A stretch of DNA of 64,000 nucleotides, taken from an uncultured Candidatus Saccharibacteria bacterium. Its GTDB lineage: Bacteria > Patescibacteriota > Minisyncoccia > Sungbacterales > HO2-52-23. The notes beneath the pieces are model-generated. The model did not search any database, was not told the origin of the DNA, and was given only the letters and a program-made list of their open reading frames with translations. Below are positions 1 to 64,000 of this stretch, in pieces. The DNA is taken from NCBI GenBank assembly GCA_964585475.1, contig CAZPDF010000001.1, forward strand, positions 1,441 through 65,440, read 5' to 3'. How positions within the stretch are numbered: position 1 is the first letter of the stretch; each line of letters begins with the position of its first letter. Both the position numbers and the translations under genes were made by a program.

Positions 1-1225
1 CCGGAGGCAACATGTCTTCCATTGCCCTTTTCACCTCATTCATTATTTCGTAAATAATTTCACCGCGGATGATGCGGATATTTGAGTTTTCTGCCAATTC
101 CCGCACCGCGGGATTCACTTTCACGTTGAATCCGACAATGGTGACAAGGTTGGTTGCTTGAGCAAGTTTAACGTCGGACTCGTTTATGTCGCCCGCCTCG
201 CTCCGCAAAATCCTGACCCTGATTATTTCCGAGTCGAGTTTCTTCAGGGAGTCCTCCAGCGCTTCTTTTGATCCGGCGACGTCCGATTTTAGAATTATAT
301 TGAATACGGGTTTGTTGACATCGCTCGTCGGCGAGCCCGCCTTTTCCTTGGCGGTATCTTCCGGCAATGAAGCTATAAAATCTTCTGCGGCTTCTTTGGA
401 GTGGAACGTTTTAAACGTGTCGCCGGCGCCCGGGGCCCCAGAGAGGCCAGCAACGAGTATCGGGGATGAAGGTCCGGCTTCATCAATGCCGCGACCGAGA
501 AAATCCTCCAAAATTCGTATGGTTTCAACCGATTTTCCAATCGCCACAATATCGCCTTTTTTCAACGTTCCGTCCAAGATGAGCAACGTCGCACTAATGC
601 CTCGTTTCGGATCAATGTTGGTTTCGACAACCGTTCCCTCGGCCGGTTTCAAGGGGTCTGCCTTGAGTGCTTCAAGGTCCGCCAGGAGCAGAAGTATTTC
701 AAGGAGCGCATCCATATTTTTGCCGCCCTTGGCGCTCACCTCTGCTGCAGGAACCTTGCCTCCATATCCTTCAACCAGAACCCCCGTTTCGGCTAACTGA
801 GATCGCACCCGCTCGGAATTGGCCTCCGATTTATCGATTTTATTTATAGCGACCGCAAAAGGCAGATCGTTTTTCAGGATGATGTCAATCGCCTCTTTGG
901 TTTGCGGCTTTACGCCTTCATCCGCGGCCACCACCAGTACGGCGATATCCGCGGCTTTGGCGCCCCTAGAACGGAGGCGCGAAAATGCTTCGTGGCCCGG
1001 AGTATCAATAAACGTGATTCTTTTCCCTTGGTGCGTCACTTCGTAGGCGCCGATGTGCTGGGTGATTCCGCCGGATTCCTCCTCCACCACTTTGGTTTTC
1101 CTGTACCAATCTAGAAGCTTGGTTTTGCCATGATCAATGTGGCCCATCACAACCACAATGGGGGGCCTTACTTGGACATGTTCTTTTTGGGATCTCGTTG
1201 TCTTACTTTTTATTGTCATAGCCAT
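1..1225 (-). CDS. infB: translation initiation factor IF-2 (5' part of the gene; the 3' end runs off the left edge)
   Basis: Absent from the ORF track because it has no stop codon inside the window. My reverse-strand translation from the ATG at 1225 reads MAMTIKSKTTRSQKEHVQVRPPIVVVMGHIDHGKTKLLDWYRKTKVVEEESGGITQHIGAYEV...FIDTPGHEAF...AINKIDK. This contains GTPase motifs G1, G3 and G4 of IF-2 with almost no N-terminal extension. The + strand ORFs 186..800, 667..849, 819..1046 and 902..1114 are antisense shadows of this gene. Confidence 0.9.
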   Translation of the reverse strand, partial: MAMTIKSKTTRSQKEHVQVRPPIVVVMGHIDHGKTKLLDWYRKTKVVEEESGGITQHIGAYEVTHQGKRITFIDTPGHEAFSRLRSRGAKAADIAVLVVAADEGVKPQTKEAIDIILKNDLPFAVAINKIDKSEANSERVRSQLAETGVLVEGYGGKVPAAEVSAKGGKNMDALLEILLLLADLEALKADPLKPAEGTVVETNIDPKRGISATLLILDGTLKKGDIVAIGKSVETIRILEDFLGRGIDEAGPSSPILVAGLSGAPGAGDTFKTFHSKEAAEDFIASLPEDTAKEKAGSPTSDVNKPVFNIILKSDVAGSKEALEDSLKKLDSEIIRVRILRSEAGDINESDVKLAQATNLVTIVGFNVKVNPAVRELAENSNIRIIRGEIIYEIMNEVKRAMEDMLPP

Positions 1226-1310
1226 CCGCCGATAAGTCGCTGATAGTTACGCTGATTAAACGCCGATCAAGAATGATCAGCGACTTATCGGCGTAGTAAT
1301 CAGCGTCGTA

Positions 1311-1775
1311 TCAGCGGTTAATGGTTTCTTCCAGCACCTTCTTTTCTTCCTCCGATAGAGGATGTTTTGATTTTCCCGCCTCAATTTTTTTGGCGTATAT
1401 TCTTATCCCATCGCGCATATAGAGTGAGGAAATTACGACGCCATTGTCTTCATGATCAAGTAGCGCGAGGATAAAACTTTGATCGCTTCCGGTGTCCTGA
1501 AATGGGTTGAACCTTAAAAATCCTATTTTCTGAACGCTGATTTTGGAAATTTCTTCAACCGATTTAAGACGCGGTTCAAATTCCTCAAATTTCGCCTCTA
1601 GCCGAGCGAGGCGCCTTATCAGGTCTTTTTGAAAATCCGGCGGGGTTTCTTTATCTCCTCCCAGAATCGCGGTGACCTTCTTTTTTAGATCAAATACTTG
1701 CCAAGCCGTTATCGCAAAGCTGGCAATGAGTAGGCCTAGCAAAATAAAAAATTGGTATTGATTAATCCAGTTCAT
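1311..1775 (-). CDS. DUF4446-like membrane protein
   Basis: ORF track gives 1311..1886. I trimmed the start to the internal Met (MNWINQYQFFILLGLLIASFAITAW...) because the upstream codons overlap the 3' end of the GNAT gene. The protein has one N-terminal TM helix, a coiled segment, then GFLRFNPFQDTGSDQSFILALLD...IYAKKI, which I recognise as the DUF4446 pattern. Confidence 0.7.
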   Translation of the reverse strand: MNWINQYQFFILLGLLIASFAITAWQVFDLKKKVTAILGGDKETPPDFQKDLIRRLARLEAKFEEFEPRLKSVEEISKISVQKIGFLRFNPFQDTGSDQSFILALLDHEDNGVVISSLYMRDGIRIYAKKIEAGKSKHPLSEEEKKVLEETINR

Positions 1776-1815
1776 GGTGGTCGCAATTAATTTTTGCTTG
1801 AGAATATTCCGATAT

Positions 1816-2241
1816 TCATGTCTTTTTCCTGTCCTTTTCCATTTCAGCAGTTTCAACCGCATAGACTGCCTTATGCAGTCTTCCATTTTCTAAGTCGGTG
1901 GGAAGGTTATAGCCGTAACAACTTGAGCCTGGTATTACTGGTTTCCACCCCGCCTTTTCGTATATGGAGTAGGCAGGATCATTTTCGGCAATTGAATTGA
2001 ATAGGAGACCCGCCTTTTTCCGTAAATCAAGAAAGTGATTAAGTTCGTTGAGAATATCTTTCCCAAATCCTTGGTTTCTCGCGTGTGGTAAAACAAACAC
2101 CAGTTTTATGTAATAAAACGGGAATGGGCTGTTTCTATATTCTAAATTTGCGAAGCCGACCATATCGCCTTCTGTCTGTAGTTCAATACGATGTATTTTC
2201 CCCTCTGTCGCGGGAGGTTTAAGGTGTTCAAATTCTTTCAT
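1816..2241 (-). CDS. GNAT family N-acetyltransferase
   Basis: 141-aa ORF with an acetyl-CoA binding motif in ARNQGFGKDILNEL (Q/R-x-x-G-x-G/A) and a typical GNAT size. Confidence 0.75.
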   Translation of the reverse strand: MKEFEHLKPPATEGKIHRIELQTEGDMVGFANLEYRNSPFPFYYIKLVFVLPHARNQGFGKDILNELNHFLDLRKKAGLLFNSIAENDPAYSIYEKAGWKPVIPGSSCYGYNLPTDLENGRLHKAVYAVETAEMEKDRKKT

Positions 2242-2283
2242 AATTTTTTAGCCAATTAGGCCTCTCGACAAAAAGTTATTTAC

Positions 2284-2330
2284 CGGCGAGGGGAGGATTC
2301 GAACCTCCGGTACCATTGTTGGTACACCTG
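2284..2330 (-). other. tRNA-Ser-like 3' fragment (variable arm, T arm, acceptor strand)
   Basis: Minus strand reads GGTGTACCAACAATGGTACC-GGAGGTTCGAATCCTCC-CCTCGCC-G. No adjacent 5' half is present. The strand CCTCGCC could pair with GGTGGGG at 2914..2920 using two G:U pairs. It is preceded by a local hairpin CGATTTGT-TG-CCAAAATTTC...GAAATTTTGG-ACAAATCG. Confidence 0.4.
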
Positions 2331-2434
2331 TTTTTTCCCGATTTGTCCAAAATTTCGATTCAATTTGAAGAAGAAATTTTGGCAACAAATCGCAATCCCG
2401 TTCAAAACGGAGGCGAGAGGATTTGAACCTCTGA

Positions 2435-2548
2435 GGGGATTTCGGTTGCCTTCTCGGCAAACCCCAGGGCCGACTTTTGTAAAACGTTCGCAAGGCGCAC
2501 TTAAATAAAGTAGTCGGCCCGCGAAACGATCGGTAATCGTTTCGCCCA
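2435..2548 (-). repeat. three-hairpin structured element, copy 1 (in the variable region of the outer tRNA-Ser)
   Basis: Minus strand reads TGGGCGAAACGATTACCGATCGTTTCGC-GGGCCGACT...TGCGAACGT...AGTCGGCCC-TGGGGTTTGCCGAGAAGGCAACCGAAATCCCC. It shares the blocks TGGGCGAAA, TTTCGCGGG, TGCGAACGT, CCCTGGG, TTTGCCGA and GAAGGCAA with copy 2. Confidence 0.65.
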
Positions 2549-2583
2549 GCCGGTTTCTTGCCCCGCACTAAAATTTGGATTTT

Positions 2584-2670
2584 CGGAAGCGGGAGGATTC
2601 GAACCTCCGATACGGTTTCCCGTATAACGGTTTTCGAGACCGTCCCATTCAACCACTCTGGCACGCTTCC
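2584..2670 (-). tRNA. tRNA-Ser(CGA)
   Basis: Hand-folded cloverleaf: GGAAGCG-TG-CCAGAGTGGTTGAATGGG-ACGGT-CTCGAAA-ACCGT-TATACGGGAAACCGTATC-GGAGGTTCGAATCCTCC-CGCTTCC-G. It has a long variable arm. No CCA is encoded. Confidence 0.85.
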
Positions 2671-2751
2671 AAATTTTTAGTGCGGGGTCGAGACCGGCGC
2701 TTTAGACCACTCAGCCACGCCTCCGTTTTGTCCGGGACGAGACCGTCCCAT

Positions 2752-2848
2752 TGTTTTGCCTTCGTCGGCAAAACCCAGGGAAATTTTTTACGTTCGCACG
2801 GCTCCGCCGGCTCGCTAAATTTCCCGCGAAAGTCTATAGCTTTCGCCC
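2752..2848 (-). repeat. three-hairpin structured element, copy 2 (in the D loop of a truncated tRNA-Ser-like fragment)
   Basis: Minus strand reads GCCAGAGTGG-[GCGAAAGCTATAGACTTTCGC-GGGAAATTT...GTGCGAACGTAAAAAATTTCCC-TGGGTTTTGCCGACGAAGGCAAAACA]-ATGGGACGGTCTCG. The flanks match the D arm and anticodon stem of the intact tRNA-Ser (GCCAGAGTGGTTGAATGGGACGGTCTCG). Confidence 0.65.
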
Positions 2849-2862
2849 ACTCTGGCATCCCG

Positions 2863-2920
2863 CCAAATTTTTAGTGCGGGGTCGAGACCGGCGCTTTCAA
2901 TCGGACTCAGCCACCCCACC
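2863..2920 (-). other. orphan tRNA-Ser-like 5' half plus helix arm
   Basis: Minus strand reads GGTGGGG-TG-GCTGAGTCCGATTGAAAGC-G-CCGGT-CTCGA-CCCCGCACTAAAAATTTGG. This is the same layout as the 5' part of the outer Ser gene at 2688..2724, but no matching second arm follows it. Confidence 0.45.
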
Positions 2921-2935
2921 CCAAGGCGCTAGCTC

Positions 2936-2964
2936 AAAATAGCATTTTTTTCTTGAAAATTCAA
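2936..2964 (-). promoter_or_regulatory. candidate sigma-70 promoter for the tRNA array
   Basis: Minus strand has TTGAAT, a 17-nt spacer, then TATTTT, ending about 15 nt upstream of the first tRNA-like 5' end at 2920. Confidence 0.45.
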
Positions 2965-3031
2965 CCGGCCGCCCTGCCGAAGGCACGGCTACGGCCGCCT
3001 TGGGGCGACCTGCCTCTAACGGGGTCAATGT

Positions 3032-3057
3032 AAAACCCCGTGCTGTGAGGACGGGGT
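3032..3057 (-). terminator. intrinsic terminator after the gene 3066..3938
   Basis: Minus strand has ACCCCGT-cctcacagc-ACGGGGT followed by TTTT. A third copy of the stem half at 3019..3025 allows an alternative pairing. Confidence 0.6.
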
Positions 3058-3065
3058 CGTAAGTA

Positions 3066-3938
3066 TTACTTGAATTCCCAGATAATGCCGGCGCCGATTT
3101 CCATCTCTCGCTTGTTCCCATGGTTCTCGTTAAGTTTGCCGCTCGGGTCAAGGTTTAGCAGGAAACTGTAGTTTCCGCTCAAGCGTAGCGCCAAGCCGTT
3201 AAGGCCTTTGGGAAAGTGGAGGTGCTTACCGAGGTAATATGTAGCGGCAGGAGAGATGCCTATTCGCCGCATCTCAAGGGACCGGTCAAGGTATGCGGAA
3301 GGAGCCAGCGCAAGTTCGATATACTCGGTCGGCCGATAGTAACTGCGGAGCCCCACTTCCATGGTCATGGGGTTTTTATGCTCGGTGGTGGTTATATTGG
3401 TTGCCGGCATGTCGGAGATGATATGGTAGCGGCCGCATCCGTCAATGAGAAAATCTGGGCTGCCAAGAAGTTTCGCACAGGCGCCGATCCAGTGGGTTTT
3501 CGCCCCCCAATCCGGGTTTTTCTCGCCGATATTGTGCATTCTGCGGGTTCCGAGCTCCAGCCGCACCATTTTGAGGAATGCGGGAGTATAGCCGAGTTCT
3601 CCGCCCCAATCAATGCGGTCCGGTGCGTCTGTGCCGGTCAGGAGAGCGAGATCAATGTATGCCTCGAATTTACCCCACTGCGGATCCTCAAAGAAGCGAT
3701 ACTGCGTCTGCATTCCAAGTTTACGGGTCGGGCTCTTTTGGGCATCTCTAACTTTGGTATCAAGCTGTAGCATCCGGTTGTTAAAGACGGACCACTCGTG
3801 GGAAAGTTCGAAACGAAGCGCAGGATCCTGATCCCACCTAATCCCAGAGTATGGCTCGTATGCCGAGGTGTTCGAAAAGGCCAGCAACACGGCCAAAACA
3901 GCGAAAATCGAGGCAAAACGAAGGTAATTCTTGCTCAC
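3066..3938 (-). CDS. secreted hypothetical protein, possibly a beta-barrel
   Basis: 290-aa ORF with a signal peptide (MSKNYLRFASIFAVLAVLLAFSNTSA). It has alternating hydrophobic/polar stretches rich in Y/G/W and a C-terminal GAGIIWEFK. The fold assignment is only an impression. Confidence 0.65.
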   Translation of the reverse strand: MSKNYLRFASIFAVLAVLLAFSNTSAYEPYSGIRWDQDPALRFELSHEWSVFNNRMLQLDTKVRDAQKSPTRKLGMQTQYRFFEDPQWGKFEAYIDLALLTGTDAPDRIDWGGELGYTPAFLKMVRLELGTRRMHNIGEKNPDWGAKTHWIGACAKLLGSPDFLIDGCGRYHIISDMPATNITTTEHKNPMTMEVGLRSYYRPTEYIELALAPSAYLDRSLEMRRIGISPAATYYLGKHLHFPKGLNGLALRLSGNYSFLLNLDPSGKLNENHGNKREMEIGAGIIWEFK

Positions 3939-4036
3939 TGCTTAACCTCGTCTGTAGTGATCTAGCCCATTCGTTGCATATAGGGGGACTTAAGTCAAGT
4001 TTTCTAAAACATTCTGTTTTCCACAGTTTTGGGAAA

Positions 4037-4142
4037 CCCCGCCCCTACTCTACTGCGGAATTCTTACCCTTACTACAAGGATACTGCAGCTTGACCCTTG
4101 TCTTTAATAATTCAACTACGAGGTAGAGTAGGGGGAGCGGGG
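4037..4142. repeat. CCCCGC-terminated long palindromic element
   Basis: Left arm is ccccgcccctactctac (4037..4053). Right arm is gtagagtagggggagcgggg (4123..4142). Intergenic between two minus-strand genes. Confidence 0.6.
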
Positions 4143-4164
4143 TAAACAAAATGGACCAGTATTT

Positions 4165-5064
4165 CTACTTGGTCCGAGACGAATTGATGGTGATTGCCCG
4201 TATCCATTTTGAATCCCGGGTCACATATTCATAGCCGCGTTCTTCAAGAAGTTTCTGCATATAGAGAGTGTGGTACCAGCCGTATTTAAGACATGCGGTC
4301 ACGGGCTTAGAACTTTGAAGGGGGTTTTGAAGGAGATTATCAAGCACTTTTAACGCCTCTTCATCGCGTTCCCGGGTTACGAAGTCGCGTACGGGCTTAC
4401 GAAGATCCCGGTATTCGATAAATGCGGTTCTCATCCATTTCTCAAATTCGGGTTTGGTTGCATTCCCCGCTTCCACTTTTGAGAAAAATTCGTGGGAGAG
4501 GGCGGCAAATTCAATGCGCGAAAGTACCGGAGAGGCAGAGGCGATTTCTTGCAAAGATTTCCAGAAATTGCGCCAGCCATTTTTCTCTTGCCGCATATAC
4601 CAAACCGCATCTCCGGAAACCCAGTTTGGCTGTTGATAATCAAAAGCAGTTCGTTCGTCCCACCAGCCAAAGATGGAGCGGAAAGTGGGATGTGAAATCA
4701 GATCGGCGATGGCGAAAAATCTGTCAAAATCCTCCCCGAAAAGTTTGGGTTTCTGAATAAGCTCGCGATACCAATAGAGCTCCGGGCTTTCGGGCGCAAG
4801 TTTCTCCGCAAGCGGCCCCTCGTAAATTACGTAGTCGCACTGGCGAAGTATTTCGCGAAGATGGAGATAGTAAGCGGGATCGGCCTGATGAATGGTTCCG
4901 ACAAGTATGATTGTCCGCTTGTCGCGCGGATGCCAGAAGTAATTGACCTTGGTTGAGATGGCCTGAGGTTCAATGAGCAGTCCTTTCGGTACCGGCTTGG
5001 ATTCCCAGGGCGGTTCTTGGCAGGCAAAGAAGAGTGTTGCAACACAGACAATGGTTTTTAACAT
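4165..5064 (-). CDS. lipoprotein-like hypothetical protein (possibly TraB/GumN-like)
   Basis: 299-aa ORF. The N-terminus MLKTIVCVATLFFAC resembles a lipobox. The motif LVGTIHQADP is reminiscent of the GTxH motif of the TraB/GumN family. The family call is unverified. Confidence 0.6.
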   Translation of the reverse strand: MLKTIVCVATLFFACQEPPWESKPVPKGLLIEPQAISTKVNYFWHPRDKRTIILVGTIHQADPAYYLHLREILRQCDYVIYEGPLAEKLAPESPELYWYRELIQKPKLFGEDFDRFFAIADLISHPTFRSIFGWWDERTAFDYQQPNWVSGDAVWYMRQEKNGWRNFWKSLQEIASASPVLSRIEFAALSHEFFSKVEAGNATKPEFEKWMRTAFIEYRDLRKPVRDFVTRERDEEALKVLDNLLQNPLQSSKPVTACLKYGWYHTLYMQKLLEERGYEYVTRDSKWIRAITINSSRTK

Positions 5065-5236
5065 TTTATCCGTCCTCTACGGCTGTAAGCGAGCTGTTTA
5101 GAAAATAGCACTTTCCATAAAATTTGTCAAACCAGTTAGAAAAACGGCGGAGATGTATGAAGAATTAAATTATTTGCGGCGTCAGCGGAATTTAACAGCA
5201 ATTTGGATTCAGCAGTTTTTCTCTAACGGGGTCAAC

Positions 5237-5258
5237 AAAAAAATCCGCCGAGGGCGGA
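5237..5258 (-). terminator. intrinsic terminator downstream of 5337..6365
   Basis: Minus strand has TCCGCC-ctcg-GGCGGA followed by TTTTTTT. A second hairpin, cccggcttcggccggg, lies at 5313..5328. Confidence 0.6.
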
Positions 5259-5336
5259 CTTGGAAATAGGGAATGGCGTAAGTAACCGATTTGGGTGTGC
5301 AGTAATAATAAATCCCGGCTTCGGCCGGGAGAAAAG

Positions 5337-6365
5337 TTAATTAAGGATTTTCCGGAAAAATTCCATCATTTTCCTGGGCGTATAACTAAGGTTGAGAACC
5401 GTCGTCGAAATAAAAGACGTCTTGTGTCCGTGTAGGAAAGTAATTCGCTCCGGTTCTCCCGCGGCATGCCAAAATGCTTCTCTGCCAGAATAAGGAATAT
5501 ATTCATCGAATTTGGCATCCACATAGAGTACGCGCGAAGAATCTAGATTCGCCGCATAGCGCACGGGTTCGATATCCCAAAAAAGCGGCTTGAGAATTCT
5601 TTGCAGTTCTTCGGCGGTTTTGCCGGAATGGCGTATAACGGTATCTCGGATCTTTTTAATGCGGGGTTCTTGCGCATAAGCAAACATCTCATCCAGATTC
5701 CCTCCGCCCATAAAAATTGCGCCAGCGGCAATCCGTTCATCAACGCCCATGGCAACACCGGCAACTAACGCGCTCGTACTCAAACCGACCAGCCCAACAC
5801 GCTGTATATCAATCTCCTGCTCACTTTCCGCCCAATCCGTGAGGCGACGGATGCCGATAACTGCGCGCTGGAATCTTGCCTTTGAATCTCGAAGGGCCGC
5901 AAGCATTTCCTCTTCCGTCGATACGGCCACAAGCGCATCAAGATCAAGGGGGTCGTCGCCTGCATGCTCCTGAAGATAGAGAACGTTAAAATCCGCATAC
6001 GGATTCCAGAGCGCAAAGTGTGAAGCAACAAAAACCGCGGGAAGCTCGTGCTTTCCATAGAGAGGAAGTATAATAATCAGCCTCTTTTTTCCGGTGGCCC
6101 TGCTCCGGTAGTACGTCGCCTCAATACGATTTTCTGGCGTAGAAAGCTCTAAGTAAAAGGTTTGATATAGATCGTTTCCTTCTGAAGGAAGTTCGTCCAG
6201 AAAGACGGTGCTTTTCTCCGGCTTATATGCGAAAAAGGAAGAATTATCTGGGTGATGCCGGGGATTGGGTACGGCGCCGCGATAGGGCAAAACCATCGTT
6301 GTACAGGCGCTCGCAAAAGATGCTATAGCCAACAATCCGAAGATACGATGCATTACGGAGAGCAT
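5337..6365 (-). CDS. alpha/beta hydrolase-fold lipoprotein
   Basis: 342-aa ORF. It has a signal/lipobox-like N-terminus (LLAIASFASAC), a nucleophile-elbow-like VGLVGLSTSALVAG, and a C-terminal HGHK typical of the fold. Confidence 0.65.
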   Translation of the reverse strand: MLSVMHRIFGLLAIASFASACTTMVLPYRGAVPNPRHHPDNSSFFAYKPEKSTVFLDELPSEGNDLYQTFYLELSTPENRIEATYYRSRATGKKRLIIILPLYGKHELPAVFVASHFALWNPYADFNVLYLQEHAGDDPLDLDALVAVSTEEEMLAALRDSKARFQRAVIGIRRLTDWAESEQEIDIQRVGLVGLSTSALVAGVAMGVDERIAAGAIFMGGGNLDEMFAYAQEPRIKKIRDTVIRHSGKTAEELQRILKPLFWDIEPVRYAANLDSSRVLYVDAKFDEYIPYSGREAFWHAAGEPERITFLHGHKTSFISTTVLNLSYTPRKMMEFFRKILN

Positions 6366-6573
6366 GAGAAGTATTGTCCTTTTTTGCAGGTGCTATCCTT
6401 AATTATATTCACTCTTATTTTTTCTTCAAGAGTTGATCCTCAAGGTAGTTAGGACGAGAGTAGCGAGAATGGTGATATTTTTCAAGAGCGATCTTTCAAA
6501 TGCACCGCCTTGAAAACTTGCCTGTTTCAGCTACCTTAGATGAAAGGAAAGGCCGCCTATTTCGTCTTAAATT

Positions 6574-7095
6574 ATGAACACCGGAGAACAGAATAGTTTT
6601 CTTAAGGCATACGAAGATTTTTCAGACGCAATCTTCCGGTATTGCTATTTTCGGCTTTATCACCGGGAACTTGCGAAGGATCTCGCGCAGGAGACATTTA
6701 TAAAGACTTGGGAATACATTGCCAAGGGAGGGAAAGTGCAGAATATACGCGCGTTTTTATACCGCGTGGCGCGAAACCTCATTATCGATGAGTCAAGGAA
6801 AAAGCGGATGTTCTCTTTGGATTTATTGCGAGAAAAAGGGTTTGATCCGGCTGTATCCATGGAGGAGGAGATACAGTCCCACGCAGGCGTAAGGGATGTA
6901 ATGAAGTTTCTTTCGGATCTTGAGCCGAAATACCGCGAAGTAATTATCTTGCGCTTCGTTGAGGACATGTCACCCAAAGAAATTGCGGAGGCGATTGGTG
7001 AATCGGAAAATAATATATCGGTACGACTCCACCGCGCAATTAAAAAAGTGCGGGAGCTAATAGAGAAGGAATCTCGCCATCATGAATCCCGTTAG
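6574..7095 (+). CDS. RNA polymerase sigma-70 family ECF sigma factor
   Basis: 173 aa. Region 2 is DLAQETFIKTWEYI...FLYRVARNLIIDESRK. Region 4 HTH is MSPKEIAEAIGESENNISVRLHRAIKKV. Confidence 0.85.
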   Translation: MNTGEQNSFLKAYEDFSDAIFRYCYFRLYHRELAKDLAQETFIKTWEYIAKGGKVQNIRAFLYRVARNLIIDESRKKRMFSLDLLREKGFDPAVSMEEEIQSHAGVRDVMKFLSDLEPKYREVIILRFVEDMSPKEIAEAIGESENNISVRLHRAIKKVRELIEKESRHHESR

Positions 7096-7202
7096 AAGCC
7101 GCGATCGCATATCAAAAATAACAAATATCTCTATGTGCAACATTTTAGGTATAAATAATCCATGTAGATCGGATCACCTGATCGCGATCTGCTTCTAACG
7201 GG
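7088..7202. repeat. inverted repeat bridging the sigma stop codon and the downstream start codon
   Basis: cccgttagaagc (7088..7099, contains the TAG stop) and gcttctaacggg (7191..7202, ends 1 nt before the ATG at 7203) are perfect 12-bp complements. Further GATC-rich partial pairing lies inside. Confidence 0.6.
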
Positions 7203-8348
7203 ATGAAGCCTAATTTCGAAGAACTTATACGACTGGCAAAATCCGCCGGTCTTACGCGTGAGGAAAAGGACTCGATGAGGCGGGCGATCTTAGCATTTAT
7301 TGAATCCAGTCCTGTAAGAGTTTCGGTTTGGTCCCGTCTTCATTTTTATATTGCGGTCGAAGCGGAAAGAATAGGAGTTCTTTTCGCAAGGCCGGCGGTG
7401 AAAGCCGTGCCAATAGCTATAATTATTGTATTAATTCTGGGGGGCGGCGTTTCATACGCCGCAGAAGGGGCGCTTCCGGGAGACATACTTTATCCCGTGA
7501 AGGTTTCGATAAATGAAGAAGTTCGCGCTCGTTTTGCAATTTCTCCCGAATCCCGCGCGGCATGGGAGGCGAAAATTGCAGAAAGGCGGCTTGAAGAGGC
7601 AGAGGATCTCGTTTCCGAGGGGCGCATGAGCAGGGAGACCGCAGCGAAAATTGCGGAAAAATTTGACGCGCATGCCGAGCGGGTAAACGAACGTATTTTG
7701 GCGCTGGGCGCAGCCGATAAGGTTGAGGTGGCCGCCGATTTGAGCTCGAACTTCGAAACATCCCTTAAGGCGCACGACCGGATCCTTTGGCGTATCGCCG
7801 AGGGGCAGGAAGAAGCTAGTTCCTCGGTTAGGGAGATCCGCGAGAAGGTAAGGGCCAACGCCCGGAAGTTTATGAAAATCCGTTCTGAAAATGAGGAGAA
7901 AGTTTCCGCGTCTCTGGAAGTAAAAGCGCGAGCCGCGGCCACTGCCAAGCTGAATTCTGCGGAAGAGAAAATAAGCGAAACGAGGAAATATGCGTCTAGG
8001 ATCAAGGCACTATTGGGTGAGGTGTCTCTTGCCAGTATAGAAATGCGGCTTGAGGTTGCAACCAGGGTTCTCGCGGACGGTAAGGCGCGGTTTGAAGCAG
8101 GGGCGTACGGCGAGGCGTTTTCACTCGCCCAGAAAGCAGAGCGCATTGCTAAAGAAGCAAAACTTCTTGCGGCGGCGCGAAATGAGTTTAGAATAAATGT
8201 AGATTTTGATGAGCGCGCCGCGGCTGAGGGACTTCATAGGGATTCTGCCGCGGCATCCGATACTGAAGATAATTCTGGGGCCCACGACGATAATGATTCC
8301 GAGGATGAAAATATCCGCGATGGCGTAAAAAAGAAGGAGCAGAGATAA
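7203..8348 (+). CDS. DUF5667-like membrane protein (probable anti-sigma partner)
   Basis: 381 aa, located directly after the ECF sigma gene. It has one TM helix (AVKAVPIAIIIVLILGGGVSYAA) followed by LPGDILYPVKVSINE and a long Ala/Glu-rich helical region. Confidence 0.7.
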   Translation: MKPNFEELIRLAKSAGLTREEKDSMRRAILAFIESSPVRVSVWSRLHFYIAVEAERIGVLFARPAVKAVPIAIIIVLILGGGVSYAAEGALPGDILYPVKVSINEEVRARFAISPESRAAWEAKIAERRLEEAEDLVSEGRMSRETAAKIAEKFDAHAERVNERILALGAADKVEVAADLSSNFETSLKAHDRILWRIAEGQEEASSSVREIREKVRANARKFMKIRSENEEKVSASLEVKARAAATAKLNSAEEKISETRKYASRIKALLGEVSLASIEMRLEVATRVLADGKARFEAGAYGEAFSLAQKAERIAKEAKLLAAARNEFRINVDFDERAAAEGLHRDSAAASDTEDNSGAHDDNDSEDENIRDGVKKKEQR

Positions 8349-8378
8349 GATAAAGGTCGAGTTTAAGTTAACTGCGTA

Positions 8379-8987
8379 TTGTATGCCAATATGGAGAACC
8401 TGAAAAAATCAGCATTGATATTCGGGATTATGGCCGTAGCGCTTGCGCTTGTATTCAGCGCGACTATGTCGGTGCGCGCCGATTCGGACGATAACGACTT
8501 GGAGGATTTGTTTGAAGGAAAGGGAGCGTTTAAGTTTGATAAGTTCCCGCCGGGGCTTGATAAAAAGCGCGATCTTCCCAAGGGTCCGAGTTTCACCGTA
8601 AATCCGCAGGGCCGAGTGTTAATTAGCGCGGGGGAAGTTACCGAAGCGAATTGGCCGAATCTCAAAGTTAAGGTGTGGGGTCTTTCGTTGAGTGTTCACG
8701 TTATGCCGAATGCGGTTATCCACGGAGCAGCCGCACCGGTCGTAAATACGAGCACTTCAACCGCAACGACCACTCCCCCTACAACTACGGGTGGGGTATC
8801 GGTAGGCGACAAAGTGGATATTTTGGGGGAGATGGAGTCCTCGACCGGCCTGATCCACGCGCTTCATTTCAAGAACCGTTCGCAAACTGACCATACGATT
8901 AATGCGCTCCAGCAGAGAATCCAGGAACTCTTGAAGGAGATTGAGAAAATCCGCCAGAGTCTTAAGGATATCCGGAAGGGACTGTAA
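8379..8987 (+). CDS. secreted hypothetical protein (third gene of the sigma cluster)
   Basis: 202 aa with a signal peptide (ALIFGIMAVALALVFSATMSVRADS), a Thr-rich linker and a C-terminal coiled tail. The start could be the Met at 8391. Confidence 0.65.
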   Translation: MYANMENLKKSALIFGIMAVALALVFSATMSVRADSDDNDLEDLFEGKGAFKFDKFPPGLDKKRDLPKGPSFTVNPQGRVLISAGEVTEANWPNLKVKVWGLSLSVHVMPNAVIHGAAAPVVNTSTSTATTTPPTTTGGVSVGDKVDILGEMESSTGLIHALHFKNRSQTDHTINALQQRIQELLKEIEKIRQSLKDIRKGL

Positions 8988-9001
8988 TTTGTTGCATCGA
9001 G

Positions 9002-9038
9002 AAAAACGAATACGCCACCCGGGTGGCGTATTCGTTTT
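9002..9038. terminator. bidirectional intrinsic terminator
   Basis: aaaaacgaatacgccaccc / gggtggcgtattcgtttt forms a perfect long hairpin with an A run and a T run on either side. Confidence 0.75.
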
Positions 9039-9040
9039 GG

Positions 9041-9150
9041 TGGGCAGTGAAGGAATCGAACCCCGTAGCAGAACCTTCGGTTCGCTACGGGGCAGGCCTA
9101 CGGCCTTCGCGGTGTAAACGCGACGCTCTTCCGGGGATTCTTCTATTTCG
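9041..9150 (-). pseudogene. degenerate tRNA-Val(TAC)-like remnant with a hairpin inserted in the T arm
   Basis: Minus strand reads ...GGAAGAGCGTCGCGTTTACACCGCGAAGGCC..., which matches the anticodon arm of the neighbouring tRNA-Val. It then continues CCCCGTAGC-GAACCGAAGGTTCT-GCTACGGGG-TTCGATTCCTTC-ACTGCCC-A. The T-stem strand GAAGG is trapped in the loop of a 9-bp hairpin, and no matching 5' acceptor strand (GGGCAGT) is present. Confidence 0.4.
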
Positions 9151-9159
9151 AGTGTAAAT

Positions 9160-9231
9160 TGGGCGCTCAAGGGATCGAACCTTGGGCCTTCTCGGTGTAA
9201 ACGAGACGCTCTACCACTGAGCTAAGCGCCC
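9160..9231 (-). tRNA. tRNA-Val(TAC)
   Basis: GGGCGCT-TA-GCTCAGTGGTAGAGC-G-TCTCG-TTTACAC-CGAGA-AGGCC-CAAGGTTCGATCCCTTG-AGCGCCC-A. All stems pair. Confidence 0.9.
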
Positions 9232-9235
9232 AAAA

Positions 9236-9667
9236 TTATTCTCCGGTCCAGCTTAATATCCAGCGCGGCTTGATTTTTAAAGTCACTCGGGAGCCGGCCT
9301 CCAGCAGCTCCTTAAAATATTTCCCCGCTTTTTCTTTTGGCAAGTACTTATATGCGAGCCGTTCTAAAAGCTTTCCTTCCGGGTCGTCCTCCATGGTGAC
9401 ATCTCCGTAACCGACAACCGCAGCATAAGGTAGAGAGTGTTCAGCAATAGAAAACCCCGCCTTGGGATCCTCCTTTAAATTTCTCGTCTTTTTACGTCCC
9501 GGGGTGGTGCTGACCAAAAAGTTTTCTCCATCATACTCAAACCACACCGGAGTTACATGAGGATATCCTTCCGGCGTAATTGTCGCAATATCCATCAGGA
9601 CAGGACGCTGAAAAAATTTTTTCATTTGTTCCGGAGTCATCCCCGGAGTTACTGGATTTGAAGACAT
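9236..9667 (-). CDS. pyridoxamine 5'-phosphate oxidase family protein
   Basis: 143 aa. MDIATITPEGYPHVTPVWFEYDGENFLVSTTPGRKKTRNLKEDPKAGFSI is a typical PPOX/split-barrel pattern. The ATG lies 1 nt from the tRNA-Val(GAC) 3' end. Confidence 0.8.
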   Translation of the reverse strand: MSSNPVTPGMTPEQMKKFFQRPVLMDIATITPEGYPHVTPVWFEYDGENFLVSTTPGRKKTRNLKEDPKAGFSIAEHSLPYAAVVGYGDVTMEDDPEGKLLERLAYKYLPKEKAGKYFKELLEAGSRVTLKIKPRWILSWTGE

Positions 9668-9668
9668 A

Positions 9669-9740
9669 TGCGCGCTGAGGGGATTGAACCCCCGACCTAC
9701 TCTACGTCAAAGAGTCGCTCTACCACTGAGCTACGCTCGC
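9669..9740 (-). tRNA. tRNA-Val(GAC)
   Basis: GCGAGCG-TA-GCTCAGTGGTAGAGC-G-ACTCT-TTGACGT-AGAGT-AGGTC-GGGGGTTCAATCCCCTC-AGCGCGC-A. The D, anticodon and T arms are good. The acceptor stem has two non-Watson-Crick positions (A4:G69 and G7:A66). Confidence 0.75.
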
Positions 9741-9822
9741 AAGTGTAACGGGGCAAGCTACCGCCTAATTTGATGAATTAGGCGAGCCTCGCTCAGCTTT
9801 GATGAGCGGGAGCCAAACGCCC

Positions 9823-10011
9823 TTATGATTTCTTCAATTTTTTAAGTTCTTCAAGTTCCGCCTGAAGATTGGCGCGTAGTTTTTCCTGCTCTTCCGGCGT
9901 TAAATCCGAAATAATATTTTTCCAGAATTTCAATTCTTCCGCATCTTCGCCAAGAAGGAGCAGTTCGTCAATGGTTGCCCCGATGTCATTATTTTTTACG
10001 CCATCGATCAT
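9823..10011 (-). CDS. small helical hypothetical protein
   Basis: 62 aa, acidic and coiled (EELKFWKNIISDLTPEEQEKLRANLQAELEELKKLKK). It overlaps the upstream gene by 4 nt (ATGA), suggesting translational coupling. Confidence 0.55.
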   Translation of the reverse strand: MIDGVKNNDIGATIDELLLLGEDAEELKFWKNIISDLTPEEQEKLRANLQAELEELKKLKKS

Positions 10012-10592
10012 ATCATTGCAGGTCCCGGCTCTAGTTCGTTGAGATATTCTTCTGCCTGTTTCCCCATTCGGCGCACGCCTTGGATAAATTGTTCTCGCTT
10101 GTCCATAAAGTATGACGCAGTTTTTTCAAGGAAAGCAGCTGGCTTTGGAAATTTGTCCTTTGTTTTTTGCGCGATTTCCTGCATCATTTCCGGGCCGAAT
10201 TCTATTTTGGCGATAAAGCTCGAAGCGCTTCGCGCGGCAAGCGCTGCCTCCGGCGTGCCGAATGCCGCTAATGCGTAGGAGAGCGCGATCCCGCCGCCGA
10301 TAAGCATATGGTCGAAGCGCTGCCTTGATGTTAATTTTTCGTTGCTTAAGGTTTTCCCGAGCATACCCTCGATCGCGAGTTTGGGAGCATCAATTCCCGG
10401 CACGAAGTTTGCGGCAATATCAATCGTTCGCGAAGTTACCATGTCTTTCAAGAGCCCGAGGCGCCCCTTTTTATGCCGCTCCATCGTCTCTTGGTATTCT
10501 GGAACGAGTATCGATTCCGTGCCCTGGGCCACCGATTCCGCGGGCGGTATCTCGGCTTCTTCAACGGGATTAATGTTTTCAAATGATGGCAT
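10008..10592 (-). CDS. hypothetical protein
   Basis: 194-aa ORF with normal composition, co-oriented with and overlapping 9823..10011. The + strand ORFs on top of it are shadows. Confidence 0.6.
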   Translation of the reverse strand: MPSFENINPVEEAEIPPAESVAQGTESILVPEYQETMERHKKGRLGLLKDMVTSRTIDIAANFVPGIDAPKLAIEGMLGKTLSNEKLTSRQRFDHMLIGGGIALSYALAAFGTPEAALAARSASSFIAKIEFGPEMMQEIAQKTKDKFPKPAAFLEKTASYFMDKREQFIQGVRRMGKQAEEYLNELEPGPAMI

Positions 10593-10750
10593 AAGAAATC
10601 AAACCAAAATTTTTTAAAGATGTCTTTTCCGATCGCTATGGTTCCGAAGCCCGTCATGGCGGGCGCGGGAAGTCGGGTTAAGTACTTAGACCCTGCAAGC
10701 AGTATAAGGCTTTTTCGGAGATTTTTCTACTGGCGAGCGTAAGCTATAAG

Positions 10751-10775
10751 AAAAGCACGTTAATTTCGTGCTTTT
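10751..10775. terminator. bidirectional intrinsic terminator
   Basis: aaaagcacg-ttaattt-cgtgctttt. Confidence 0.6.
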
Positions 10776-10791
10776 GTTTCGCGGTCTATAT

Positions 10792-11562
10792 TTATGGGGA
10801 TTGAATTTTTATGGCGTACGCGTGTTGCTTAAGCGTTTGGGCCGCTGACTTCAGCTTTTCTTGGTGGTGAGGGAAAAGATCTTTTAGGATTTCGGGATCA
10901 AGCTCAAAAATGAGCGCTGCATGCCCCACTATCGGCGCGGCATATGAAGGGTACATTTCCAGCGTTGCTGAATTGGTTGGAACGAACTCGTCTTTTTCGG
11001 CGCGTATCTGAAGGAGCTTCCGGGGATTATTTTGGATATCCTCCCGGAGTTTTGCCAGCCATTTCGAGTCCGGTCGGATTTGGCGCGCGGCCTCATGCCA
11101 GAAGACGAAACGCGCAAGGGATGATCCTCGAAAAGGCGTGCCTGCGGTGACTACCTGGAAGTGCATAAGCTCCGGGTCGCGTGCTTGAGCGGCAAGGATT
11201 ATGAGTCCTCCCATGCTGTGCCCCAAGAACACGAGGTCTTTTTCAAGGTCAGTAAGCCGCAGGCCGTATTTTTGATGCAATCTCTCTTCTTGTTTCGTGA
11301 GAAATTTGTCAAAGCGTGCTGTGAGGGTATCAATGTCTTTTCTCGCCCAGCCGGTGTCGGCGATGACCACATTAAACCCCGCATTCCCCAGCCGCGCACG
11401 CAACGGAAGCATGACCGACGGAGTTCCTCCGAGGCCATAGGCCAGAATTATATTGGGCCTTGTCGGATCAAGCTCGTTTTCTGGAATTGGTATAAGGGAG
11501 CCCGGAAAAAGGAGCAGGAGATACGAGAAAATATAGACCGCTTCTTTAATCCACTCAAACAC
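10792..11562 (-). CDS. alpha/beta hydrolase (lipase/esterase-like)
   Basis: 256 aa with an N-terminal TM/signal segment, the nucleophile elbow FLGHSMGG, and a His near the C-terminus (VGHAAL). Confidence 0.75.
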   Translation of the reverse strand: MFEWIKEAVYIFSYLLLLFPGSLIPIPENELDPTRPNIILAYGLGGTPSVMLPLRARLGNAGFNVVIADTGWARKDIDTLTARFDKFLTKQEERLHQKYGLRLTDLEKDLVFLGHSMGGLIILAAQARDPELMHFQVVTAGTPFRGSSLARFVFWHEAARQIRPDSKWLAKLREDIQNNPRKLLQIRAEKDEFVPTNSATLEMYPSYAAPIVGHAALIFELDPEILKDLFPHHQEKLKSAAQTLKQHAYAIKIQSP

Positions 11563-11630
11563 CGTGTTTCTCCTTTGAGAGTGCGTAGTTTATTAGTAGA
11601 GGAAATTAAGTCCGAGGTCAAATTAAATCA

Positions 11631-11779
11631 CCACCCTAGGAGGTTGTCCCAAAACTATAAAAACAACACTTTCGTCATTCTGAGCGAAGCGAAGAATCTC
11701 GTATTTAAGCCATTTCTAAACAGTGGAGATTCTTCACAAAGTTCAGAATGACAGTTTTTAGACAGCCCCCTAGGGGTGG
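11631..11779. repeat. GTCATTCTGAGCG-AGCGAAGAATCTC nested hairpin repeat, copy 1
   Basis: Outer arms are ccaccctaggaggttgtc / gacagccccctaggggtgg. Inner arms are gtcattctgagcgaagcgaagaatctc (11674..11700) / gagattcttcacaaagttcagaatgac (11726..11752). The same core recurs at 49493..49621. Confidence 0.7.
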
Positions 11780-11788
11780 AAACTACAA

Positions 11789-11976
11789 TGGCCCCAATGG
11801 GATTCGAACCCATGTACTGGGCTCTTGCCCTCCCACTTTTTTGTTTGCCGCCACCGGGATTCGAACCCGGGTACCGGGCTTGAAAAGCCCGTGTCCTAGA
11901 CCAAGCTAGACGATGGCGGCGTCAAAAGTGGGAGGGTGAAAAAAGCCCATGTCCTAGGCCTCTAGACGATGGGGCC
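11789..11976 (-). other. interrupted (outer) tRNA-Glu-like gene enclosing tRNA-Glu 11846..11920
   Basis: Minus strand reads GGCCCCA-TC-GTCTAGAGGCCTAGGAC-A-TGGGC-TTTTTTCA-[CCCTCCCACTTTT-gac-inner tRNA-aacaa-AAAAGTGGGAGGG]-CAAGA-GCCCA-GTAC-ATGGGTTCGAATCCCAT-TGGGGCC-A. The acceptor, anticodon and T stems of the outer molecule are perfectly paired, and the D stem pairs with one G:U. Confidence 0.55.
11846..11920 (-). tRNA. tRNA-Glu(TTC)
   Basis: GCCGCCA-TC-GTCTAGCTTGGTCTAGGAC-A-CGGGC-TTTTCAA-GCCCG-GTAC-CCGGGTTCGAATCCCGG-TGGCGGC-A. Confidence 0.9.
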
Positions 11977-12083
11977 AAAATTAAGTTAAAAGCATAAAGT
12001 CAAAAGTTCAAAGTCAACGAACTAACTATATCAAAAATTTGGTAAAATTTCAAATGAAAAAACCCAACTCGACAAGAGTTAGG

Positions 12084-12395
12084 TTAGAAATCTTTGCAGG
12101 CGCCTATAGATGCGGCTTCCTCAAAATCGGTAGGGCTGCCGTCCACCAAGTCTTTAGTATCCTGAACCGGACCTACGAATATGCCGGAGAGTATGCCGGC
12201 AAGGGCATAAAATGGTGCTACCACCACCATCCCTGTGGCTTTTGCCACTTTCATCGCTGGTTGATCTTGGTGATTCAGCAGTGCTTTGGCCGGGCAAGTC
12301 ACAATGGCAGCTGGGCTAGTAACAATCCTGGTAGCCGTGGCACATCCCTGAACGAGAACTGCAGCGACGATCAAAGAACCGACGATTTTTCTCAT
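12084..12395 (-). CDS. small lipoprotein
   Basis: 103 aa. MRKIVGSLIVAAVLVQGC contains a lipobox (L-V-Q-G-C). Confidence 0.65.
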   Translation of the reverse strand: MRKIVGSLIVAAVLVQGCATATRIVTSPAAIVTCPAKALLNHQDQPAMKVAKATGMVVVAPFYALAGILSGIFVGPVQDTKDLVDGSPTDFEEAASIGACKDF

Positions 12396-12499
12396 GGGTC
12401 TCTCCTATTCGGGTACCGGATCCATTAGTTGCAAACCCGCGACTTTTTGTCAATAGGCGCGGTCTTTTTTCATCCCCGATTTTATGTTATTTTCTAGGC

Positions 12500-14035
12500 A
12501 TGCGGTACGAAGTTGTCATAGGCCTCGAAATCCACGCGGAGCTCAAAACCAAAACCAAGATGTTTTGCTATTCTTTGAATGACCCGAACGAGAAGCACCC
12601 GAATATAAATGTGTGCCCAATTTGTATGGGGCATCCCGGAACTCTGCCGGTAATAAATGAGGAAGCGGTGAAAAAAGTTATTACGGTGGGGCTTGCTTTG
12701 GGCGGCGAGATTCCCGAATTTTCGCAATTTGACCGCAAGAATTATTTTTATCCCGACTTGCCTAAGGGATACCAGATATCGCAGTATCAACACCCCCTCG
12801 TTCAAGGAGGATATCTTGAACTCCAAATCCCAAATCCCAAATTCCAAATCTCAAACAAATCTCAAATTCCAAATTCTAAGTCCGAAACGCGAGGGATACG
12901 AATCCAGAGAATTCATCTCGAGGAAGATACGGGACGCCTCATACATGATAAAGCGTCCGGCGCTTCGCTAGTTGACTTCAATCGCGCTGGGGTGCCGCTC
13001 ATGGAGTTAGTGACCGAGCCGGATTTGCGATCCGGGGAAGAAGTGAAGAAATTCGGGGAGGAGCTGCAGCGAATCTTGCGTTACCTTGGCGCATCGGACG
13101 CGGATATGGAAAAAGGCCAGATGAGGGTGGAGGTGAATATTTCACTCCGTGAACTACCAACTACCAACGACCAACGACCAACGACCTTAGGCACGAAGGT
13201 AGAAATTAAAAACATCAACTCCTTCAAATATGCCGCTGATGCGGTGGAGTATGAGACCAGACGGCAGAGCGAACTCTTGGAGCGCGGCGAAAAAGTAATT
13301 CAGGAGACGCGGGGGTGGAATGAAAAAAAGCAAGAGACTTTTTCACAGCGTTCCAAGGAAGAAGCGCATGACTACCGCTATTTTCCGGAACCGGATCTCC
13401 CGCCGCTCAAAATTTCGCGGGAATTGGTTGAAGAGCTGCGGGCACGTCTTCCCGAACTGCCGGAGTCAAAAAAGACCCGGTTGGTAAAAGAATACGGGTT
13501 GGAACAGGGCGTGATTGAGATTCTCATACGCGAAAAATCGCTTGCCGATTATTTCGAGGCGGTCGCAAGTGAGCTTATGCAGCACGATAAGGAGACGCCC
13601 GAGAAGTCATCCAAAAATCCAGTTGCTATTGCCGCCTCATTTCTAACGGGCGACTTCCTGCGGATTCTTAATGAAAGCGGGGCGCAAGCAAATGATACTC
13701 GTGTAACTGCAGAAAATTTTGCGGAGCTTGTGATATATTTTGCCGAGGAGAAAGTCTCAAATCTTACCGCGAAGCAAGTCCTTGAGGAAATGTTTCGATC
13801 GGGCGAAGATCCCTCCGATATCATCGATCGCCTGGGGTTATGGCAGATGAGCGATACTGCGGATTTAGAGAATATTGCGGGGCACATTATTGAGGAGAAT
13901 CCCAAAGCGGTTGAGGATTTCCGACGGGGGAAAGAGGCCTCGCTTCAATTTTTGGTGGGGCAGGTGATGAAAGAGACCAGGGGAAAGGCAAATCCGAAGG
14001 TTGTGCTGGAAATATTAAAGAAGCTCATGAGTTAA
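12500..14035 (+). CDS. gatB: Asp-tRNA(Asn)/Glu-tRNA(Gln) amidotransferase subunit B
   Basis: 511 aa with VIGLEIHAELKTKTKMFC, CPICMGHPGTLPV, GYQISQ, RIHLEEDTGR, VEIKNINSF and a C-terminal YqeY-like tail. It contains two extra low-complexity segments encoded by heptamer repeats. Confidence 0.92.
   Translation: MRYEVVIGLEIHAELKTKTKMFCYSLNDPNEKHPNINVCPICMGHPGTLPVINEEAVKKVITVGLALGGEIPEFSQFDRKNYFYPDLPKGYQISQYQHPLVQGGYLELQIPNPKFQISNKSQIPNSKSETRGIRIQRIHLEEDTGRLIHDKASGASLVDFNRAGVPLMELVTEPDLRSGEEVKKFGEELQRILRYLGASDADMEKGQMRVEVNISLRELPTTNDQRPTTLGTKVEIKNINSFKYAADAVEYETRRQSELLERGEKVIQETRGWNEKKQETFSQRSKEEAHDYRYFPEPDLPPLKISRELVEELRARLPELPESKKTRLVKEYGLEQGVIEILIREKSLADYFEAVASELMQHDKETPEKSSKNPVAIAASFLTGDFLRILNESGAQANDTRVTAENFAELVIYFAEEKVSNLTAKQVLEEMFRSGEDPSDIIDRLGLWQMSDTADLENIAGHIIEENPKAVEDFRRGKEASLQFLVGQVMKETRGKANPKVVLEILKKLMS
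12823..12878 (+). repeat. tandem heptamer repeat (CCAAATC family) inside gatB
   Basis: ccaaatc ccaaatc ccaaatt ccaaatc tcaaaca aatctca aattcca aattcta. It encodes QIPNPKFQISNKSQIPNSK, between the conserved GGYLE and IRIQRIHLEED blocks. Confidence 0.8.
13154..13186 (+). repeat. tandem heptamer repeat (CTACCAA/CGACCAA) inside gatB
   Basis: ctaccaa ctaccaa cgaccaa cgaccaa cgacc. It encodes LPTTNDQRPTT, just before the conserved GTKVEIKNINSF. Confidence 0.8.
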
Positions 14036-14037
14036 GT

Positions 14038-14763
14038 ATGCGCTATTCTCATGCGATAAAAATTTATCGGAAGCGCTGGCATCTCGGAGTGACATTTCTC
14101 GTCATAGTTTTGCCATTCGTTTTTATTTTAGTTTTTTCGCAAGTTACGGGAGTTGACGCCATGCGCGTCTTTATCGATCTTGGCGCATCTTTCGTGCGCG
14201 TCTTAGTCGCTTATCTTATCTCGATCATTCTGGCAATTTTATTTGCGGTGCTTCTCGGGCAAGGAAAGGTTGGAAATTTTTTCCTGCCGGTATTTGACGT
14301 TTTGCAGAGTTTTCCTGCGTTTGCTCTTCTCCCGCTTCTTACCTTGTGGTTCGGCATAGGCAGCTGGGCGGCGATATTTTTTCTTGTGGCGACCATGCTC
14401 TGGCCGATTCTTTTCTCAACGCTCTCGGCGATCCATATGTCACGAACCGATCTTGCCGAAGCCGCGTTTATCTTCGGCGCCAAGGGAATAAAAAAGTTTT
14501 TTGCCTTTACCGTACCCATTGCTTTCCCCGGGCTTGTCGTGGGTTCTATAGTCGGAATAGGAGAAGGGTGGGAGGCGATCGTCGGTGCGGAAATTATTGG
14601 TATAACTCCCGGCATTGGGGGCTTTCTTAATACAGCATCAACCCAAGCCAATATCCCCGTGCTTACTTTCGGGATAATTGCGCTTCTTCTTTTCTTATTC
14701 ACGTTAAATAAATTAATATGGCTTCCGTTGCTTAAGAAGAGCCACGACTATTCCCATGAATGA
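14038..14763 (+). CDS. ABC transporter permease (NitT/TauT-like, binding-protein-dependent family)
   Basis: 241 aa with about 6 TM helices. The pattern LVAYLISIILAILFAVLLGQ...FDVLQSFPAFALLPLLTLWFG is typical of SsuC/TauC-type permeases. Confidence 0.8.
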   Translation: MRYSHAIKIYRKRWHLGVTFLVIVLPFVFILVFSQVTGVDAMRVFIDLGASFVRVLVAYLISIILAILFAVLLGQGKVGNFFLPVFDVLQSFPAFALLPLLTLWFGIGSWAAIFFLVATMLWPILFSTLSAIHMSRTDLAEAAFIFGAKGIKKFFAFTVPIAFPGLVVGSIVGIGEGWEAIVGAEIIGITPGIGGFLNTASTQANIPVLTFGIIALLLFLFTLNKLIWLPLLKKSHDYSHE

Positions 14764-23411: not shown

Positions 23412-23744
23412 ATGCATCTTACCAACGAAGGGGCTGCGATGTTGCTCAAAAGTCTGTTTGATCCCGCCACGATGTGCACTTCCTGTGGCCGCTCCCTTGA
23501 GAGGGTGGCCAGCTACTGCACGTGGTGCGGAGCGAAAAACCCCGAGTTTGATGAGTGTGAACTTGTCTACCGCGCCGGGAAGACGCTCCGCGAAGCGCAA
23601 GAGGATTGTTGCAACGGCCATCCGGAAAAATTGGCTGCCATTCGTGAGGACATCGCGAGGATCATCCCCGAATCATTTCCTGAGCTCGTGAACAAACCCT
23701 ACGATCAGCCGTTCTGCATGCACTGCGGAACGCAGGTGGCTTAA
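23412..23744 (+). CDS. zinc-ribbon hypothetical protein
   Basis: ORF track gives 23358..23744. I trimmed the start to the Met behind the strong RBS. It has the Cys pairs CTSCG...CTWCG and a C-terminal CMHCG. Confidence 0.65.
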   Translation: MHLTNEGAAMLLKSLFDPATMCTSCGRSLERVASYCTWCGAKNPEFDECELVYRAGKTLREAQEDCCNGHPEKLAAIREDIARIIPESFPELVNKPYDQPFCMHCGTQVA

Positions 23745-23756
23745 AGGAGGCCAGCT

Positions 23757-24116
23757 ATGAAACTGACAAAGTGTGATTGGCTGCTCATCATCTCCTGCCT
23801 CGTGATCACTCTTTACTCCTGGGCCGTGATGTTTACGGGCGTCGCAAACAACTGGCCTTTCGGCAGCGGTGGAGGATGGTTCGGGTCGCTTTCCTCGGTT
23901 TTAGTCGGCGCGCTCCTGCTTTCCTTCTGGCTAATCCTTGCGGTGGTGAGAGCGGCAACGCTGTTATATCGGGAATACGCCGATCTCACACCAGGGGAGA
24001 AGAGCATCGTAGGCCGAATAATGAGCAGGGCGGCTGAGGAGTTGATCAAGAAGTTGAGGCGCCGCCAAGACAGGGTCGGAAAAATCATCCGGCTCGGCGA
24101 CAGAATGAGAAAGTAG
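23757..24116 (+). CDS. membrane hypothetical protein
   Basis: 119 aa with two predicted TM helices and a basic tail. An AAAGGAGG RBS precedes it. Confidence 0.65.
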   Translation: MKLTKCDWLLIISCLVITLYSWAVMFTGVANNWPFGSGGGWFGSLSSVLVGALLLSFWLILAVVRAATLLYREYADLTPGEKSIVGRIMSRAAEELIKKLRRRQDRVGKIIRLGDRMRK

Positions 24117-24168
24117 ATGTAGAAGTTCGGGTCCTGCCGTAAAGGCGGGGCCCAAATTTTTAAAAGAT

Positions 24169-24492
24169 GTGGAAAATAAGTATTTGACATTTCAAAATGG
24201 CCCTGTATCCTTATATTGTATGAACGTATGCAGCAACTTAATTACTACTTTGGTTACGGAAGCTGGCTTAACTCCGGAAGAGATTAAACTGTGGGAAGAA
24301 ATTTCAGGAAATATACCCGAAAAATTATGCACCGACCTCTATGATACCCTAAAATCGGTACCGGGCGCGGTGCGCGCAGCAACTGACAGTTTAAAAGAGA
24401 AAAAACCAGCGCTACAGAGCGGTGATATCAAAAAGTGGGGGGAAATTTTGAGCAGAGAGAACGATCTCCTTCTCTCATTTATCAAAAAGTAA
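24169..24492 (+). CDS. hypothetical small helical protein
   Basis: 107 aa from a GTG start; the alternative start is the ATG at 24220. The segment LTPEEIKLWEEISGNIPEKL loosely resembles EELKFWKNIISDLTPEEQEKL of 9823..10011. Confidence 0.5.
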   Translation: MENKYLTFQNGPVSLYCMNVCSNLITTLVTEAGLTPEEIKLWEEISGNIPEKLCTDLYDTLKSVPGAVRAATDSLKEKKPALQSGDIKKWGEILSRENDLLLSFIKK

Positions 24493-24502
24493 CAAAAATA
24501 AA

Positions 24503-25051
24503 ATGAAAGGCCCCGAACAAGAACGACCCAAACCAAGTAAAGGGATCGTACCGGAAAAAGGTAAAGAGTTTCCGGTTGTTGATATAATCAAAGGAAAAAT
24601 TGGAGAGATGATCGACAAGCAGATAGGAAAGAAAACAGGGATAGACGTAAAGAAAATATTAGAAGCGGCCAAGCCCCCGATAATGCATGCGGCAGAAGGT
24701 GAAACTGCTGAAGGTGGAACCGAGGGAATTATGGAGAAAATTCTTAATAATCCTAAAGCTGTTCGTGCGGGAGCAGCAGTCACGCTTGCTGCGTTAGAGA
24801 GATGGACGAGATTTTGGTCAACTTTCATGGAACCGCCCATACCAGGTTTTCTTAAGTCTAAAGAGGAGAAAGAGCAGGAAAAGAGAGATAAGGAGGGCGG
24901 TGGCGAAACCTTTTTGGAACAAGCCCGCAGGTACTATGAGTTTGGCGGCCGGCTGGAAAACGCCGTACTTAAAGGGGAGTGGGATGAACTTCTAAAGAAA
25001 AAGGCGACAGCTAGAAAGGGTGGTGGAATTCCTGATGGCAAAGCCGCCTAG
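24503..25051 (+). CDS. hypothetical Lys/Glu-rich protein
   Basis: 182-aa ORF with no recognisable motif. Confidence 0.55.
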   Translation: MKGPEQERPKPSKGIVPEKGKEFPVVDIIKGKIGEMIDKQIGKKTGIDVKKILEAAKPPIMHAAEGETAEGGTEGIMEKILNNPKAVRAGAAVTLAALERWTRFWSTFMEPPIPGFLKSKEEKEQEKRDKEGGGETFLEQARRYYEFGGRLENAVLKGEWDELLKKKATARKGGGIPDGKAA

Positions 25052-25092
25052 GAATGCGGCTAATGTGTAGAAGAGGGGGCATTAAAAAAAGA

Positions 25093-25120
25093 TTAAAAAC
25101 TGCCGCGAGGCAGTTTTTAA
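25093..25120. terminator. bidirectional terminator
   Basis: ttaaaaactgcc-gcga-ggcagtttttaa, between convergent genes. Confidence 0.7.
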
Positions 25121-25162
25121 TCTGCCTATAAGAAGATATTGTCGGCTATAAATCCGCGTATT

Positions 25163-25196
25163 TCTATTCTAATGTTCTTAAGAATTTGAGAATAGA
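25163..25196. promoter_or_regulatory. imperfect copy of the ArsR operator palindrome, overlapping the ArsR stop codon
   Basis: tctattctaatgttc-ttaa-gaatttgagaataga. 12 of 15 arm positions pair. The left half matches the half-site of 25450..25481. Confidence 0.4.
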
Positions 25197-25433
25197 TATT
25201 CCGGTGGAAGTAAGTTTGTGCCGGATTGAAGTTCCATCCGACCGCTTCATTAAAAGACCCGCAATGCCAAGCCGCCGTATATGTTCCGAGATGGTTTTGA
25301 AGTTTACGTCAAGCTTCTCGGAAATTTCCGAAACCGAAAGTTCCGGCTCCCGCCCCAGGAGCTGCATGATCTCAATTCTTCTATGGTTCGCGAATCCCTT
25401 CACGATCCGCTCAAGTTCCCTTGTCTTTTTCAT
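25164..25433 (-). CDS. ArsR/SmtB-family transcriptional regulator
   Basis: 89 aa. FANHRRIEIMQLLGREPELSVSEISEKLDVNFKTISEHIRRLGIAGLLMKR is a winged-HTH ArsR pattern. Confidence 0.8.
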   Translation of the reverse strand: MKKTRELERIVKGFANHRRIEIMQLLGREPELSVSEISEKLDVNFKTISEHIRRLGIAGLLMKRSDGTSIRHKLTSTGISILKFLRTLE

Positions 25434-25449
25434 TCCTTTTTATGATACT

Positions 25450-25481
25450 TTATTCTAATATTCTCAAGAATATTAGAATAA
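25450..25481. promoter_or_regulatory. probable ArsR operator (perfect 14-bp arms, 4-nt spacer)
   Basis: ttattctaatattc-tcaa-gaatattagaataa, located 17 nt upstream of the ArsR start codon. Confidence 0.6.
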
Positions 25482-25563
25482 GAGTTTTATCACATGTTCC
25501 GTGGCATTTTTTATATTTCTTTCCGTATCCACAGGGAGTTAATTTGTAACGCGCGGAAAAATA

Positions 25564-28092
25564 TTATTTCAGGTCCTCGGAGGACAATGAAAACTCGCTC
25601 CCCGGTTTTATCTCGCCCTTGATGATCTTATCGGCGATTTCTTTTTCTATTTTGTCTTGAATAAAGCGCTGCATCGGCCGCGCGCCAAAAGCCGGATCAT
25701 ATCCGCCTTTCGCGGCCGCATCAACCAATCCGTCCGTTATTTTTAAAATTATATTCTGTGATTTCAAGCGCGATGTCAGTTTCTCGAGCATCAGGCGCGC
25801 GATTTTCTGTAATACCTCTTTGCCGAGCGGCCTGAAAATAATTACGGCGTCAAAGCGGTTCAAAAGCTCCGGGCTCATTATTTTTTCTTTCTGGATATAC
25901 TCGATGATTTGCCGCTCCATGCTTGAGGGATCTTCTCCGCGGTTGGTTAGTTCCCAAATAAGTTGGGATCCGGCGTTGGAGGTTGCAATAATGATGGTGT
26001 TTCGCATGTTCACGCGCTCTCCCAAGTAGTCTGAAAAGAAGCCCTCATCCAGAACCTGCAGGAAGAGGTTTTTTACTTTGAGGTTTGATTTCTCAAATTC
26101 ATCCAGAAGTACCACGCCGTAAGGATAGGAGCGGATTTTGCTTGCTAAGATTCCCGGCTCGTTTTTCTCAAAAGATCCGAGAAGCCGCGTTACGTCCTCA
26201 TCTGTTTGGAACTCGGTCATGTCTAGTCGCACCGTGGCTTCCTCGTTTCCGAAGTAGCTCTCGGCGAGCGCCTTGGCGGTCTCTGTTTTTCCGACGCCGG
26301 TTGGCCCCAGAAAAAGAAAAGTGCCTATGGGACGCTTCGGATTTCGGGTGCCCGCGCGCGCGCGGCGGACGGCATCGGCAATCGCCTGGATCGCCATTTC
26401 CTGATCAATTACTCGCTTGTGGAGTATATCTTCGAGAGCAAGCAGTTTCTCCTTTTCTTCTCCCGTAATTTCCCCAAGCGGCATTTTGGTTTTTCGTTCT
26501 AGGATGGCAAGCACTAGCTCCGGTCCCACCATGAATATTTTTTGGGCAACCGCCTCATTCGCTACTTCCTCCAATAAATCAACCGCGCGTTTGGGCATGG
26601 CGCCGGTAACAAGGAAATTTGTTGCGCCTTCACCTATTTTCTCAAGCGCGGGGTAAGTGAAGATAATTTTTCCTCCGCGTGAGGCCTCGGTTGCCGGAAT
26701 TATGTCCTCCAGAATTTTAAATAGTGCGTTTCCGGCCGGCTCCGCAATTTCAATTTTGGAAAAATGTTCCATCAGGCCCTTATTCGTTTCGAGGATTCTC
26801 CGGAAAGGCAGGGTGTCTGCGAGAGCAATAATATGAATATCTGAACTTCTAAGATAAGGCTGTAGGAGTTCATTTGCGCTAATACCTAAAGCCGTGAGGG
26901 AGGCGGTAAATTCCGGGAATTCGTCTATGGCGAGTATTATGTTCCCGGCCTTTACAGCTTCGTTTAGCAAGCGGAGGAGGAGTGACTCTGTTTCTCCTTT
27001 GGTTTTTCCGGAGGCGACAACGCCAGAGCCAAATAGTTCAAGAATGCGTTTGTGTTCAAGTTCCGGGAAAATGTTGCCGTGCGTAATCATCCGCGTAAGC
27101 CCGAGAAGAATTGTTCGCTTGCCTGTGCCGGGTTCCCCCACCAGAACCAGGTTTGCCCCGGATTTTTTAAGAAGGGAGGATTCAAGAAGTTTGATCTCGC
27201 GATCGTGTCCGATAATTTCTTCTTCGGCCCCCAGCGCTTCATAGGCGAGGTCTCTCGCAAATTTTTCAAGAAAGGCCGTGTGTCCGTACGCCCAGTCTTT
27301 GGCAAATCCCGGAATGCGGCCCAGCCTGACCCTAGTCCACCATCTGCGTTTTGCATCACCTTGCGAAAATTTTTCTTCCTGCCATTCGGCCGCCCCGCGC
27401 AGGGTAACTGGCGTTACGCCATTGGCCATGAGGTAATCGCGGAACGGCTTGGATGTTTCAAAAAGGGCCGTCATGAGGTTGGCGAAAGTTATATCCTTAT
27501 CGGCGTCAATGTTTTTTTCAAGATAGCCCAAGAGGGTATTGATATTTCCGTCTACATCGCCGGCCGAAATAATGGTTTGCAGGAGATTTTTATATTCTTC
27601 GTTTTCAACTCCAAGACGCCAAATAAGTTCCTGGCCGATATCGGTCCTGGGCAGCGTTTCAAATAATCGAGATAGGGTTATTGTGCCGGCGGGGGAAGAT
27701 GCGCGGTACCAAACCTGGGCCGCATATAAATTTAAGCGGCACAAGATATTGGAGTGCGGCGCTTCTCCTGGTTTGTCGGCGGTCTTTGAATTGAAAAACC
27801 CGTCAAGCGCCCCAAGGAGTAGACGCGGGGCGGTGAGAAGAAATAAGGCCCCGATCAAAAAATTTTGATCAATTCCCGGTATCTCCGTCGGCAGTCGGAT
27901 CTCTATGCCGTATGCATGCGTTCCCGCGACCTGCCGCGCCAGCAGAGAATAAAAAATTAGCGCGAGGTTAACCAAAACCATTTTGTCAAGAACTCGCGCG
28001 ATGGAATTTCGAAAACGGCGCGGGAAAACGTTTTCAAGGGCGAGCGCCCCGATGAATTTATTTTCGAAGATGTGGGGATAAGGCGTAGGCAT
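25564..28092 (-). CDS. membrane-anchored double-AAA+ Clp/Hsp100-family ATPase
   Basis: 842 aa. The N-terminal ~110 aa contain hydrophobic helices. D1 has Walker A GEPGTGKRT and Walker B ILAIDEF. D2 has [15 protein letters not shown] and VVLLDEFEK, and a C-terminal ARPMQRFIQ. There is no ClpB-type middle domain. Confidence 0.8.
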   Translation of the reverse strand: MPTPYPHIFENKFIGALALENVFPRRFRNSIARVLDKMVLVNLALIFYSLLARQVAGTHAYGIEIRLPTEIPGIDQNFLIGALFLLTAPRLLLGALDGFFNSKTADKPGEAPHSNILCRLNLYAAQVWYRASSPAGTITLSRLFETLPRTDIGQELIWRLGVENEEYKNLLQTIISAGDVDGNINTLLGYLEKNIDADKDITFANLMTALFETSKPFRDYLMANGVTPVTLRGAAEWQEEKFSQGDAKRRWWTRVRLGRIPGFAKDWAYGHTAFLEKFARDLAYEALGAEEEIIGHDREIKLLESSLLKKSGANLVLVGEPGTGKRTILLGLTRMITHGNIFPELEHKRILELFGSGVVASGKTKGETESLLLRLLNEAVKAGNIILAIDEFPEFTASLTALGISANELLQPYLRSSDIHIIALADTLPFRRILETNKGLMEHFSKIEIAEPAGNALFKILEDIIPATEASRGGKIIFTYPALEKIGEGATNFLVTGAMPKRAVDLLEEVANEAVAQKIFMVGPELVLAILERKTKMPLGEITGEEKEKLLALEDILHKRVIDQEMAIQAIADAVRRARAGTRNPKRPIGTFLFLGPTGVGKTETAKALAESYFGNEEATVRLDMTEFQTDEDVTRLLGSFEKNEPGILASKIRSYPYGVVLLDEFEKSNLKVKNLFLQVLDEGFFSDYLGERVNMRNTIIIATSNAGSQLIWELTNRGEDPSSMERQIIEYIQKEKIMSPELLNRFDAVIIFRPLGKEVLQKIARLMLEKLTSRLKSQNIILKITDGLVDAAAKGGYDPAFGARPMQRFIQDKIEKEIADKIIKGEIKPGSEFSLSSEDLK

Positions 28093-28110
28093 AAGAGGCT
28101 GGGACTAAAT

Positions 28111-28527
28111 TTAAAAAATGAAGGCGAGTCCCGTAAAAAATAGCGCGGGAAGGAGGATCGGGAAAAATATCCATACGGCCAATATGGCGGTGGTGGCGAT
28201 GATTACGGCGCCCTCGAAAATTATTCCGATAATTAAAACAATGGTTCGGAAGAGAAACCCGACTACGCGCGAAACGGTGTTGGCCACAATATTTTCTAAG
28301 AGCGCCTCAAGGGCGACGACGCCTTTAGACTCCTCCCGGATGCGGTAAAACGGCGCAAAAAGCGTTTTTAACAGGAGTTCCAGGGAAAAGAGATAATACC
28401 CGAACCAAAGAAAATTTTTCCCTAGTTCCCAAATGTCGCGGAGCGCTTGCCCGTAGTGCCAGGTGATGTATTCGCCGAGAAAAATCGCAATACCCATTAA
28501 GTTCATTATAAATGAAAGGGGCGACAT
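28111..28527 (-). CDS. small polytopic membrane protein (upstream partner of the AAA+ gene)
   Basis: 138 aa with about 4 TM helices. Its stop lies 19 nt before the AAA+ start. Confidence 0.65.
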   Translation of the reverse strand: MSPLSFIMNLMGIAIFLGEYITWHYGQALRDIWELGKNFLWFGYYLFSLELLLKTLFAPFYRIREESKGVVALEALLENIVANTVSRVVGFLFRTIVLIIGIIFEGAVIIATTAILAVWIFFPILLPALFFTGLAFIF

Positions 28528-28568
28528 GGCGCAATCGGAGAAAATCTGCTAGATTATATGGCATAAGT

Positions 28569-28749
<181 letters not shown>

Positions 28750-28751
28750 TT

Positions 28752-29090
28752 ATGGGAATCTATCGTCATACGCAGGAAACATTTGCGGATCGTAGCGGCA
28801 CCATAATTGAGGCCGATCTCCTGGGCACCATTGATACAGAGAGCCCTGAATATCAGGAGGCGTATCTCGGTTTTCTCAAACGCAACCGGGCAGTGATTGA
28901 GAAGAAACTTCGAGGGGAGCCGATATCGCGTGAGGAAGATGAGCATCTTTTTTCTGAAGCGGAAGAGCTTGTGGTGACGTTTCCGCCTGACGACCCAATC
29001 AAACCGGAACATGCGGTCTTGCGTGATTTGCGTGAGGCGATGCTTGATCAATTTGAGCTTGTTTCCGAAAAAGACATGGATCGCCTTTAA
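28752..29090 (+). CDS. hypothetical protein
   Basis: 112-aa acidic ORF that starts 3 nt after the outer tRNA-like 3' end. Confidence 0.5.
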   Translation: MGIYRHTQETFADRSGTIIEADLLGTIDTESPEYQEAYLGFLKRNRAVIEKKLRGEPISREEDEHLFSEAEELVVTFPPDDPIKPEHAVLRDLREAMLDQFELVSEKDMDRL

Positions 29091-29102
29091 ATTTTTTCGT
29101 GC

Positions 29103-29351
29103 GTGGGTAGTCCGCTCGACCGACTTTTTGGCGCCGACATTCTAATCCGGGTCGGCAGTAAGGAACCTAAAAAGAAACCGAGGCCTCTTACTTTTGATTT
29201 GACGGTACGGCGCGCGAAAACCGGAACGAAGGCTGACGTTCTAATCAAGGATCTGCCGGACCCGGATTTACAGGAGAAGGAGTACCTTAAGGCCATGGGT
29301 GGAGCGGCTCATGACGCTTTTAGAATTTATCTTCGCAGGAGCAGAAATTGA
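29103..29351 (+). CDS. hypothetical basic protein
   Basis: 82-aa ORF with a non-ATG start in the ORF track. Confidence 0.4.
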   Translation: MGSPLDRLFGADILIRVGSKEPKKKPRPLTFDLTVRRAKTGTKADVLIKDLPDPDLQEKEYLKAMGGAAHDAFRIYLRRSRN

Positions 29352-29388
29352 TTTTGTAAAACGACGCATACCATGCTAGAATAAGGAC

Positions 29389-30484
29389 ATGGAAGAATTA
29401 CGGAAACGATTCAACGATCTGGAATTTAAGATCCGCGGCCTCGCGGACCGGCTTTGATATCTCAAAAAAACGGCAAGAAATTTCCGAAATTGAGCGCGGG
29501 ATGCAGAGTGTTGATTTCTGGAAGGACAAGGAACGCGCCTCGGGGTTTTCGCGAGAGCTTGCGGCTCTGAAGCGCGAAGTCGAGCGGTATGAAGCACTGG
29601 CGCGGGAGTTGGACACACTTTTTAAGATGGTCGACCTGGCTGAAAGTGATGAGGGCATCCGCAAAGAACTTGAATCAGAAGTTAAAGCCCTCCAAAAAGA
29701 AGTTAAAAAAATAGAAACCGAGCTTTATTTTTCCGGAAAATACGACAAGGGTAATGCCGTTCTCTCGGTTTATGCCGGTGCTGGCGGGAAAGACGCAGAG
29801 GACTGGGCGGCGCTTTTGATCCGCATGTACCGCCGTTTTTCCGAAGAACGGGGATGGATAGCCAGAACCATTCATGAGCATTGGGGCGAGTCCAACGGTC
29901 CTGCCGGCTGGGGGATCAAGAATGCCACGATACTTATCGAGGGTGCTTATTCCTACGGGTATTTGAAAAAAGAATCGGGCGTGCATCGTTTGGTCCGGAT
30001 CTCGCCCTTCTCTTCGCAATCCCTTCGTCACACCTCTTTTTCACTGGTTGACGTTATGCCGGAATTGGTCGCGCCGGAAGAGGTGGAAATAAAACCGGAG
30101 GATTTGAAAATAGATTTTTTCCGCTCATCTGGCCCGGGGGGACAGAACGTCAATAAACGAGAGACCGCTGTCCGAATCACGCATCTGCCCACAGGAATTC
30201 AGGTGGCAGCGCAAGTGGAAAGGACGCAGGAAAGAAACCGCGAAATCGCGATGGAGATTCTTCGCTCGCGACTCTATAAATTTGAATTAGTGAAACAAGA
30301 AAAGGAGCGCCAGGGAGTTCGACAGGAAAAGGTTGCCATTGAATGGGGCAGCCAGATCCGTTCCTACGTCATGCATCCGTACCAGATGGTAAAGGACCAT
30401 CGCACTGACGTTGAGACCTCACAGATAGATAAAGTGCTGGATGGGGGGCTTGAGGAGTTTATCGAAGCAGAAGTGAAGATATAA
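29389..30484 (+). CDS. prfB: peptide chain release factor 2 (two frames joined by a programmed +1 frameshift)
   Basis: Frame 0 reads MEELRKRFNDLEFKIRGLADRL then TGA at 29455..29457. The +1 frame continues DISKKRQEISEIERGMQSVDFWKD... to 30484. It has the SPF tripeptide (RISPFSS) and GGQ (SGPGGQNVNK). Confidence 0.92.
29452..29458 (+). promoter_or_regulatory. prfB +1 frameshift site CTT TGA T
   Basis: CTT at 29452..29454 is followed by an in-frame TGA. Reading resumes at GAT at 29456, in frame with ORF 29501..30484. The upstream GGACCGG is only a weak SD-like element. Confidence 0.85.
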
Positions 30485-30494
30485 TTTTAGGCGC

Positions 30495-33400
30495 ATGAAG
30501 CGTATAAAAAAACACATCAAAAACCACCACATTATCTCTGCATTGGCAGCAGGCGGCATTGCTTTTGCGGCGTTCAACTTTAACGGTACGCCGCTTTTTA
30601 ATAATCTTGATAACTTCGTTCTCTTTGCGAGTGAAGAAATACAGATAGAACAGGGAACACAGGTTTCTTCGGGCGACCTCGGTTCCAACGGGAAAATTGA
30701 TATTGAAAAAGACGTTATCATAAACGGCAACCTTTTTGCGAATGAAATCACGATAGACAAAGATTCCACCATAAACGGTAACGCCTCTTTTAATAAACTC
30801 AAACCCCATAAAAATTCACGGATTCTTGGAACGCAAACCAAACCGGTACAACTTCCGATAGCGAACATCCCCAATGTTTCCGAATTTCAGATCGGCACGC
30901 AGGATTTCAGATTTGAAGGAGCAACTAACACGCTTTCCGTCGGAAGCTACCGTGATATTATCCTCGAGAAAAACGCCCGCCTAAACCTTTCGGGCGGAGC
31001 TTACAATTTGCGGAAACTCGAACTCAAAGAAAACTCCACGTTCATTTTCAACGGCTCAACCACGATAAACATTCAATTCAAGCTCAAAGGGAAAGATAGG
31101 GTATCAATCCTCCCCGGACAAAATATCAAACCCGACGACCTAACAATCAATTACCTCGGCCTTCGTCCCAGAAACGAAAAGGAAGAAAAGGAAGATGATG
31201 ACAACGAAATTGATTCGGAAATGGACAACCAAGAAAAGAAAGATCACAAAGCCAGTAAAATCGGCCGACCAATTGTTTTTGGCAAAAATTCTTTCCTCAA
31301 CTTTAAACTCCTTGCTCCAAAGGCGAGTGTTCATATTGGAAAGGAATCAACCGTGAGGGGCCAGATTTTGGCAAGGAAGATAAAAATAGAAAAGAATTCT
31401 ATATTGAGCAGAGAACAAACCGGATTCAAGATTGCCAAACCGGAAGACATCATTACCGATCCCGACGGAGGCGTTTATCCGATCAATGAATTGCTGGTTT
31501 CTTTAACTCCGGAAGCGACCATCTTAGACGCTCAAACCATAGCCGCAAGCGTCAACGGCCGGATTATCGGCATTGTTTCTTCGATTAACCTTTATCAAAT
31601 TGGGGTTCCCGCAGGATCAATTCAGGAGTTAGAAAATTTGATTAGCATTTTACGGAGCAACCCTAAAGTCGAAGGGGTATTTAGGAATTTTGTTGTTCCA
31701 AAGCAGTTTTTTCCAGTGGATCGGGTTGAGACACTATCCAAGATCGATAACGAGTTTAAAATAGCGCCCTCAGTGGTGTACCTTATTTTTGCTACACCTA
31801 TGTATCGAATTTTATTCTTCGCGGCTACTCTCTTACTGGCCCTTTACTTATACCTAAAACGGCATCAACTCAGAAAGTTCAGCATCATCAAAGATAAATT
31901 ATTCTACAGTTCTTCGCATCTGGCATGGTTTGCTGTCTTATCAATAACATTTCTTTTGTTCCCTCTGACGTGGTTGGTTCGGTGGATAGCGCCCTATGGT
32001 CGAGGTGGCTCTATCGGTATTCCTTTTATCACCTTCGGCGGTAGTACTTACGAATTCGGATTTAGTATAGTCGGCATCCTGGGGAATATATTATTTGTTT
32101 ATATCCTTACCTTAGTAGTCGCGTATCTCAAAAGAAATTTTAGGAAACATGGCAGTTTGATAATTCTCTTGGTACTCGCCCTTTTGATAACCGGCAGTAT
32201 ATTTTTAGTATTTGTGCGATTTGTGAGAGAGGGAGCACCTTTTATGCCGTCACCAATACTATTAAGAATTCTCGGACACGAAGCATATGCAGCGCCGCAG
32301 ATAAAATACGATTTAGAGAATCTTAGAAATCAGTTCCCCCCATTCACAAAAGCTTATGACAATATCAAAATCCAACAGGCGTGGGAGGTTATAACAAGCG
32401 TTACACCTCTGCTATCGCCGCCTATTATTGGAATTGTTGATTTCGGTGTTGAGGCAACCCATCACGAATTTAATACACCCGAAGTAAATTTCGGTTCGGT
32501 CAATCGTTCGCTCCTAGAAGATTTTATAGAGTCCACCTTTCTAGATCCGGTTGGCGGCCATGGCACTCAAGTTGCCGGAATTATCGGTGCGAATAACGTT
32601 TCTAGAATAAACCCTCTAGCGCAAGATAGTCCTCAAATGAATGGCATACTTTCGGGGGTTCTTTCAGAAAATCAGTACACTTTGGAGTTTAAGCCAATCG
32701 GTGGTCCTAAAAATGCTGCTACCTCAACCTTTATACAAGTTGCCGGCGCCCTAGAAGCAGCTATAGGAGGGAGTTCCAGGGTTGTTAATATGAGTTTTGG
32801 TGGCGCACTTTGTTCTGCGCTCTCGATTTTCAGTGGACGAGAATGCTATAAAACAGATCAAGAGTTTCTTGACGCCTTTGGCGTTTATCAAAGACAGTTT
32901 CAACAAGCTTCAACGACTTTATTTGTCGCCGGTGCGGGAAATGATGATATTGATGCTTCCCACTCTTTGCCAGGTGCCTTGAGTCTGCTGGATAATGTAA
33001 TGACCGTCGGAGCTACCGATTTAGATGATAAAAGAGCAGAATTCCTCTTTCCGGAAAAGAGCAATTTTGGGTCTAGTGTAAACATCTCTGCTCCAGGTAC
33101 AGATGTTTATGCTCCCGCTCCAAACAACGAATACGATTCCGACTTCTCTGGCACCTCCGCCTCCGCCCCTATGGTTACCGGTGTTGCAGGGCTTTTGAAA
33201 GCCCTTGAACCGGAGTATCAGAAATTCACTCTAGGGCTTGTGATGAATCCTGCAAAAATAAAAGAAATTCTAATTAAGTCTGCTGATCCGATAAATACCG
33301 GAGAACTAAATAAACCCCTAGGCAAAGATTGTTTCAATTTCAATACCTTTATTCATAACGGCTGCCGGGAAAATGCTCACAGAGCCGTGGCCTGGCAATT

Positions 33401-35384
33401 TCCTCCGAAATCGGTTGAAAATCTGACGACCTCAAATATAACTTCAAGTTCCATAGCTCTGAATTGGACAAGATCGTCTGATTTTGATTTTCAAAACCCA
33501 GATTTTGATTCGTATAAAATCTTCCGCAGCACAACTGCAGGAGTCAATACCAGCAATACTCTTATTGCCACAATCACTGGCTCAACCACAACAAGTTTTG
33601 TCGATTCCGGCTTAACTCCCACTACCGCCTTCTTCTACAAAGTCTTCGTCTTTGATCGAGCCGGTCTTTCTTCCGGCAGCAACGAGGTTTCGGCAACTAC
33701 GCAGCCCTCGGTTCCGTCTTTCCCCGGCCCCCAGCCCGGTCCTAATGTGGGGGATACCATTTCAATTCCCATGCTCTCCGGAGGCATTCTGGGAATAGGG
33801 ACGGAAATGGATATTACCGGAGTTGCGGTTGCGGCTGACGGCGTGAACGCCGTGGTTGCCGAAAGCTCCGGAGATCTCTCAAGGGTAAATCTTGCAACCG
33901 GCCAGGTAACTACCATTGCATTCGTAAGCGCGGGCGGCATTGCCAGTCCGGTAATCGAGCCGGGAGGTGAGACCGTGCTTGTCGTTACTGCTCCGCGCGG
34001 CGGGGGGCCGTCCGGCGGAATTGCGCGCGTGAATCTCACGACCGGAGCTGTAAATACCATTTTGGCTAGCGGCATTGACCACGCCGCTGCCATGGCTCTG
34101 GATTCCCAAGGAAGATTCGCTTATGTCACTGGATCGGAAGGAGGGCTTTTCAAGATTGACCTTGAGGCCCGCACCGTAAGCGTGATTTCGGGGATTGGAG
34201 GATTTGGCCTTGCGCTCGAATCAAACAACACCACCGCATTAGTGCCTGCTGGCGGTCCCGCCGGCGGAGTATTTAGCTGCAACCTCATGCGGATAGATCT
34301 TGTGACAGGAGACGTAACCCCTATTGCCTCGGTATGCCTTTTCGGAGGAGTCCCAGTAAGTGTTGCCATAGAACCCGGAGGCCAAACCGCCCTGGTTGCC
34401 ACTACCGGCCAATTCGCCGGGGCTTCCGGAGTCATAGCTAGGGTCACTCTTGCCACCGGGGCGGTCAGAACGCTCTCCTCATGCCAGGGATGCGGCTGGC
34501 CCCACCTTACTATGGAGCCATCTGGAACCAGCGTACTTTATCTTGGCGATCTCGATCAATCCATCATCCGATTCAATATCGCAGATAACACCCAGACCAC
34601 CCTGGCGCGATCAGACAGCCCCCAAGGTATGGCGCTTTCTTCAGACGGCCAAACGGCGTTTACGGTTTCCGACGAATTCCGCTTTACAAGCAAGCTCTCG
34701 CGAATTTCGCTTGACACCGGAAAAGTGGATAAACTCGTAACCACCGGCCGCGCGGGCGGCGGGATTATTCTTGGAAACGGAGACACTTCTGCCTTCTTTA
34801 CCGCTCTTGATCCCGTAAATTTCAGTACTCCGACCATCCAAAAAGTTGATCTTTCCACACTCCGAGCAAGCACCACAAGCGTACTTCCCGATTTTGGACA
34901 CGGAATTGCGAGAGAAGCAAACGGCAATACCGTCTTGGTAGCTGTTAATGACGGCCGAAGTCTTTTGCGTGTAAACTTAATATCAGGAGCCGTTGGTCTC
35001 ATCTCCGACCAGCTTTCAAGCCCCGTGGCAGTTGCCGTAGAAGAGGAGGGGGTATCGGCGCTGGTGGTTGAGGGACGCGCCAACGTCTCCCTTTCCCGCG
35101 TTGACCTCCAAACTGGCGGCGTTACGGTAATTGCGAGCGATCTTGCAGCAATCGGTTTTGGACGAATAGGAGGTGTGGCGCGTGAACCCAGTGGCCAAAC
35201 CGCGCTTGCTGCCATAGGAGGGGCGCTCATCAGAGTGAATCTTCTTTCGGGCGCGCTTACCACGCTTGCCTTTCCGATCTGCGGTTTGGGTAACGGACTT
35301 TCTGGAGTAATCATTGAGGGTGGAGGAAATACCGCATTGCTTTCCCATGAGGTATGCGGGATATTAAGAATAAGAATACGCTGA
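30495..35384 (+). CDS. giant multidomain surface protein: beta-helix, I9-like segment, polytopic membrane block, S8 subtilase, FN3, ~13 beta-propeller blades
   Basis: 1629 aa. It has an N-terminal anchor, then hexapeptide-like repeats (DVIINGNLFANEITIDKDSTINGNA). Hydrophobic helices are encoded at about 31780..32230. The S8 triad is in IVDFGVE (Asp codon 32439), GGHGTQVAG (His codon 32559) and GTSASAPMVTG (Ser codon 33156). An FN3-like segment follows (SIALNWTRS...YKIFRS...FYKVFVFD). Then come repeats of 45-50 aa of the type LSRVNLATGQVTTIA or IARVNLTTGAVNTIL. The antisense ORFs here are shadows. Confidence 0.85.
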   Translation: MKRIKKHIKNHHIISALAAGGIAFAAFNFNGTPLFNNLDNFVLFASEEIQIEQGTQVSSGDLGSNGKIDIEKDVIINGNLFANEITIDKDSTINGNASFNKLKPHKNSRILGTQTKPVQLPIANIPNVSEFQIGTQDFRFEGATNTLSVGSYRDIILEKNARLNLSGGAYNLRKLELKENSTFIFNGSTTINIQFKLKGKDRVSILPGQNIKPDDLTINYLGLRPRNEKEEKEDDDNEIDSEMDNQEKKDHKASKIGRPIVFGKNSFLNFKLLAPKASVHIGKESTVRGQILARKIKIEKNSILSREQTGFKIAKPEDIITDPDGGVYPINELLVSLTPEATILDAQTIAASVNGRIIGIVSSINLYQIGVPAGSIQELENLISILRSNPKVEGVFRNFVVPKQFFPVDRVETLSKIDNEFKIAPSVVYLIFATPMYRILFFAATLLLALYLYLKRHQLRKFSIIKDKLFYSSSHLAWFAVLSITFLLFPLTWLVRWIAPYGRGGSIGIPFITFGGSTYEFGFSIVGILGNILFVYILTLVVAYLKRNFRKHGSLIILLVLALLITGSIFLVFVRFVREGAPFMPSPILLRILGHEAYAAPQIKYDLENLRNQFPPFTKAYDNIKIQQAWEVITSVTPLLSPPIIGIVDFGVEATHHEFNTPEVNFGSVNRSLLEDFIESTFLDPVGGHGTQVAGIIGANNVSRINPLAQDSPQMNGILSGVLSENQYTLEFKPIGGPKNAATSTFIQVAGALEAAIGGSSRVVNMSFGGALCSALSIFSGRECYKTDQEFLDAFGVYQRQFQQASTTLFVAGAGNDDIDASHSLPGALSLLDNVMTVGATDLDDKRAEFLFPEKSNFGSSVNISAPGTDVYAPAPNNEYDSDFSGTSASAPMVTGVAGLLKALEPEYQKFTLGLVMNPAKIKEILIKSADPINTGELNKPLGKDCFNFNTFIHNGCRENAHRAVAWQFPPKSVENLTTSNITSSSIALNWTRSSDFDFQNPDFDSYKIFRSTTAGVNTSNTLIATITGSTTTSFVDSGLTPTTAFFYKVFVFDRAGLSSGSNEVSATTQPSVPSFPGPQPGPNVGDTISIPMLSGGILGIGTEMDITGVAVAADGVNAVVAESSGDLSRVNLATGQVTTIAFVSAGGIASPVIEPGGETVLVVTAPRGGGPSGGIARVNLTTGAVNTILASGIDHAAAMALDSQGRFAYVTGSEGGLFKIDLEARTVSVISGIGGFGLALESNNTTALVPAGGPAGGVFSCNLMRIDLVTGDVTPIASVCLFGGVPVSVAIEPGGQTALVATTGQFAGASGVIARVTLATGAVRTLSSCQGCGWPHLTMEPSGTSVLYLGDLDQSIIRFNIADNTQTTLARSDSPQGMALSSDGQTAFTVSDEFRFTSKLSRISLDTGKVDKLVTTGRAGGGIILGNGDTSAFFTALDPVNFSTPTIQKVDLSTLRASTTSVLPDFGHGIAREANGNTVLVAVNDGRSLLRVNLISGAVGLISDQLSSPVAVAVEEEGVSALVVEGRANVSLSRVDLQTGGVTVIASDLAAIGFGRIGGVAREPSGQTALAAIGGALIRVNLLSGALTTLAFPICGLGNGLSGVIIEGGGNTALLSHEVCGILRIRIR

Positions 35385-35388
35385 TATT

Positions 35389-36069
35389 ATGATTTTTTTC
35401 GATAACGTTTCTAAAATCTATAACCATAATTCCGTCGCGTTGAAAAACGTGACTCTTCGGATTGAGCCGCGCGAATTTGTTTCCATCGTGGGTTCTTCCG
35501 GGGCCGGAAAAACAACGCTTTTGAAGCTTTTGATCAGGGAAGAGGAGCCGACCGACGGCAAAATTTATCTTGACGGTTTTGATATAACTATCGTTCCGAA
35601 AAGCGAGATTCATCACGTGCGCAGGCGCATTGGGATCGTATTTCAGGATTATAAATTGCTTCCAACCAAAACCGCCCATGAAAATGTCGCATTTGCCATG
35701 GAGGTGGCCGGAAGATCGGATGCGGAGATCGCCGAGGATGTTCCGCAGGCGCTGGAACTCGTCGGGCTTGCCGATAAGATTAATAATTTTCCACACCAGC
35801 TCTCCGGTGGAGAGAAACAGAGAGTAGCTATTGCGCGCGCTTTGGTCAATCGGCCGGACGTTATTTTGGCGGACGAGCCGACCGGAAATTTGGACCCCAT
35901 AAATACGTGGGAGATCATAAAACTTTTGCAGAAAATAAACATGCTTGATACGACGGTGGTCTTGGCCACGCACGACAAAGAAATTATCAACGCGATAGAC
36001 AAGCGGGTGGTGGTGCTGGACAAAGGGGAAGTAATATCGGATAAAGAAAAGGGGAAGTATTTGGTATAA
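35389..36069 (+). CDS. ftsE: cell division ATP-binding protein FtsE
   Basis: [24 protein letters not shown] and [12 protein letters not shown]. An ftsX gene follows downstream. Confidence 0.9.
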
Positions 36070-36209
36070 CGAATGTTTTTTCGGTACGCCTATCGCTTGC
36101 CCCGGCGAGGCAAGCTCGCTCCAGCGCTCGGTTTCGCTCTCCTCGCATACGCTCGGAACCGTGCCCGCTCAACCTCGCGAGGCCCTCAAAAACATTCGTT
36201 ATACCAAAT
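36059..36209. repeat. 151-nt element with perfect 22-bp terminal inverted repeats between ftsE and ftsX
   Basis: atttggtataacgaatgttttt (36059..36080, includes the ftsE TAA) and aaaaacattcgttataccaaat (36188..36209). The interior is GC-rich with internal hairpins (cttgcc-ccggcgag-gcaag). ORF 36073..36390 over it is not credible. Confidence 0.7.
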
Positions 36210-36223
36210 GAAGAAAGACAAAC

Positions 36224-37132
36224 ATGCTGAAGGTAACCTTAAAACGTATATTAAAAGCCGGTTATTTGAGCTTTCGGCGGAATGGCTGGCTTTCTACGGC
36301 TACGATTTTGGTAATGGTGCTCGTGCTTTTTGTTTTGGGGAATCTGGTGTTTTTGAGTGCGATTGCAGCGACCGTGGTTGGGACGCTTGAATCCAAGATC
36401 GATATTAGCGTCTATTTCGTCTCTGACGCCTCGGAGGAAAATATCCTTGCCGTAAGGCGTGAAATCGAAGCCCTCCCCGATGTTGCCGGAGTGGCCTATG
36501 TGTCAAAAGATGAGGCGCTTGCCGACTTCAGGGAAAAACATAGCGGCAATGCTTTAATTGCCAACGCCTTGGACGAACTTGGAGAAAACCCGCTTGAAGC
36601 AAGTTTAAATATCAAAGCCAAAGACCCGGCCGATTACGGATCAATCAGCAATTTTCTGCTTCATAAAAACTATGCCGTCGTGGACAAAATCAATTATTTT
36701 GAAAATCAAATGGTAATTGAGCGGCTTGGAGCAGTTCTTACCACGGTGCGAAGTTCGGGTGCCGTTCTTGCAATCTTTCTTGCGTTTGTCTCGGTTTTGG
36801 TCGCGTTCAACACGGTGAGATTAGCAATTTACACCATGCGGGAAGAGATCGGGATTATGCGTCTGGTGGGGGCAACCAAGTGGTTTATCCGGGGGCCGTT
36901 TCTTTTGAACGGCGTATTCTACGGCGCGATTGCCGCACTCGCCGCGATATTTATATTTTTCCCTCTTACTTGGGCGGCGTCTCCCAAGCTTGCTCTGGTT
37001 GTTCCGAATTTCGAGCTTTTTCGGTATTTTCTTGATAATTTCTGGGAGTTTTTCGGCGTCATGCTTTTTGCCGGAGTTTTTCTTGGTGTTGTTTCGAGTT
37101 TCATCGCAATCAGGCGGTACCTCGATGCATAG
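36224..37132 (+). CDS. ftsX: cell division permease-like protein FtsX
   Basis: 302 aa. MLKVTLKRILKAGYLSFRRNGWLSTATILVM is followed by an extracytoplasmic domain and three C-terminal TM helices. Confidence 0.88.
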   Translation: MLKVTLKRILKAGYLSFRRNGWLSTATILVMVLVLFVLGNLVFLSAIAATVVGTLESKIDISVYFVSDASEENILAVRREIEALPDVAGVAYVSKDEALADFREKHSGNALIANALDELGENPLEASLNIKAKDPADYGSISNFLLHKNYAVVDKINYFENQMVIERLGAVLTTVRSSGAVLAIFLAFVSVLVAFNTVRLAIYTMREEIGIMRLVGATKWFIRGPFLLNGVFYGAIAALAAIFIFFPLTWAASPKLALVVPNFELFRYFLDNFWEFFGVMLFAGVFLGVVSSFIAIRRYLDA

Positions 37133-37159
37133 CCATTTCTCAATTTTTGTGTTATGTTT

Positions 37160-37182
37160 AAAATCGCCTATAGGGCGATTTT
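37160..37182 (+). terminator. intrinsic terminator after ftsX
   Basis: aaaatcgcc-tata-gggcgatttt. Confidence 0.65.
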
Positions 37183-37190
37183 AAGTTTAT

Positions 37191-37261
37191 TCCGGGGTCG
37201 TCTAACGGTAGGACACATGCCTCTGGAGCATGGTATCTTGGTTCGATTCCAGGCCCCGGAG
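37191..37261 (+). tRNA. tRNA-Gln(CTG)
   Basis: TCCGGGG-TC-GTCTAACGGTAGGAC-A-CATGC-CTCTGGA-GCATG-GTAT-CTTGGTTCGATTCCAGG-CCCCGGA-G. Confidence 0.9.
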
Positions 37262-37285
37262 TTTTGTGCGGGAGACGCGGAAATT

Positions 37286-37396
37286 GGGGGCAAAACGCAA
37301 AATGCTTTGCGTTTTGCGGGACTGCTACATTAAATCCGCGAGCTAACGAGCGTAAAAAATAAAGGCAGTCCCGGGAATTTGTGAAGGAACAAATTG
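37286..37396 (+). repeat. three-hairpin structured element, copy 3 (immediately 3' of tRNA-Gln)
   Basis: GGGGGCAAAACGCAAAATGCTTTGCGTTTTGC-GGGACTGC...GCGAGCTAACGAGCGTAAAAAATAAAGGCAGTCCC-GGGAATTTGTGAAGGAACAAATT. It shares TTT(C/T)GCGGGA, CGA(A/G)CGTAAAAAAT, TCCC(T/G)GG and the GAAGG hairpin loop with copy 2. It is followed at 37396..37416 by TTGATTCTCTGTCCCGGAGTTTT, an imperfect duplicate of the tRNA-Gln 3' end TTCGATTCCAGGCCCCGGAGTTTT. The 11-nt perfect direct repeat CCCGGAGTTTT lies at 37255..37265 and 37406..37416. Confidence 0.6.
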
Positions 37397-37432
37397 ATTC
37401 TCTGTCCCGGAGTTTTATGATAGAACTTATCT

Positions 37433-37759
37433 ATGGAAAACCCAATTGAAAAAGGCCCTGAACGGATCCTGACAAAAGAAGACGTCATGGAGGTTATTGC
37501 TCGTCATGCGGAAAATGCTATCCTCGTTCGAGAGTTGTCTGACGAGCAGGGACTCTACTTACTTGAAGTAAAAGTAGAAGGCAAAGAGTCCGATGAAATT
37601 ATCCAATATCAATATATGAGGAAAGGAAGGTTCCCAAACCACAACGAAGCATCAGAAACTGCTATTCATGCTGTGTATTATCAAGGTGAAACGCCAGTTG
37701 GTGGAGATAAAATTGCTGTTTATAAATCTGAAATGGGGGGCTGGGAAGAAGTAGAATAA
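37433..37759 (+). CDS. hypothetical protein
   Basis: 108-aa ORF with no recognisable motif. Confidence 0.55.
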   Translation: MENPIEKGPERILTKEDVMEVIARHAENAILVRELSDEQGLYLLEVKVEGKESDEIIQYQYMRKGRFPNHNEASETAIHAVYYQGETPVGGDKIAVYKSEMGGWEEVE

Positions 37760-37833
37760 GTTCCAACATCGTCCCACAGCCGTAGAGCCCTTGCGATTCC
37801 TACCGAGATGGGTCATGCGCTATATCCACAAAA

Positions 37834-38541
37834 ATGGCAACTGATTTTTCTTCAAAACAGTTATCCGAAACATACTCTGAAGGGGTAACGGCCGAAGGGC
37901 TCAGTTTACGGCCAGTAGTTTTGGAATTAGTTGGAGATGTGCGGGAAAAAGAGGTGCTGGATATAGGTTGCGGCGATGGCCGTTATAGCATCGTCTTTGG
38001 AGAGAATGGGGCTAAGGTTACCGCAATTGATCTTTCACCTCATCAAATAGCGATAGCGATGCAGAAGCATTCACACCCTAATATCAACTACAGTACCGGA
38101 GATGTTACGAGCGACATTGTCGAAGATAATTCTATAGATTTAGTCTTTGCTAATTTAGTTGTTCCAGACCTAGATAATTTAGAAAAGCTGGGCAGGTTAT
38201 TTTTTCTTTCCAGGCGAGTACTAAAAGTGCAGGGCAGGTTGATTTTCTCGGTCCTTCATCCCCTGTATCTTTGTTCAGACCAAGATAATTTTGATAAAGC
38301 GGTTAGCTTTGATCCCAAAGGTTATTTCAACGAAGGAAGCAACTACCGTGCGGAGGCCCTGACGAATGCCGGAAATAAAATGACGTTCGATGAGACGCAT
38401 TTCAGCCTGACCTTTATTTCTAAATTGCTCAGAGAACAGAACTTTTTAATTCGATCCATATCGGAAAGTCGTCAAGTTCCTGAAAAGGGAATGTTTCTCC
38501 CGAAGTATCTTGTTTTTGAATGTATTCCAGCTGAAAAGTGA
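37834..38541 (+). CDS. class I SAM-dependent methyltransferase
   Basis: Motif I is VLDIGCGDGRYS, followed by an acidic residue after beta-2 (VTAIDLS) and the post-I/II pattern DLVFANLV. Confidence 0.8.
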   Translation: MATDFSSKQLSETYSEGVTAEGLSLRPVVLELVGDVREKEVLDIGCGDGRYSIVFGENGAKVTAIDLSPHQIAIAMQKHSHPNINYSTGDVTSDIVEDNSIDLVFANLVVPDLDNLEKLGRLFFLSRRVLKVQGRLIFSVLHPLYLCSDQDNFDKAVSFDPKGYFNEGSNYRAEALTNAGNKMTFDETHFSLTFISKLLREQNFLIRSISESRQVPEKGMFLPKYLVFECIPAEK

Positions 38542-38677
38542 GACGCAAGGCGTCTAGCCTTTTGAGGGCCTCATTTAAGTTAAAATAACCCCTACCAAGA
38601 CCCCCGCCTTCGGCGGAAGGTACCTGATTCACCGTTAATCGATACTTGAGGAGGCCAGTCGGATCTAGTTTTAAAAT

Positions 38678-38800
38678 ATGTGGGAAGATTTTTTAGCAAA
38701 TTATCTCGCTTCGCTCGCATCGGCCCTCACCTTGGCGCTTCTTGGTTTCGGGTCGTATAAAATTTATAAGAGGAGGAAGCGGGGTGCGGGGAAATATTAA
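38678..38800 (+). CDS. possible 40-aa single-pass membrane peptide
   Basis: Found by eye; it is below the ORF-track cutoff. It reads MWEDFLANYLASLASALTLALLGFGSYKIYKRRKRGAGKY, with a GAGGAGG sequence about 25 nt upstream. Speculative. Confidence 0.3.
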   Translation: MWEDFLANYLASLASALTLALLGFGSYKIYKRRKRGAGKY

Positions 38801-38890
38801 TAGATGAGGTAACCCTTAAATCGCTGATTGAACTTTGTTTTTTGGCTCCCGGATATGATAGGATGGAATCGGGGTGGCGCTTGACTACTT

Positions 38891-40435
38891 ATGTTTTACC
38901 GAAAACCCTTATTCATTGTTTTAGCATTTGCGGCCCTTGGCGTTTTCGCCGGAGGGTATGTTTATTTTGGACGCTCGTCCAAAGAGGCCCCCGCGGTCGT
39001 AAGCGTAAAACGTGCAGACATCGTTCAGGAAGTAAACGTGACCGGGAGAGTGAAACCCGCGTCCGAGGCAAATCTTGCTTTTGAAAAAATTGGCAAAGTT
39101 ACGAGCGTATACGTCAAAGTGGGGGAACGGGCTCTGGCCGGACAGGTGCTGGTAGTACTTGATAATGCCGAGATCCTCGCGTCTCTGGCGGATGCCGAGG
39201 CGAATGTTCGCGCTAAAATCGCGAAACTCGACGAGCTAAAACGCGGCACCAGGTCCGAGGAGATCCGTATACAAGAGGTTAAGGTGGAGAACGCGAAAGT
39301 AGCGGTGGAAGATGCGAAGCGAAATCTTCTCGATAAGATCCAAGATGCGTATACAAAATCGGACGATGCCGTACGAAATGATGCGGACCAATTTTTTTCT
39401 AACCCCCGAAGTTTAAATCCCCAGCTTACATTTGTGAATGTTGATACGGGACTCAAAGCCGATCTTGAACGGGAGCGGCCGATTCTCGAGACGATGCTGA
39501 ACTCCTGGAGTGCATCGCTTGCGGCTTTAAGCGTATCGCAAGACCTTCTTTCTTATGCGAAAGCCGCCCGGGAAAATCTGGGGCGGATAAAATCATTTTT
39601 GGATAAGGCCTCGCTTGCGGTAAACGTGCTTACGCCGACCTCAAATCTTTCCCAGACAACCGTTGATGCGTGGAAGACGGCAGTGTCTGGCGCCCGCGCG
39701 GATATTAATACTGCCTTAAGCAATTTGACCGTTGCGGAGGAGAAGCGTCGGGGTGCCGACTCCAATCTTGCTGTCGTGGAAAATGAGTTGGCGTTGAAGC
39801 TGGCAGGTGCTACGCCGGAAGAGATCGCGGCACAGGAAGCGGAAGTCGAGCGCGCACGCGCCAGCGTACTCACGATCCGCGCCCAGATTTCTAAAACCGA
39901 ACTCCGGGCGCCTTTTCGCGGAATCATAACGGAACAAAACGCCAAAGTGGGTGAGATTGCTGCTGCCAATAGCGCCCTTGTCTCTCTTATCTCGGAGACG
40001 CAATTTGAGATTGAAGCCAATGTTCCCGAAGCGGATATTGCCAAAATAAAAATTGGAAACTCCGCGCGAGTGACACTGGATGCCTATGGGAGTGACATCG
40101 GTTTTGACGCGTCGGTCGTATCTATAGACCCCGCGGAGAAAATTATTGACGGCGTGGCAACGTACCGCATCACGCTTCAATTTGCCAAAGAAGATATGCG
40201 GATCAGATCCGGCATGACCGCCAATATCGATATTGTAGGCGATCGGAGGCATAATGTTCTCGCCGTCCCGCAGCGGGCGATCAGTATCCGCAACGGCGAA
40301 AAAACAGTCCGCATACTTAAAGGAGGTGCGGCGCAAGAGGTGCGGGTGGGTACGGGGCTTCGCGGATCGGATGGCAATGTCGAGATAGTCCAAGGCCTTG
40401 AGGAGGGCGATCAGGTTATTCTCTCAAACGACTGA
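38891..40435 (+). CDS. HlyD/MacA-type periplasmic adaptor (membrane fusion) protein
   Basis: 514 aa with an N-terminal anchor, a lipoyl-like VTGRVKP...GKVTSVYVKVGERALAGQVLVVLD, a long coiled-coil hairpin and a beta-barrel C-terminus. It lies upstream of MacB-like genes. Confidence 0.85.
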   Translation: MFYRKPLFIVLAFAALGVFAGGYVYFGRSSKEAPAVVSVKRADIVQEVNVTGRVKPASEANLAFEKIGKVTSVYVKVGERALAGQVLVVLDNAEILASLADAEANVRAKIAKLDELKRGTRSEEIRIQEVKVENAKVAVEDAKRNLLDKIQDAYTKSDDAVRNDADQFFSNPRSLNPQLTFVNVDTGLKADLERERPILETMLNSWSASLAALSVSQDLLSYAKAARENLGRIKSFLDKASLAVNVLTPTSNLSQTTVDAWKTAVSGARADINTALSNLTVAEEKRRGADSNLAVVENELALKLAGATPEEIAAQEAEVERARASVLTIRAQISKTELRAPFRGIITEQNAKVGEIAAANSALVSLISETQFEIEANVPEADIAKIKIGNSARVTLDAYGSDIGFDASVVSIDPAEKIIDGVATYRITLQFAKEDMRIRSGMTANIDIVGDRRHNVLAVPQRAISIRNGEKTVRILKGGAAQEVRVGTGLRGSDGNVEIVQGLEEGDQVILSND

Positions 40436-40446
40436 AACCTCAAAAT

Positions 40447-41166
40447 ATGGCGTTGATTGAAACGAGGAATCTCGAAAAAATATACTCTGGCGAAAGTGTA
40501 GCAACTCCGGCGCTCCGCGCCGTATCTTTTTCTATTGATCGCGGGGAGTTCGTGGCCATCATGGGCCCTTCCGGATCGGGCAAATCAACCCTGCTTCATA
40601 TTTTGGGATTTCTTGACCGCCAAACCGGCGGCGAGTATCGTTTTGAGGGAAAAACCAGCGAGGATTATTCAAAAGCAGAAATAGCCCACGTGCGGAATAA
40701 AAAAATGGGGTTTGTGTTTCAGGCGTTTAATCTTCTGGCGCGGACTACGGTACTCGAGAATGTAAAGCTGCCGCTTCTTTATTCGGATGTCCCGGAATCG
40801 CATTGGGACGGCTTGGCAAAAAAAGCGATTGAGGCGGTCGGTCTCTCGCATAGGATTCAGCATGTGCCTTCCCAGCTTTCGGGCGGGGAGAAACAGCGAG
40901 TTGCGATTGCGCGCTCTCTCGTCAATAACCCCGAAGTAATTTTTGCAGATGAGCCGACCGGGAATCTTGATTCGAAATCCGGAAAGCAAGTGATGGAGAT
41001 TATACAGAATTTGAATCAAAAAGACGGGCATACCATTATTTTGATTACACACGAGACCTATACCGCGGAGCACGCCGGAAGGATCATCCGGTTGCTTGAC
41101 GGAAAAATAGAGAGCGACTCTCTCGTGAATCATCGGAGGAGGGCTGAGGACCAATTTATAAAATAG
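40447..41166 (+). CDS. MacB/LolD-type ABC transporter ATP-binding protein
   Basis: [26 protein letters not shown] and [11 protein letters not shown]. Confidence 0.9.
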
Positions 41167-41190
41167 TTTTTTTCGGAGGAGCCAAAATCC

Positions 41191-42429
41191 ATGCGTTTTA
41201 CACATAATTTCAAAACCGCGTTTACCGGGCTTAAGACCCATAAATCCCGGTCTATTCTTACTATTCTCGGGATTGTGATTGGAATTACCGCCATCATTTT
41301 GGTCATGGCGGTGGGGCAAGGCGCCCAAGAATTGATTATTGGCCAAATTCAGGGGCTTGGGTCGCGTACCATAGCCGTGGTCCCGGGAAGACAGCCACGG
41401 GGGCCTTCCGACTTCGCGCAGATTTTCAGTGACTCACTTAAAGAAAAAGATTTGACGGCCCTCGAGCGTAAAGAGAATGTGCCGACCTTAAAGGAGATTA
41501 TGCCGGTGGTATTCGGGGGGGAGTCCGCCTCATACGAGGGCGAAACGTATCGGCTTACCATATTCGGCGCATCGGAGCTCATTTCAAAAATTTTTGATCT
41601 AGTCCCTGCCGAGGGTCGATTTTTTACTGATGACGACATAAAAAGCCGGGCCGATGTCGTGGTGATCGGAGCCAAAGTAAGGGACGAGCTTTTCGGCTCG
41701 TCAGATGCAATCGGTCAGAAAATAAAGATCAAGGAGAAAAGTTTTCGGGTGATAGGCATACTACCGAGAAAGGGACAAGTTTCTTTTTTCAATTTCGATG
41801 ATATGGCGATTGTGCCCTATACGACTGCTCAGCAGCTAATTTTTGGAATCAAGCACTTCCACCGTTTTATCATAGAGGCCGACTCTGAAGAAAATATCGC
41901 GCGGACCGTAAGAGACGTGAAGGAAACTCTGCGAAGTTCCCACGGCATTACCGATCCTCTGAAAGACGATTTCTTTGTTGAGACGCAAGCGGATCTTGTC
42001 GGCCGCCTGTCCACCGTTACTAACGTTCTTACCATACTTCTCGTCTCGGTTGCCGCGATCTCACTTCTTGTCGGCGGCATAGGCATCATGAATATAATGC
42101 TTGTTTCCGTAACCGAGAGGACGCGGGAAATTGGCCTGCGCAAGGCCGTGGGCGCAACCGAGAAAAATATTTTGACCCAATTTCTGCTTGAAGCGGTCAT
42201 GCTTACCGTAAGCGGCGGGATCGTCGGGATTGCGCTGGGAGCGCTTCTCTCCCTTGCGGCTTCCTTTATCTTGAGCCAATTCGTCGGCTTGAGCTGGAAA
42301 TTTACTTTTCCGATTTCAGCCGCACTGATAGGCCTGGCGGTCTCGACCTCTATCGGGATAATTTTTGGTATCTATCCTGCCCGTCAGGCCTCTTTAAAAA
42401 ACCCCATTGAAGCGCTACATTATGAGTAA
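41191..42429 (+). CDS. MacB/FtsX-family ABC transporter permease
   Basis: 412 aa with a MacB_PCD-like periplasmic domain between TM1 and TM2, and a C-terminal FtsX domain (REIGLRKAVGATEKNILTQFLLEA). Confidence 0.88.
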   Translation: MRFTHNFKTAFTGLKTHKSRSILTILGIVIGITAIILVMAVGQGAQELIIGQIQGLGSRTIAVVPGRQPRGPSDFAQIFSDSLKEKDLTALERKENVPTLKEIMPVVFGGESASYEGETYRLTIFGASELISKIFDLVPAEGRFFTDDDIKSRADVVVIGAKVRDELFGSSDAIGQKIKIKEKSFRVIGILPRKGQVSFFNFDDMAIVPYTTAQQLIFGIKHFHRFIIEADSEENIARTVRDVKETLRSSHGITDPLKDDFFVETQADLVGRLSTVTNVLTILLVSVAAISLLVGGIGIMNIMLVSVTERTREIGLRKAVGATEKNILTQFLLEAVMLTVSGGIVGIALGALLSLAASFILSQFVGLSWKFTFPISAALIGLAVSTSIGIIFGIYPARQASLKNPIEALHYE

Positions 42430-42441
42430 TCTCTACATTAG

Positions 42442-43080
42442 ATGGAATATTTTATAGGAATAGATCTTGCAGGGCTAATCGAAACCGTTGGCTATATCGG
42501 TATTTTTGCAATTGTATTTGCCGAATCAGGACTCCTGATAGGTTTTTTCCTGCCCGGTGACTCCCTGCTTTTTACGGCGGGGATTCTTGCATCGCAGGGA
42601 TATTTCAATATCGCGATATTGACGTTTCTTTGTTTTGCGGGAGCAGTTTTGGGCGATTCTTTTGGGTATGCTTTTGGCAGAAAAGCCGGACCGAAAATTT
42701 TTACGAAAGAGGATTCAATTCTTTTTCACAAATCTCATCTTGAGCGAGCCCGGCGGTATTATGAGAAGCATGGCGGGAAAACGATTATTCTTGCGCGTTT
42801 TGTACCGATCGTCCGTACGTTTGCGCCGATTCTCGCGGGAGTTGGCGGCATGCACTACAAGACCTTTCTGTCGTACAATGTTTTCGGCGGCCTTATCTGG
42901 GGGGCTGGCCTCACGCTCCTTGGGTATTTTCTCGGGAGCGTGATTCCGGACGTTGACCGCTTTTTTTTTCCTCTTATTGCCTCGATTATAGTTTTATCAT
43001 TCCTTCCGCCGGTTATACATGTGCTGCGTGATAAAGAGGAGAGGAGACAGATTTTAAAATTTTTAAAAATGAGAAAATAG
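42442..43080 (+). CDS. DedA/VTT-domain family membrane protein
   Basis: GLLIGFFLPGDSLLFTAGILA...ILARFVPIVRTFAPILAG. This is the second DedA paralog, again directly downstream of an ABC system. Confidence 0.85.
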   Translation: MEYFIGIDLAGLIETVGYIGIFAIVFAESGLLIGFFLPGDSLLFTAGILASQGYFNIAILTFLCFAGAVLGDSFGYAFGRKAGPKIFTKEDSILFHKSHLERARRYYEKHGGKTIILARFVPIVRTFAPILAGVGGMHYKTFLSYNVFGGLIWGAGLTLLGYFLGSVIPDVDRFFFPLIASIIVLSFLPPVIHVLRDKEERRQILKFLKMRK

Positions 43081-43095
43081 ATTACTATTTAGGTG

Positions 43096-43209
43096 GCCCA
43101 CGCACTAATTTCGTAAAGATGTTTATCTTATTGCGGTTAAACATTCGTGGTATCGCCTCCGGCTTACCTAGAGGCCAATAAATACTTATTGCTAAAATTA
43201 GTGCGGGGC
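43096..43209. repeat. CCCCGC-terminated long palindromic element
   Basis: Arms are gcccacgcactaattt / aaattagtgcggggc with one mismatch. The interior contains tcgcctccggctt, identical to 13 nt of the outer tRNA-like 3' end at 28737..28749. Confidence 0.6.
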
Positions 43210-43267
43210 ATAAGTTTTGTATCCAAAATTTCTTCGCTTAAGGGCTTTAAATTTTGGACAAAGCCTT

Positions 43268-44512
43268 ATGGATCACGAGGAAGCAAAAAAGCCAACCAAA
43301 TTTTTCGGACTTTCCCGGAACGTAATCTCCATGGGCGCGGTGAGTTTTTTAAACGATCTTTCCTCGGACATGATTTTTCCTTTTATTCCGATTTTTCTCA
43401 CAACGGTCCTTGGTGCCAGCGCTACATTTATCGGACTCATAGAGGGGATCGCGGATGCCACCGCCAGCATTTTGAAAATAGTTTCCGGCCGCCTCTCGGA
43501 TAAATGGAGGATTAGAAAACCATTTGCGGTTTTTGGCTATAGCTTGTCGGCGGCAGCAAAGCCCATTTTAGCTTTGGCTTCCGCACCCTGGCACGTTTTG
43601 GCAGTGCGGTTTTTGGATCGAGTGGGCAAAGGTACGCGCGACGCTCCGCGAGACGCGCTCCTTTCACTCTCGGCGGAGAAGCGGCATATCGGCCGTGCAT
43701 TCGGGTTCCACCGCGGAGCTGATACTTTAGGGGCGGCGCTCGGACCGCTGATCGCCTTTGCCGTTTTGCCATTTCTTGGAGGTGAGAGCGAGTCGGGGTT
43801 TCGCAATCTTTTTCTTCTCTCATTTGTAGCGAGCTTTTTTGCGGTACTTATTCTTAAGTTTTCGGTCCGTGAAGTTCGTAATAATATCGATGGCAAAGAA
43901 CCGCTTTTTCCGCCGAAATTTAGATTTAAGTATCTCGGCGTACCCTTTCTTATTTTCCTCGCTGCGGCAACTATTTTTTCTCTGGGAAAGGCCTCGGAGG
44001 CGTTTTTGCTACTCCGCGCGCAGGGACTGGGCGTTGCGATAATGCTTCTTCCGATAATTTATTTTGTGTATAACATCACTTTTGCTCTTTTCTCCACTCC
44101 TGCCGGTATGCTCTCGGATAAAATTGGGCACCGCAATACTTTTATGATCGGGATGCTTATTTTTTCCGGGACTTATTTTTTGTTCGCCCAAGCCACCTCG
44201 TCTCTTGCCATGTGGATTCTTTTCGCTGTCTACGGGTTTTATAGCGCATTTACCGAGGGAGTGGGGCGCGCCATAGTAGCGGATCTTGTGGAGGAAAAAT
44301 TCCGAGCAACCGCCTACGGAATGTACAGCGCCTTCACCGGTTTTGCGCTTCTGCCGGCAAGTCTGGTTTTCGGCATTTTGTGGGATCGCTTCGGGCCCAG
44401 CGTTTCATTCCAGTACGGCGCAATCCTCGGCCTTATCGCGTTCGTAATATTTCTTTTCCTGCGTTTGAAAAATCATCAGAAAGAGATGAATGCCGCATCA
44501 ACACGAAGCTAA
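43268..44512 (+). CDS. MFS transporter
   Basis: ORF track gives 43217..44512. I trimmed the start to the Met after the palindromic element. It has about 12 TM helices and the motif-A-like SGRLSDKWRIRKP. Confidence 0.8.
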   Translation: MDHEEAKKPTKFFGLSRNVISMGAVSFLNDLSSDMIFPFIPIFLTTVLGASATFIGLIEGIADATASILKIVSGRLSDKWRIRKPFAVFGYSLSAAAKPILALASAPWHVLAVRFLDRVGKGTRDAPRDALLSLSAEKRHIGRAFGFHRGADTLGAALGPLIAFAVLPFLGGESESGFRNLFLLSFVASFFAVLILKFSVREVRNNIDGKEPLFPPKFRFKYLGVPFLIFLAAATIFSLGKASEAFLLLRAQGLGVAIMLLPIIYFVYNITFALFSTPAGMLSDKIGHRNTFMIGMLIFSGTYFLFAQATSSLAMWILFAVYGFYSAFTEGVGRAIVADLVEEKFRATAYGMYSAFTGFALLPASLVFGILWDRFGPSVSFQYGAILGLIAFVIFLFLRLKNHQKEMNAASTRS

Positions 44513-44530
44513 GGTTAGAATAACAAAGTT

Positions 44531-45271
44531 ATGGATAAGGATAAAATTTATCAACAAATCCTGAAAGAGGCAGAATCTGATTCCGACGTCATCGGCTTTG
44601 TGCTTGGTGCTGGTAGGGGCAAAGGAATTGTTGGTGAGTACTCAGACTATGATATTGCTATTATTGTTTCTGATGAGTTGAAAGCTGAGTATGTAGAAAA
44701 GTACGAAAAGAAATACCACCAGACCGAGATTATCGATATTGGAGTTTATTCCTTGACTGACTATAAGAATTACGCACAATGGGGCGCTCCCGATGCTCCC
44801 CATCGGTACAACTTTGCTTATCTGAAAGCTGTAATAGACAGAACAGGTGAAATTCAAAAAATAATCGACGCCAAAGGGGTAATACCGCCGGACAAAGTTA
44901 AAGAGTTCGTTGCCGCAGAACTGGATGGTTACATGAACTACTATTATCGAGCCGTTAAAAATTATCGTGATGGTAATATGACCGCCAGCCGATTAGACGC
45001 CGCCGAATCGATGGTCCCGCTCCTAGTGACATTATTCGGAGCAGAAGGTAGATTACGACCCTATAACAAGTATCTCGAATGGGATCTTAAAAATCACCCT
45101 TTAAAATTTTTGCCGTGGCCAGTAGACGAATTTATAGAAAAGATAATAAAAATCATGACGACGGGCGACATCAAAACCCAAAAGGAAATTTTCGAGAAAG
45201 TTTGCGAATTATTCAGAGCTCAAGGATACGGTGAGGTTATTGACGGATGGAAAGGGTACTATTTGGGTTAA
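44531..45271 (+). CDS. nucleotidyltransferase-domain protein (ANT(6)/Lnu-like architecture)
   Basis: 246 aa. GAGRGKGIVGEYSDYDIAIIVSD resembles the G-S ... DxD minimal nucleotidyltransferase motif of aminoglycoside/lincosamide nucleotidyltransferases. The gene is visibly more AT-rich than its neighbours. Confidence 0.55.
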   Translation: MDKDKIYQQILKEAESDSDVIGFVLGAGRGKGIVGEYSDYDIAIIVSDELKAEYVEKYEKKYHQTEIIDIGVYSLTDYKNYAQWGAPDAPHRYNFAYLKAVIDRTGEIQKIIDAKGVIPPDKVKEFVAAELDGYMNYYYRAVKNYRDGNMTASRLDAAESMVPLLVTLFGAEGRLRPYNKYLEWDLKNHPLKFLPWPVDEFIEKIIKIMTTGDIKTQKEIFEKVCELFRAQGYGEVIDGWKGYYLG

Positions 45272-45438
45272 AGCTGGTCTCTGCTGAGACCCCTCAATAA
45301 GTAGGAGTGAGTAGGGGGTCGCAGTTTGCCGCTTATTCAATAGAACTGTTATAAGCTTCATGTGCGAAAGACCCCTTGTGGGGTTTAAATACTTTATATA
45401 TAATCGGACTATAACTATCCGAGTACTATAAGAATACT

Positions 45439-45726
45439 ATGAAAAGAAAGTTTGATTATGCACTAGTTCTTGTTGAATGCCTCAAGAAAAGAAGCGGTGA
45501 ATTTATAGGCGTAAAGACGGTCGCGAAAGAATTTCGGCTTCCCGAAGCATACCTTGAGAAAGTGGCACAGGAGCTCAAGCGCGCCGGATGGCTTGAGGGG
45601 CGGAGAGGTGCTGGCGGAGGATATCGGCTTTTAAAGGATCCCGCCGCTGTTTCAGTGGAGAACCTGATCAATTTCTACGAGCCCGTTTACTCGTTTTGCC
45701 CGCTTCTTAGGGAGCTAAAAAAATGA
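45439..45726 (+). CDS. Rrf2-family transcriptional regulator (short, IscR/NsrR-like)
   Basis: FDYALVLVECLKKRSGEFIGVKTVAKEFRLPEAYLEKVAQELKRAGWLEGRRGAGGGYRL. It overlaps nifS by 4 nt. Confidence 0.8.
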   Translation: MKRKFDYALVLVECLKKRSGEFIGVKTVAKEFRLPEAYLEKVAQELKRAGWLEGRRGAGGGYRLLKDPAAVSVENLINFYEPVYSFCPLLRELKK

Positions 45727-47042
45727 GAGAAGTATACTTAGACCATGCCGCTACTACTTATTTGGACCCACGGGTAAAGGAAGCGATGGAGCCATATTGG
45801 ACGGAGGACTTTGGTAATCCATCAAGCTTGTATAGAGGCGGGAGGCGTGCCAAAGAAGCGTTGGATAAAGCGCGCGAAACCATTGCGCAGATTTTGAATT
45901 GCAAGCCCGAGGAGCTGATTTTTACAGGAGGAGGAACTGAGGCAATAAACTTGGCGATCTTTGGATCGGCTAAGCAATACGGACTCCCGTTCCAGACTAA
46001 GTCTGGAACGGATGGCAGACTTAGTCCGGAACGCAGGGGTAATCTCGTAACTTCAAAAATTGAGCATCATGCCGTCCTGCATAGCATGGAGGCCTTGGGC
46101 AAGGAGGGGTTTGAAATAACCCATCTTGATGTTGACGAATATGGGCTGGTCAACCCGGAGCATGTGAGAGAAGCAATCCGGCAGGACACGATTTTAGTTT
46201 CTATAATGTATGCGAATAACGAGATCGGGACGATCGAGCCGATCGAGGAAATAGGAAAAGTGATTAAAGAAGCGCGCGAGGCGCGAAAGAAGGAAGGAAA
46301 CGCGACTCCGATTTTTTTCCATACCGATGCTTGCCAGGCCGCAGGGGCACTGGATTTAGACGTCCAGAAACTAGGGCTAGATCTACTTGCGATCAACGGC
46401 TCAAAAATTTACGGGCCAAAAGGGGTGGGCTGCCTTTTTATCCGCAGAGGAGTGCGCGTTAAGCCCCTGATTTACGGCGGAGGACAGGAGAATAATTTGC
46501 GGTCCGGCACAGAAAATGTTCCGGGAATTATCGGTTTTGCGAAGGCCCTGGAACTTGCGCACATGGAACGAGAAAAAGAAAACGCTCGTCTCAGTGAATT
46601 GCGGGATTATCTTCTGGTACGGCTTCTAAAAGAAATTCCCAAAACGGTTCTCAACGGCCATCCAGCGAAGCGGCTTCCCAATAACATAAATGTGTCAGTG
46701 CTCGACATTGAAGGGGAGGCGGTTATTCTTTATCTGGATGCCAAAGGAATTTATGTTTCCACCGGATCCGCCTGCGCATCCACCAGCCTTGATCCCTCGC
46801 ATGTCATTTTGGCGATAGGCCGGCCGTATGAATACGCCCACGCGTCGCTGCGCTTTACGCTTGGTAGGAGAACTGCCAAAGAAGATCTGGATTATGTTAT
46901 GGAAGTTTTTCCTGGAGTTGTGGAGAAATTACGAAAAATTAGTCCCCTGCGAATAGAAGTAGGACAGATGACGGTGAGTCATCCGGAAGCATTTGCGGGG
47001 CAAGGGTCGAAAGTGAAAGTTGGAGGGAAGAATTATAAGTAA
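45723..47042 (+). CDS. nifS: cysteine desulfurase (NifS/IscS type)
   Basis: LDHAATT, FTGGGTEAINLAI, HHAVL, HTDACQAAG, INGSKIYGPKGVG (the PLP lysine), RSGTENVPGI and the active-site STGSACAS. Confidence 0.9.
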   Translation: MREVYLDHAATTYLDPRVKEAMEPYWTEDFGNPSSLYRGGRRAKEALDKARETIAQILNCKPEELIFTGGGTEAINLAIFGSAKQYGLPFQTKSGTDGRLSPERRGNLVTSKIEHHAVLHSMEALGKEGFEITHLDVDEYGLVNPEHVREAIRQDTILVSIMYANNEIGTIEPIEEIGKVIKEAREARKKEGNATPIFFHTDACQAAGALDLDVQKLGLDLLAINGSKIYGPKGVGCLFIRRGVRVKPLIYGGGQENNLRSGTENVPGIIGFAKALELAHMEREKENARLSELRDYLLVRLLKEIPKTVLNGHPAKRLPNNINVSVLDIEGEAVILYLDAKGIYVSTGSACASTSLDPSHVILAIGRPYEYAHASLRFTLGRRTAKEDLDYVMEVFPGVVEKLRKISPLRIEVGQMTVSHPEAFAGQGSKVKVGGKNYK

Positions 47043-47102
47043 AGGGCTTTCTCTAAATTTTCGAGTTCGTAGAACGAAGAAAATTTAGCTAGAAAACCTT
47101 TA

Positions 47103-47370
47103 CCGAGCACTCAATTTATTCTGCTATGTATTATGTCTATGTGATTCGTAATCGGAAGTCGCGGGAAACCTATATCGGTTATTCCGACGACTTGAAACGG
47201 AGGTTACGAGAACACAAGGATAAAAATCCGGAGCTTCTGTATTACGAAGCATACAAAAGCGAGAAGGATGCAAGGATACGGGAGAAAAAGCTGAAGCAGC
47301 GGGGGACAAAGCATCCGCTGGCTCAAAGAAAGATTGAAGTACAGTTTAGCAGAATAAATTGAGTGCTCGG
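47103..47370 (+). mobile_element. GIY-YIG gene cassette bounded by perfect 23-bp inverted repeats
   Basis: ccgagcactcaatttattctgct (47103..47125) and agcagaataaattgagtgctcgg (47348..47370) are exact reverse complements. The ATG follows the left repeat directly, and the stop codon lies inside the right repeat. Confidence 0.6.
47126..47362 (+). CDS. GIY-YIG nuclease superfamily small protein
   Basis: 78 aa. MYYVYVIRNRKSRETYIGYSDDLKRRLREH contains the GIY-(10)-YIG motif plus the conserved Arg and Glu. Confidence 0.8.
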   Translation: MYYVYVIRNRKSRETYIGYSDDLKRRLREHKDKNPELLYYEAYKSEKDARIREKKLKQRGTKHPLAQRKIEVQFSRIN

Positions 47371-47465
47371 TGCTCAATGCTGTTACCAAATTTTCTTCAC
47401 CGTTGGTTCGAAAATTTGGACATCATTGGCAAATAATAAAAAAGAGGGGCATGTCGCCCCTGAGT

Positions 47466-47720
47466 TTAGTGGAGATAGGATCCGAGGTCTTTCTCGCGGA
47501 AATGCTTCGTGAGGTCGCTCTCCGACGTGATGACAAAATTGGCGAGGCGCGGATTTTTTTCCTTGATTTTCACCCCCGCAACGGCAGCAGCGATTTCTTC
47601 GACGGCTTCCTCAAGTTCTCGCCACGCCCGCTCGAATCTTTCCTGAAGCATTTCGCGTGTGAAAGAATTCGGAAGCGGCGGTTTATTCTTCCAGATGACG
47701 TACTCGTACGGGGCCGTCAC
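47466..47720 (-). CDS. hypothetical protein (downstream gene of a two-gene minus-strand pair)
   Basis: 84-aa ORF whose start lies 1 nt from the stop of 47722..48129. Its composition is normal, unlike the Arg-rich + strand ORFs covering it. Confidence 0.5.
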   Translation of the reverse strand: MTAPYEYVIWKNKPPLPNSFTREMLQERFERAWRELEEAVEEIAAAVAGVKIKEKNPRLANFVITSESDLTKHFREKDLGSYLH

Positions 47721-47721
47721 G

Positions 47722-48129
47722 TTAATCCGGTATCAGATGCGTCCGATGCTCGCCATCGCAGCAGGGGCGCACGCACGTTTCCGTACCCGGCGTATCTTCC
47801 GGATCTTTTTCAGGAATCAATTGTGCCGAAGCAACTTCTCGCTCGTCATCCAGAAGCCCGACGTGAGTAAGGTACATAGAAAGAATGGTTGCGGAAGGCA
47901 TACCGGCTCGGAGTCCTTTACAGTCGATACTTTCTGGAATGTGGCTGTGCAGGGCGAAGAGTGTGCTCTTGGGCATGGTAATTCTGAAAGTTTCTGTCTC
48001 CGCCTCCTTCACTACTTCTATGCCGAGACGCTGTTTTCCCGAAAGATCCGGGAAAAAAGGAACGAACTGCAGCTTGAATTCGTCTTTCCTGCGGAGAGTC
48101 ACCCTGACCCCTACTTTTGCGGTATCCAT
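47722..48129 (-). CDS. hypothetical protein (upstream gene of the pair)
   Basis: ORF track gives 47722..48153. I prefer the Met at 48129 (MDTAKVGVRV...), which is preceded by AAGGAGGGACTG. A TTGACT-17-TATCCT promoter-like sequence lies upstream on the minus strand. Confidence 0.5.
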   Translation of the reverse strand: MDTAKVGVRVTLRRKDEFKLQFVPFFPDLSGKQRLGIEVVKEAETETFRITMPKSTLFALHSHIPESIDCKGLRAGMPSATILSMYLTHVGLLDDEREVASAQLIPEKDPEDTPGTETCVRPCCDGEHRTHLIPD

Positions 48130-48218
48130 CAGTCCCTCCTTGGCGAGAAACAAGCTTATAAAAGGATACCATGTAAGCTATAGAAAGTCAATTTTATTTA
48201 TAACAAACAAATAAAGAT

Positions 48219-48911
48219 ATGAGTCCAGAAGAAAAAGGAACATCACCGGTGACGAAGCCGAAAGTCGATACGAAGGCAGATGTGATAAACCAATTCACCG
48301 GAGAAAAGTGGTACTACACGGATATCGTAAAGGAGCATTTTTTTAATCCCCGGAATTTGATGTTGGAAGATCCGGACGAGTCGCAGTATGACGCGGTGGG
48401 AATGGTCGGGAGCGCTGCCTGCGGAGACATGATGAAGATGTGGCTGAAGATTGAGCCGGAAACGGAAAAAGTAAAAGAAATGAAGTGGCGTACTTTTGGT
48501 TGCGGCAGTGCGATTGCCGCGACCTCGATGTTTAGTGTGATGGTCACGGAAAATGGAGGCGTTCCGATCGGTGAGGCATTAAAAATAAAGCCCCAGCATA
48601 TTATGGAGCGCCTCGGCGGCTTGCCCAATCGTAAAATCCATTGCTCGGTTCTGGCTGACAAAGCTTTCCGCAAAGCCGCGAACGAATATTTCCGCAGGAC
48701 AGGACAAGTCGGTCGTATTATAATAGAAGGAGCGCGTGTGATTGACCCTAAACTTAACATGACGGATAAGGATATTGAGGAGGCGGTTTTAGAAGGCGCG
48801 ACAGATTTAGAATCTGTGCAGAAAAAATTAAAAATCGGGATCGGGTCCCCGGAGATCATTCCGGAAGTCGAGCAACTTATCAGATTTTATAAAGAGAAAT
48901 ATTATGGTTAG
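48219..48911 (+). CDS. nifU: NifU/IscU-type Fe-S cluster scaffold protein
   Basis: The three scaffold cysteines are in GSAACGDMMKMW, FGCGSAIA and KIHCSVLA. A C-terminal extension is present. Confidence 0.88.
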   Translation: MSPEEKGTSPVTKPKVDTKADVINQFTGEKWYYTDIVKEHFFNPRNLMLEDPDESQYDAVGMVGSAACGDMMKMWLKIEPETEKVKEMKWRTFGCGSAIAATSMFSVMVTENGGVPIGEALKIKPQHIMERLGGLPNRKIHCSVLADKAFRKAANEYFRRTGQVGRIIIEGARVIDPKLNMTDKDIEEAVLEGATDLESVQKKLKIGIGSPEIIPEVEQLIRFYKEKYYG

Positions 48912-48962
48912 TCATAATATTTCTTGTAAATTAAAATGACAGCCCAGCGGCTGCCAAGTATA

Positions 48963-49424
48963 CTATGACGCAGAGAGTATGGCGATATCGCCTTTTATAG
49001 TATTGCGAATTGCGGTTTTGTCGCTTTCCGGATCTTCAAGTTCTCGAATACGCCTTTCAAAAGTCGGTATGTAGCGGATTACCGACGGAGGGTTTGAGGC
49101 CAGCGCCTGAAGGACCCTTCCCGCATGCGAGGAGTCAAGGGCGTCAAGTTTTTTCAGCACCTCATAAAGCCGCCCGCAGTTTTCAAGATTCGAGGATGAT
49201 CCGAGGTCGAAGACATACTCCATTGAATATCCAAGATACTTAAGGTTTTCCGGATTCTCTTTAGCCATCGCGATAAGACTGTCTTGATTAGGTAGCCACA
49301 CGTCTAAGACGTAGAAAGGATCAAATATAAATGCTTTAAGTATATTTATAGGCCAGCCAGCATTAAATTCCTCTAGCGCCTTGAGTATTGAAAAGAGCTT
49401 ATCGCATTTTTGGAAAGTAACCAA
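48963..49424 (-). CDS. hypothetical protein
   Basis: 153-aa ORF with no recognisable motif. Confidence 0.55.
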   Translation of the reverse strand: MVTFQKCDKLFSILKALEEFNAGWPINILKAFIFDPFYVLDVWLPNQDSLIAMAKENPENLKYLGYSMEYVFDLGSSSNLENCGRLYEVLKKLDALDSSHAGRVLQALASNPPSVIRYIPTFERRIRELEDPESDKTAIRNTIKGDIAILSAS

Positions 49425-49492
49425 GGGAAATCACCCCGTCTTTCCCAATTTATCAGTAGACCAGCGTGCTTAATCCAGATTAGCATGTTAAT

Positions 49493-49621
49493 GAACTGGT
49501 AGCGAGTAAACCCACAAACGTCATTCTGAGCGTAGCGAAGAATCTCTATATTTGTGTCTAAGAGATCCTTCACTTCGTTCAGGATGACAGCTAGAAATGT
49601 CGTGTTACTCGCTACCAGTTC
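49493..49621. repeat. GTCATTCTGAGCG-AGCGAAGAATCTC nested hairpin repeat, copy 2
   Basis: Outer arms are gaactggtagcgagtaa / ttactcgctaccagttc. Inner arms are gtcattctgagcgtagcgaagaatctct (49520..49547) / agagatccttcacttcgttcaggatgac (49561..49588). It ends 6 nt before the ferredoxin ATG. Confidence 0.7.
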
Positions 49622-49627
49622 AATAGA

Positions 49628-49891
49628 ATGGATCAAGATCCAGCCGAAAATCTACAGGAATCCAAAAAACCCCTCAAGATAGGGAAGATTGTAGTTGATA
49701 GAAATTTGTGTATTGGCGCGGCATCCTGTATTGCCGTTGCTCCCGGAGTGTTCGAGCTTGATTCCGAAAATAAGGCAATCGTGTATAATGAAAAAGGAGC
49801 GGATGATGAGACCATACTTTTGGCCGCAAAGTCCTGCCCCACGCAAGCTATATTGGTGTTTGATGAGGAAGGCAATCAAATATTTCCTTAG
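49628..49891 (+). CDS. small single-cluster ferredoxin
   Basis: 87 aa. VVDRNLCIGAASCIAVAPGVFELD...AAKSCPTQAI. Confidence 0.8.
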   Translation: MDQDPAENLQESKKPLKIGKIVVDRNLCIGAASCIAVAPGVFELDSENKAIVYNEKGADDETILLAAKSCPTQAILVFDEEGNQIFP

Positions 49892-49966
49892 AAGTAACGA
49901 ATTTCCGCGAATTCGAAACGAATTTACACGAATCACGAATTATTCGCGTTGATTCGTTTAAAAAGT

Positions 49967-50599
49967 ATGTACGAAGCAAAAAATTTCGACCATCTTTTAG
50001 GAACTGCCGGTTTTAGCGACACGCTGCTTAAGAATCACTTCACTCTCTATCAGGGTTACGTTACGAACACCAATAAATTATCCGACACACTACAGGAAAT
50101 GGTAAAAACCGGAAAAATAGGAACGCCGGAGTACGCGGAACTGAAGCGAAGATTCGGCTGGGAATTTAATGGGATGCGGCTTCACGAACTTTATTTTGGC
50201 AACATGAGGCATGCGAATAGCGCGCCTCCGCCTAGCGGCTCCGGCAATGCGAATGAGCCCATGCGAATGGATGCGGTGTTGGATTCGGAATCAGCGTTAA
50301 TGAAAAAAATCGTGGAGGACTTTGGAAACTACGAGAACTGGGAGAAAGATTTTAAAGGTACGGGTGCTATGCGCGGCATTGGCTGGACCATTCTTTACTA
50401 TGACCCGGAAGCCAATCGCATGTTCAATGTTTGGATAAATGAACACGACTTCGGGCATCTTGCTGGCTGTAAAACGCTCTTGGTGCTCGATGTTTTTGAG
50501 CATGCATATGTGCTTGATTATGGCCTCAAACGCGCCGACTATATTGAAGCGTTCTTTAAGGCGATCGACTGGCAGGCGGTAACAGAACGATTTAAGTAA
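49967..50599 (+). CDS. sodA: Fe/Mn superoxide dismutase
   Basis: ORF track gives 49949..50599. I prefer the ATG at 49967 (MYEAKNF...). It has the C-terminal metal-ligand motif DVFEHAYVLDY and an N-terminal H...H region. An extra Pro/Ser/Gly-rich insert (ANSAPPPSGSGNANEPMRMD) is present. Confidence 0.8.
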   Translation: MYEAKNFDHLLGTAGFSDTLLKNHFTLYQGYVTNTNKLSDTLQEMVKTGKIGTPEYAELKRRFGWEFNGMRLHELYFGNMRHANSAPPPSGSGNANEPMRMDAVLDSESALMKKIVEDFGNYENWEKDFKGTGAMRGIGWTILYYDPEANRMFNVWINEHDFGHLAGCKTLLVLDVFEHAYVLDYGLKRADYIEAFFKAIDWQAVTERFK

Positions 50600-50638
50600 A
50601 AAGTTGCTTTTTAGTAATTAATATGTTATAATAGAAAT

Positions 50639-50866
50639 ATGGAATCTTTAAGACCTAAAAATCCGGGAGAGCGGCACGAGACCCCGTTTCAAATAGATGC
50701 CGTCTATAAGGAGCCAGGCCAGGACATGATTGATATTATGAAGCGGGAGCTTGCCAAGAAAAGATCAACGCCAGGGCGGAGTGTTAAACCTGAAGATATA
50801 AGTGACGAAGAAGCGTCCCAGGCCATTTATAAAGAGCGAAAGATTGGCTTGCGAGAAAATGCTTAA
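50639..50866 (+). CDS. hypothetical small protein
   Basis: 75-aa ORF whose stop abuts the next start codon. Confidence 0.5.
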   Translation: MESLRPKNPGERHETPFQIDAVYKEPGQDMIDIMKRELAKKRSTPGRSVKPEDISDEEASQAIYKERKIGLRENA

Positions 50867-51085
50867 ATGATCGAGCAGATCGAGAAAGCTTTGGAAGAGA
50901 TTCGCCCGATGCTGGCACGCCACTTGGGCAACATTGAATTTGTGAAATTTGAAGAGGGAGTGGCCTACGTCCGGTTTCTTGGCACCTGCCACGGATGCCC
51001 GCTTTCGCAATTGACTCTTAAAGCCGGAGTAGAGGAGGTTTTGAGATCAAAAATTCCCGAGGTTGCAAGGGTGGAAGCGGTGTGA
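50867..51085 (+). CDS. NifU C-terminal (Nfu-like) domain protein
   Basis: 72 aa. IRPMLARHLGNIEFVKFEEGVAYVRFLGTCHGCPLSQLTLKAGVEEVL contains the CxxC motif. Confidence 0.8.
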   Translation: MIEQIEKALEEIRPMLARHLGNIEFVKFEEGVAYVRFLGTCHGCPLSQLTLKAGVEEVLRSKIPEVARVEAV

Positions 51086-51119
51086 TATACTGCATTCAGA
51101 TCCAACTGGAGAAAAGAAT

Positions 51120-51254
51120 ATGTTTGGCAATGAGCGCGTGAGGCATTGGCCTAATCCTGGCGGGAGTCCTGGTGACTTCGGTTTCGGCAAGACCAAACCC
51201 AAGAAGAGGCGGCTGTTGAAACTAACTCTTGAAAGGTTGAGTAATGTTCAATAA
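51120..51254 (+). CDS. possible 44-aa peptide (paralogous N-terminus with the next ORF)
   Basis: MFGNERVRHWPNPGGSPGDFGFGKTKPKKRRLLKLTLERLSNVQ. This is the internal Met of ORF 51063..51254. Confidence 0.35.
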   Translation: MFGNERVRHWPNPGGSPGDFGFGKTKPKKRRLLKLTLERLSNVQ

Positions 51255-51384
51255 CGAGCGCGTGCGGCATGATGAGGGTGGCATCGTTGTTGCCTGTCCA
51301 CACTGTAAAGCCAAGGTATTTAAGCCGATCAGGATAGGCGGAGTTTCTTGTTGCCCACTGTGCAAGACCCCATTATTTAGATAG
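51244..51384 (+). CDS. possible 46-aa zinc-ribbon peptide
   Basis: Found by eye. It reads MFNNERVRHDEGGIVVACPHCKAKVFKPIRIGGVSCCPLCKTPLFR, with two CxxC pairs. It overlaps the previous ORF by 11 nt. Confidence 0.4.
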   Translation: MFNNERVRHDEGGIVVACPHCKAKVFKPIRIGGVSCCPLCKTPLFR

Positions 51385-51477
51385 TAAGCCGACGATCTCT
51401 GACCGTTCGGTTTTTTATTTGTTTGTCCAAATTTTTGAGCAAGATGTGCGATGAAAATTTGGTTCACAAACAAATAA

Positions 51478-51625
51478 CCCCTCACCAATTTTGCCAAGTA
51501 TTACAGAATGGGGTCGATGGGTATACCCAATCGAGATCCACCCGCGAAGCGCGCGTGCCGAATAGGCACATCCCTAATGGGCGAAGCGTTTCGCTCTCTA
51601 CTACTTTGTAAAATTGGTGACGGGG
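51478..51625. repeat. CCCCGC-family long palindromic element (shares a core with 56430..56575)
   Basis: Arms are cccctcaccaattttgc / gtaaaattggtgacgggg. The interior contains cgcgcgtgccgaataggcacatccctaatgggcgaagcg, the reverse complement of the core in the clpB leader copy. Confidence 0.65.
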
Positions 51626-51639
51626 TTGATTTTAGAATC

Positions 51640-51667
51640 TTGACGAATTGATTCCCAGTTATATAAT
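51640..51667 (+). promoter_or_regulatory. sigma-70 promoter upstream of htrA
   Basis: TTGACG (51640..51645), a 16-nt spacer and TATAAT (51662..51667). It is followed by a ~200-nt hairpin-rich leader. Confidence 0.6.
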
Positions 51668-51873
51668 TTGAAGGAAAGGCGCGAAGTCGAGTTCAGCTCG
51701 ACCAAGCGCTACTTTAAGAAAATGCAGCGAGCGAGTGTAATTCTATTTAGAGACAATGGGAGGAGCGATTTGCTTGGTTCCGCGCAATCGCGGAAAATCG
51801 CGACGACCCTTAGCGAGGCCGCCGCAGGAGCGGCCGAGTCGTGTCGAGAAATAGAATTACCGAGCAAACGGTT

Positions 51874-53133
51874 ATGGACGAGAACCAACCCACAACCCGG
51901 CAAATAGTGCTTTTTACAGTTGTTTTAAGTTTTATTGTCTCGATAATCGGGACTGTTTTGACTTTGGGAGTTTTTGGTCCGCTTTTTGGGGGGGACGAAG
52001 GGGGAGGGCCTATTCTTTTTAACCGTCCGAAGATTTTGGAAAAAATCACCGAGCGGGAAACCACCGAACGCGTTCTGCGGCAGGACGAGCTTGCGGTGAA
52101 AGTCGTGGAAGAAGCGTCTCCGGCAGTAGTCAGCATTATTGCTTCAAAAGACGTACCGGTAATTGAGCAATTTTTTACCGATCCCTTCGGGGACGACCCG
52201 GTTTTTAAGCAATTTTTTGGAGATCAGGGATCCGGCTTTCGTATTCCGCAGTTTCGGCAGAAGGGCACCGAGAAGCAAGAGGTTTCCTCCGGCACCGGCT
52301 TTATTGTCTCTTCGGACGGCCTCATTATTACGAATAAACACGTAGTGTCTGATCTTGAAGCGTCTTATACGGTTTTCATGAATGACGGTCGGCATCTGGG
52401 AGTGAAGATCTTGGCACGTGATCCGTTTCAGGACTTGGCGGTATTAAAAATTGAAGGCGGCAATTTTCCTTCGGTGCGGCTTGGCGATTCATCCCGAGTA
52501 AAAATCGGTCAGACCGCAATTGCGATCGGGAACGCCTTGGGCGAATTTAGAAACACGGTTTCCGTAGGCGTTATCTCCGGTCTCCATCGCTCGGTGGTGG
52601 CTTCCGGTGCTCCGGCCGGCCCCGAGACATTGCAGGAACTAATCCAGACCGATGCGGCCATAAATCCGGGCAATTCCGGCGGCCCGCTTCTTAATCTTTC
52701 GGGAGAAGTAATCGGGATTAATACCGCCATGGCGCAGGGCGCGGAGAACATCGGCTTTGCCATTCCGATAAATAAGGCGAAGCGTGATATAGAAAGTGTC
52801 CAAAAACAAGGAAAAATTGTGTATCCGCTTCTGGGAGTGCGCTACGTTCCCATTACCAAAGAGCTGGCCGAGAAAGATAAGTTGGGGCGGGATTACGGCG
52901 CGCTCTTGATTTCTAGCGCGAATGATCCGGCTATTGTTTCAGGTGGCCCGGCAGATAAAGCCGGACTCAAAGAAAAAGATATACTTCTTGAGCTAAACGG
53001 CGAGCGGATTGACGCGGAGCATACGCTTGCCTCTCTCATTCAAAAATATCAGCCGGGAGACGAGGTGACGTTTAAAGTATTCCGCGACGGAAAGGAATTT
53101 GAGGCGAAGGTAAAATTTGATGAGAGAAAATGA
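51874..53133 (+). CDS. htrA: HtrA/DegP-family serine protease with PDZ domain
   Basis: ORF track gives 51841..53133 (GTG start). I prefer the ATG at 51874. It has a TM anchor and the catalytic residues His (ITNKHVV), Asp (DLAVLKI) and Ser (GNSGGPLLN), with a C-terminal PDZ domain. Confidence 0.9.
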   Translation: MDENQPTTRQIVLFTVVLSFIVSIIGTVLTLGVFGPLFGGDEGGGPILFNRPKILEKITERETTERVLRQDELAVKVVEEASPAVVSIIASKDVPVIEQFFTDPFGDDPVFKQFFGDQGSGFRIPQFRQKGTEKQEVSSGTGFIVSSDGLIITNKHVVSDLEASYTVFMNDGRHLGVKILARDPFQDLAVLKIEGGNFPSVRLGDSSRVKIGQTAIAIGNALGEFRNTVSVGVISGLHRSVVASGAPAGPETLQELIQTDAAINPGNSGGPLLNLSGEVIGINTAMAQGAENIGFAIPINKAKRDIESVQKQGKIVYPLLGVRYVPITKELAEKDKLGRDYGALLISSANDPAIVSGGPADKAGLKEKDILLELNGERIDAEHTLASLIQKYQPGDEVTFKVFRDGKEFEAKVKFDERK

Positions 53134-53252
53134 TTTATCATGCGCGAGAGCGTGTCCGGCCCCCTTCTTTAGCGAACCCAACTTGGAAACCCCGTTTCCA
53201 AGTTATGCGGGACTGGCGAAAGCATAAATGAAAGATCAAAAAACCAGCCGCA

Positions 53253-53627
53253 TCAATCGGGCTGGTTTTGGTTTGCGCGGTTTTTCCAGAGCGTAAAACA
53301 TCCGCAGAGAAAAGAGATAAGAAAAAATCCATACATGAGCTGCGCCCCCAGCGGATGTTCAAGTACTTGAAAGGTAAATGCAATCACTATGACGCCAACT
53401 GAATACCCCAGTACTGACCCGCAGTTGATGCCAAAGATATGTCGCCGGAAAGTCATCGCCGCCAAGTAGCCGACCAGAAGCGATATGAGCATCCACCCCA
53501 TTAAGATTAGCCGACTTAGCACTTCAAAATTATTGTGGATTAGCACGATTCCGCCTAAATAGGGAATGGGGATCAAAATAAGACATATTCCCGCCAGACG
53601 CCTTTTCCATATGACGGTCATATTCAT
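53253..53627 (-). CDS. polytopic membrane hypothetical protein
   Basis: 124 aa with about 4 TM helices. It overlaps the upstream gene by 4 nt. Confidence 0.6.
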   Translation of the reverse strand: MNMTVIWKRRLAGICLILIPIPYLGGIVLIHNNFEVLSRLILMGWMLISLLVGYLAAMTFRRHIFGINCGSVLGYSVGVIVIAFTFQVLEHPLGAQLMYGFFLISFLCGCFTLWKNRANQNQPD

Positions 53628-54358
53628 CGCAATCCTCCGGTGCCACCCCTTAACCGCATTTTGAACGTTTCATTGTCTCGCCAGGAGACCAGTTTTTCCT
53701 GCAGGCCTTTATAGATCAGCCGATCGAATTTTTTCCCTTTGAAAACGATGAGATAATGATCCGCAAAATCAAGCGCGGGAATTTCTTCCAGCTTTTTCGC
53801 ATCGCGGAAGAAGAGATGAATCTTGGCCCTCCATAGCCAGAGAGCGACACTCTCGGGCAAGGGACTATGCATAATAGAAAGGAGCATGGAGGTATCATTG
53901 AAGTCGGCGATCGAGCGCTCTAGAAATTCAAAGATCCTTCTGCCTTCTCTATCCAGAAATCCTTCCGGCACAAATCCGCCCTTTATCATTTTTTCTTCAG
54001 CTTGAGCAAGATCGGCCAGTGTTCGCATCTCGCCAAGATTTTGCAGAAACGGCCTCCAGGTGTCGAGCCCCTCACTTTGGAAATGGATCTCCGGCCGTTC
54101 TTCGATGAGGCGGTCGCAAGTTACACCGACGCACTCTTTAGAGTATTTTGCGAGCGCGCGGGCGGTTTCTTGGCAAATGCGTGAAGGAGCATAGAAAACT
54201 TTATCAAAAGGATATTGATCAAATTCCATCCGCACGAGATCTTTTAGATATCGTTCTCCTTTATCCTCTTTTTTTAGTCCGGCATCGGGGTCGTTTGAGG
54301 CGCGTTCCCCAAAACGCATGAGACTCACGCCTATAAGCTGGTCGGAGTTATTCGCCAT
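53624..54358 (-). CDS. hypothetical protein (degenerate histidine-phosphatase-like N-terminus?)
   Basis: 244 aa. SLMRFGERA sits where the RHGE motif of the histidine phosphatase family would be, but with Phe in place of His. The family call is weak. Confidence 0.55.
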   Translation of the reverse strand: MANNSDQLIGVSLMRFGERASNDPDAGLKKEDKGERYLKDLVRMEFDQYPFDKVFYAPSRICQETARALAKYSKECVGVTCDRLIEERPEIHFQSEGLDTWRPFLQNLGEMRTLADLAQAEEKMIKGGFVPEGFLDREGRRIFEFLERSIADFNDTSMLLSIMHSPLPESVALWLWRAKIHLFFRDAKKLEEIPALDFADHYLIVFKGKKFDRLIYKGLQEKLVSWRDNETFKMRLRGGTGGLR

Positions 54359-54415
54359 AGTTCCCCACGTTTTTCTGGAACTGGATATAGTATAAATATG
54401 ATGTCGGCTTTGGTC

Positions 54416-54560
54416 AACCCCGCACCTTTTATGCGCTAGGCCACCTCGCGAGCACCGGATTCTTATACCTATTCGGCACTTACTCTATACAGAGTTAATC
54501 TCGGCATACAGTGTACCTGTGAGGTGGCTGGTGCGATGCGGCGCATAAAAGGTGCGGGGT
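54416..54560. repeat. CCCCGC-terminated long palindromic element
   Basis: Arms are aaccccgcaccttttatgcgc / gcgcataaaaggtgcggggt. Second-tier arms are ggccacctc / gaggtggc. It is flanked on both sides by tcaa. Confidence 0.7.
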
Positions 54561-54634
54561 CAACTAATCCCTTGGTTTGACGAAAATTCATTGTAGGTTT
54601 ACTTTTGAAGCAAGACCCTTTGGAGTAAAAGAAG

Positions 54635-54850
54635 ATGAATGGGGCAAAGATCTTCTGCCTTCGATGCGAGAAAGAAATAAGTTCAGCGAATCATGAGTGT
54701 GATTTCGAAGCCGCGACAGGTTTTTCCATAGTGAGTGCGTTTAAGGACTCATTTTCACATCGTCCCCTGAAGCCAAAATCAATATGGAAGTTCTTTGTGG
54801 TTTTAGGGATCCTCGGCATCCTTGCTTTGCTTATTGGTGTATTATTCTGA
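54635..54850 (+). CDS. small zinc-ribbon/TM hypothetical protein
   Basis: 71 aa with CLRCEKE...HEC and a C-terminal TM helix (FFVVLGILGILALLIGVLF). Confidence 0.55.
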   Translation: MNGAKIFCLRCEKEISSANHECDFEAATGFSIVSAFKDSFSHRPLKPKSIWKFFVVLGILGILALLIGVLF

Positions 54851-55106
54851 TCTGGCGAGTTTCCCGGACTGCCGTAGCAAATTTTCCTTCACTTAGGCCC
54901 TTAGCAGATAGTTAAACTTTGGACAGGCAACTCGCTTGTCTTTTTGTATTTTGTTTCCTGCGATATCCACACGCCTTCCAAGAGCCGGTTGAGGCAATGG
55001 TTGGAAACGCTGGCGTGGGTTCCGAAACGCGCCGAAGCAAGAATCCCGCAGGGGCCTTAAAGTTTTCCAGAGACAGGCAGTCGAAATCTGGCTGCCTTTT
55101 TATTTA

Positions 55107-55247
55107 CCCCGTTACAAGAAAGCCACGGGTGTAAGCCCGTGGATGAATTGCGCCGTTCCTGCCAGCCTTAAGATAAAATGCCACGAGCGTAAGCTCGTGG
55201 TCGCCTTGTAACGGGGTTTACCGGGAAACCCCGCACGAAGTGCGGGG
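55107..55247 (+). ncRNA. candidate structured RNA / cis-regulatory leader
   Basis: A 12-bp stem (ccccgttacaag / cttgtaacgggg) encloses two near-identical hairpins: ccacgggtgtaagcccgtgg (55123..55142) and ccacgagcgtaagctcgtgg (55181..55200). They differ by a compensatory G:C to A:T change. The hairpin ccccgcac-gaa-gtgcgggg follows at 55229..55247. ggggttt-accggg-aaacccc offers a mutually exclusive pairing. Confidence 0.4.
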
Positions 55248-55335
55248 AGGGTGTCATTTAATACCTTTTTAACTCTTGACTTCGATACCGACTATATGAT
55301 AAGATTTTAACGGTACTCTTATAATAATAGGGTGT

Positions 55336-55776
55336 GTGATGCAAAAGATCGTGTTCATTGCGTTTGGACTGATGCTGTCAATGGTGGTAGCTGCTAACGT
55401 TTCTGCGGAAGAATACGGTGATATCGGCATCAAGTGGGGCGTTGCAACTGGATTACAGACCGATCCCGCCACAGGAGAAAAAAAGAGCGTAGTCGCGAGC
55501 GTTTTCATTACCGATATTGCCCCAGGAGGTCCGGCGGAACGAGCTGGAGTTCCTGAGAGGGGTACCCTGATTTCTGTGGATGGAAAGAAAATCACGGAGA
55601 TGCCCATAACGAATAATCGCATACATCTCGGTATTCGCGGGCCCGTGGGCACCGCGGTGACGATTGAGATTTTCACACAAAGGGTAAAGAACGGGGTGGT
55701 TCACCTTGGCCTGAAGAAGTTTACGATTACCAGAGAGAAGCTCAATACCCTCGACAAAAATTCAGCGGAAAAATAG
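55336..55776 (+). CDS. secreted PDZ-domain protein
   Basis: 146 aa with a signal peptide (IAFGLMLSMVVAANVSA) and the PDZ pattern VFITDIAPGGPAERAGVPERGTLISVDGKKI. Confidence 0.75.
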   Translation: MMQKIVFIAFGLMLSMVVAANVSAEEYGDIGIKWGVATGLQTDPATGEKKSVVASVFITDIAPGGPAERAGVPERGTLISVDGKKITEMPITNNRIHLGIRGPVGTAVTIEIFTQRVKNGVVHLGLKKFTITREKLNTLDKNSAEK

Positions 55777-55923
55777 ATCGAGATCCGACCCGGTAGTCGG
55801 ATCTTTTTTCTTTTGACTTTTTTTGAGCTCATGTTATAATTAACGGCACTGGGGCTTCCTTGGCCTGAAGGAGTACCCCAGTATTTGGGTTCTAAACGAG
55901 AGACGACGACGAGGAGGATGACG

Positions 55924-56268
55924 ATGGCAAGATCAAAGATTGTGGTTAAATACTTCAGCGACCCGAACTTCAGAGAGTACCACGTGAGCAAGGAGATCTC
56001 TCTGTCTCACGAGATTTTCAAGAGACCGCTCCGCCCCCGATCCAATGAGTATCTGAAAAGGGTCGGCAAGGTAGGCGCAGAGCTCGTGAGGGATATCATC
56101 GCAGTGCCGGGTGTCGCTTCGGTCGGCATCGAGTCCTACCACCTGTGGGTGTCGAAGGGACATGCCTTCGAGTGGGCGGAGATCGAGTCCTATGTAGTTA
56201 ACGCCCTCAAGCAGGCAGTCGGTACGGATGTCGAGGTCGTTGAGCCAACGCCCTTCCCTTACCGTTAA
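55924..56268 (+). CDS. Nfu/NifU N-terminal-like domain protein
   Basis: ORF track gives 55885..56268. I prefer the ATG at 55924, which lies 6 nt after AGGAGG. DIIAVPGVASVGIESYHLWVSKGHAFEWAEIESYVVNALK resembles the Nfu_N pattern (GV..V.....FITV.K.....W). Confidence 0.55.
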   Translation: MARSKIVVKYFSDPNFREYHVSKEISLSHEIFKRPLRPRSNEYLKRVGKVGAELVRDIIAVPGVASVGIESYHLWVSKGHAFEWAEIESYVVNALKQAVGTDVEVVEPTPFPYR

Positions 56269-56382
56269 GTTGTCGGGTTAGAATACAAGTGGCGTTCAGG
56301 CCCGCCGCTCGTGTTCGCCCCGCCGAAACAGCCAGTCGTAACTAAGGGGAGGCCGCAAGGTCCCCCCTTCCTAATTATGCTC

Positions 56383-56411
56383 TTGATTTCCGTAAAAAAT
56401 TTTGGTATACT
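56383..56411 (+). promoter_or_regulatory. sigma-70 promoter for clpB
   Basis: TTGATT (56383..56388), a 17-nt spacer and TATACT (56406..56411), about 220 nt upstream of the clpB ATG. Confidence 0.55.
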
Positions 56412-56429
56412 AGAGGTATTAGTAGCCTT

Positions 56430-56575
56430 CCCGCCCTAATTTTGCTAGATAAAACAAGCGCAAGACGCTTCGCCCGTTGAGGGATGTGCCTATCCGGCAC
56501 GCGCGTCTTGTTAGGATTTCCGGGTGTGTACTTTGCTGGGGTTTATACTTTTTGATAGGGCAAAATTAGAGCGGG
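56430..56575. repeat. CCCCGC-family long palindromic element inside the clpB leader
   Basis: Arms are cccgccctaattttgc / gcaaaattagagcggg with one mismatch. The core is acgcttcgcccgttgagggatgtgcctatccggcacgcgcg, enclosed by the stem caagacgc / gcgtcttg. Confidence 0.65.
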
Positions 56576-56630
56576 ATGGTCATAATTTCAGCGAAAATTT
56601 GTTCGCTGAAACTCCAAATTTTCGGAAATT

Positions 56631-59306
56631 ATGCCACCTTTTCAACAATTCACCATCAAAGCCCAAGAGGTCTTGAAAAAAGCGCATGACCTTGCGCTGG
56701 AAAGATCACATCATCAAATTGATGTGCTGCATTTGCTTACCGGATTGATCTTGCAGGAGGAGGGGACGGTGGACGCGATTTTGGAAAAACTTGAGATAGA
56801 TGTTTCCATGATTGCTGACCGGCTTCTGGAAACTCTGGACTCGATGCCTCGCGGGGCAATGATCGCGACCCCTCTCGGGCAGGTCTATTTGACGCAGGAT
56901 TTGGCAAAAGTGATCGAGCAGGCGCATAGGGAAGCGGCGCAATTGAAAGATGAATTTATTTCAACCGAGCATCTCTTCTTGGCATTGGTTGAGGTACCTT
57001 CCAGGGCCAAAGAAATGCTTGAGCGGGAGGGCCTGAATAAAGAGATGATTTTACGCGCTTTAGCCGAGCTTCGAGGCGGGCAGAGGATTACCGACCCCGA
57101 ACCAGAAACTAAGTATAATGTCATTGAAAAATACGCGCGTAACTTGACGCGCCTGGCGCGTCAGGAAAAACTCGACCCCGTGATTGGGCGCGAGAACGAA
57201 ATCAGGAGAGTCATGGAAGTTTTATCCCGCCGCACGAAGAATAACCCTGTCCTTATCGGAGAAGCGGGGGTGGGGAAAACAGCCATTGCCGAGGGATTGG
57301 CGCAGAGGATAGTTTCCGGCGACGTGCCGGAAACCCTGAAGGATAAGGACCTTATTTCCGTGGATCTTGCCGCAATTGTAGCGGGCACCAAATACAGGGG
57401 AGAATTTGAGGATCGGGTGAAAGCGATTTTACGCGAGATCGAGAGAGCGCAGGGTAAATACATAATTTTTATTGACGAGCTGCATACGATTGTCGGCGCC
57501 GGGGCCGCGGAAGGCGCGATTGACGCCTCCAACATGTTAAAACCGGCGTTAGCGCGCGGAGAACTCCATGCTATTGGCGCTACCACCCTCAAAGAATATC
57601 AGCGCTATATCGAGCGCGATCCGGCCCTCGCTCGCCGCTTCCAGCCGGTATACGTGGATGAGCCAAGCGTGGAAGACACCGTTGCGATACTGCGGGGGCT
57701 CAAACCAAAATATGAGGCGCATCACGGGATTAAGATCACCGATGGCGCTATTGTGGCTGCCGCCAATCTTTCGTCGCGCTACATAACTGATCGTTTTCTG
57801 CCGGATAAAGCGGTGGACCTAGTTGACGAGGCATCATCTTCCCTGCGTCTTGAGATGGACAGTCTACCCAAAGATCTGGATGACACGCGGAGGAGAATTA
57901 TGAAGCTTGAAATTGAAAAGGAGGCCATCAAAAAGGAGATTGACAGAAAAAGTAAGGAGCGGTTGAAAAAACTTGTGAGTGAAATTGCGGAGCTGCAAGG
58001 TGGCACGCAAGCCATGGAAGAAGCGTGGAAGCAGGAGAAAGAAACCATTGTCGGGATCCGCGCCATGAAAAAAGAGTTGGATACTGCGCGTCAGGAATCG
58101 GATATTGCCGAGAGAGCGGGAGAATTCGGGAAAGTAGCCGAACTTCGCTACGGAAAAATTCCGCAGACCGAGACCAAGCTTGACGAGGCCGAAAAACTTC
58201 TTAAGAAACTTCAGAATTCTCGGCATCTTGTGCGCGGGGAAGTTACGGAGGAAGATATCGGTTCCGTGGTCGCCCGCTGGACCGGAATTCCGGTAACGAA
58301 GATTCTTGAAACCGAAGCCGTGCGCTTGACGAAGATTGAGGAAGAGCTTAAAAAGCGAGTCATCGGGCAGGGAGAGGCCGTTGAGAAAATTGCGAATGCG
58401 GTGCGCCGCTCAAGAGCCGGCATTGCCGAGGAAAATCGTCCCATCGGCTCCTTCATATTCTTGGGCCCCACCGGAGTAGGAAAAACCGAGCTTGCCAAAA
58501 CCCTGGCTGAGTTTTTATTTTCGGACGAGAAGGCCTTGATTCGCGTGGATATGTCCGAATACATGGAGCGACACACGGTTTCCAAATTCATTGGCTCTCC
58601 TCCCGGATACGTAGGGTATGAGGAGGGGGGCCAATTGACCGAGCTTGTGAAGCATCGGCCCTATTCGGTAATACTTTTTGATGAGATAGAAAAAGCGCAT
58701 CCGGAGGTCTTCAATGTTCTTTTGCAGATTCTGGATAACGGGCGTTTGACCGATGCCAAAGGCCGCATGATTAATTTCAAAAACACGATAATTATAATGA
58801 CTTCCAATATCGGCGGGGAGTATGCGCAAGAGATGGGGAAAATAGGATTTGCGAGCGGAGACGAGGATACCAGGGAACGGAAAGAAGGCGACATGAAAGA
58901 TAAGATAAGAAAGGCCCTTGAGCGTCATTTCCGGCCTGAGTTTTTGAATCGCCTGGATGAAATAATAATTTTCTCCTCGCTTACGCCGGAAGTCATCCAA
59001 AAAATTGTTGAAATACAACTCGAGCGCGTGGTTAAGCGTATGGCCGGGCGCGAAATATCTGTTTCATTCACCGGAGAGGTCAAGAAATTTATCGCGGAGA
59101 AGGGTTACGACCCGACTTACGGAGCGCGGCCCCTGAAGCGCGCGATCCAGACGCATATTCTTGATATGCTCGCGCAGGAAATTATTGCGGGGAAAATCGG
59201 GGAAGGGGATGCGGTTTTGGTTGACGCCAAAGACGGGAAGGCGGTTTTTGGGAAAGGAGTTAAAAGAGTTGGAGGGAAAAGAGCGGTGGTAGTGGCGAAA
59301 AGTTAA
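56631..59306 (+). CDS. clpB: ATP-dependent chaperone ClpB
   Basis: 891 aa with a Clp_N repeat, NBD1 ([23 protein letters not shown]), a long coiled-coil middle domain, NBD2 ([26 protein letters not shown]) and [10 protein letters not shown]. Confidence 0.95.
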
Positions 59307-59557
59307 GGCGCGGTTTCTTCTTTATTGGGCAGGCCTCGGCATATCGCCTCGAAAAGACGCTCGCCGCGCTTAAACTTTTAAACATTTAAACTTTCCCGGC
59401 TCGCTAAGGTTCCGGCCGCCATGAATTAGTTACCAGTTACCATTTGTTATTCGGGCGGCCTCCATATTCTTTTCTCGGCAACATGCCTCGACCTGCGCGA
59501 TTGTTCGACCGCGCCAAACCATCCGTCTATGTTAATAAACTAGGATAGAAGTAAGAG

Positions 59558-64000: not shown

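Follow-up and report, generated by a model that had tools for sequence, protein, structure and literature searches.

The window analysed here, a 64-kb stretch of DNA from Candidatus Sungbacteria (Patescibacteria), contains more than 15 palindromic cassettes, in a group of bacteria with genomes of about 1 Mb that are thought to hold very little mobile DNA. The assignment of this groundwater bacterium follows from the source names attached to its closest HtrA and GatB homologues. A sequence-only reading of the window had listed eight long hairpins as one family with a common arm consensus and CCCCGC...GCGGGG termini, and all eight are present at the coordinates it gave. Each of them beats its dinucleotide shuffles (fold z-scores between -3.9 and -8.5, the native fold being equalled by at most one of 200 shuffles), and the window as a whole holds 18 long-range hairpins, as against 0-3 per shuffled window. 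The arm consensus CCCCGCACTAAAATTT, with up to three mismatches allowed, occurs seven times in the window against 0.98 expected, a number which none of 100 shuffles reached. HIP1 (GCGATCGC) is not enriched, and an initial idea of a cyanobacterial origin was abandoned on that ground. The proposed consensus holds for six of the eight hairpins, which carry the commonest arm type, CCCCGC-N-C-Y-AA-W-TTT, but the hairpins at 4037 and 54416 have only the CCCCGC/GCGGGG clamp, and the termini are exact in about half of the listed copies and inexact in the rest. The family is also bigger than the initial estimate of at least eight copies, as it includes a further arm at 2863-2881, cassettes carrying tRNA-Glu, tRNA-Thr and tRNA-Val, a cassette encoding a GIY-YIG nuclease (47102-47371) and an empty hairpin of 32 nt (9061-9092). 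Homologous elements, and nests of them, recur in independent assemblies (NCBI, ENA, JGI and Logan).

The cassettes are bounded by terminal inverted repeats of 13-25 bp, which start with a clamp of three or four C residues followed by an A/T-rich inner part. Between these arms lies nothing, a tRNA gene, a structured RNA (of at least three classes, A, B and C) or the gene of a 78-aa GIY-YIG nuclease; hairpins lacking any cargo measure 30-40 nt. Arms of different classes are related, judging from the class A covariance model, which also matches one class B element through the arms alone (E 0.026). Members of a class may have in common a bulge of one nucleotide, 4-5 bp away from the end of the stem, which lies in the 3' arm of most class A elements and in the 5' arm of both class C elements. 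We dropped the idea of deducing the RNA strand from G-U wobbles in the arms, as the mismatches over 18 elements (7 G-T versus 12 A-C) give no strand signal.

On one or both sides of many cassettes we found a conserved AT-rich sub-terminal hairpin module of about 55 nt (TTTGTCCAAAWTTT-N14-19-GAAGAAAWTTTGGTTACAAA), which ends 4-9 nt ahead of the arm in all 12 module matches with E < 1e-3. Because every strong match adjoins an arm, the module was ruled out as an independent insertion target. A promoter function was also rejected: a TACAAA-like box is present 6-7 nt before the arm but there is no -35 box, the module is antisense to the tRNA cargo in the tRNA-Ser nest and convergent around the GIY-YIG cassette, and a sigma-70 scan detected only a degenerate copy at 56618-56645. 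Scanning viral contigs for the module returned chance matches in coding regions only. At one related locus (L116:10848-11019) an empty hairpin lies between two convergent modules.

The sequence-only reading missed the central feature, namely that the tRNA-Ser element has been inserted into a second tRNA-Ser gene. The element at 2561-2687 (minus strand; arms CCCCGCACTAAAAATTT / AAATTTTAGTGCGGGG, then CAAG) had been recognised as carrying tRNA-Ser, and its cargo is indeed an intact tRNA-Ser(CGA) at 2583-2671. However, the statement that all copies are intergenic does not hold, as this copy sits in the anticodon loop, after nucleotide 35/36, of a disrupted outer tRNA-Ser(CGA) gene, here called B (2408-2724, minus strand; 5' half 2688-2724, 3' part 2408-2556). 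With the inner tRNA masked, ARAGORN reports a tRNA scaffold with an 'intron' at 2407-2725. The variable arm of B carries a second structured insertion, X (2445-2547), and an uninterrupted relative of B is found at L115:5000-5088. B is in turn the cargo of an older cassette (2396-2737, minus strand; arms TCCCGGACAAAAC / GTTTTGAACGGGA), adjoined by a module on the plus strand at 2333-2394 (nhmmer E 2.8e-12) and inserted after CTCG, that is, after nucleotide 35, of a still older tRNA-Ser gene, A (5' part 2847-2864, 3' part 2284-2314). A further tRNA-Ser 5' half (2882-2920) lies next to a copy of the left arm, CCCCGCACTAAAAATTTGG (2863-2881), both within 2863-2920 on the minus strand. The tRNA-Ser region at 2284-2920 is nested three deep.

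The same arrangement is found for tRNA-Glu and tRNA-Thr. In the tRNA-Glu nest (11789-11976, minus strand), a cassette at 11828-11936 with arms CCCTCCCACTTTT and cargo tRNA-Glu (11846-11920) occupies the anticodon loop of a resident tRNA-Glu gene, the halves of which lie at 11937-11976 and 11789-11827, with junctions reading ...TTTT/TTCA-arm...arm-CAAG/A. ARAGORN, again with the inner tRNA masked, reports the outer tRNA-Glu at 11788-11977 with an intron. Outside the anticodon stem this outer gene matches an uninterrupted tRNA-Glu at L115:8669-8741, and the inner gene resembles the allele at L114. The tRNA-Thr nest (28569-28749, plus strand) consists of a cassette at 28604-28705, with arms CCGTTAGAAA and cargo tRNA-Thr at 28618-28691, within a decaying outer tRNA-Thr. 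Furthermore, tRNA-Val(GAC) at 9668-9741 is enclosed by arms GCCCCGTTACACT / AGTAACTCCGGGG (9641-9754, minus strand) and preceded by a fragment resembling the 5' end of an older tRNA-Val. The empty 32-nt hairpin CCCCGTAGC...GCTACGGGG (9061-9092, minus strand) lies in the T-arm of a tRNA-Val(TAC) remnant (9097-9131), and a comparable empty hairpin in a tRNA T-arm is found at L117:20782-20811.

At least three of the seven tRNA genes called by ARAGORN in the window (Ser, Glu and Thr) therefore lie inside the remains of a predecessor, and masking the inner tRNAs recovers the outer scaffolds. Among 106 tRNAs in the first 81 loci compared, flanking stems of at least 10 bp occur only at these three. 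More nests are present at L114 and L115, in tRNA-Val(TAC) (anticodon loop) and tRNA-Val(GAC) (D-loop); these are independent assemblies, which include the complete genome CP066690. The tRNA-carrying cassettes occupy loops of the cognate resident tRNA gene, cargo and target being always of the same identity; insertions in the anticodon loop are always placed after nucleotide 35, and the remaining sites are the D-loop and T-arm. The termini TTCA-arm...arm-CA(A/G)G are common to cassettes that differ in arms and cargo, and D-loop insertions show the inverse termini CTTG/CCTG-arm...arm-TGAAG; CAAG accompanies CTTG at L115, and CAGG accompanies CCTG at L114. At the tRNA-Glu and tRNA-Val junctions nucleotides 32-35 and 38 are kept and TTCA...CA(A/G)G stands in place of nucleotides 36-37, which are replaced rather than duplicated. 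The exact boundaries of cassettes are known only inside tRNA genes.

Most of the remaining cassettes carry structured RNAs, of which at least three classes are conserved across genera of Candidatus Sungbacteria. The interiors had been described as mostly unrelated, apart from a core common to 51478 and 56430; that description has to be abandoned, since 43096 and 60887 share a core too and each class has homologues in other genera. Class A comprises 51478, 56430 and five relatives, seven members from six genomes or contigs. The two window copies do share a core in opposite orientation (local alignment score 68 versus a null maximum of 25), and the covariation noticed in its enclosing stem is reinforced by the five homologues from other genomes. 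In the class A alignment 96.4% of cells are paired, and double changes occur at eight base pairs; the corresponding number is 3.4 +/- 1.3 for shuffles, none of 500 of which reached eight, and 0-2 for slid controls. This covariation bears out the proposal of a functional fold, although it fits folding of RNA or of single-stranded DNA alike and cannot separate the two.

The plus-strand class A cassette spans 51417-51625 (hairpin 51478-51625, module 51417-51472; 133.5 bits with the covariance model) and lies upstream of an htrA promoter-like site at 51640-51667. The minus-strand one spans 56430-56636 (hairpin 56430-56575, degenerate module 56582-56636; 120.1 bits) and, as had been proposed, its hairpin is situated in the predicted clpB leader, between a promoter-like site on the plus strand (56383-56411) and the clpB ATG at 56631. 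Class B has four members, two relatives and the window cassettes 43096-43268 (minus strand; hairpin 43096-43209, module 43211-43268), identified by the shared core and a module match, and 60827-60999 (plus strand; hairpin 60887-60999, module 60827-60884, E 2.3e-12). Class C has two members, 62556-62689 (plus strand) and L115:7268-7398, each with TAAA on both sides. The window copy overlaps the end of a DUF2905 ORF (62658-62900, minus strand), the last 10 codons and stop of which come from the element, in line with the claim that it supplies the stop codon; the Pfam match to DUF2905 ends at residue 70 of 80. When the Rfam 15 covariance models were run at gathering scores, tRNAs alone passed and no family was found for any other cargo; at E values up to 10, sub-threshold matches on these elements fell on the tRNA-Ser cassette only.

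Two hairpins carry unclassified cargo. The one at 4037-4142 has a z-score of -4.5. The hairpin at 54416-54560 has perfect arms of 19-20 bp (CCCCGCACCTTTTATGCGC) and a second helix, GCCACCTC/GAGGTGGC, with z-scores of -7.2 on the plus and -8.5 on the minus strand; an independent Logan contig (L120) is identical over this hairpin and ends at 54558. Its cargo has no homologue among the compared loci. We considered it as a class A member, as it shares GTGCCGAATAGG with that class, yet it goes undetected by the class A covariance model.

The GIY-YIG cassette (47102-47371, plus strand; 47043-47433 with its modules) differs in that its cargo encodes a protein. It consists of 25-bp perfect inverted repeats (47102-47126 and 47347-47371) around an ORF of 78 aa (47126-47362; PF01541, E 1e-10), with modules on both sides, at 47043-47099 (plus) and 47377-47433 (minus). 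Among the approximately 35 of roughly 70 window ORFs that were scanned, we found none for a transposase, recombinase or reverse transcriptase, and none that matches Y1_Tnp (RAYT). The GIY-YIG nuclease is the only candidate seen for a mobilising enzyme, the existence of which we infer. With its related arms and the same type of module, this one-copy cassette is a candidate autonomous partner of the others, although GIY-YIG is not a known transposase class and, because about 1.5 Mb of compared loci contain the ORF a single time, its role is a guess. As a side observation, DUF5667 evolves too fast for protein searches to return useful relatives.

Several observations point to movement of these elements. 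Orthologous sites differ in occupancy: tRNA-Glu and tRNA-Ser are uninterrupted at L115 and nested in the window, with an intermediate state for tRNA-Ser at L117, where a one-level nest is orthologous to A>B of the A>B>C series of the window. L002 is syntenic with the window at 43-59 kb and has a class A copy after the orthologue of 45723-47042, which in the window is the site of the GIY-YIG cassette; neither L002 nor L082 has a class A copy upstream of htrA or clpB. The class C copies occupy different contexts, and the one in the window has overwritten the DUF2905 ORF at its 3' end. Overall, insertion sites comprise intergenic DNA, gene ends and the single-stranded loops of tRNA genes. A target-site duplication of fixed length was not found. 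TCAA does flank 54416-54560 on both sides, but as a sign of a general duplication it has a single counterpart in the window, the 4-nt TAAA at 62556. We saw no strain-level presence/absence polymorphism; the only near-identical contigs, retrieved by exact-protein look-ups, carry the same elements. Protein identity to the relatives does not exceed about 77%, and therefore empty intergenic sites cannot be aligned.

Of the three interpretations offered by the sequence-only reading (MITE-like elements, RNase III processing stems or regulatory hairpins), the first is the best supported. We consider it probable that the eight hairpins belong to a lineage-specific, MITE/REPIN-like family of palindromic mobile DNA cassettes with RNA cargo in Candidatus Sungbacteria, self-compensating invaders of tRNA genes among them. 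As removal of the insert does not restore the interrupted outer gene, and older outer genes are decaying, the inner tRNA would take over the job of the outer gene and the invasion would compensate for itself. The arms may pair in the transcript or in single-stranded DNA, insulating the fold of the cargo and offering RNase III, P or Z a structure from which to trim the ends. Movement would be driven in trans by a nuclease recognising the palindromic ends, possibly the GIY-YIG protein, with copying to new sites by break repair in a homing-like manner. Homology supplied by the tRNA halves would keep cargo and target cognate; the same match could also arise without targeting, if lethal non-cognate insertions were selected against. 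It is unusual for a purely selfish MITE to have its cargo conserved between genera, a pattern that fits equally well RNA genes that are vertically inherited and occasionally move.

A strictly vertical version of the latter is the alternative that survives best, though we regard it as unlikely. The cassettes would then be inherited small-RNA and tRNA genes, the long leader-trailer stems of which are processing or stability signals for RNase III, as around rRNA, and the shared stem sequence would reflect one processing enzyme or binding protein rather than mobility. Such genes would be expected to show what the A, B and C cargo shows, namely conservation across genera with compensatory changes; between stem and intact tRNA 3-6 nucleotides are unpaired, as would be expected of processing substrates, and the class-recurrent bulge resembles a protein recognition feature. 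However, vertical inheritance sits poorly with stem-flanked tRNAs in the loops of cognate tRNA genes that are uninterrupted in relatives, with empty hairpins in tRNA T-arms, with a protein-coding cargo between the same kind of arms and modules, with copies at non-orthologous sites and with the overwritten end of the DUF2905 ORF. The stems, at 13-25 bp, are long enough for RNase III, and putative cutting by this enzyme is plausible; RNA processing can be the RNA-level role of the arms alongside mobility of the DNA.

The nests themselves might instead reflect a new type of bacterial tRNA intron, in which an endonuclease recognises the stem beside the anticodon stem, the outer halves are ligated and each locus yields two tRNAs, the other hairpins being excised RNAs. 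All anticodon-loop insertions lie after nucleotide 35, which is the 35/36 site of group I introns enriched in Patescibacteria (PMC13011429), and the outer tRNA-Glu and the outer tRNA-Val(TAC) of L115 are otherwise intact. Once RNase P or Z had removed the inner tRNA, the outer pieces would stay annealed through the arms. This state resembles the split tRNAs of Nanoarchaeum. Nevertheless, however the insert is deleted, the result is never a 7-nt anticodon loop with the right anticodon; the Ser, Glu and Val junctions, paired by hand, show no archaeal-type bulge-helix-bulge motif (3-nt bulge, 4-bp helix, 3-nt bulge); and neither the group I intron model (Intron_gpI) nor any ribozyme model matched, even at E up to 10. 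Moreover, the outer tRNA-Thr, tRNA-Ser A, tRNA-Ser B and L114 tRNA-Val genes are decaying or further interrupted, and insertions in the D-loop and T-arm also exist. Splicing of this kind is thus quite improbable.

Slightly more doubtful still are cis-regulatory hairpins (attenuators, terminators or thermosensors) serving adjacent stress genes such as htrA and clpB, an idea suggested by the position of both class A copies of the window upstream of these two genes and by the promoter-like site that would place one of them in the clpB leader. The two copies, however, have opposite orientations relative to the downstream genes, the htrA promoter-like site is downstream of its class A copy, and the class A copies of relatives stand beside unrelated genes. 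Other members lie between divergent genes, in tRNA genes and at ORF ends, and a regulatory or terminator function is not favoured for elements found in every orientation and context. Finally, the view that the hairpins have separate origins, as chance products with a GC clamp or as errors of assembly, for which one could cite the 6-nt clamp that is all 4037 and 54416 share and the absence of enrichment of CCCCGC alone (57 occurrences in the window versus 47 +/- 6.6 expected), is scarcely credible given the excess of arm consensus matches and of hairpins over shuffles, the significant fold scores of all eight copies and the homologues and nests in independent assemblies.

We found no description of such a family, and MITE/REPIN-like with RNA cargo is the best reading of its place among known systems. 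As expected for MITEs, terminal inverted repeats are common to the copies, judging from the enrichment of the arm consensus and the cross-match of the class A model. REPINs are REP doublets which form hairpins and are mobilised by RAYT transposases, and they resemble the cassettes in being non-coding hairpin units of about 100 nt with conserved inverted-repeat ends and a less conserved middle, mostly dispersed in intergenic DNA, with pairing kept by compensatory change and presumed mobilisation in trans by a single-copy enzyme (PMC3116915, PMC3337134). In contrast to REPIN arms, which are short palindromes with a GTAG-type head, cassette arms are not self-complementary and start with CCC(C); REPIN spacers are not conserved structured RNAs or tRNAs, REPINs are not known in tRNA loops or as carriers of replacement genes, the sub-terminal module has no REPIN counterpart, and the window ORFs scanned include no RAYT (Y1/HUH) gene. 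Integron attC sites are a poor match as well, as the arms lack R''/R' cores (RYYYAAC ... GTTRRRY) in that order, housekeeping genes separate the scattered elements, and we saw no integrase in the window.

Correia elements of Neisseria and the palindromic elements of Rickettsia are palindromic insertions of 100-150 bp with terminal inverted repeats, which by landing in or beside genes can change transcripts or the ends of ORFs; RNase III cuts the transcripts of Correia elements. The cassettes are similar in their inverted-repeat ends and in altering ORF ends. However, the interior of those elements is conserved, being derived from a single master copy, and their target duplication is defined (TA in Correia elements), whereas the cassettes share ends around unrelated RNAs, a tRNA, an ORF or nothing, and have no consistent duplication.

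Insertion into tRNA genes also has precedents. In fish, the Dada DNA transposons have tRNA, snRNA and 5S rRNA genes as their specific targets, with hot spots around the anticodon arm and D-arm, and the flanking target is often replaced by a fixed 'ancestral' sequence (PMC8869645), to which the constant TTCA...CA(A/G)G of the cassettes is comparable. Unlike the cassettes, Dada elements are eukaryotic and kilobase-sized, have their own transposase and 6-7-bp duplications, rely on a multicopy target and carry no replacement copy of the target gene. The group I introns of Patescibacteria tRNA genes are found in the same phylum and at the same insertion point, an unusual, phylum-enriched site, and the genes which they interrupt are likewise missed by standard tRNA finders (PMC13011429). 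These introns, however, are ribozymes longer than 200 nt, which splice themselves out and restore the tRNA, whereas the cassettes match no intron or ribozyme model, leave no normal loop on removal and bring their own tRNA. Known GIY-YIG homing enzymes, the genes of which are free-standing or intron-borne, have a DNA-binding domain and exceed 200 aa. The GIY-YIG cassette resembles their genes in having a small nuclease gene in the middle of a palindrome, and the palindromic site also exists empty (L116), as would be expected of a gene that homes into its own target and disrupts it, but the ORF has 78 aa and only the catalytic domain. We found no description in the literature of tRNA-carrying cassettes inside, and apparently replacing, resident tRNA genes of the same kind.

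A bolder interpretation of the mobile cassettes, which we put forward tentatively, is that they are self-compensating invaders of tRNA genes. A cassette would home into the loop of an essential single-copy tRNA gene, destroy that gene and supply a divergent allele from its own hairpin; invasions would stack like Russian dolls (tRNA-Ser type A > B > type-A-like C), and the same ends and modules would shuttle non-coding RNAs and the minimal GIY-YIG nuclease driving the system. As the cassette supplies the same tRNA, the host could then not lose it.

If true, this interpretation would amount to a gene-drive-like cycle of tRNA-gene replacement in a reduced bacterial genome. Annotation calls for caution, since tRNA finders, and completeness estimates that rest on tRNAs, are misled by outer tRNA halves and nested genes. 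Classes A, B and C constitute three candidate structured RNAs, conserved across genera, that have no Rfam family, and the GIY-YIG cassette offers a testable candidate activity for the small GIY-YIG-only proteins that are very common in these bacteria. If confirmed, self-compensating insertion would be a new route by which a selfish element can enter an essential single-copy gene and leave the host alive, and would explain the horizontal turnover of tRNA alleles in Patescibacteria.

The hairpin at 54416-54560 has a perfect terminal pairing of 19-20 bp (arms CCCCGCACCTTTTATGCGC / GCGCATAAAAGGTGCGGGG) and, as the sequence-only reading had noted, carries TCAA on both sides. It belongs to eight listed elements (starting at 2561, 4037, 43096, 51478, 54416, 56430, 60887 and 62556), all confirmed as hairpins, each folding as a rod with its two ends closing, with fold energies at z = -3.9 to -8.5 relative to dinucleotide shuffles (0-1 of 200 shuffles as good). 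Scanning the whole window for 16-nt arms spaced 60-220 nt apart returned 18 long-range hairpins, against 0-3 per shuffled window. The CCCCGC hexamer alone was not enriched in the window (57 against 47 expected); the extended arm CCCCGCACTAAAATTT, with up to three mismatches, occurred 7 times where 0.98 were expected, a count reached by none of 100 shuffles. The proposed common arm, CCC(C)GC-N-C-Y-AA-W-TTT, held for six of the eight elements, while 4037 and 54416 have only the clamp in common. Mismatches within the arms (7 G-T and 12 A-C) gave no strand signal. A Logan contig from an independent assembly matches the window exactly over 52644-54558, and therefore contains the whole flagged hairpin, and a second is identical over 56257-62306. 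ClpB, HtrA and GatB place the host in the Patescibacteria, the closest homologues (~70-77% identity) being labelled Candidatus Sungbacteria in their sources.

The earlier view that the interiors are mostly unrelated did not survive, as the cargo consists of conserved RNA-like modules of classes A, B and C, none of which has a family in Rfam. The elements at 51478 (+) and 56430 (-) do have a core of ~50 nt in common (class A), which recurs with the same kind of arms in a syntenic MAG locus (L002), in three metagenome contigs found by pattern scan (L107=L108, L112 and L113) and in the complete genome CP066690 (L114:6723-6870). The RNAalifold structure of seven class A sequences comprises a closing stem of 16 bp, a 9-bp stem P1 (GCGAAGCGC/GCGCTTCGC, GCAAAGCGC/GCGCTTTGC, CAAGACGC/GCGTCTTG), a GNGC-GAAUA-GCNC hairpin and an invariant CCC-loop-GGG hairpin, with 96.4% of cells paired. 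Both partners changed in eight pairs; column shuffles gave 3.4 +/- 1.3 such pairs (none of 500 reached eight), and sliding the partners gave 0-2. This covariation is suggestive, coming from seven related sequences in which RNA and single-stranded-DNA folding give the same signal. A covariance model of these seven sequences found no further member in 412 kb, matched 43096 weakly and through the arms alone, and did not accept 54416. Class B unites 43096 (-) and 60887 (+), which have GTAAGCCG-N-AGGCG-W-TACC in common, with relatives at L084:4090-4200 and L085:3809-3918. Class C comprises 62556 and a relative (L115:7268-7398), with TAAA flanking both sides in the relative too.

Classes A and C each have a recurrent single-nucleotide bulge in the closing stem, 4-5 bp from its end. 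Most class A members carry the bulge on the 3' arm, both class C members on the 5' arm; it was observed in window arms 51478/51625 and 62556/62689 and in L002, L107, L112, L114 and L115, and looks like a strand-specific recognition feature.

Several cassettes carry a tRNA and lie inside a tRNA gene. On the minus strand, 2561-2687 holds an intact tRNA-Ser(CGA) as cargo, with the halves of a second tRNA-Ser(CGA) directly outside its arms: ...GCGCCGGTCTCGA runs into the arm on the 5' side, and arm-CAAG is followed by AAACCGGC...AGAGGTTCAAATCCTCTCGCCTCCG on the 3' side. The same architecture was found for tRNA-Glu (11789-11976) and tRNA-Thr (28569-28749), and of the 106 tRNAs in the first 81 loci, these three window tRNAs alone have leader-trailer stems of at least 10 bp. 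With the inner tRNAs masked, ARAGORN reported outer scaffolds with 'introns' at 2407-2725, 11788-11977, 28569-28749 and L115:5239-5425. Nests also interrupt tRNA-Val(TAC) in the anticodon loop and tRNA-Val(GAC) in the D-loop in both L114 and L115. The nests are not chimeras, being present in four independent assemblies that include a closed genome. Outer genes vary in condition: Glu and L115 Val are otherwise intact, and at the other extreme Thr, the outermost Ser and L114 Val are clearly decayed.

Orthologous loci around gatB in relatives record the history of these nests. In L115, tRNA-Ser is uninterrupted, as is tRNA-Glu, which matches the outer tRNA-Glu of the window outside the anticodon stem; the inner one resembles the L114 allele. 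The Ser nest of L117 is one level deep, and its arms, TTGCGA linker and module are those of the older Ser insertion of the window, whose cargo (B) was invaded in turn by the 2561 cassette (C) and, in its variable arm, by a structured insert, X. Within this nest (2284-2920, minus strand), innermost C is closer to the outermost remnant A than to B, C and A having TGCCAGAGTGG and AATGGGACGGTCTCG in common, and it seems that each of two tRNA-Ser(CGA) allele types has displaced the other in turn. X (~100 nt; no Rfam match) is present twice (2445-2547 and 2753-2848, minus strand), once in the variable arm of B and once in the D-loop of A, and consists of a GGGCGAAA..TTTCGC hairpin, GGG-[9-bp stem enclosing TGCGAACGT]-CCC, and TGGGGTTTGCC..GGCAA; its 9-bp stem covaries between copies (CCGACT/AGTCGG and AAATTT/AAATTT). 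A related hairpin, GGGCGAAACGAT...ATCGTTTCGCGGG, lies upstream of tRNA-Val(TAC) in L117. In L064:2508-2650, a stem-flanked tRNA-Thr(CGT) is followed after 25 nt by a second copy of its 3' part that begins precisely at the anticodon stem; this is either another, integrase-like kind of scar or a nest variant. A 42-bit Rfam tRNA match absent from the ARAGORN calls (16851-16922, minus strand) extends into a long hairpin with arms GTCCTCGCTTACCAAA / TTTGGTAAGCGAGAAA (16876-16994), followed by a strong terminator; this could be one more tRNA-like gene, either disrupted or unusual.

In every anticodon-loop insertion the tRNA gene is broken after nucleotide 35. The Glu and three Val junctions read N32-35 / TTCA-arm ... 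arm-CA(A/G)G / N38, so that nucleotides 36-37 are replaced by the insert and excision could not recover a normal loop; of these two ends, the Ser cassette has retained CAAG. In D-loop insertions the termini are inverted (CTTG or CCTG-arm ... arm-TGAAG), and each genome keeps to one variant: L115 has CAAG and CTTG, L114 has CAGG and CCTG. No target duplication was consistent across cassettes. Four-nucleotide termini common to cassettes of differing arms and cargo argue for a putative common enzyme acting on DNA. Group I introns also use position 35/36, an unusual site that is reported to be enriched in Patescibacteria (PMC13011429); the tRNA-gene inserts match no intron model.

Other cassettes are empty: 32 nt in the T-arm of a tRNA-Val remnant (9061-9092, CCCCGTAGC...GCTACGGGG), 30 nt with TTCA/CGGG ends (L117:20782-20811), and ~40 nt between two convergent modules (L116:10848-11019). 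A 78-aa ORF matching GIY-YIG (PF01541, E 1e-10) is enclosed at 47102-47371 by perfect 25-bp inverted repeats (ACCGAGCACTCAATTT...), with one module per side; syntenic L002 has a class A cassette at this intergenic site. The module, an AT-rich hairpin of ~55 nt (TTTGTCCAAAWTTT-N14-19-GAAGAAAWTTTGGTTACAAA), lies 4-9 nt outside one arm of class A and B elements. Its profile, built from ten examples, had 12 matches at E < 1e-3 in the Sungbacteria loci, each followed by an arm; L113 and L114 have a hairpin of other sequence at the equivalent position. The module is unlike a sigma-70 promoter, since it has no -35 box, flanks one cassette as convergent copies and, in the Ser nest, is oriented antisense to the tRNA cargo.

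Regarding neighbouring genes, the DUF2905 ORF does end inside the 62556 element, its domain match extending to residue 70 of 80. The placement of 56430-56575 in the clpB leader holds if a promoter-like site at 56383-56411 (9/12), a consensus match only, is used; the best htrA site (11/12) lies downstream of 51478-51625. Arms could supply -35-like boxes to neighbours at 54417-54389 and 62564-62537 (minus strand). More intergenic long-stem hairpins of other arm types lie at 7083-7207, 55103-55220, 49484-49630 and 36057-36211, the last between ftsE and ftsX, the site of L116's empty module-flanked hairpin; their arm types include CCCGTTAGAAGC and CCCCGTTACAAG, which resemble those around tRNA-Thr and relatives' tRNA-Val. 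A separate short palindromic family (GTCATTCTGAGCGAAGCGAAGAATCTC-type; 11674-11752, 49520-49600, L084:9726-9990) also nests inside larger hairpins. NYN-domain (PIN-like RNase) proteins adjoin the class B cassette 60887 (59666-60457, minus strand) and gatB (L119:11559-12035), and are possible candidates for processing the stems.

The elements form a family with common ends, conserved cargo classes, and empty and nuclease-bearing members, showing insertion polymorphism at tRNA genes, non-orthologous placement and strictly cognate nesting (at least nine of nine cases). They are, we infer, MITE/REPIN-type mobile DNA cassettes, although no strain-level empty sites were seen. Selection against lethal non-cognate insertions could also account for the match of cargo and target. 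As mobile cassettes, they would be mobilised by a nuclease recognising the palindromic ends, the GIY-YIG protein being a candidate, and would spread through break repair with tRNA halves as homology; the inner tRNA would replace the disrupted outer gene, and in a transcript the arms may form a stem that serves insulation and processing.

Among known systems, the nearest are classical bacterial MITEs, REPINs (PMC3116915), GIY-YIG homing genes, group I introns that occupy 35/36 (PMC13011429) and Dada transposons (PMC8869645), fish elements that target tRNA genes and likewise replace flanking target bases but depend on multicopy targets. None of these five has, together, common palindromic ends, RNA cargo that is both functional and interchangeable, and replacement of cognate tRNAs, and full-text literature searches turned up no account of nested tRNA genes or such elements in Patescibacteria. 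We rate the cassettes as palindromic non-autonomous mobile elements, already known as a kind; the tRNA-replacement cycle has a realistic chance of being something new.
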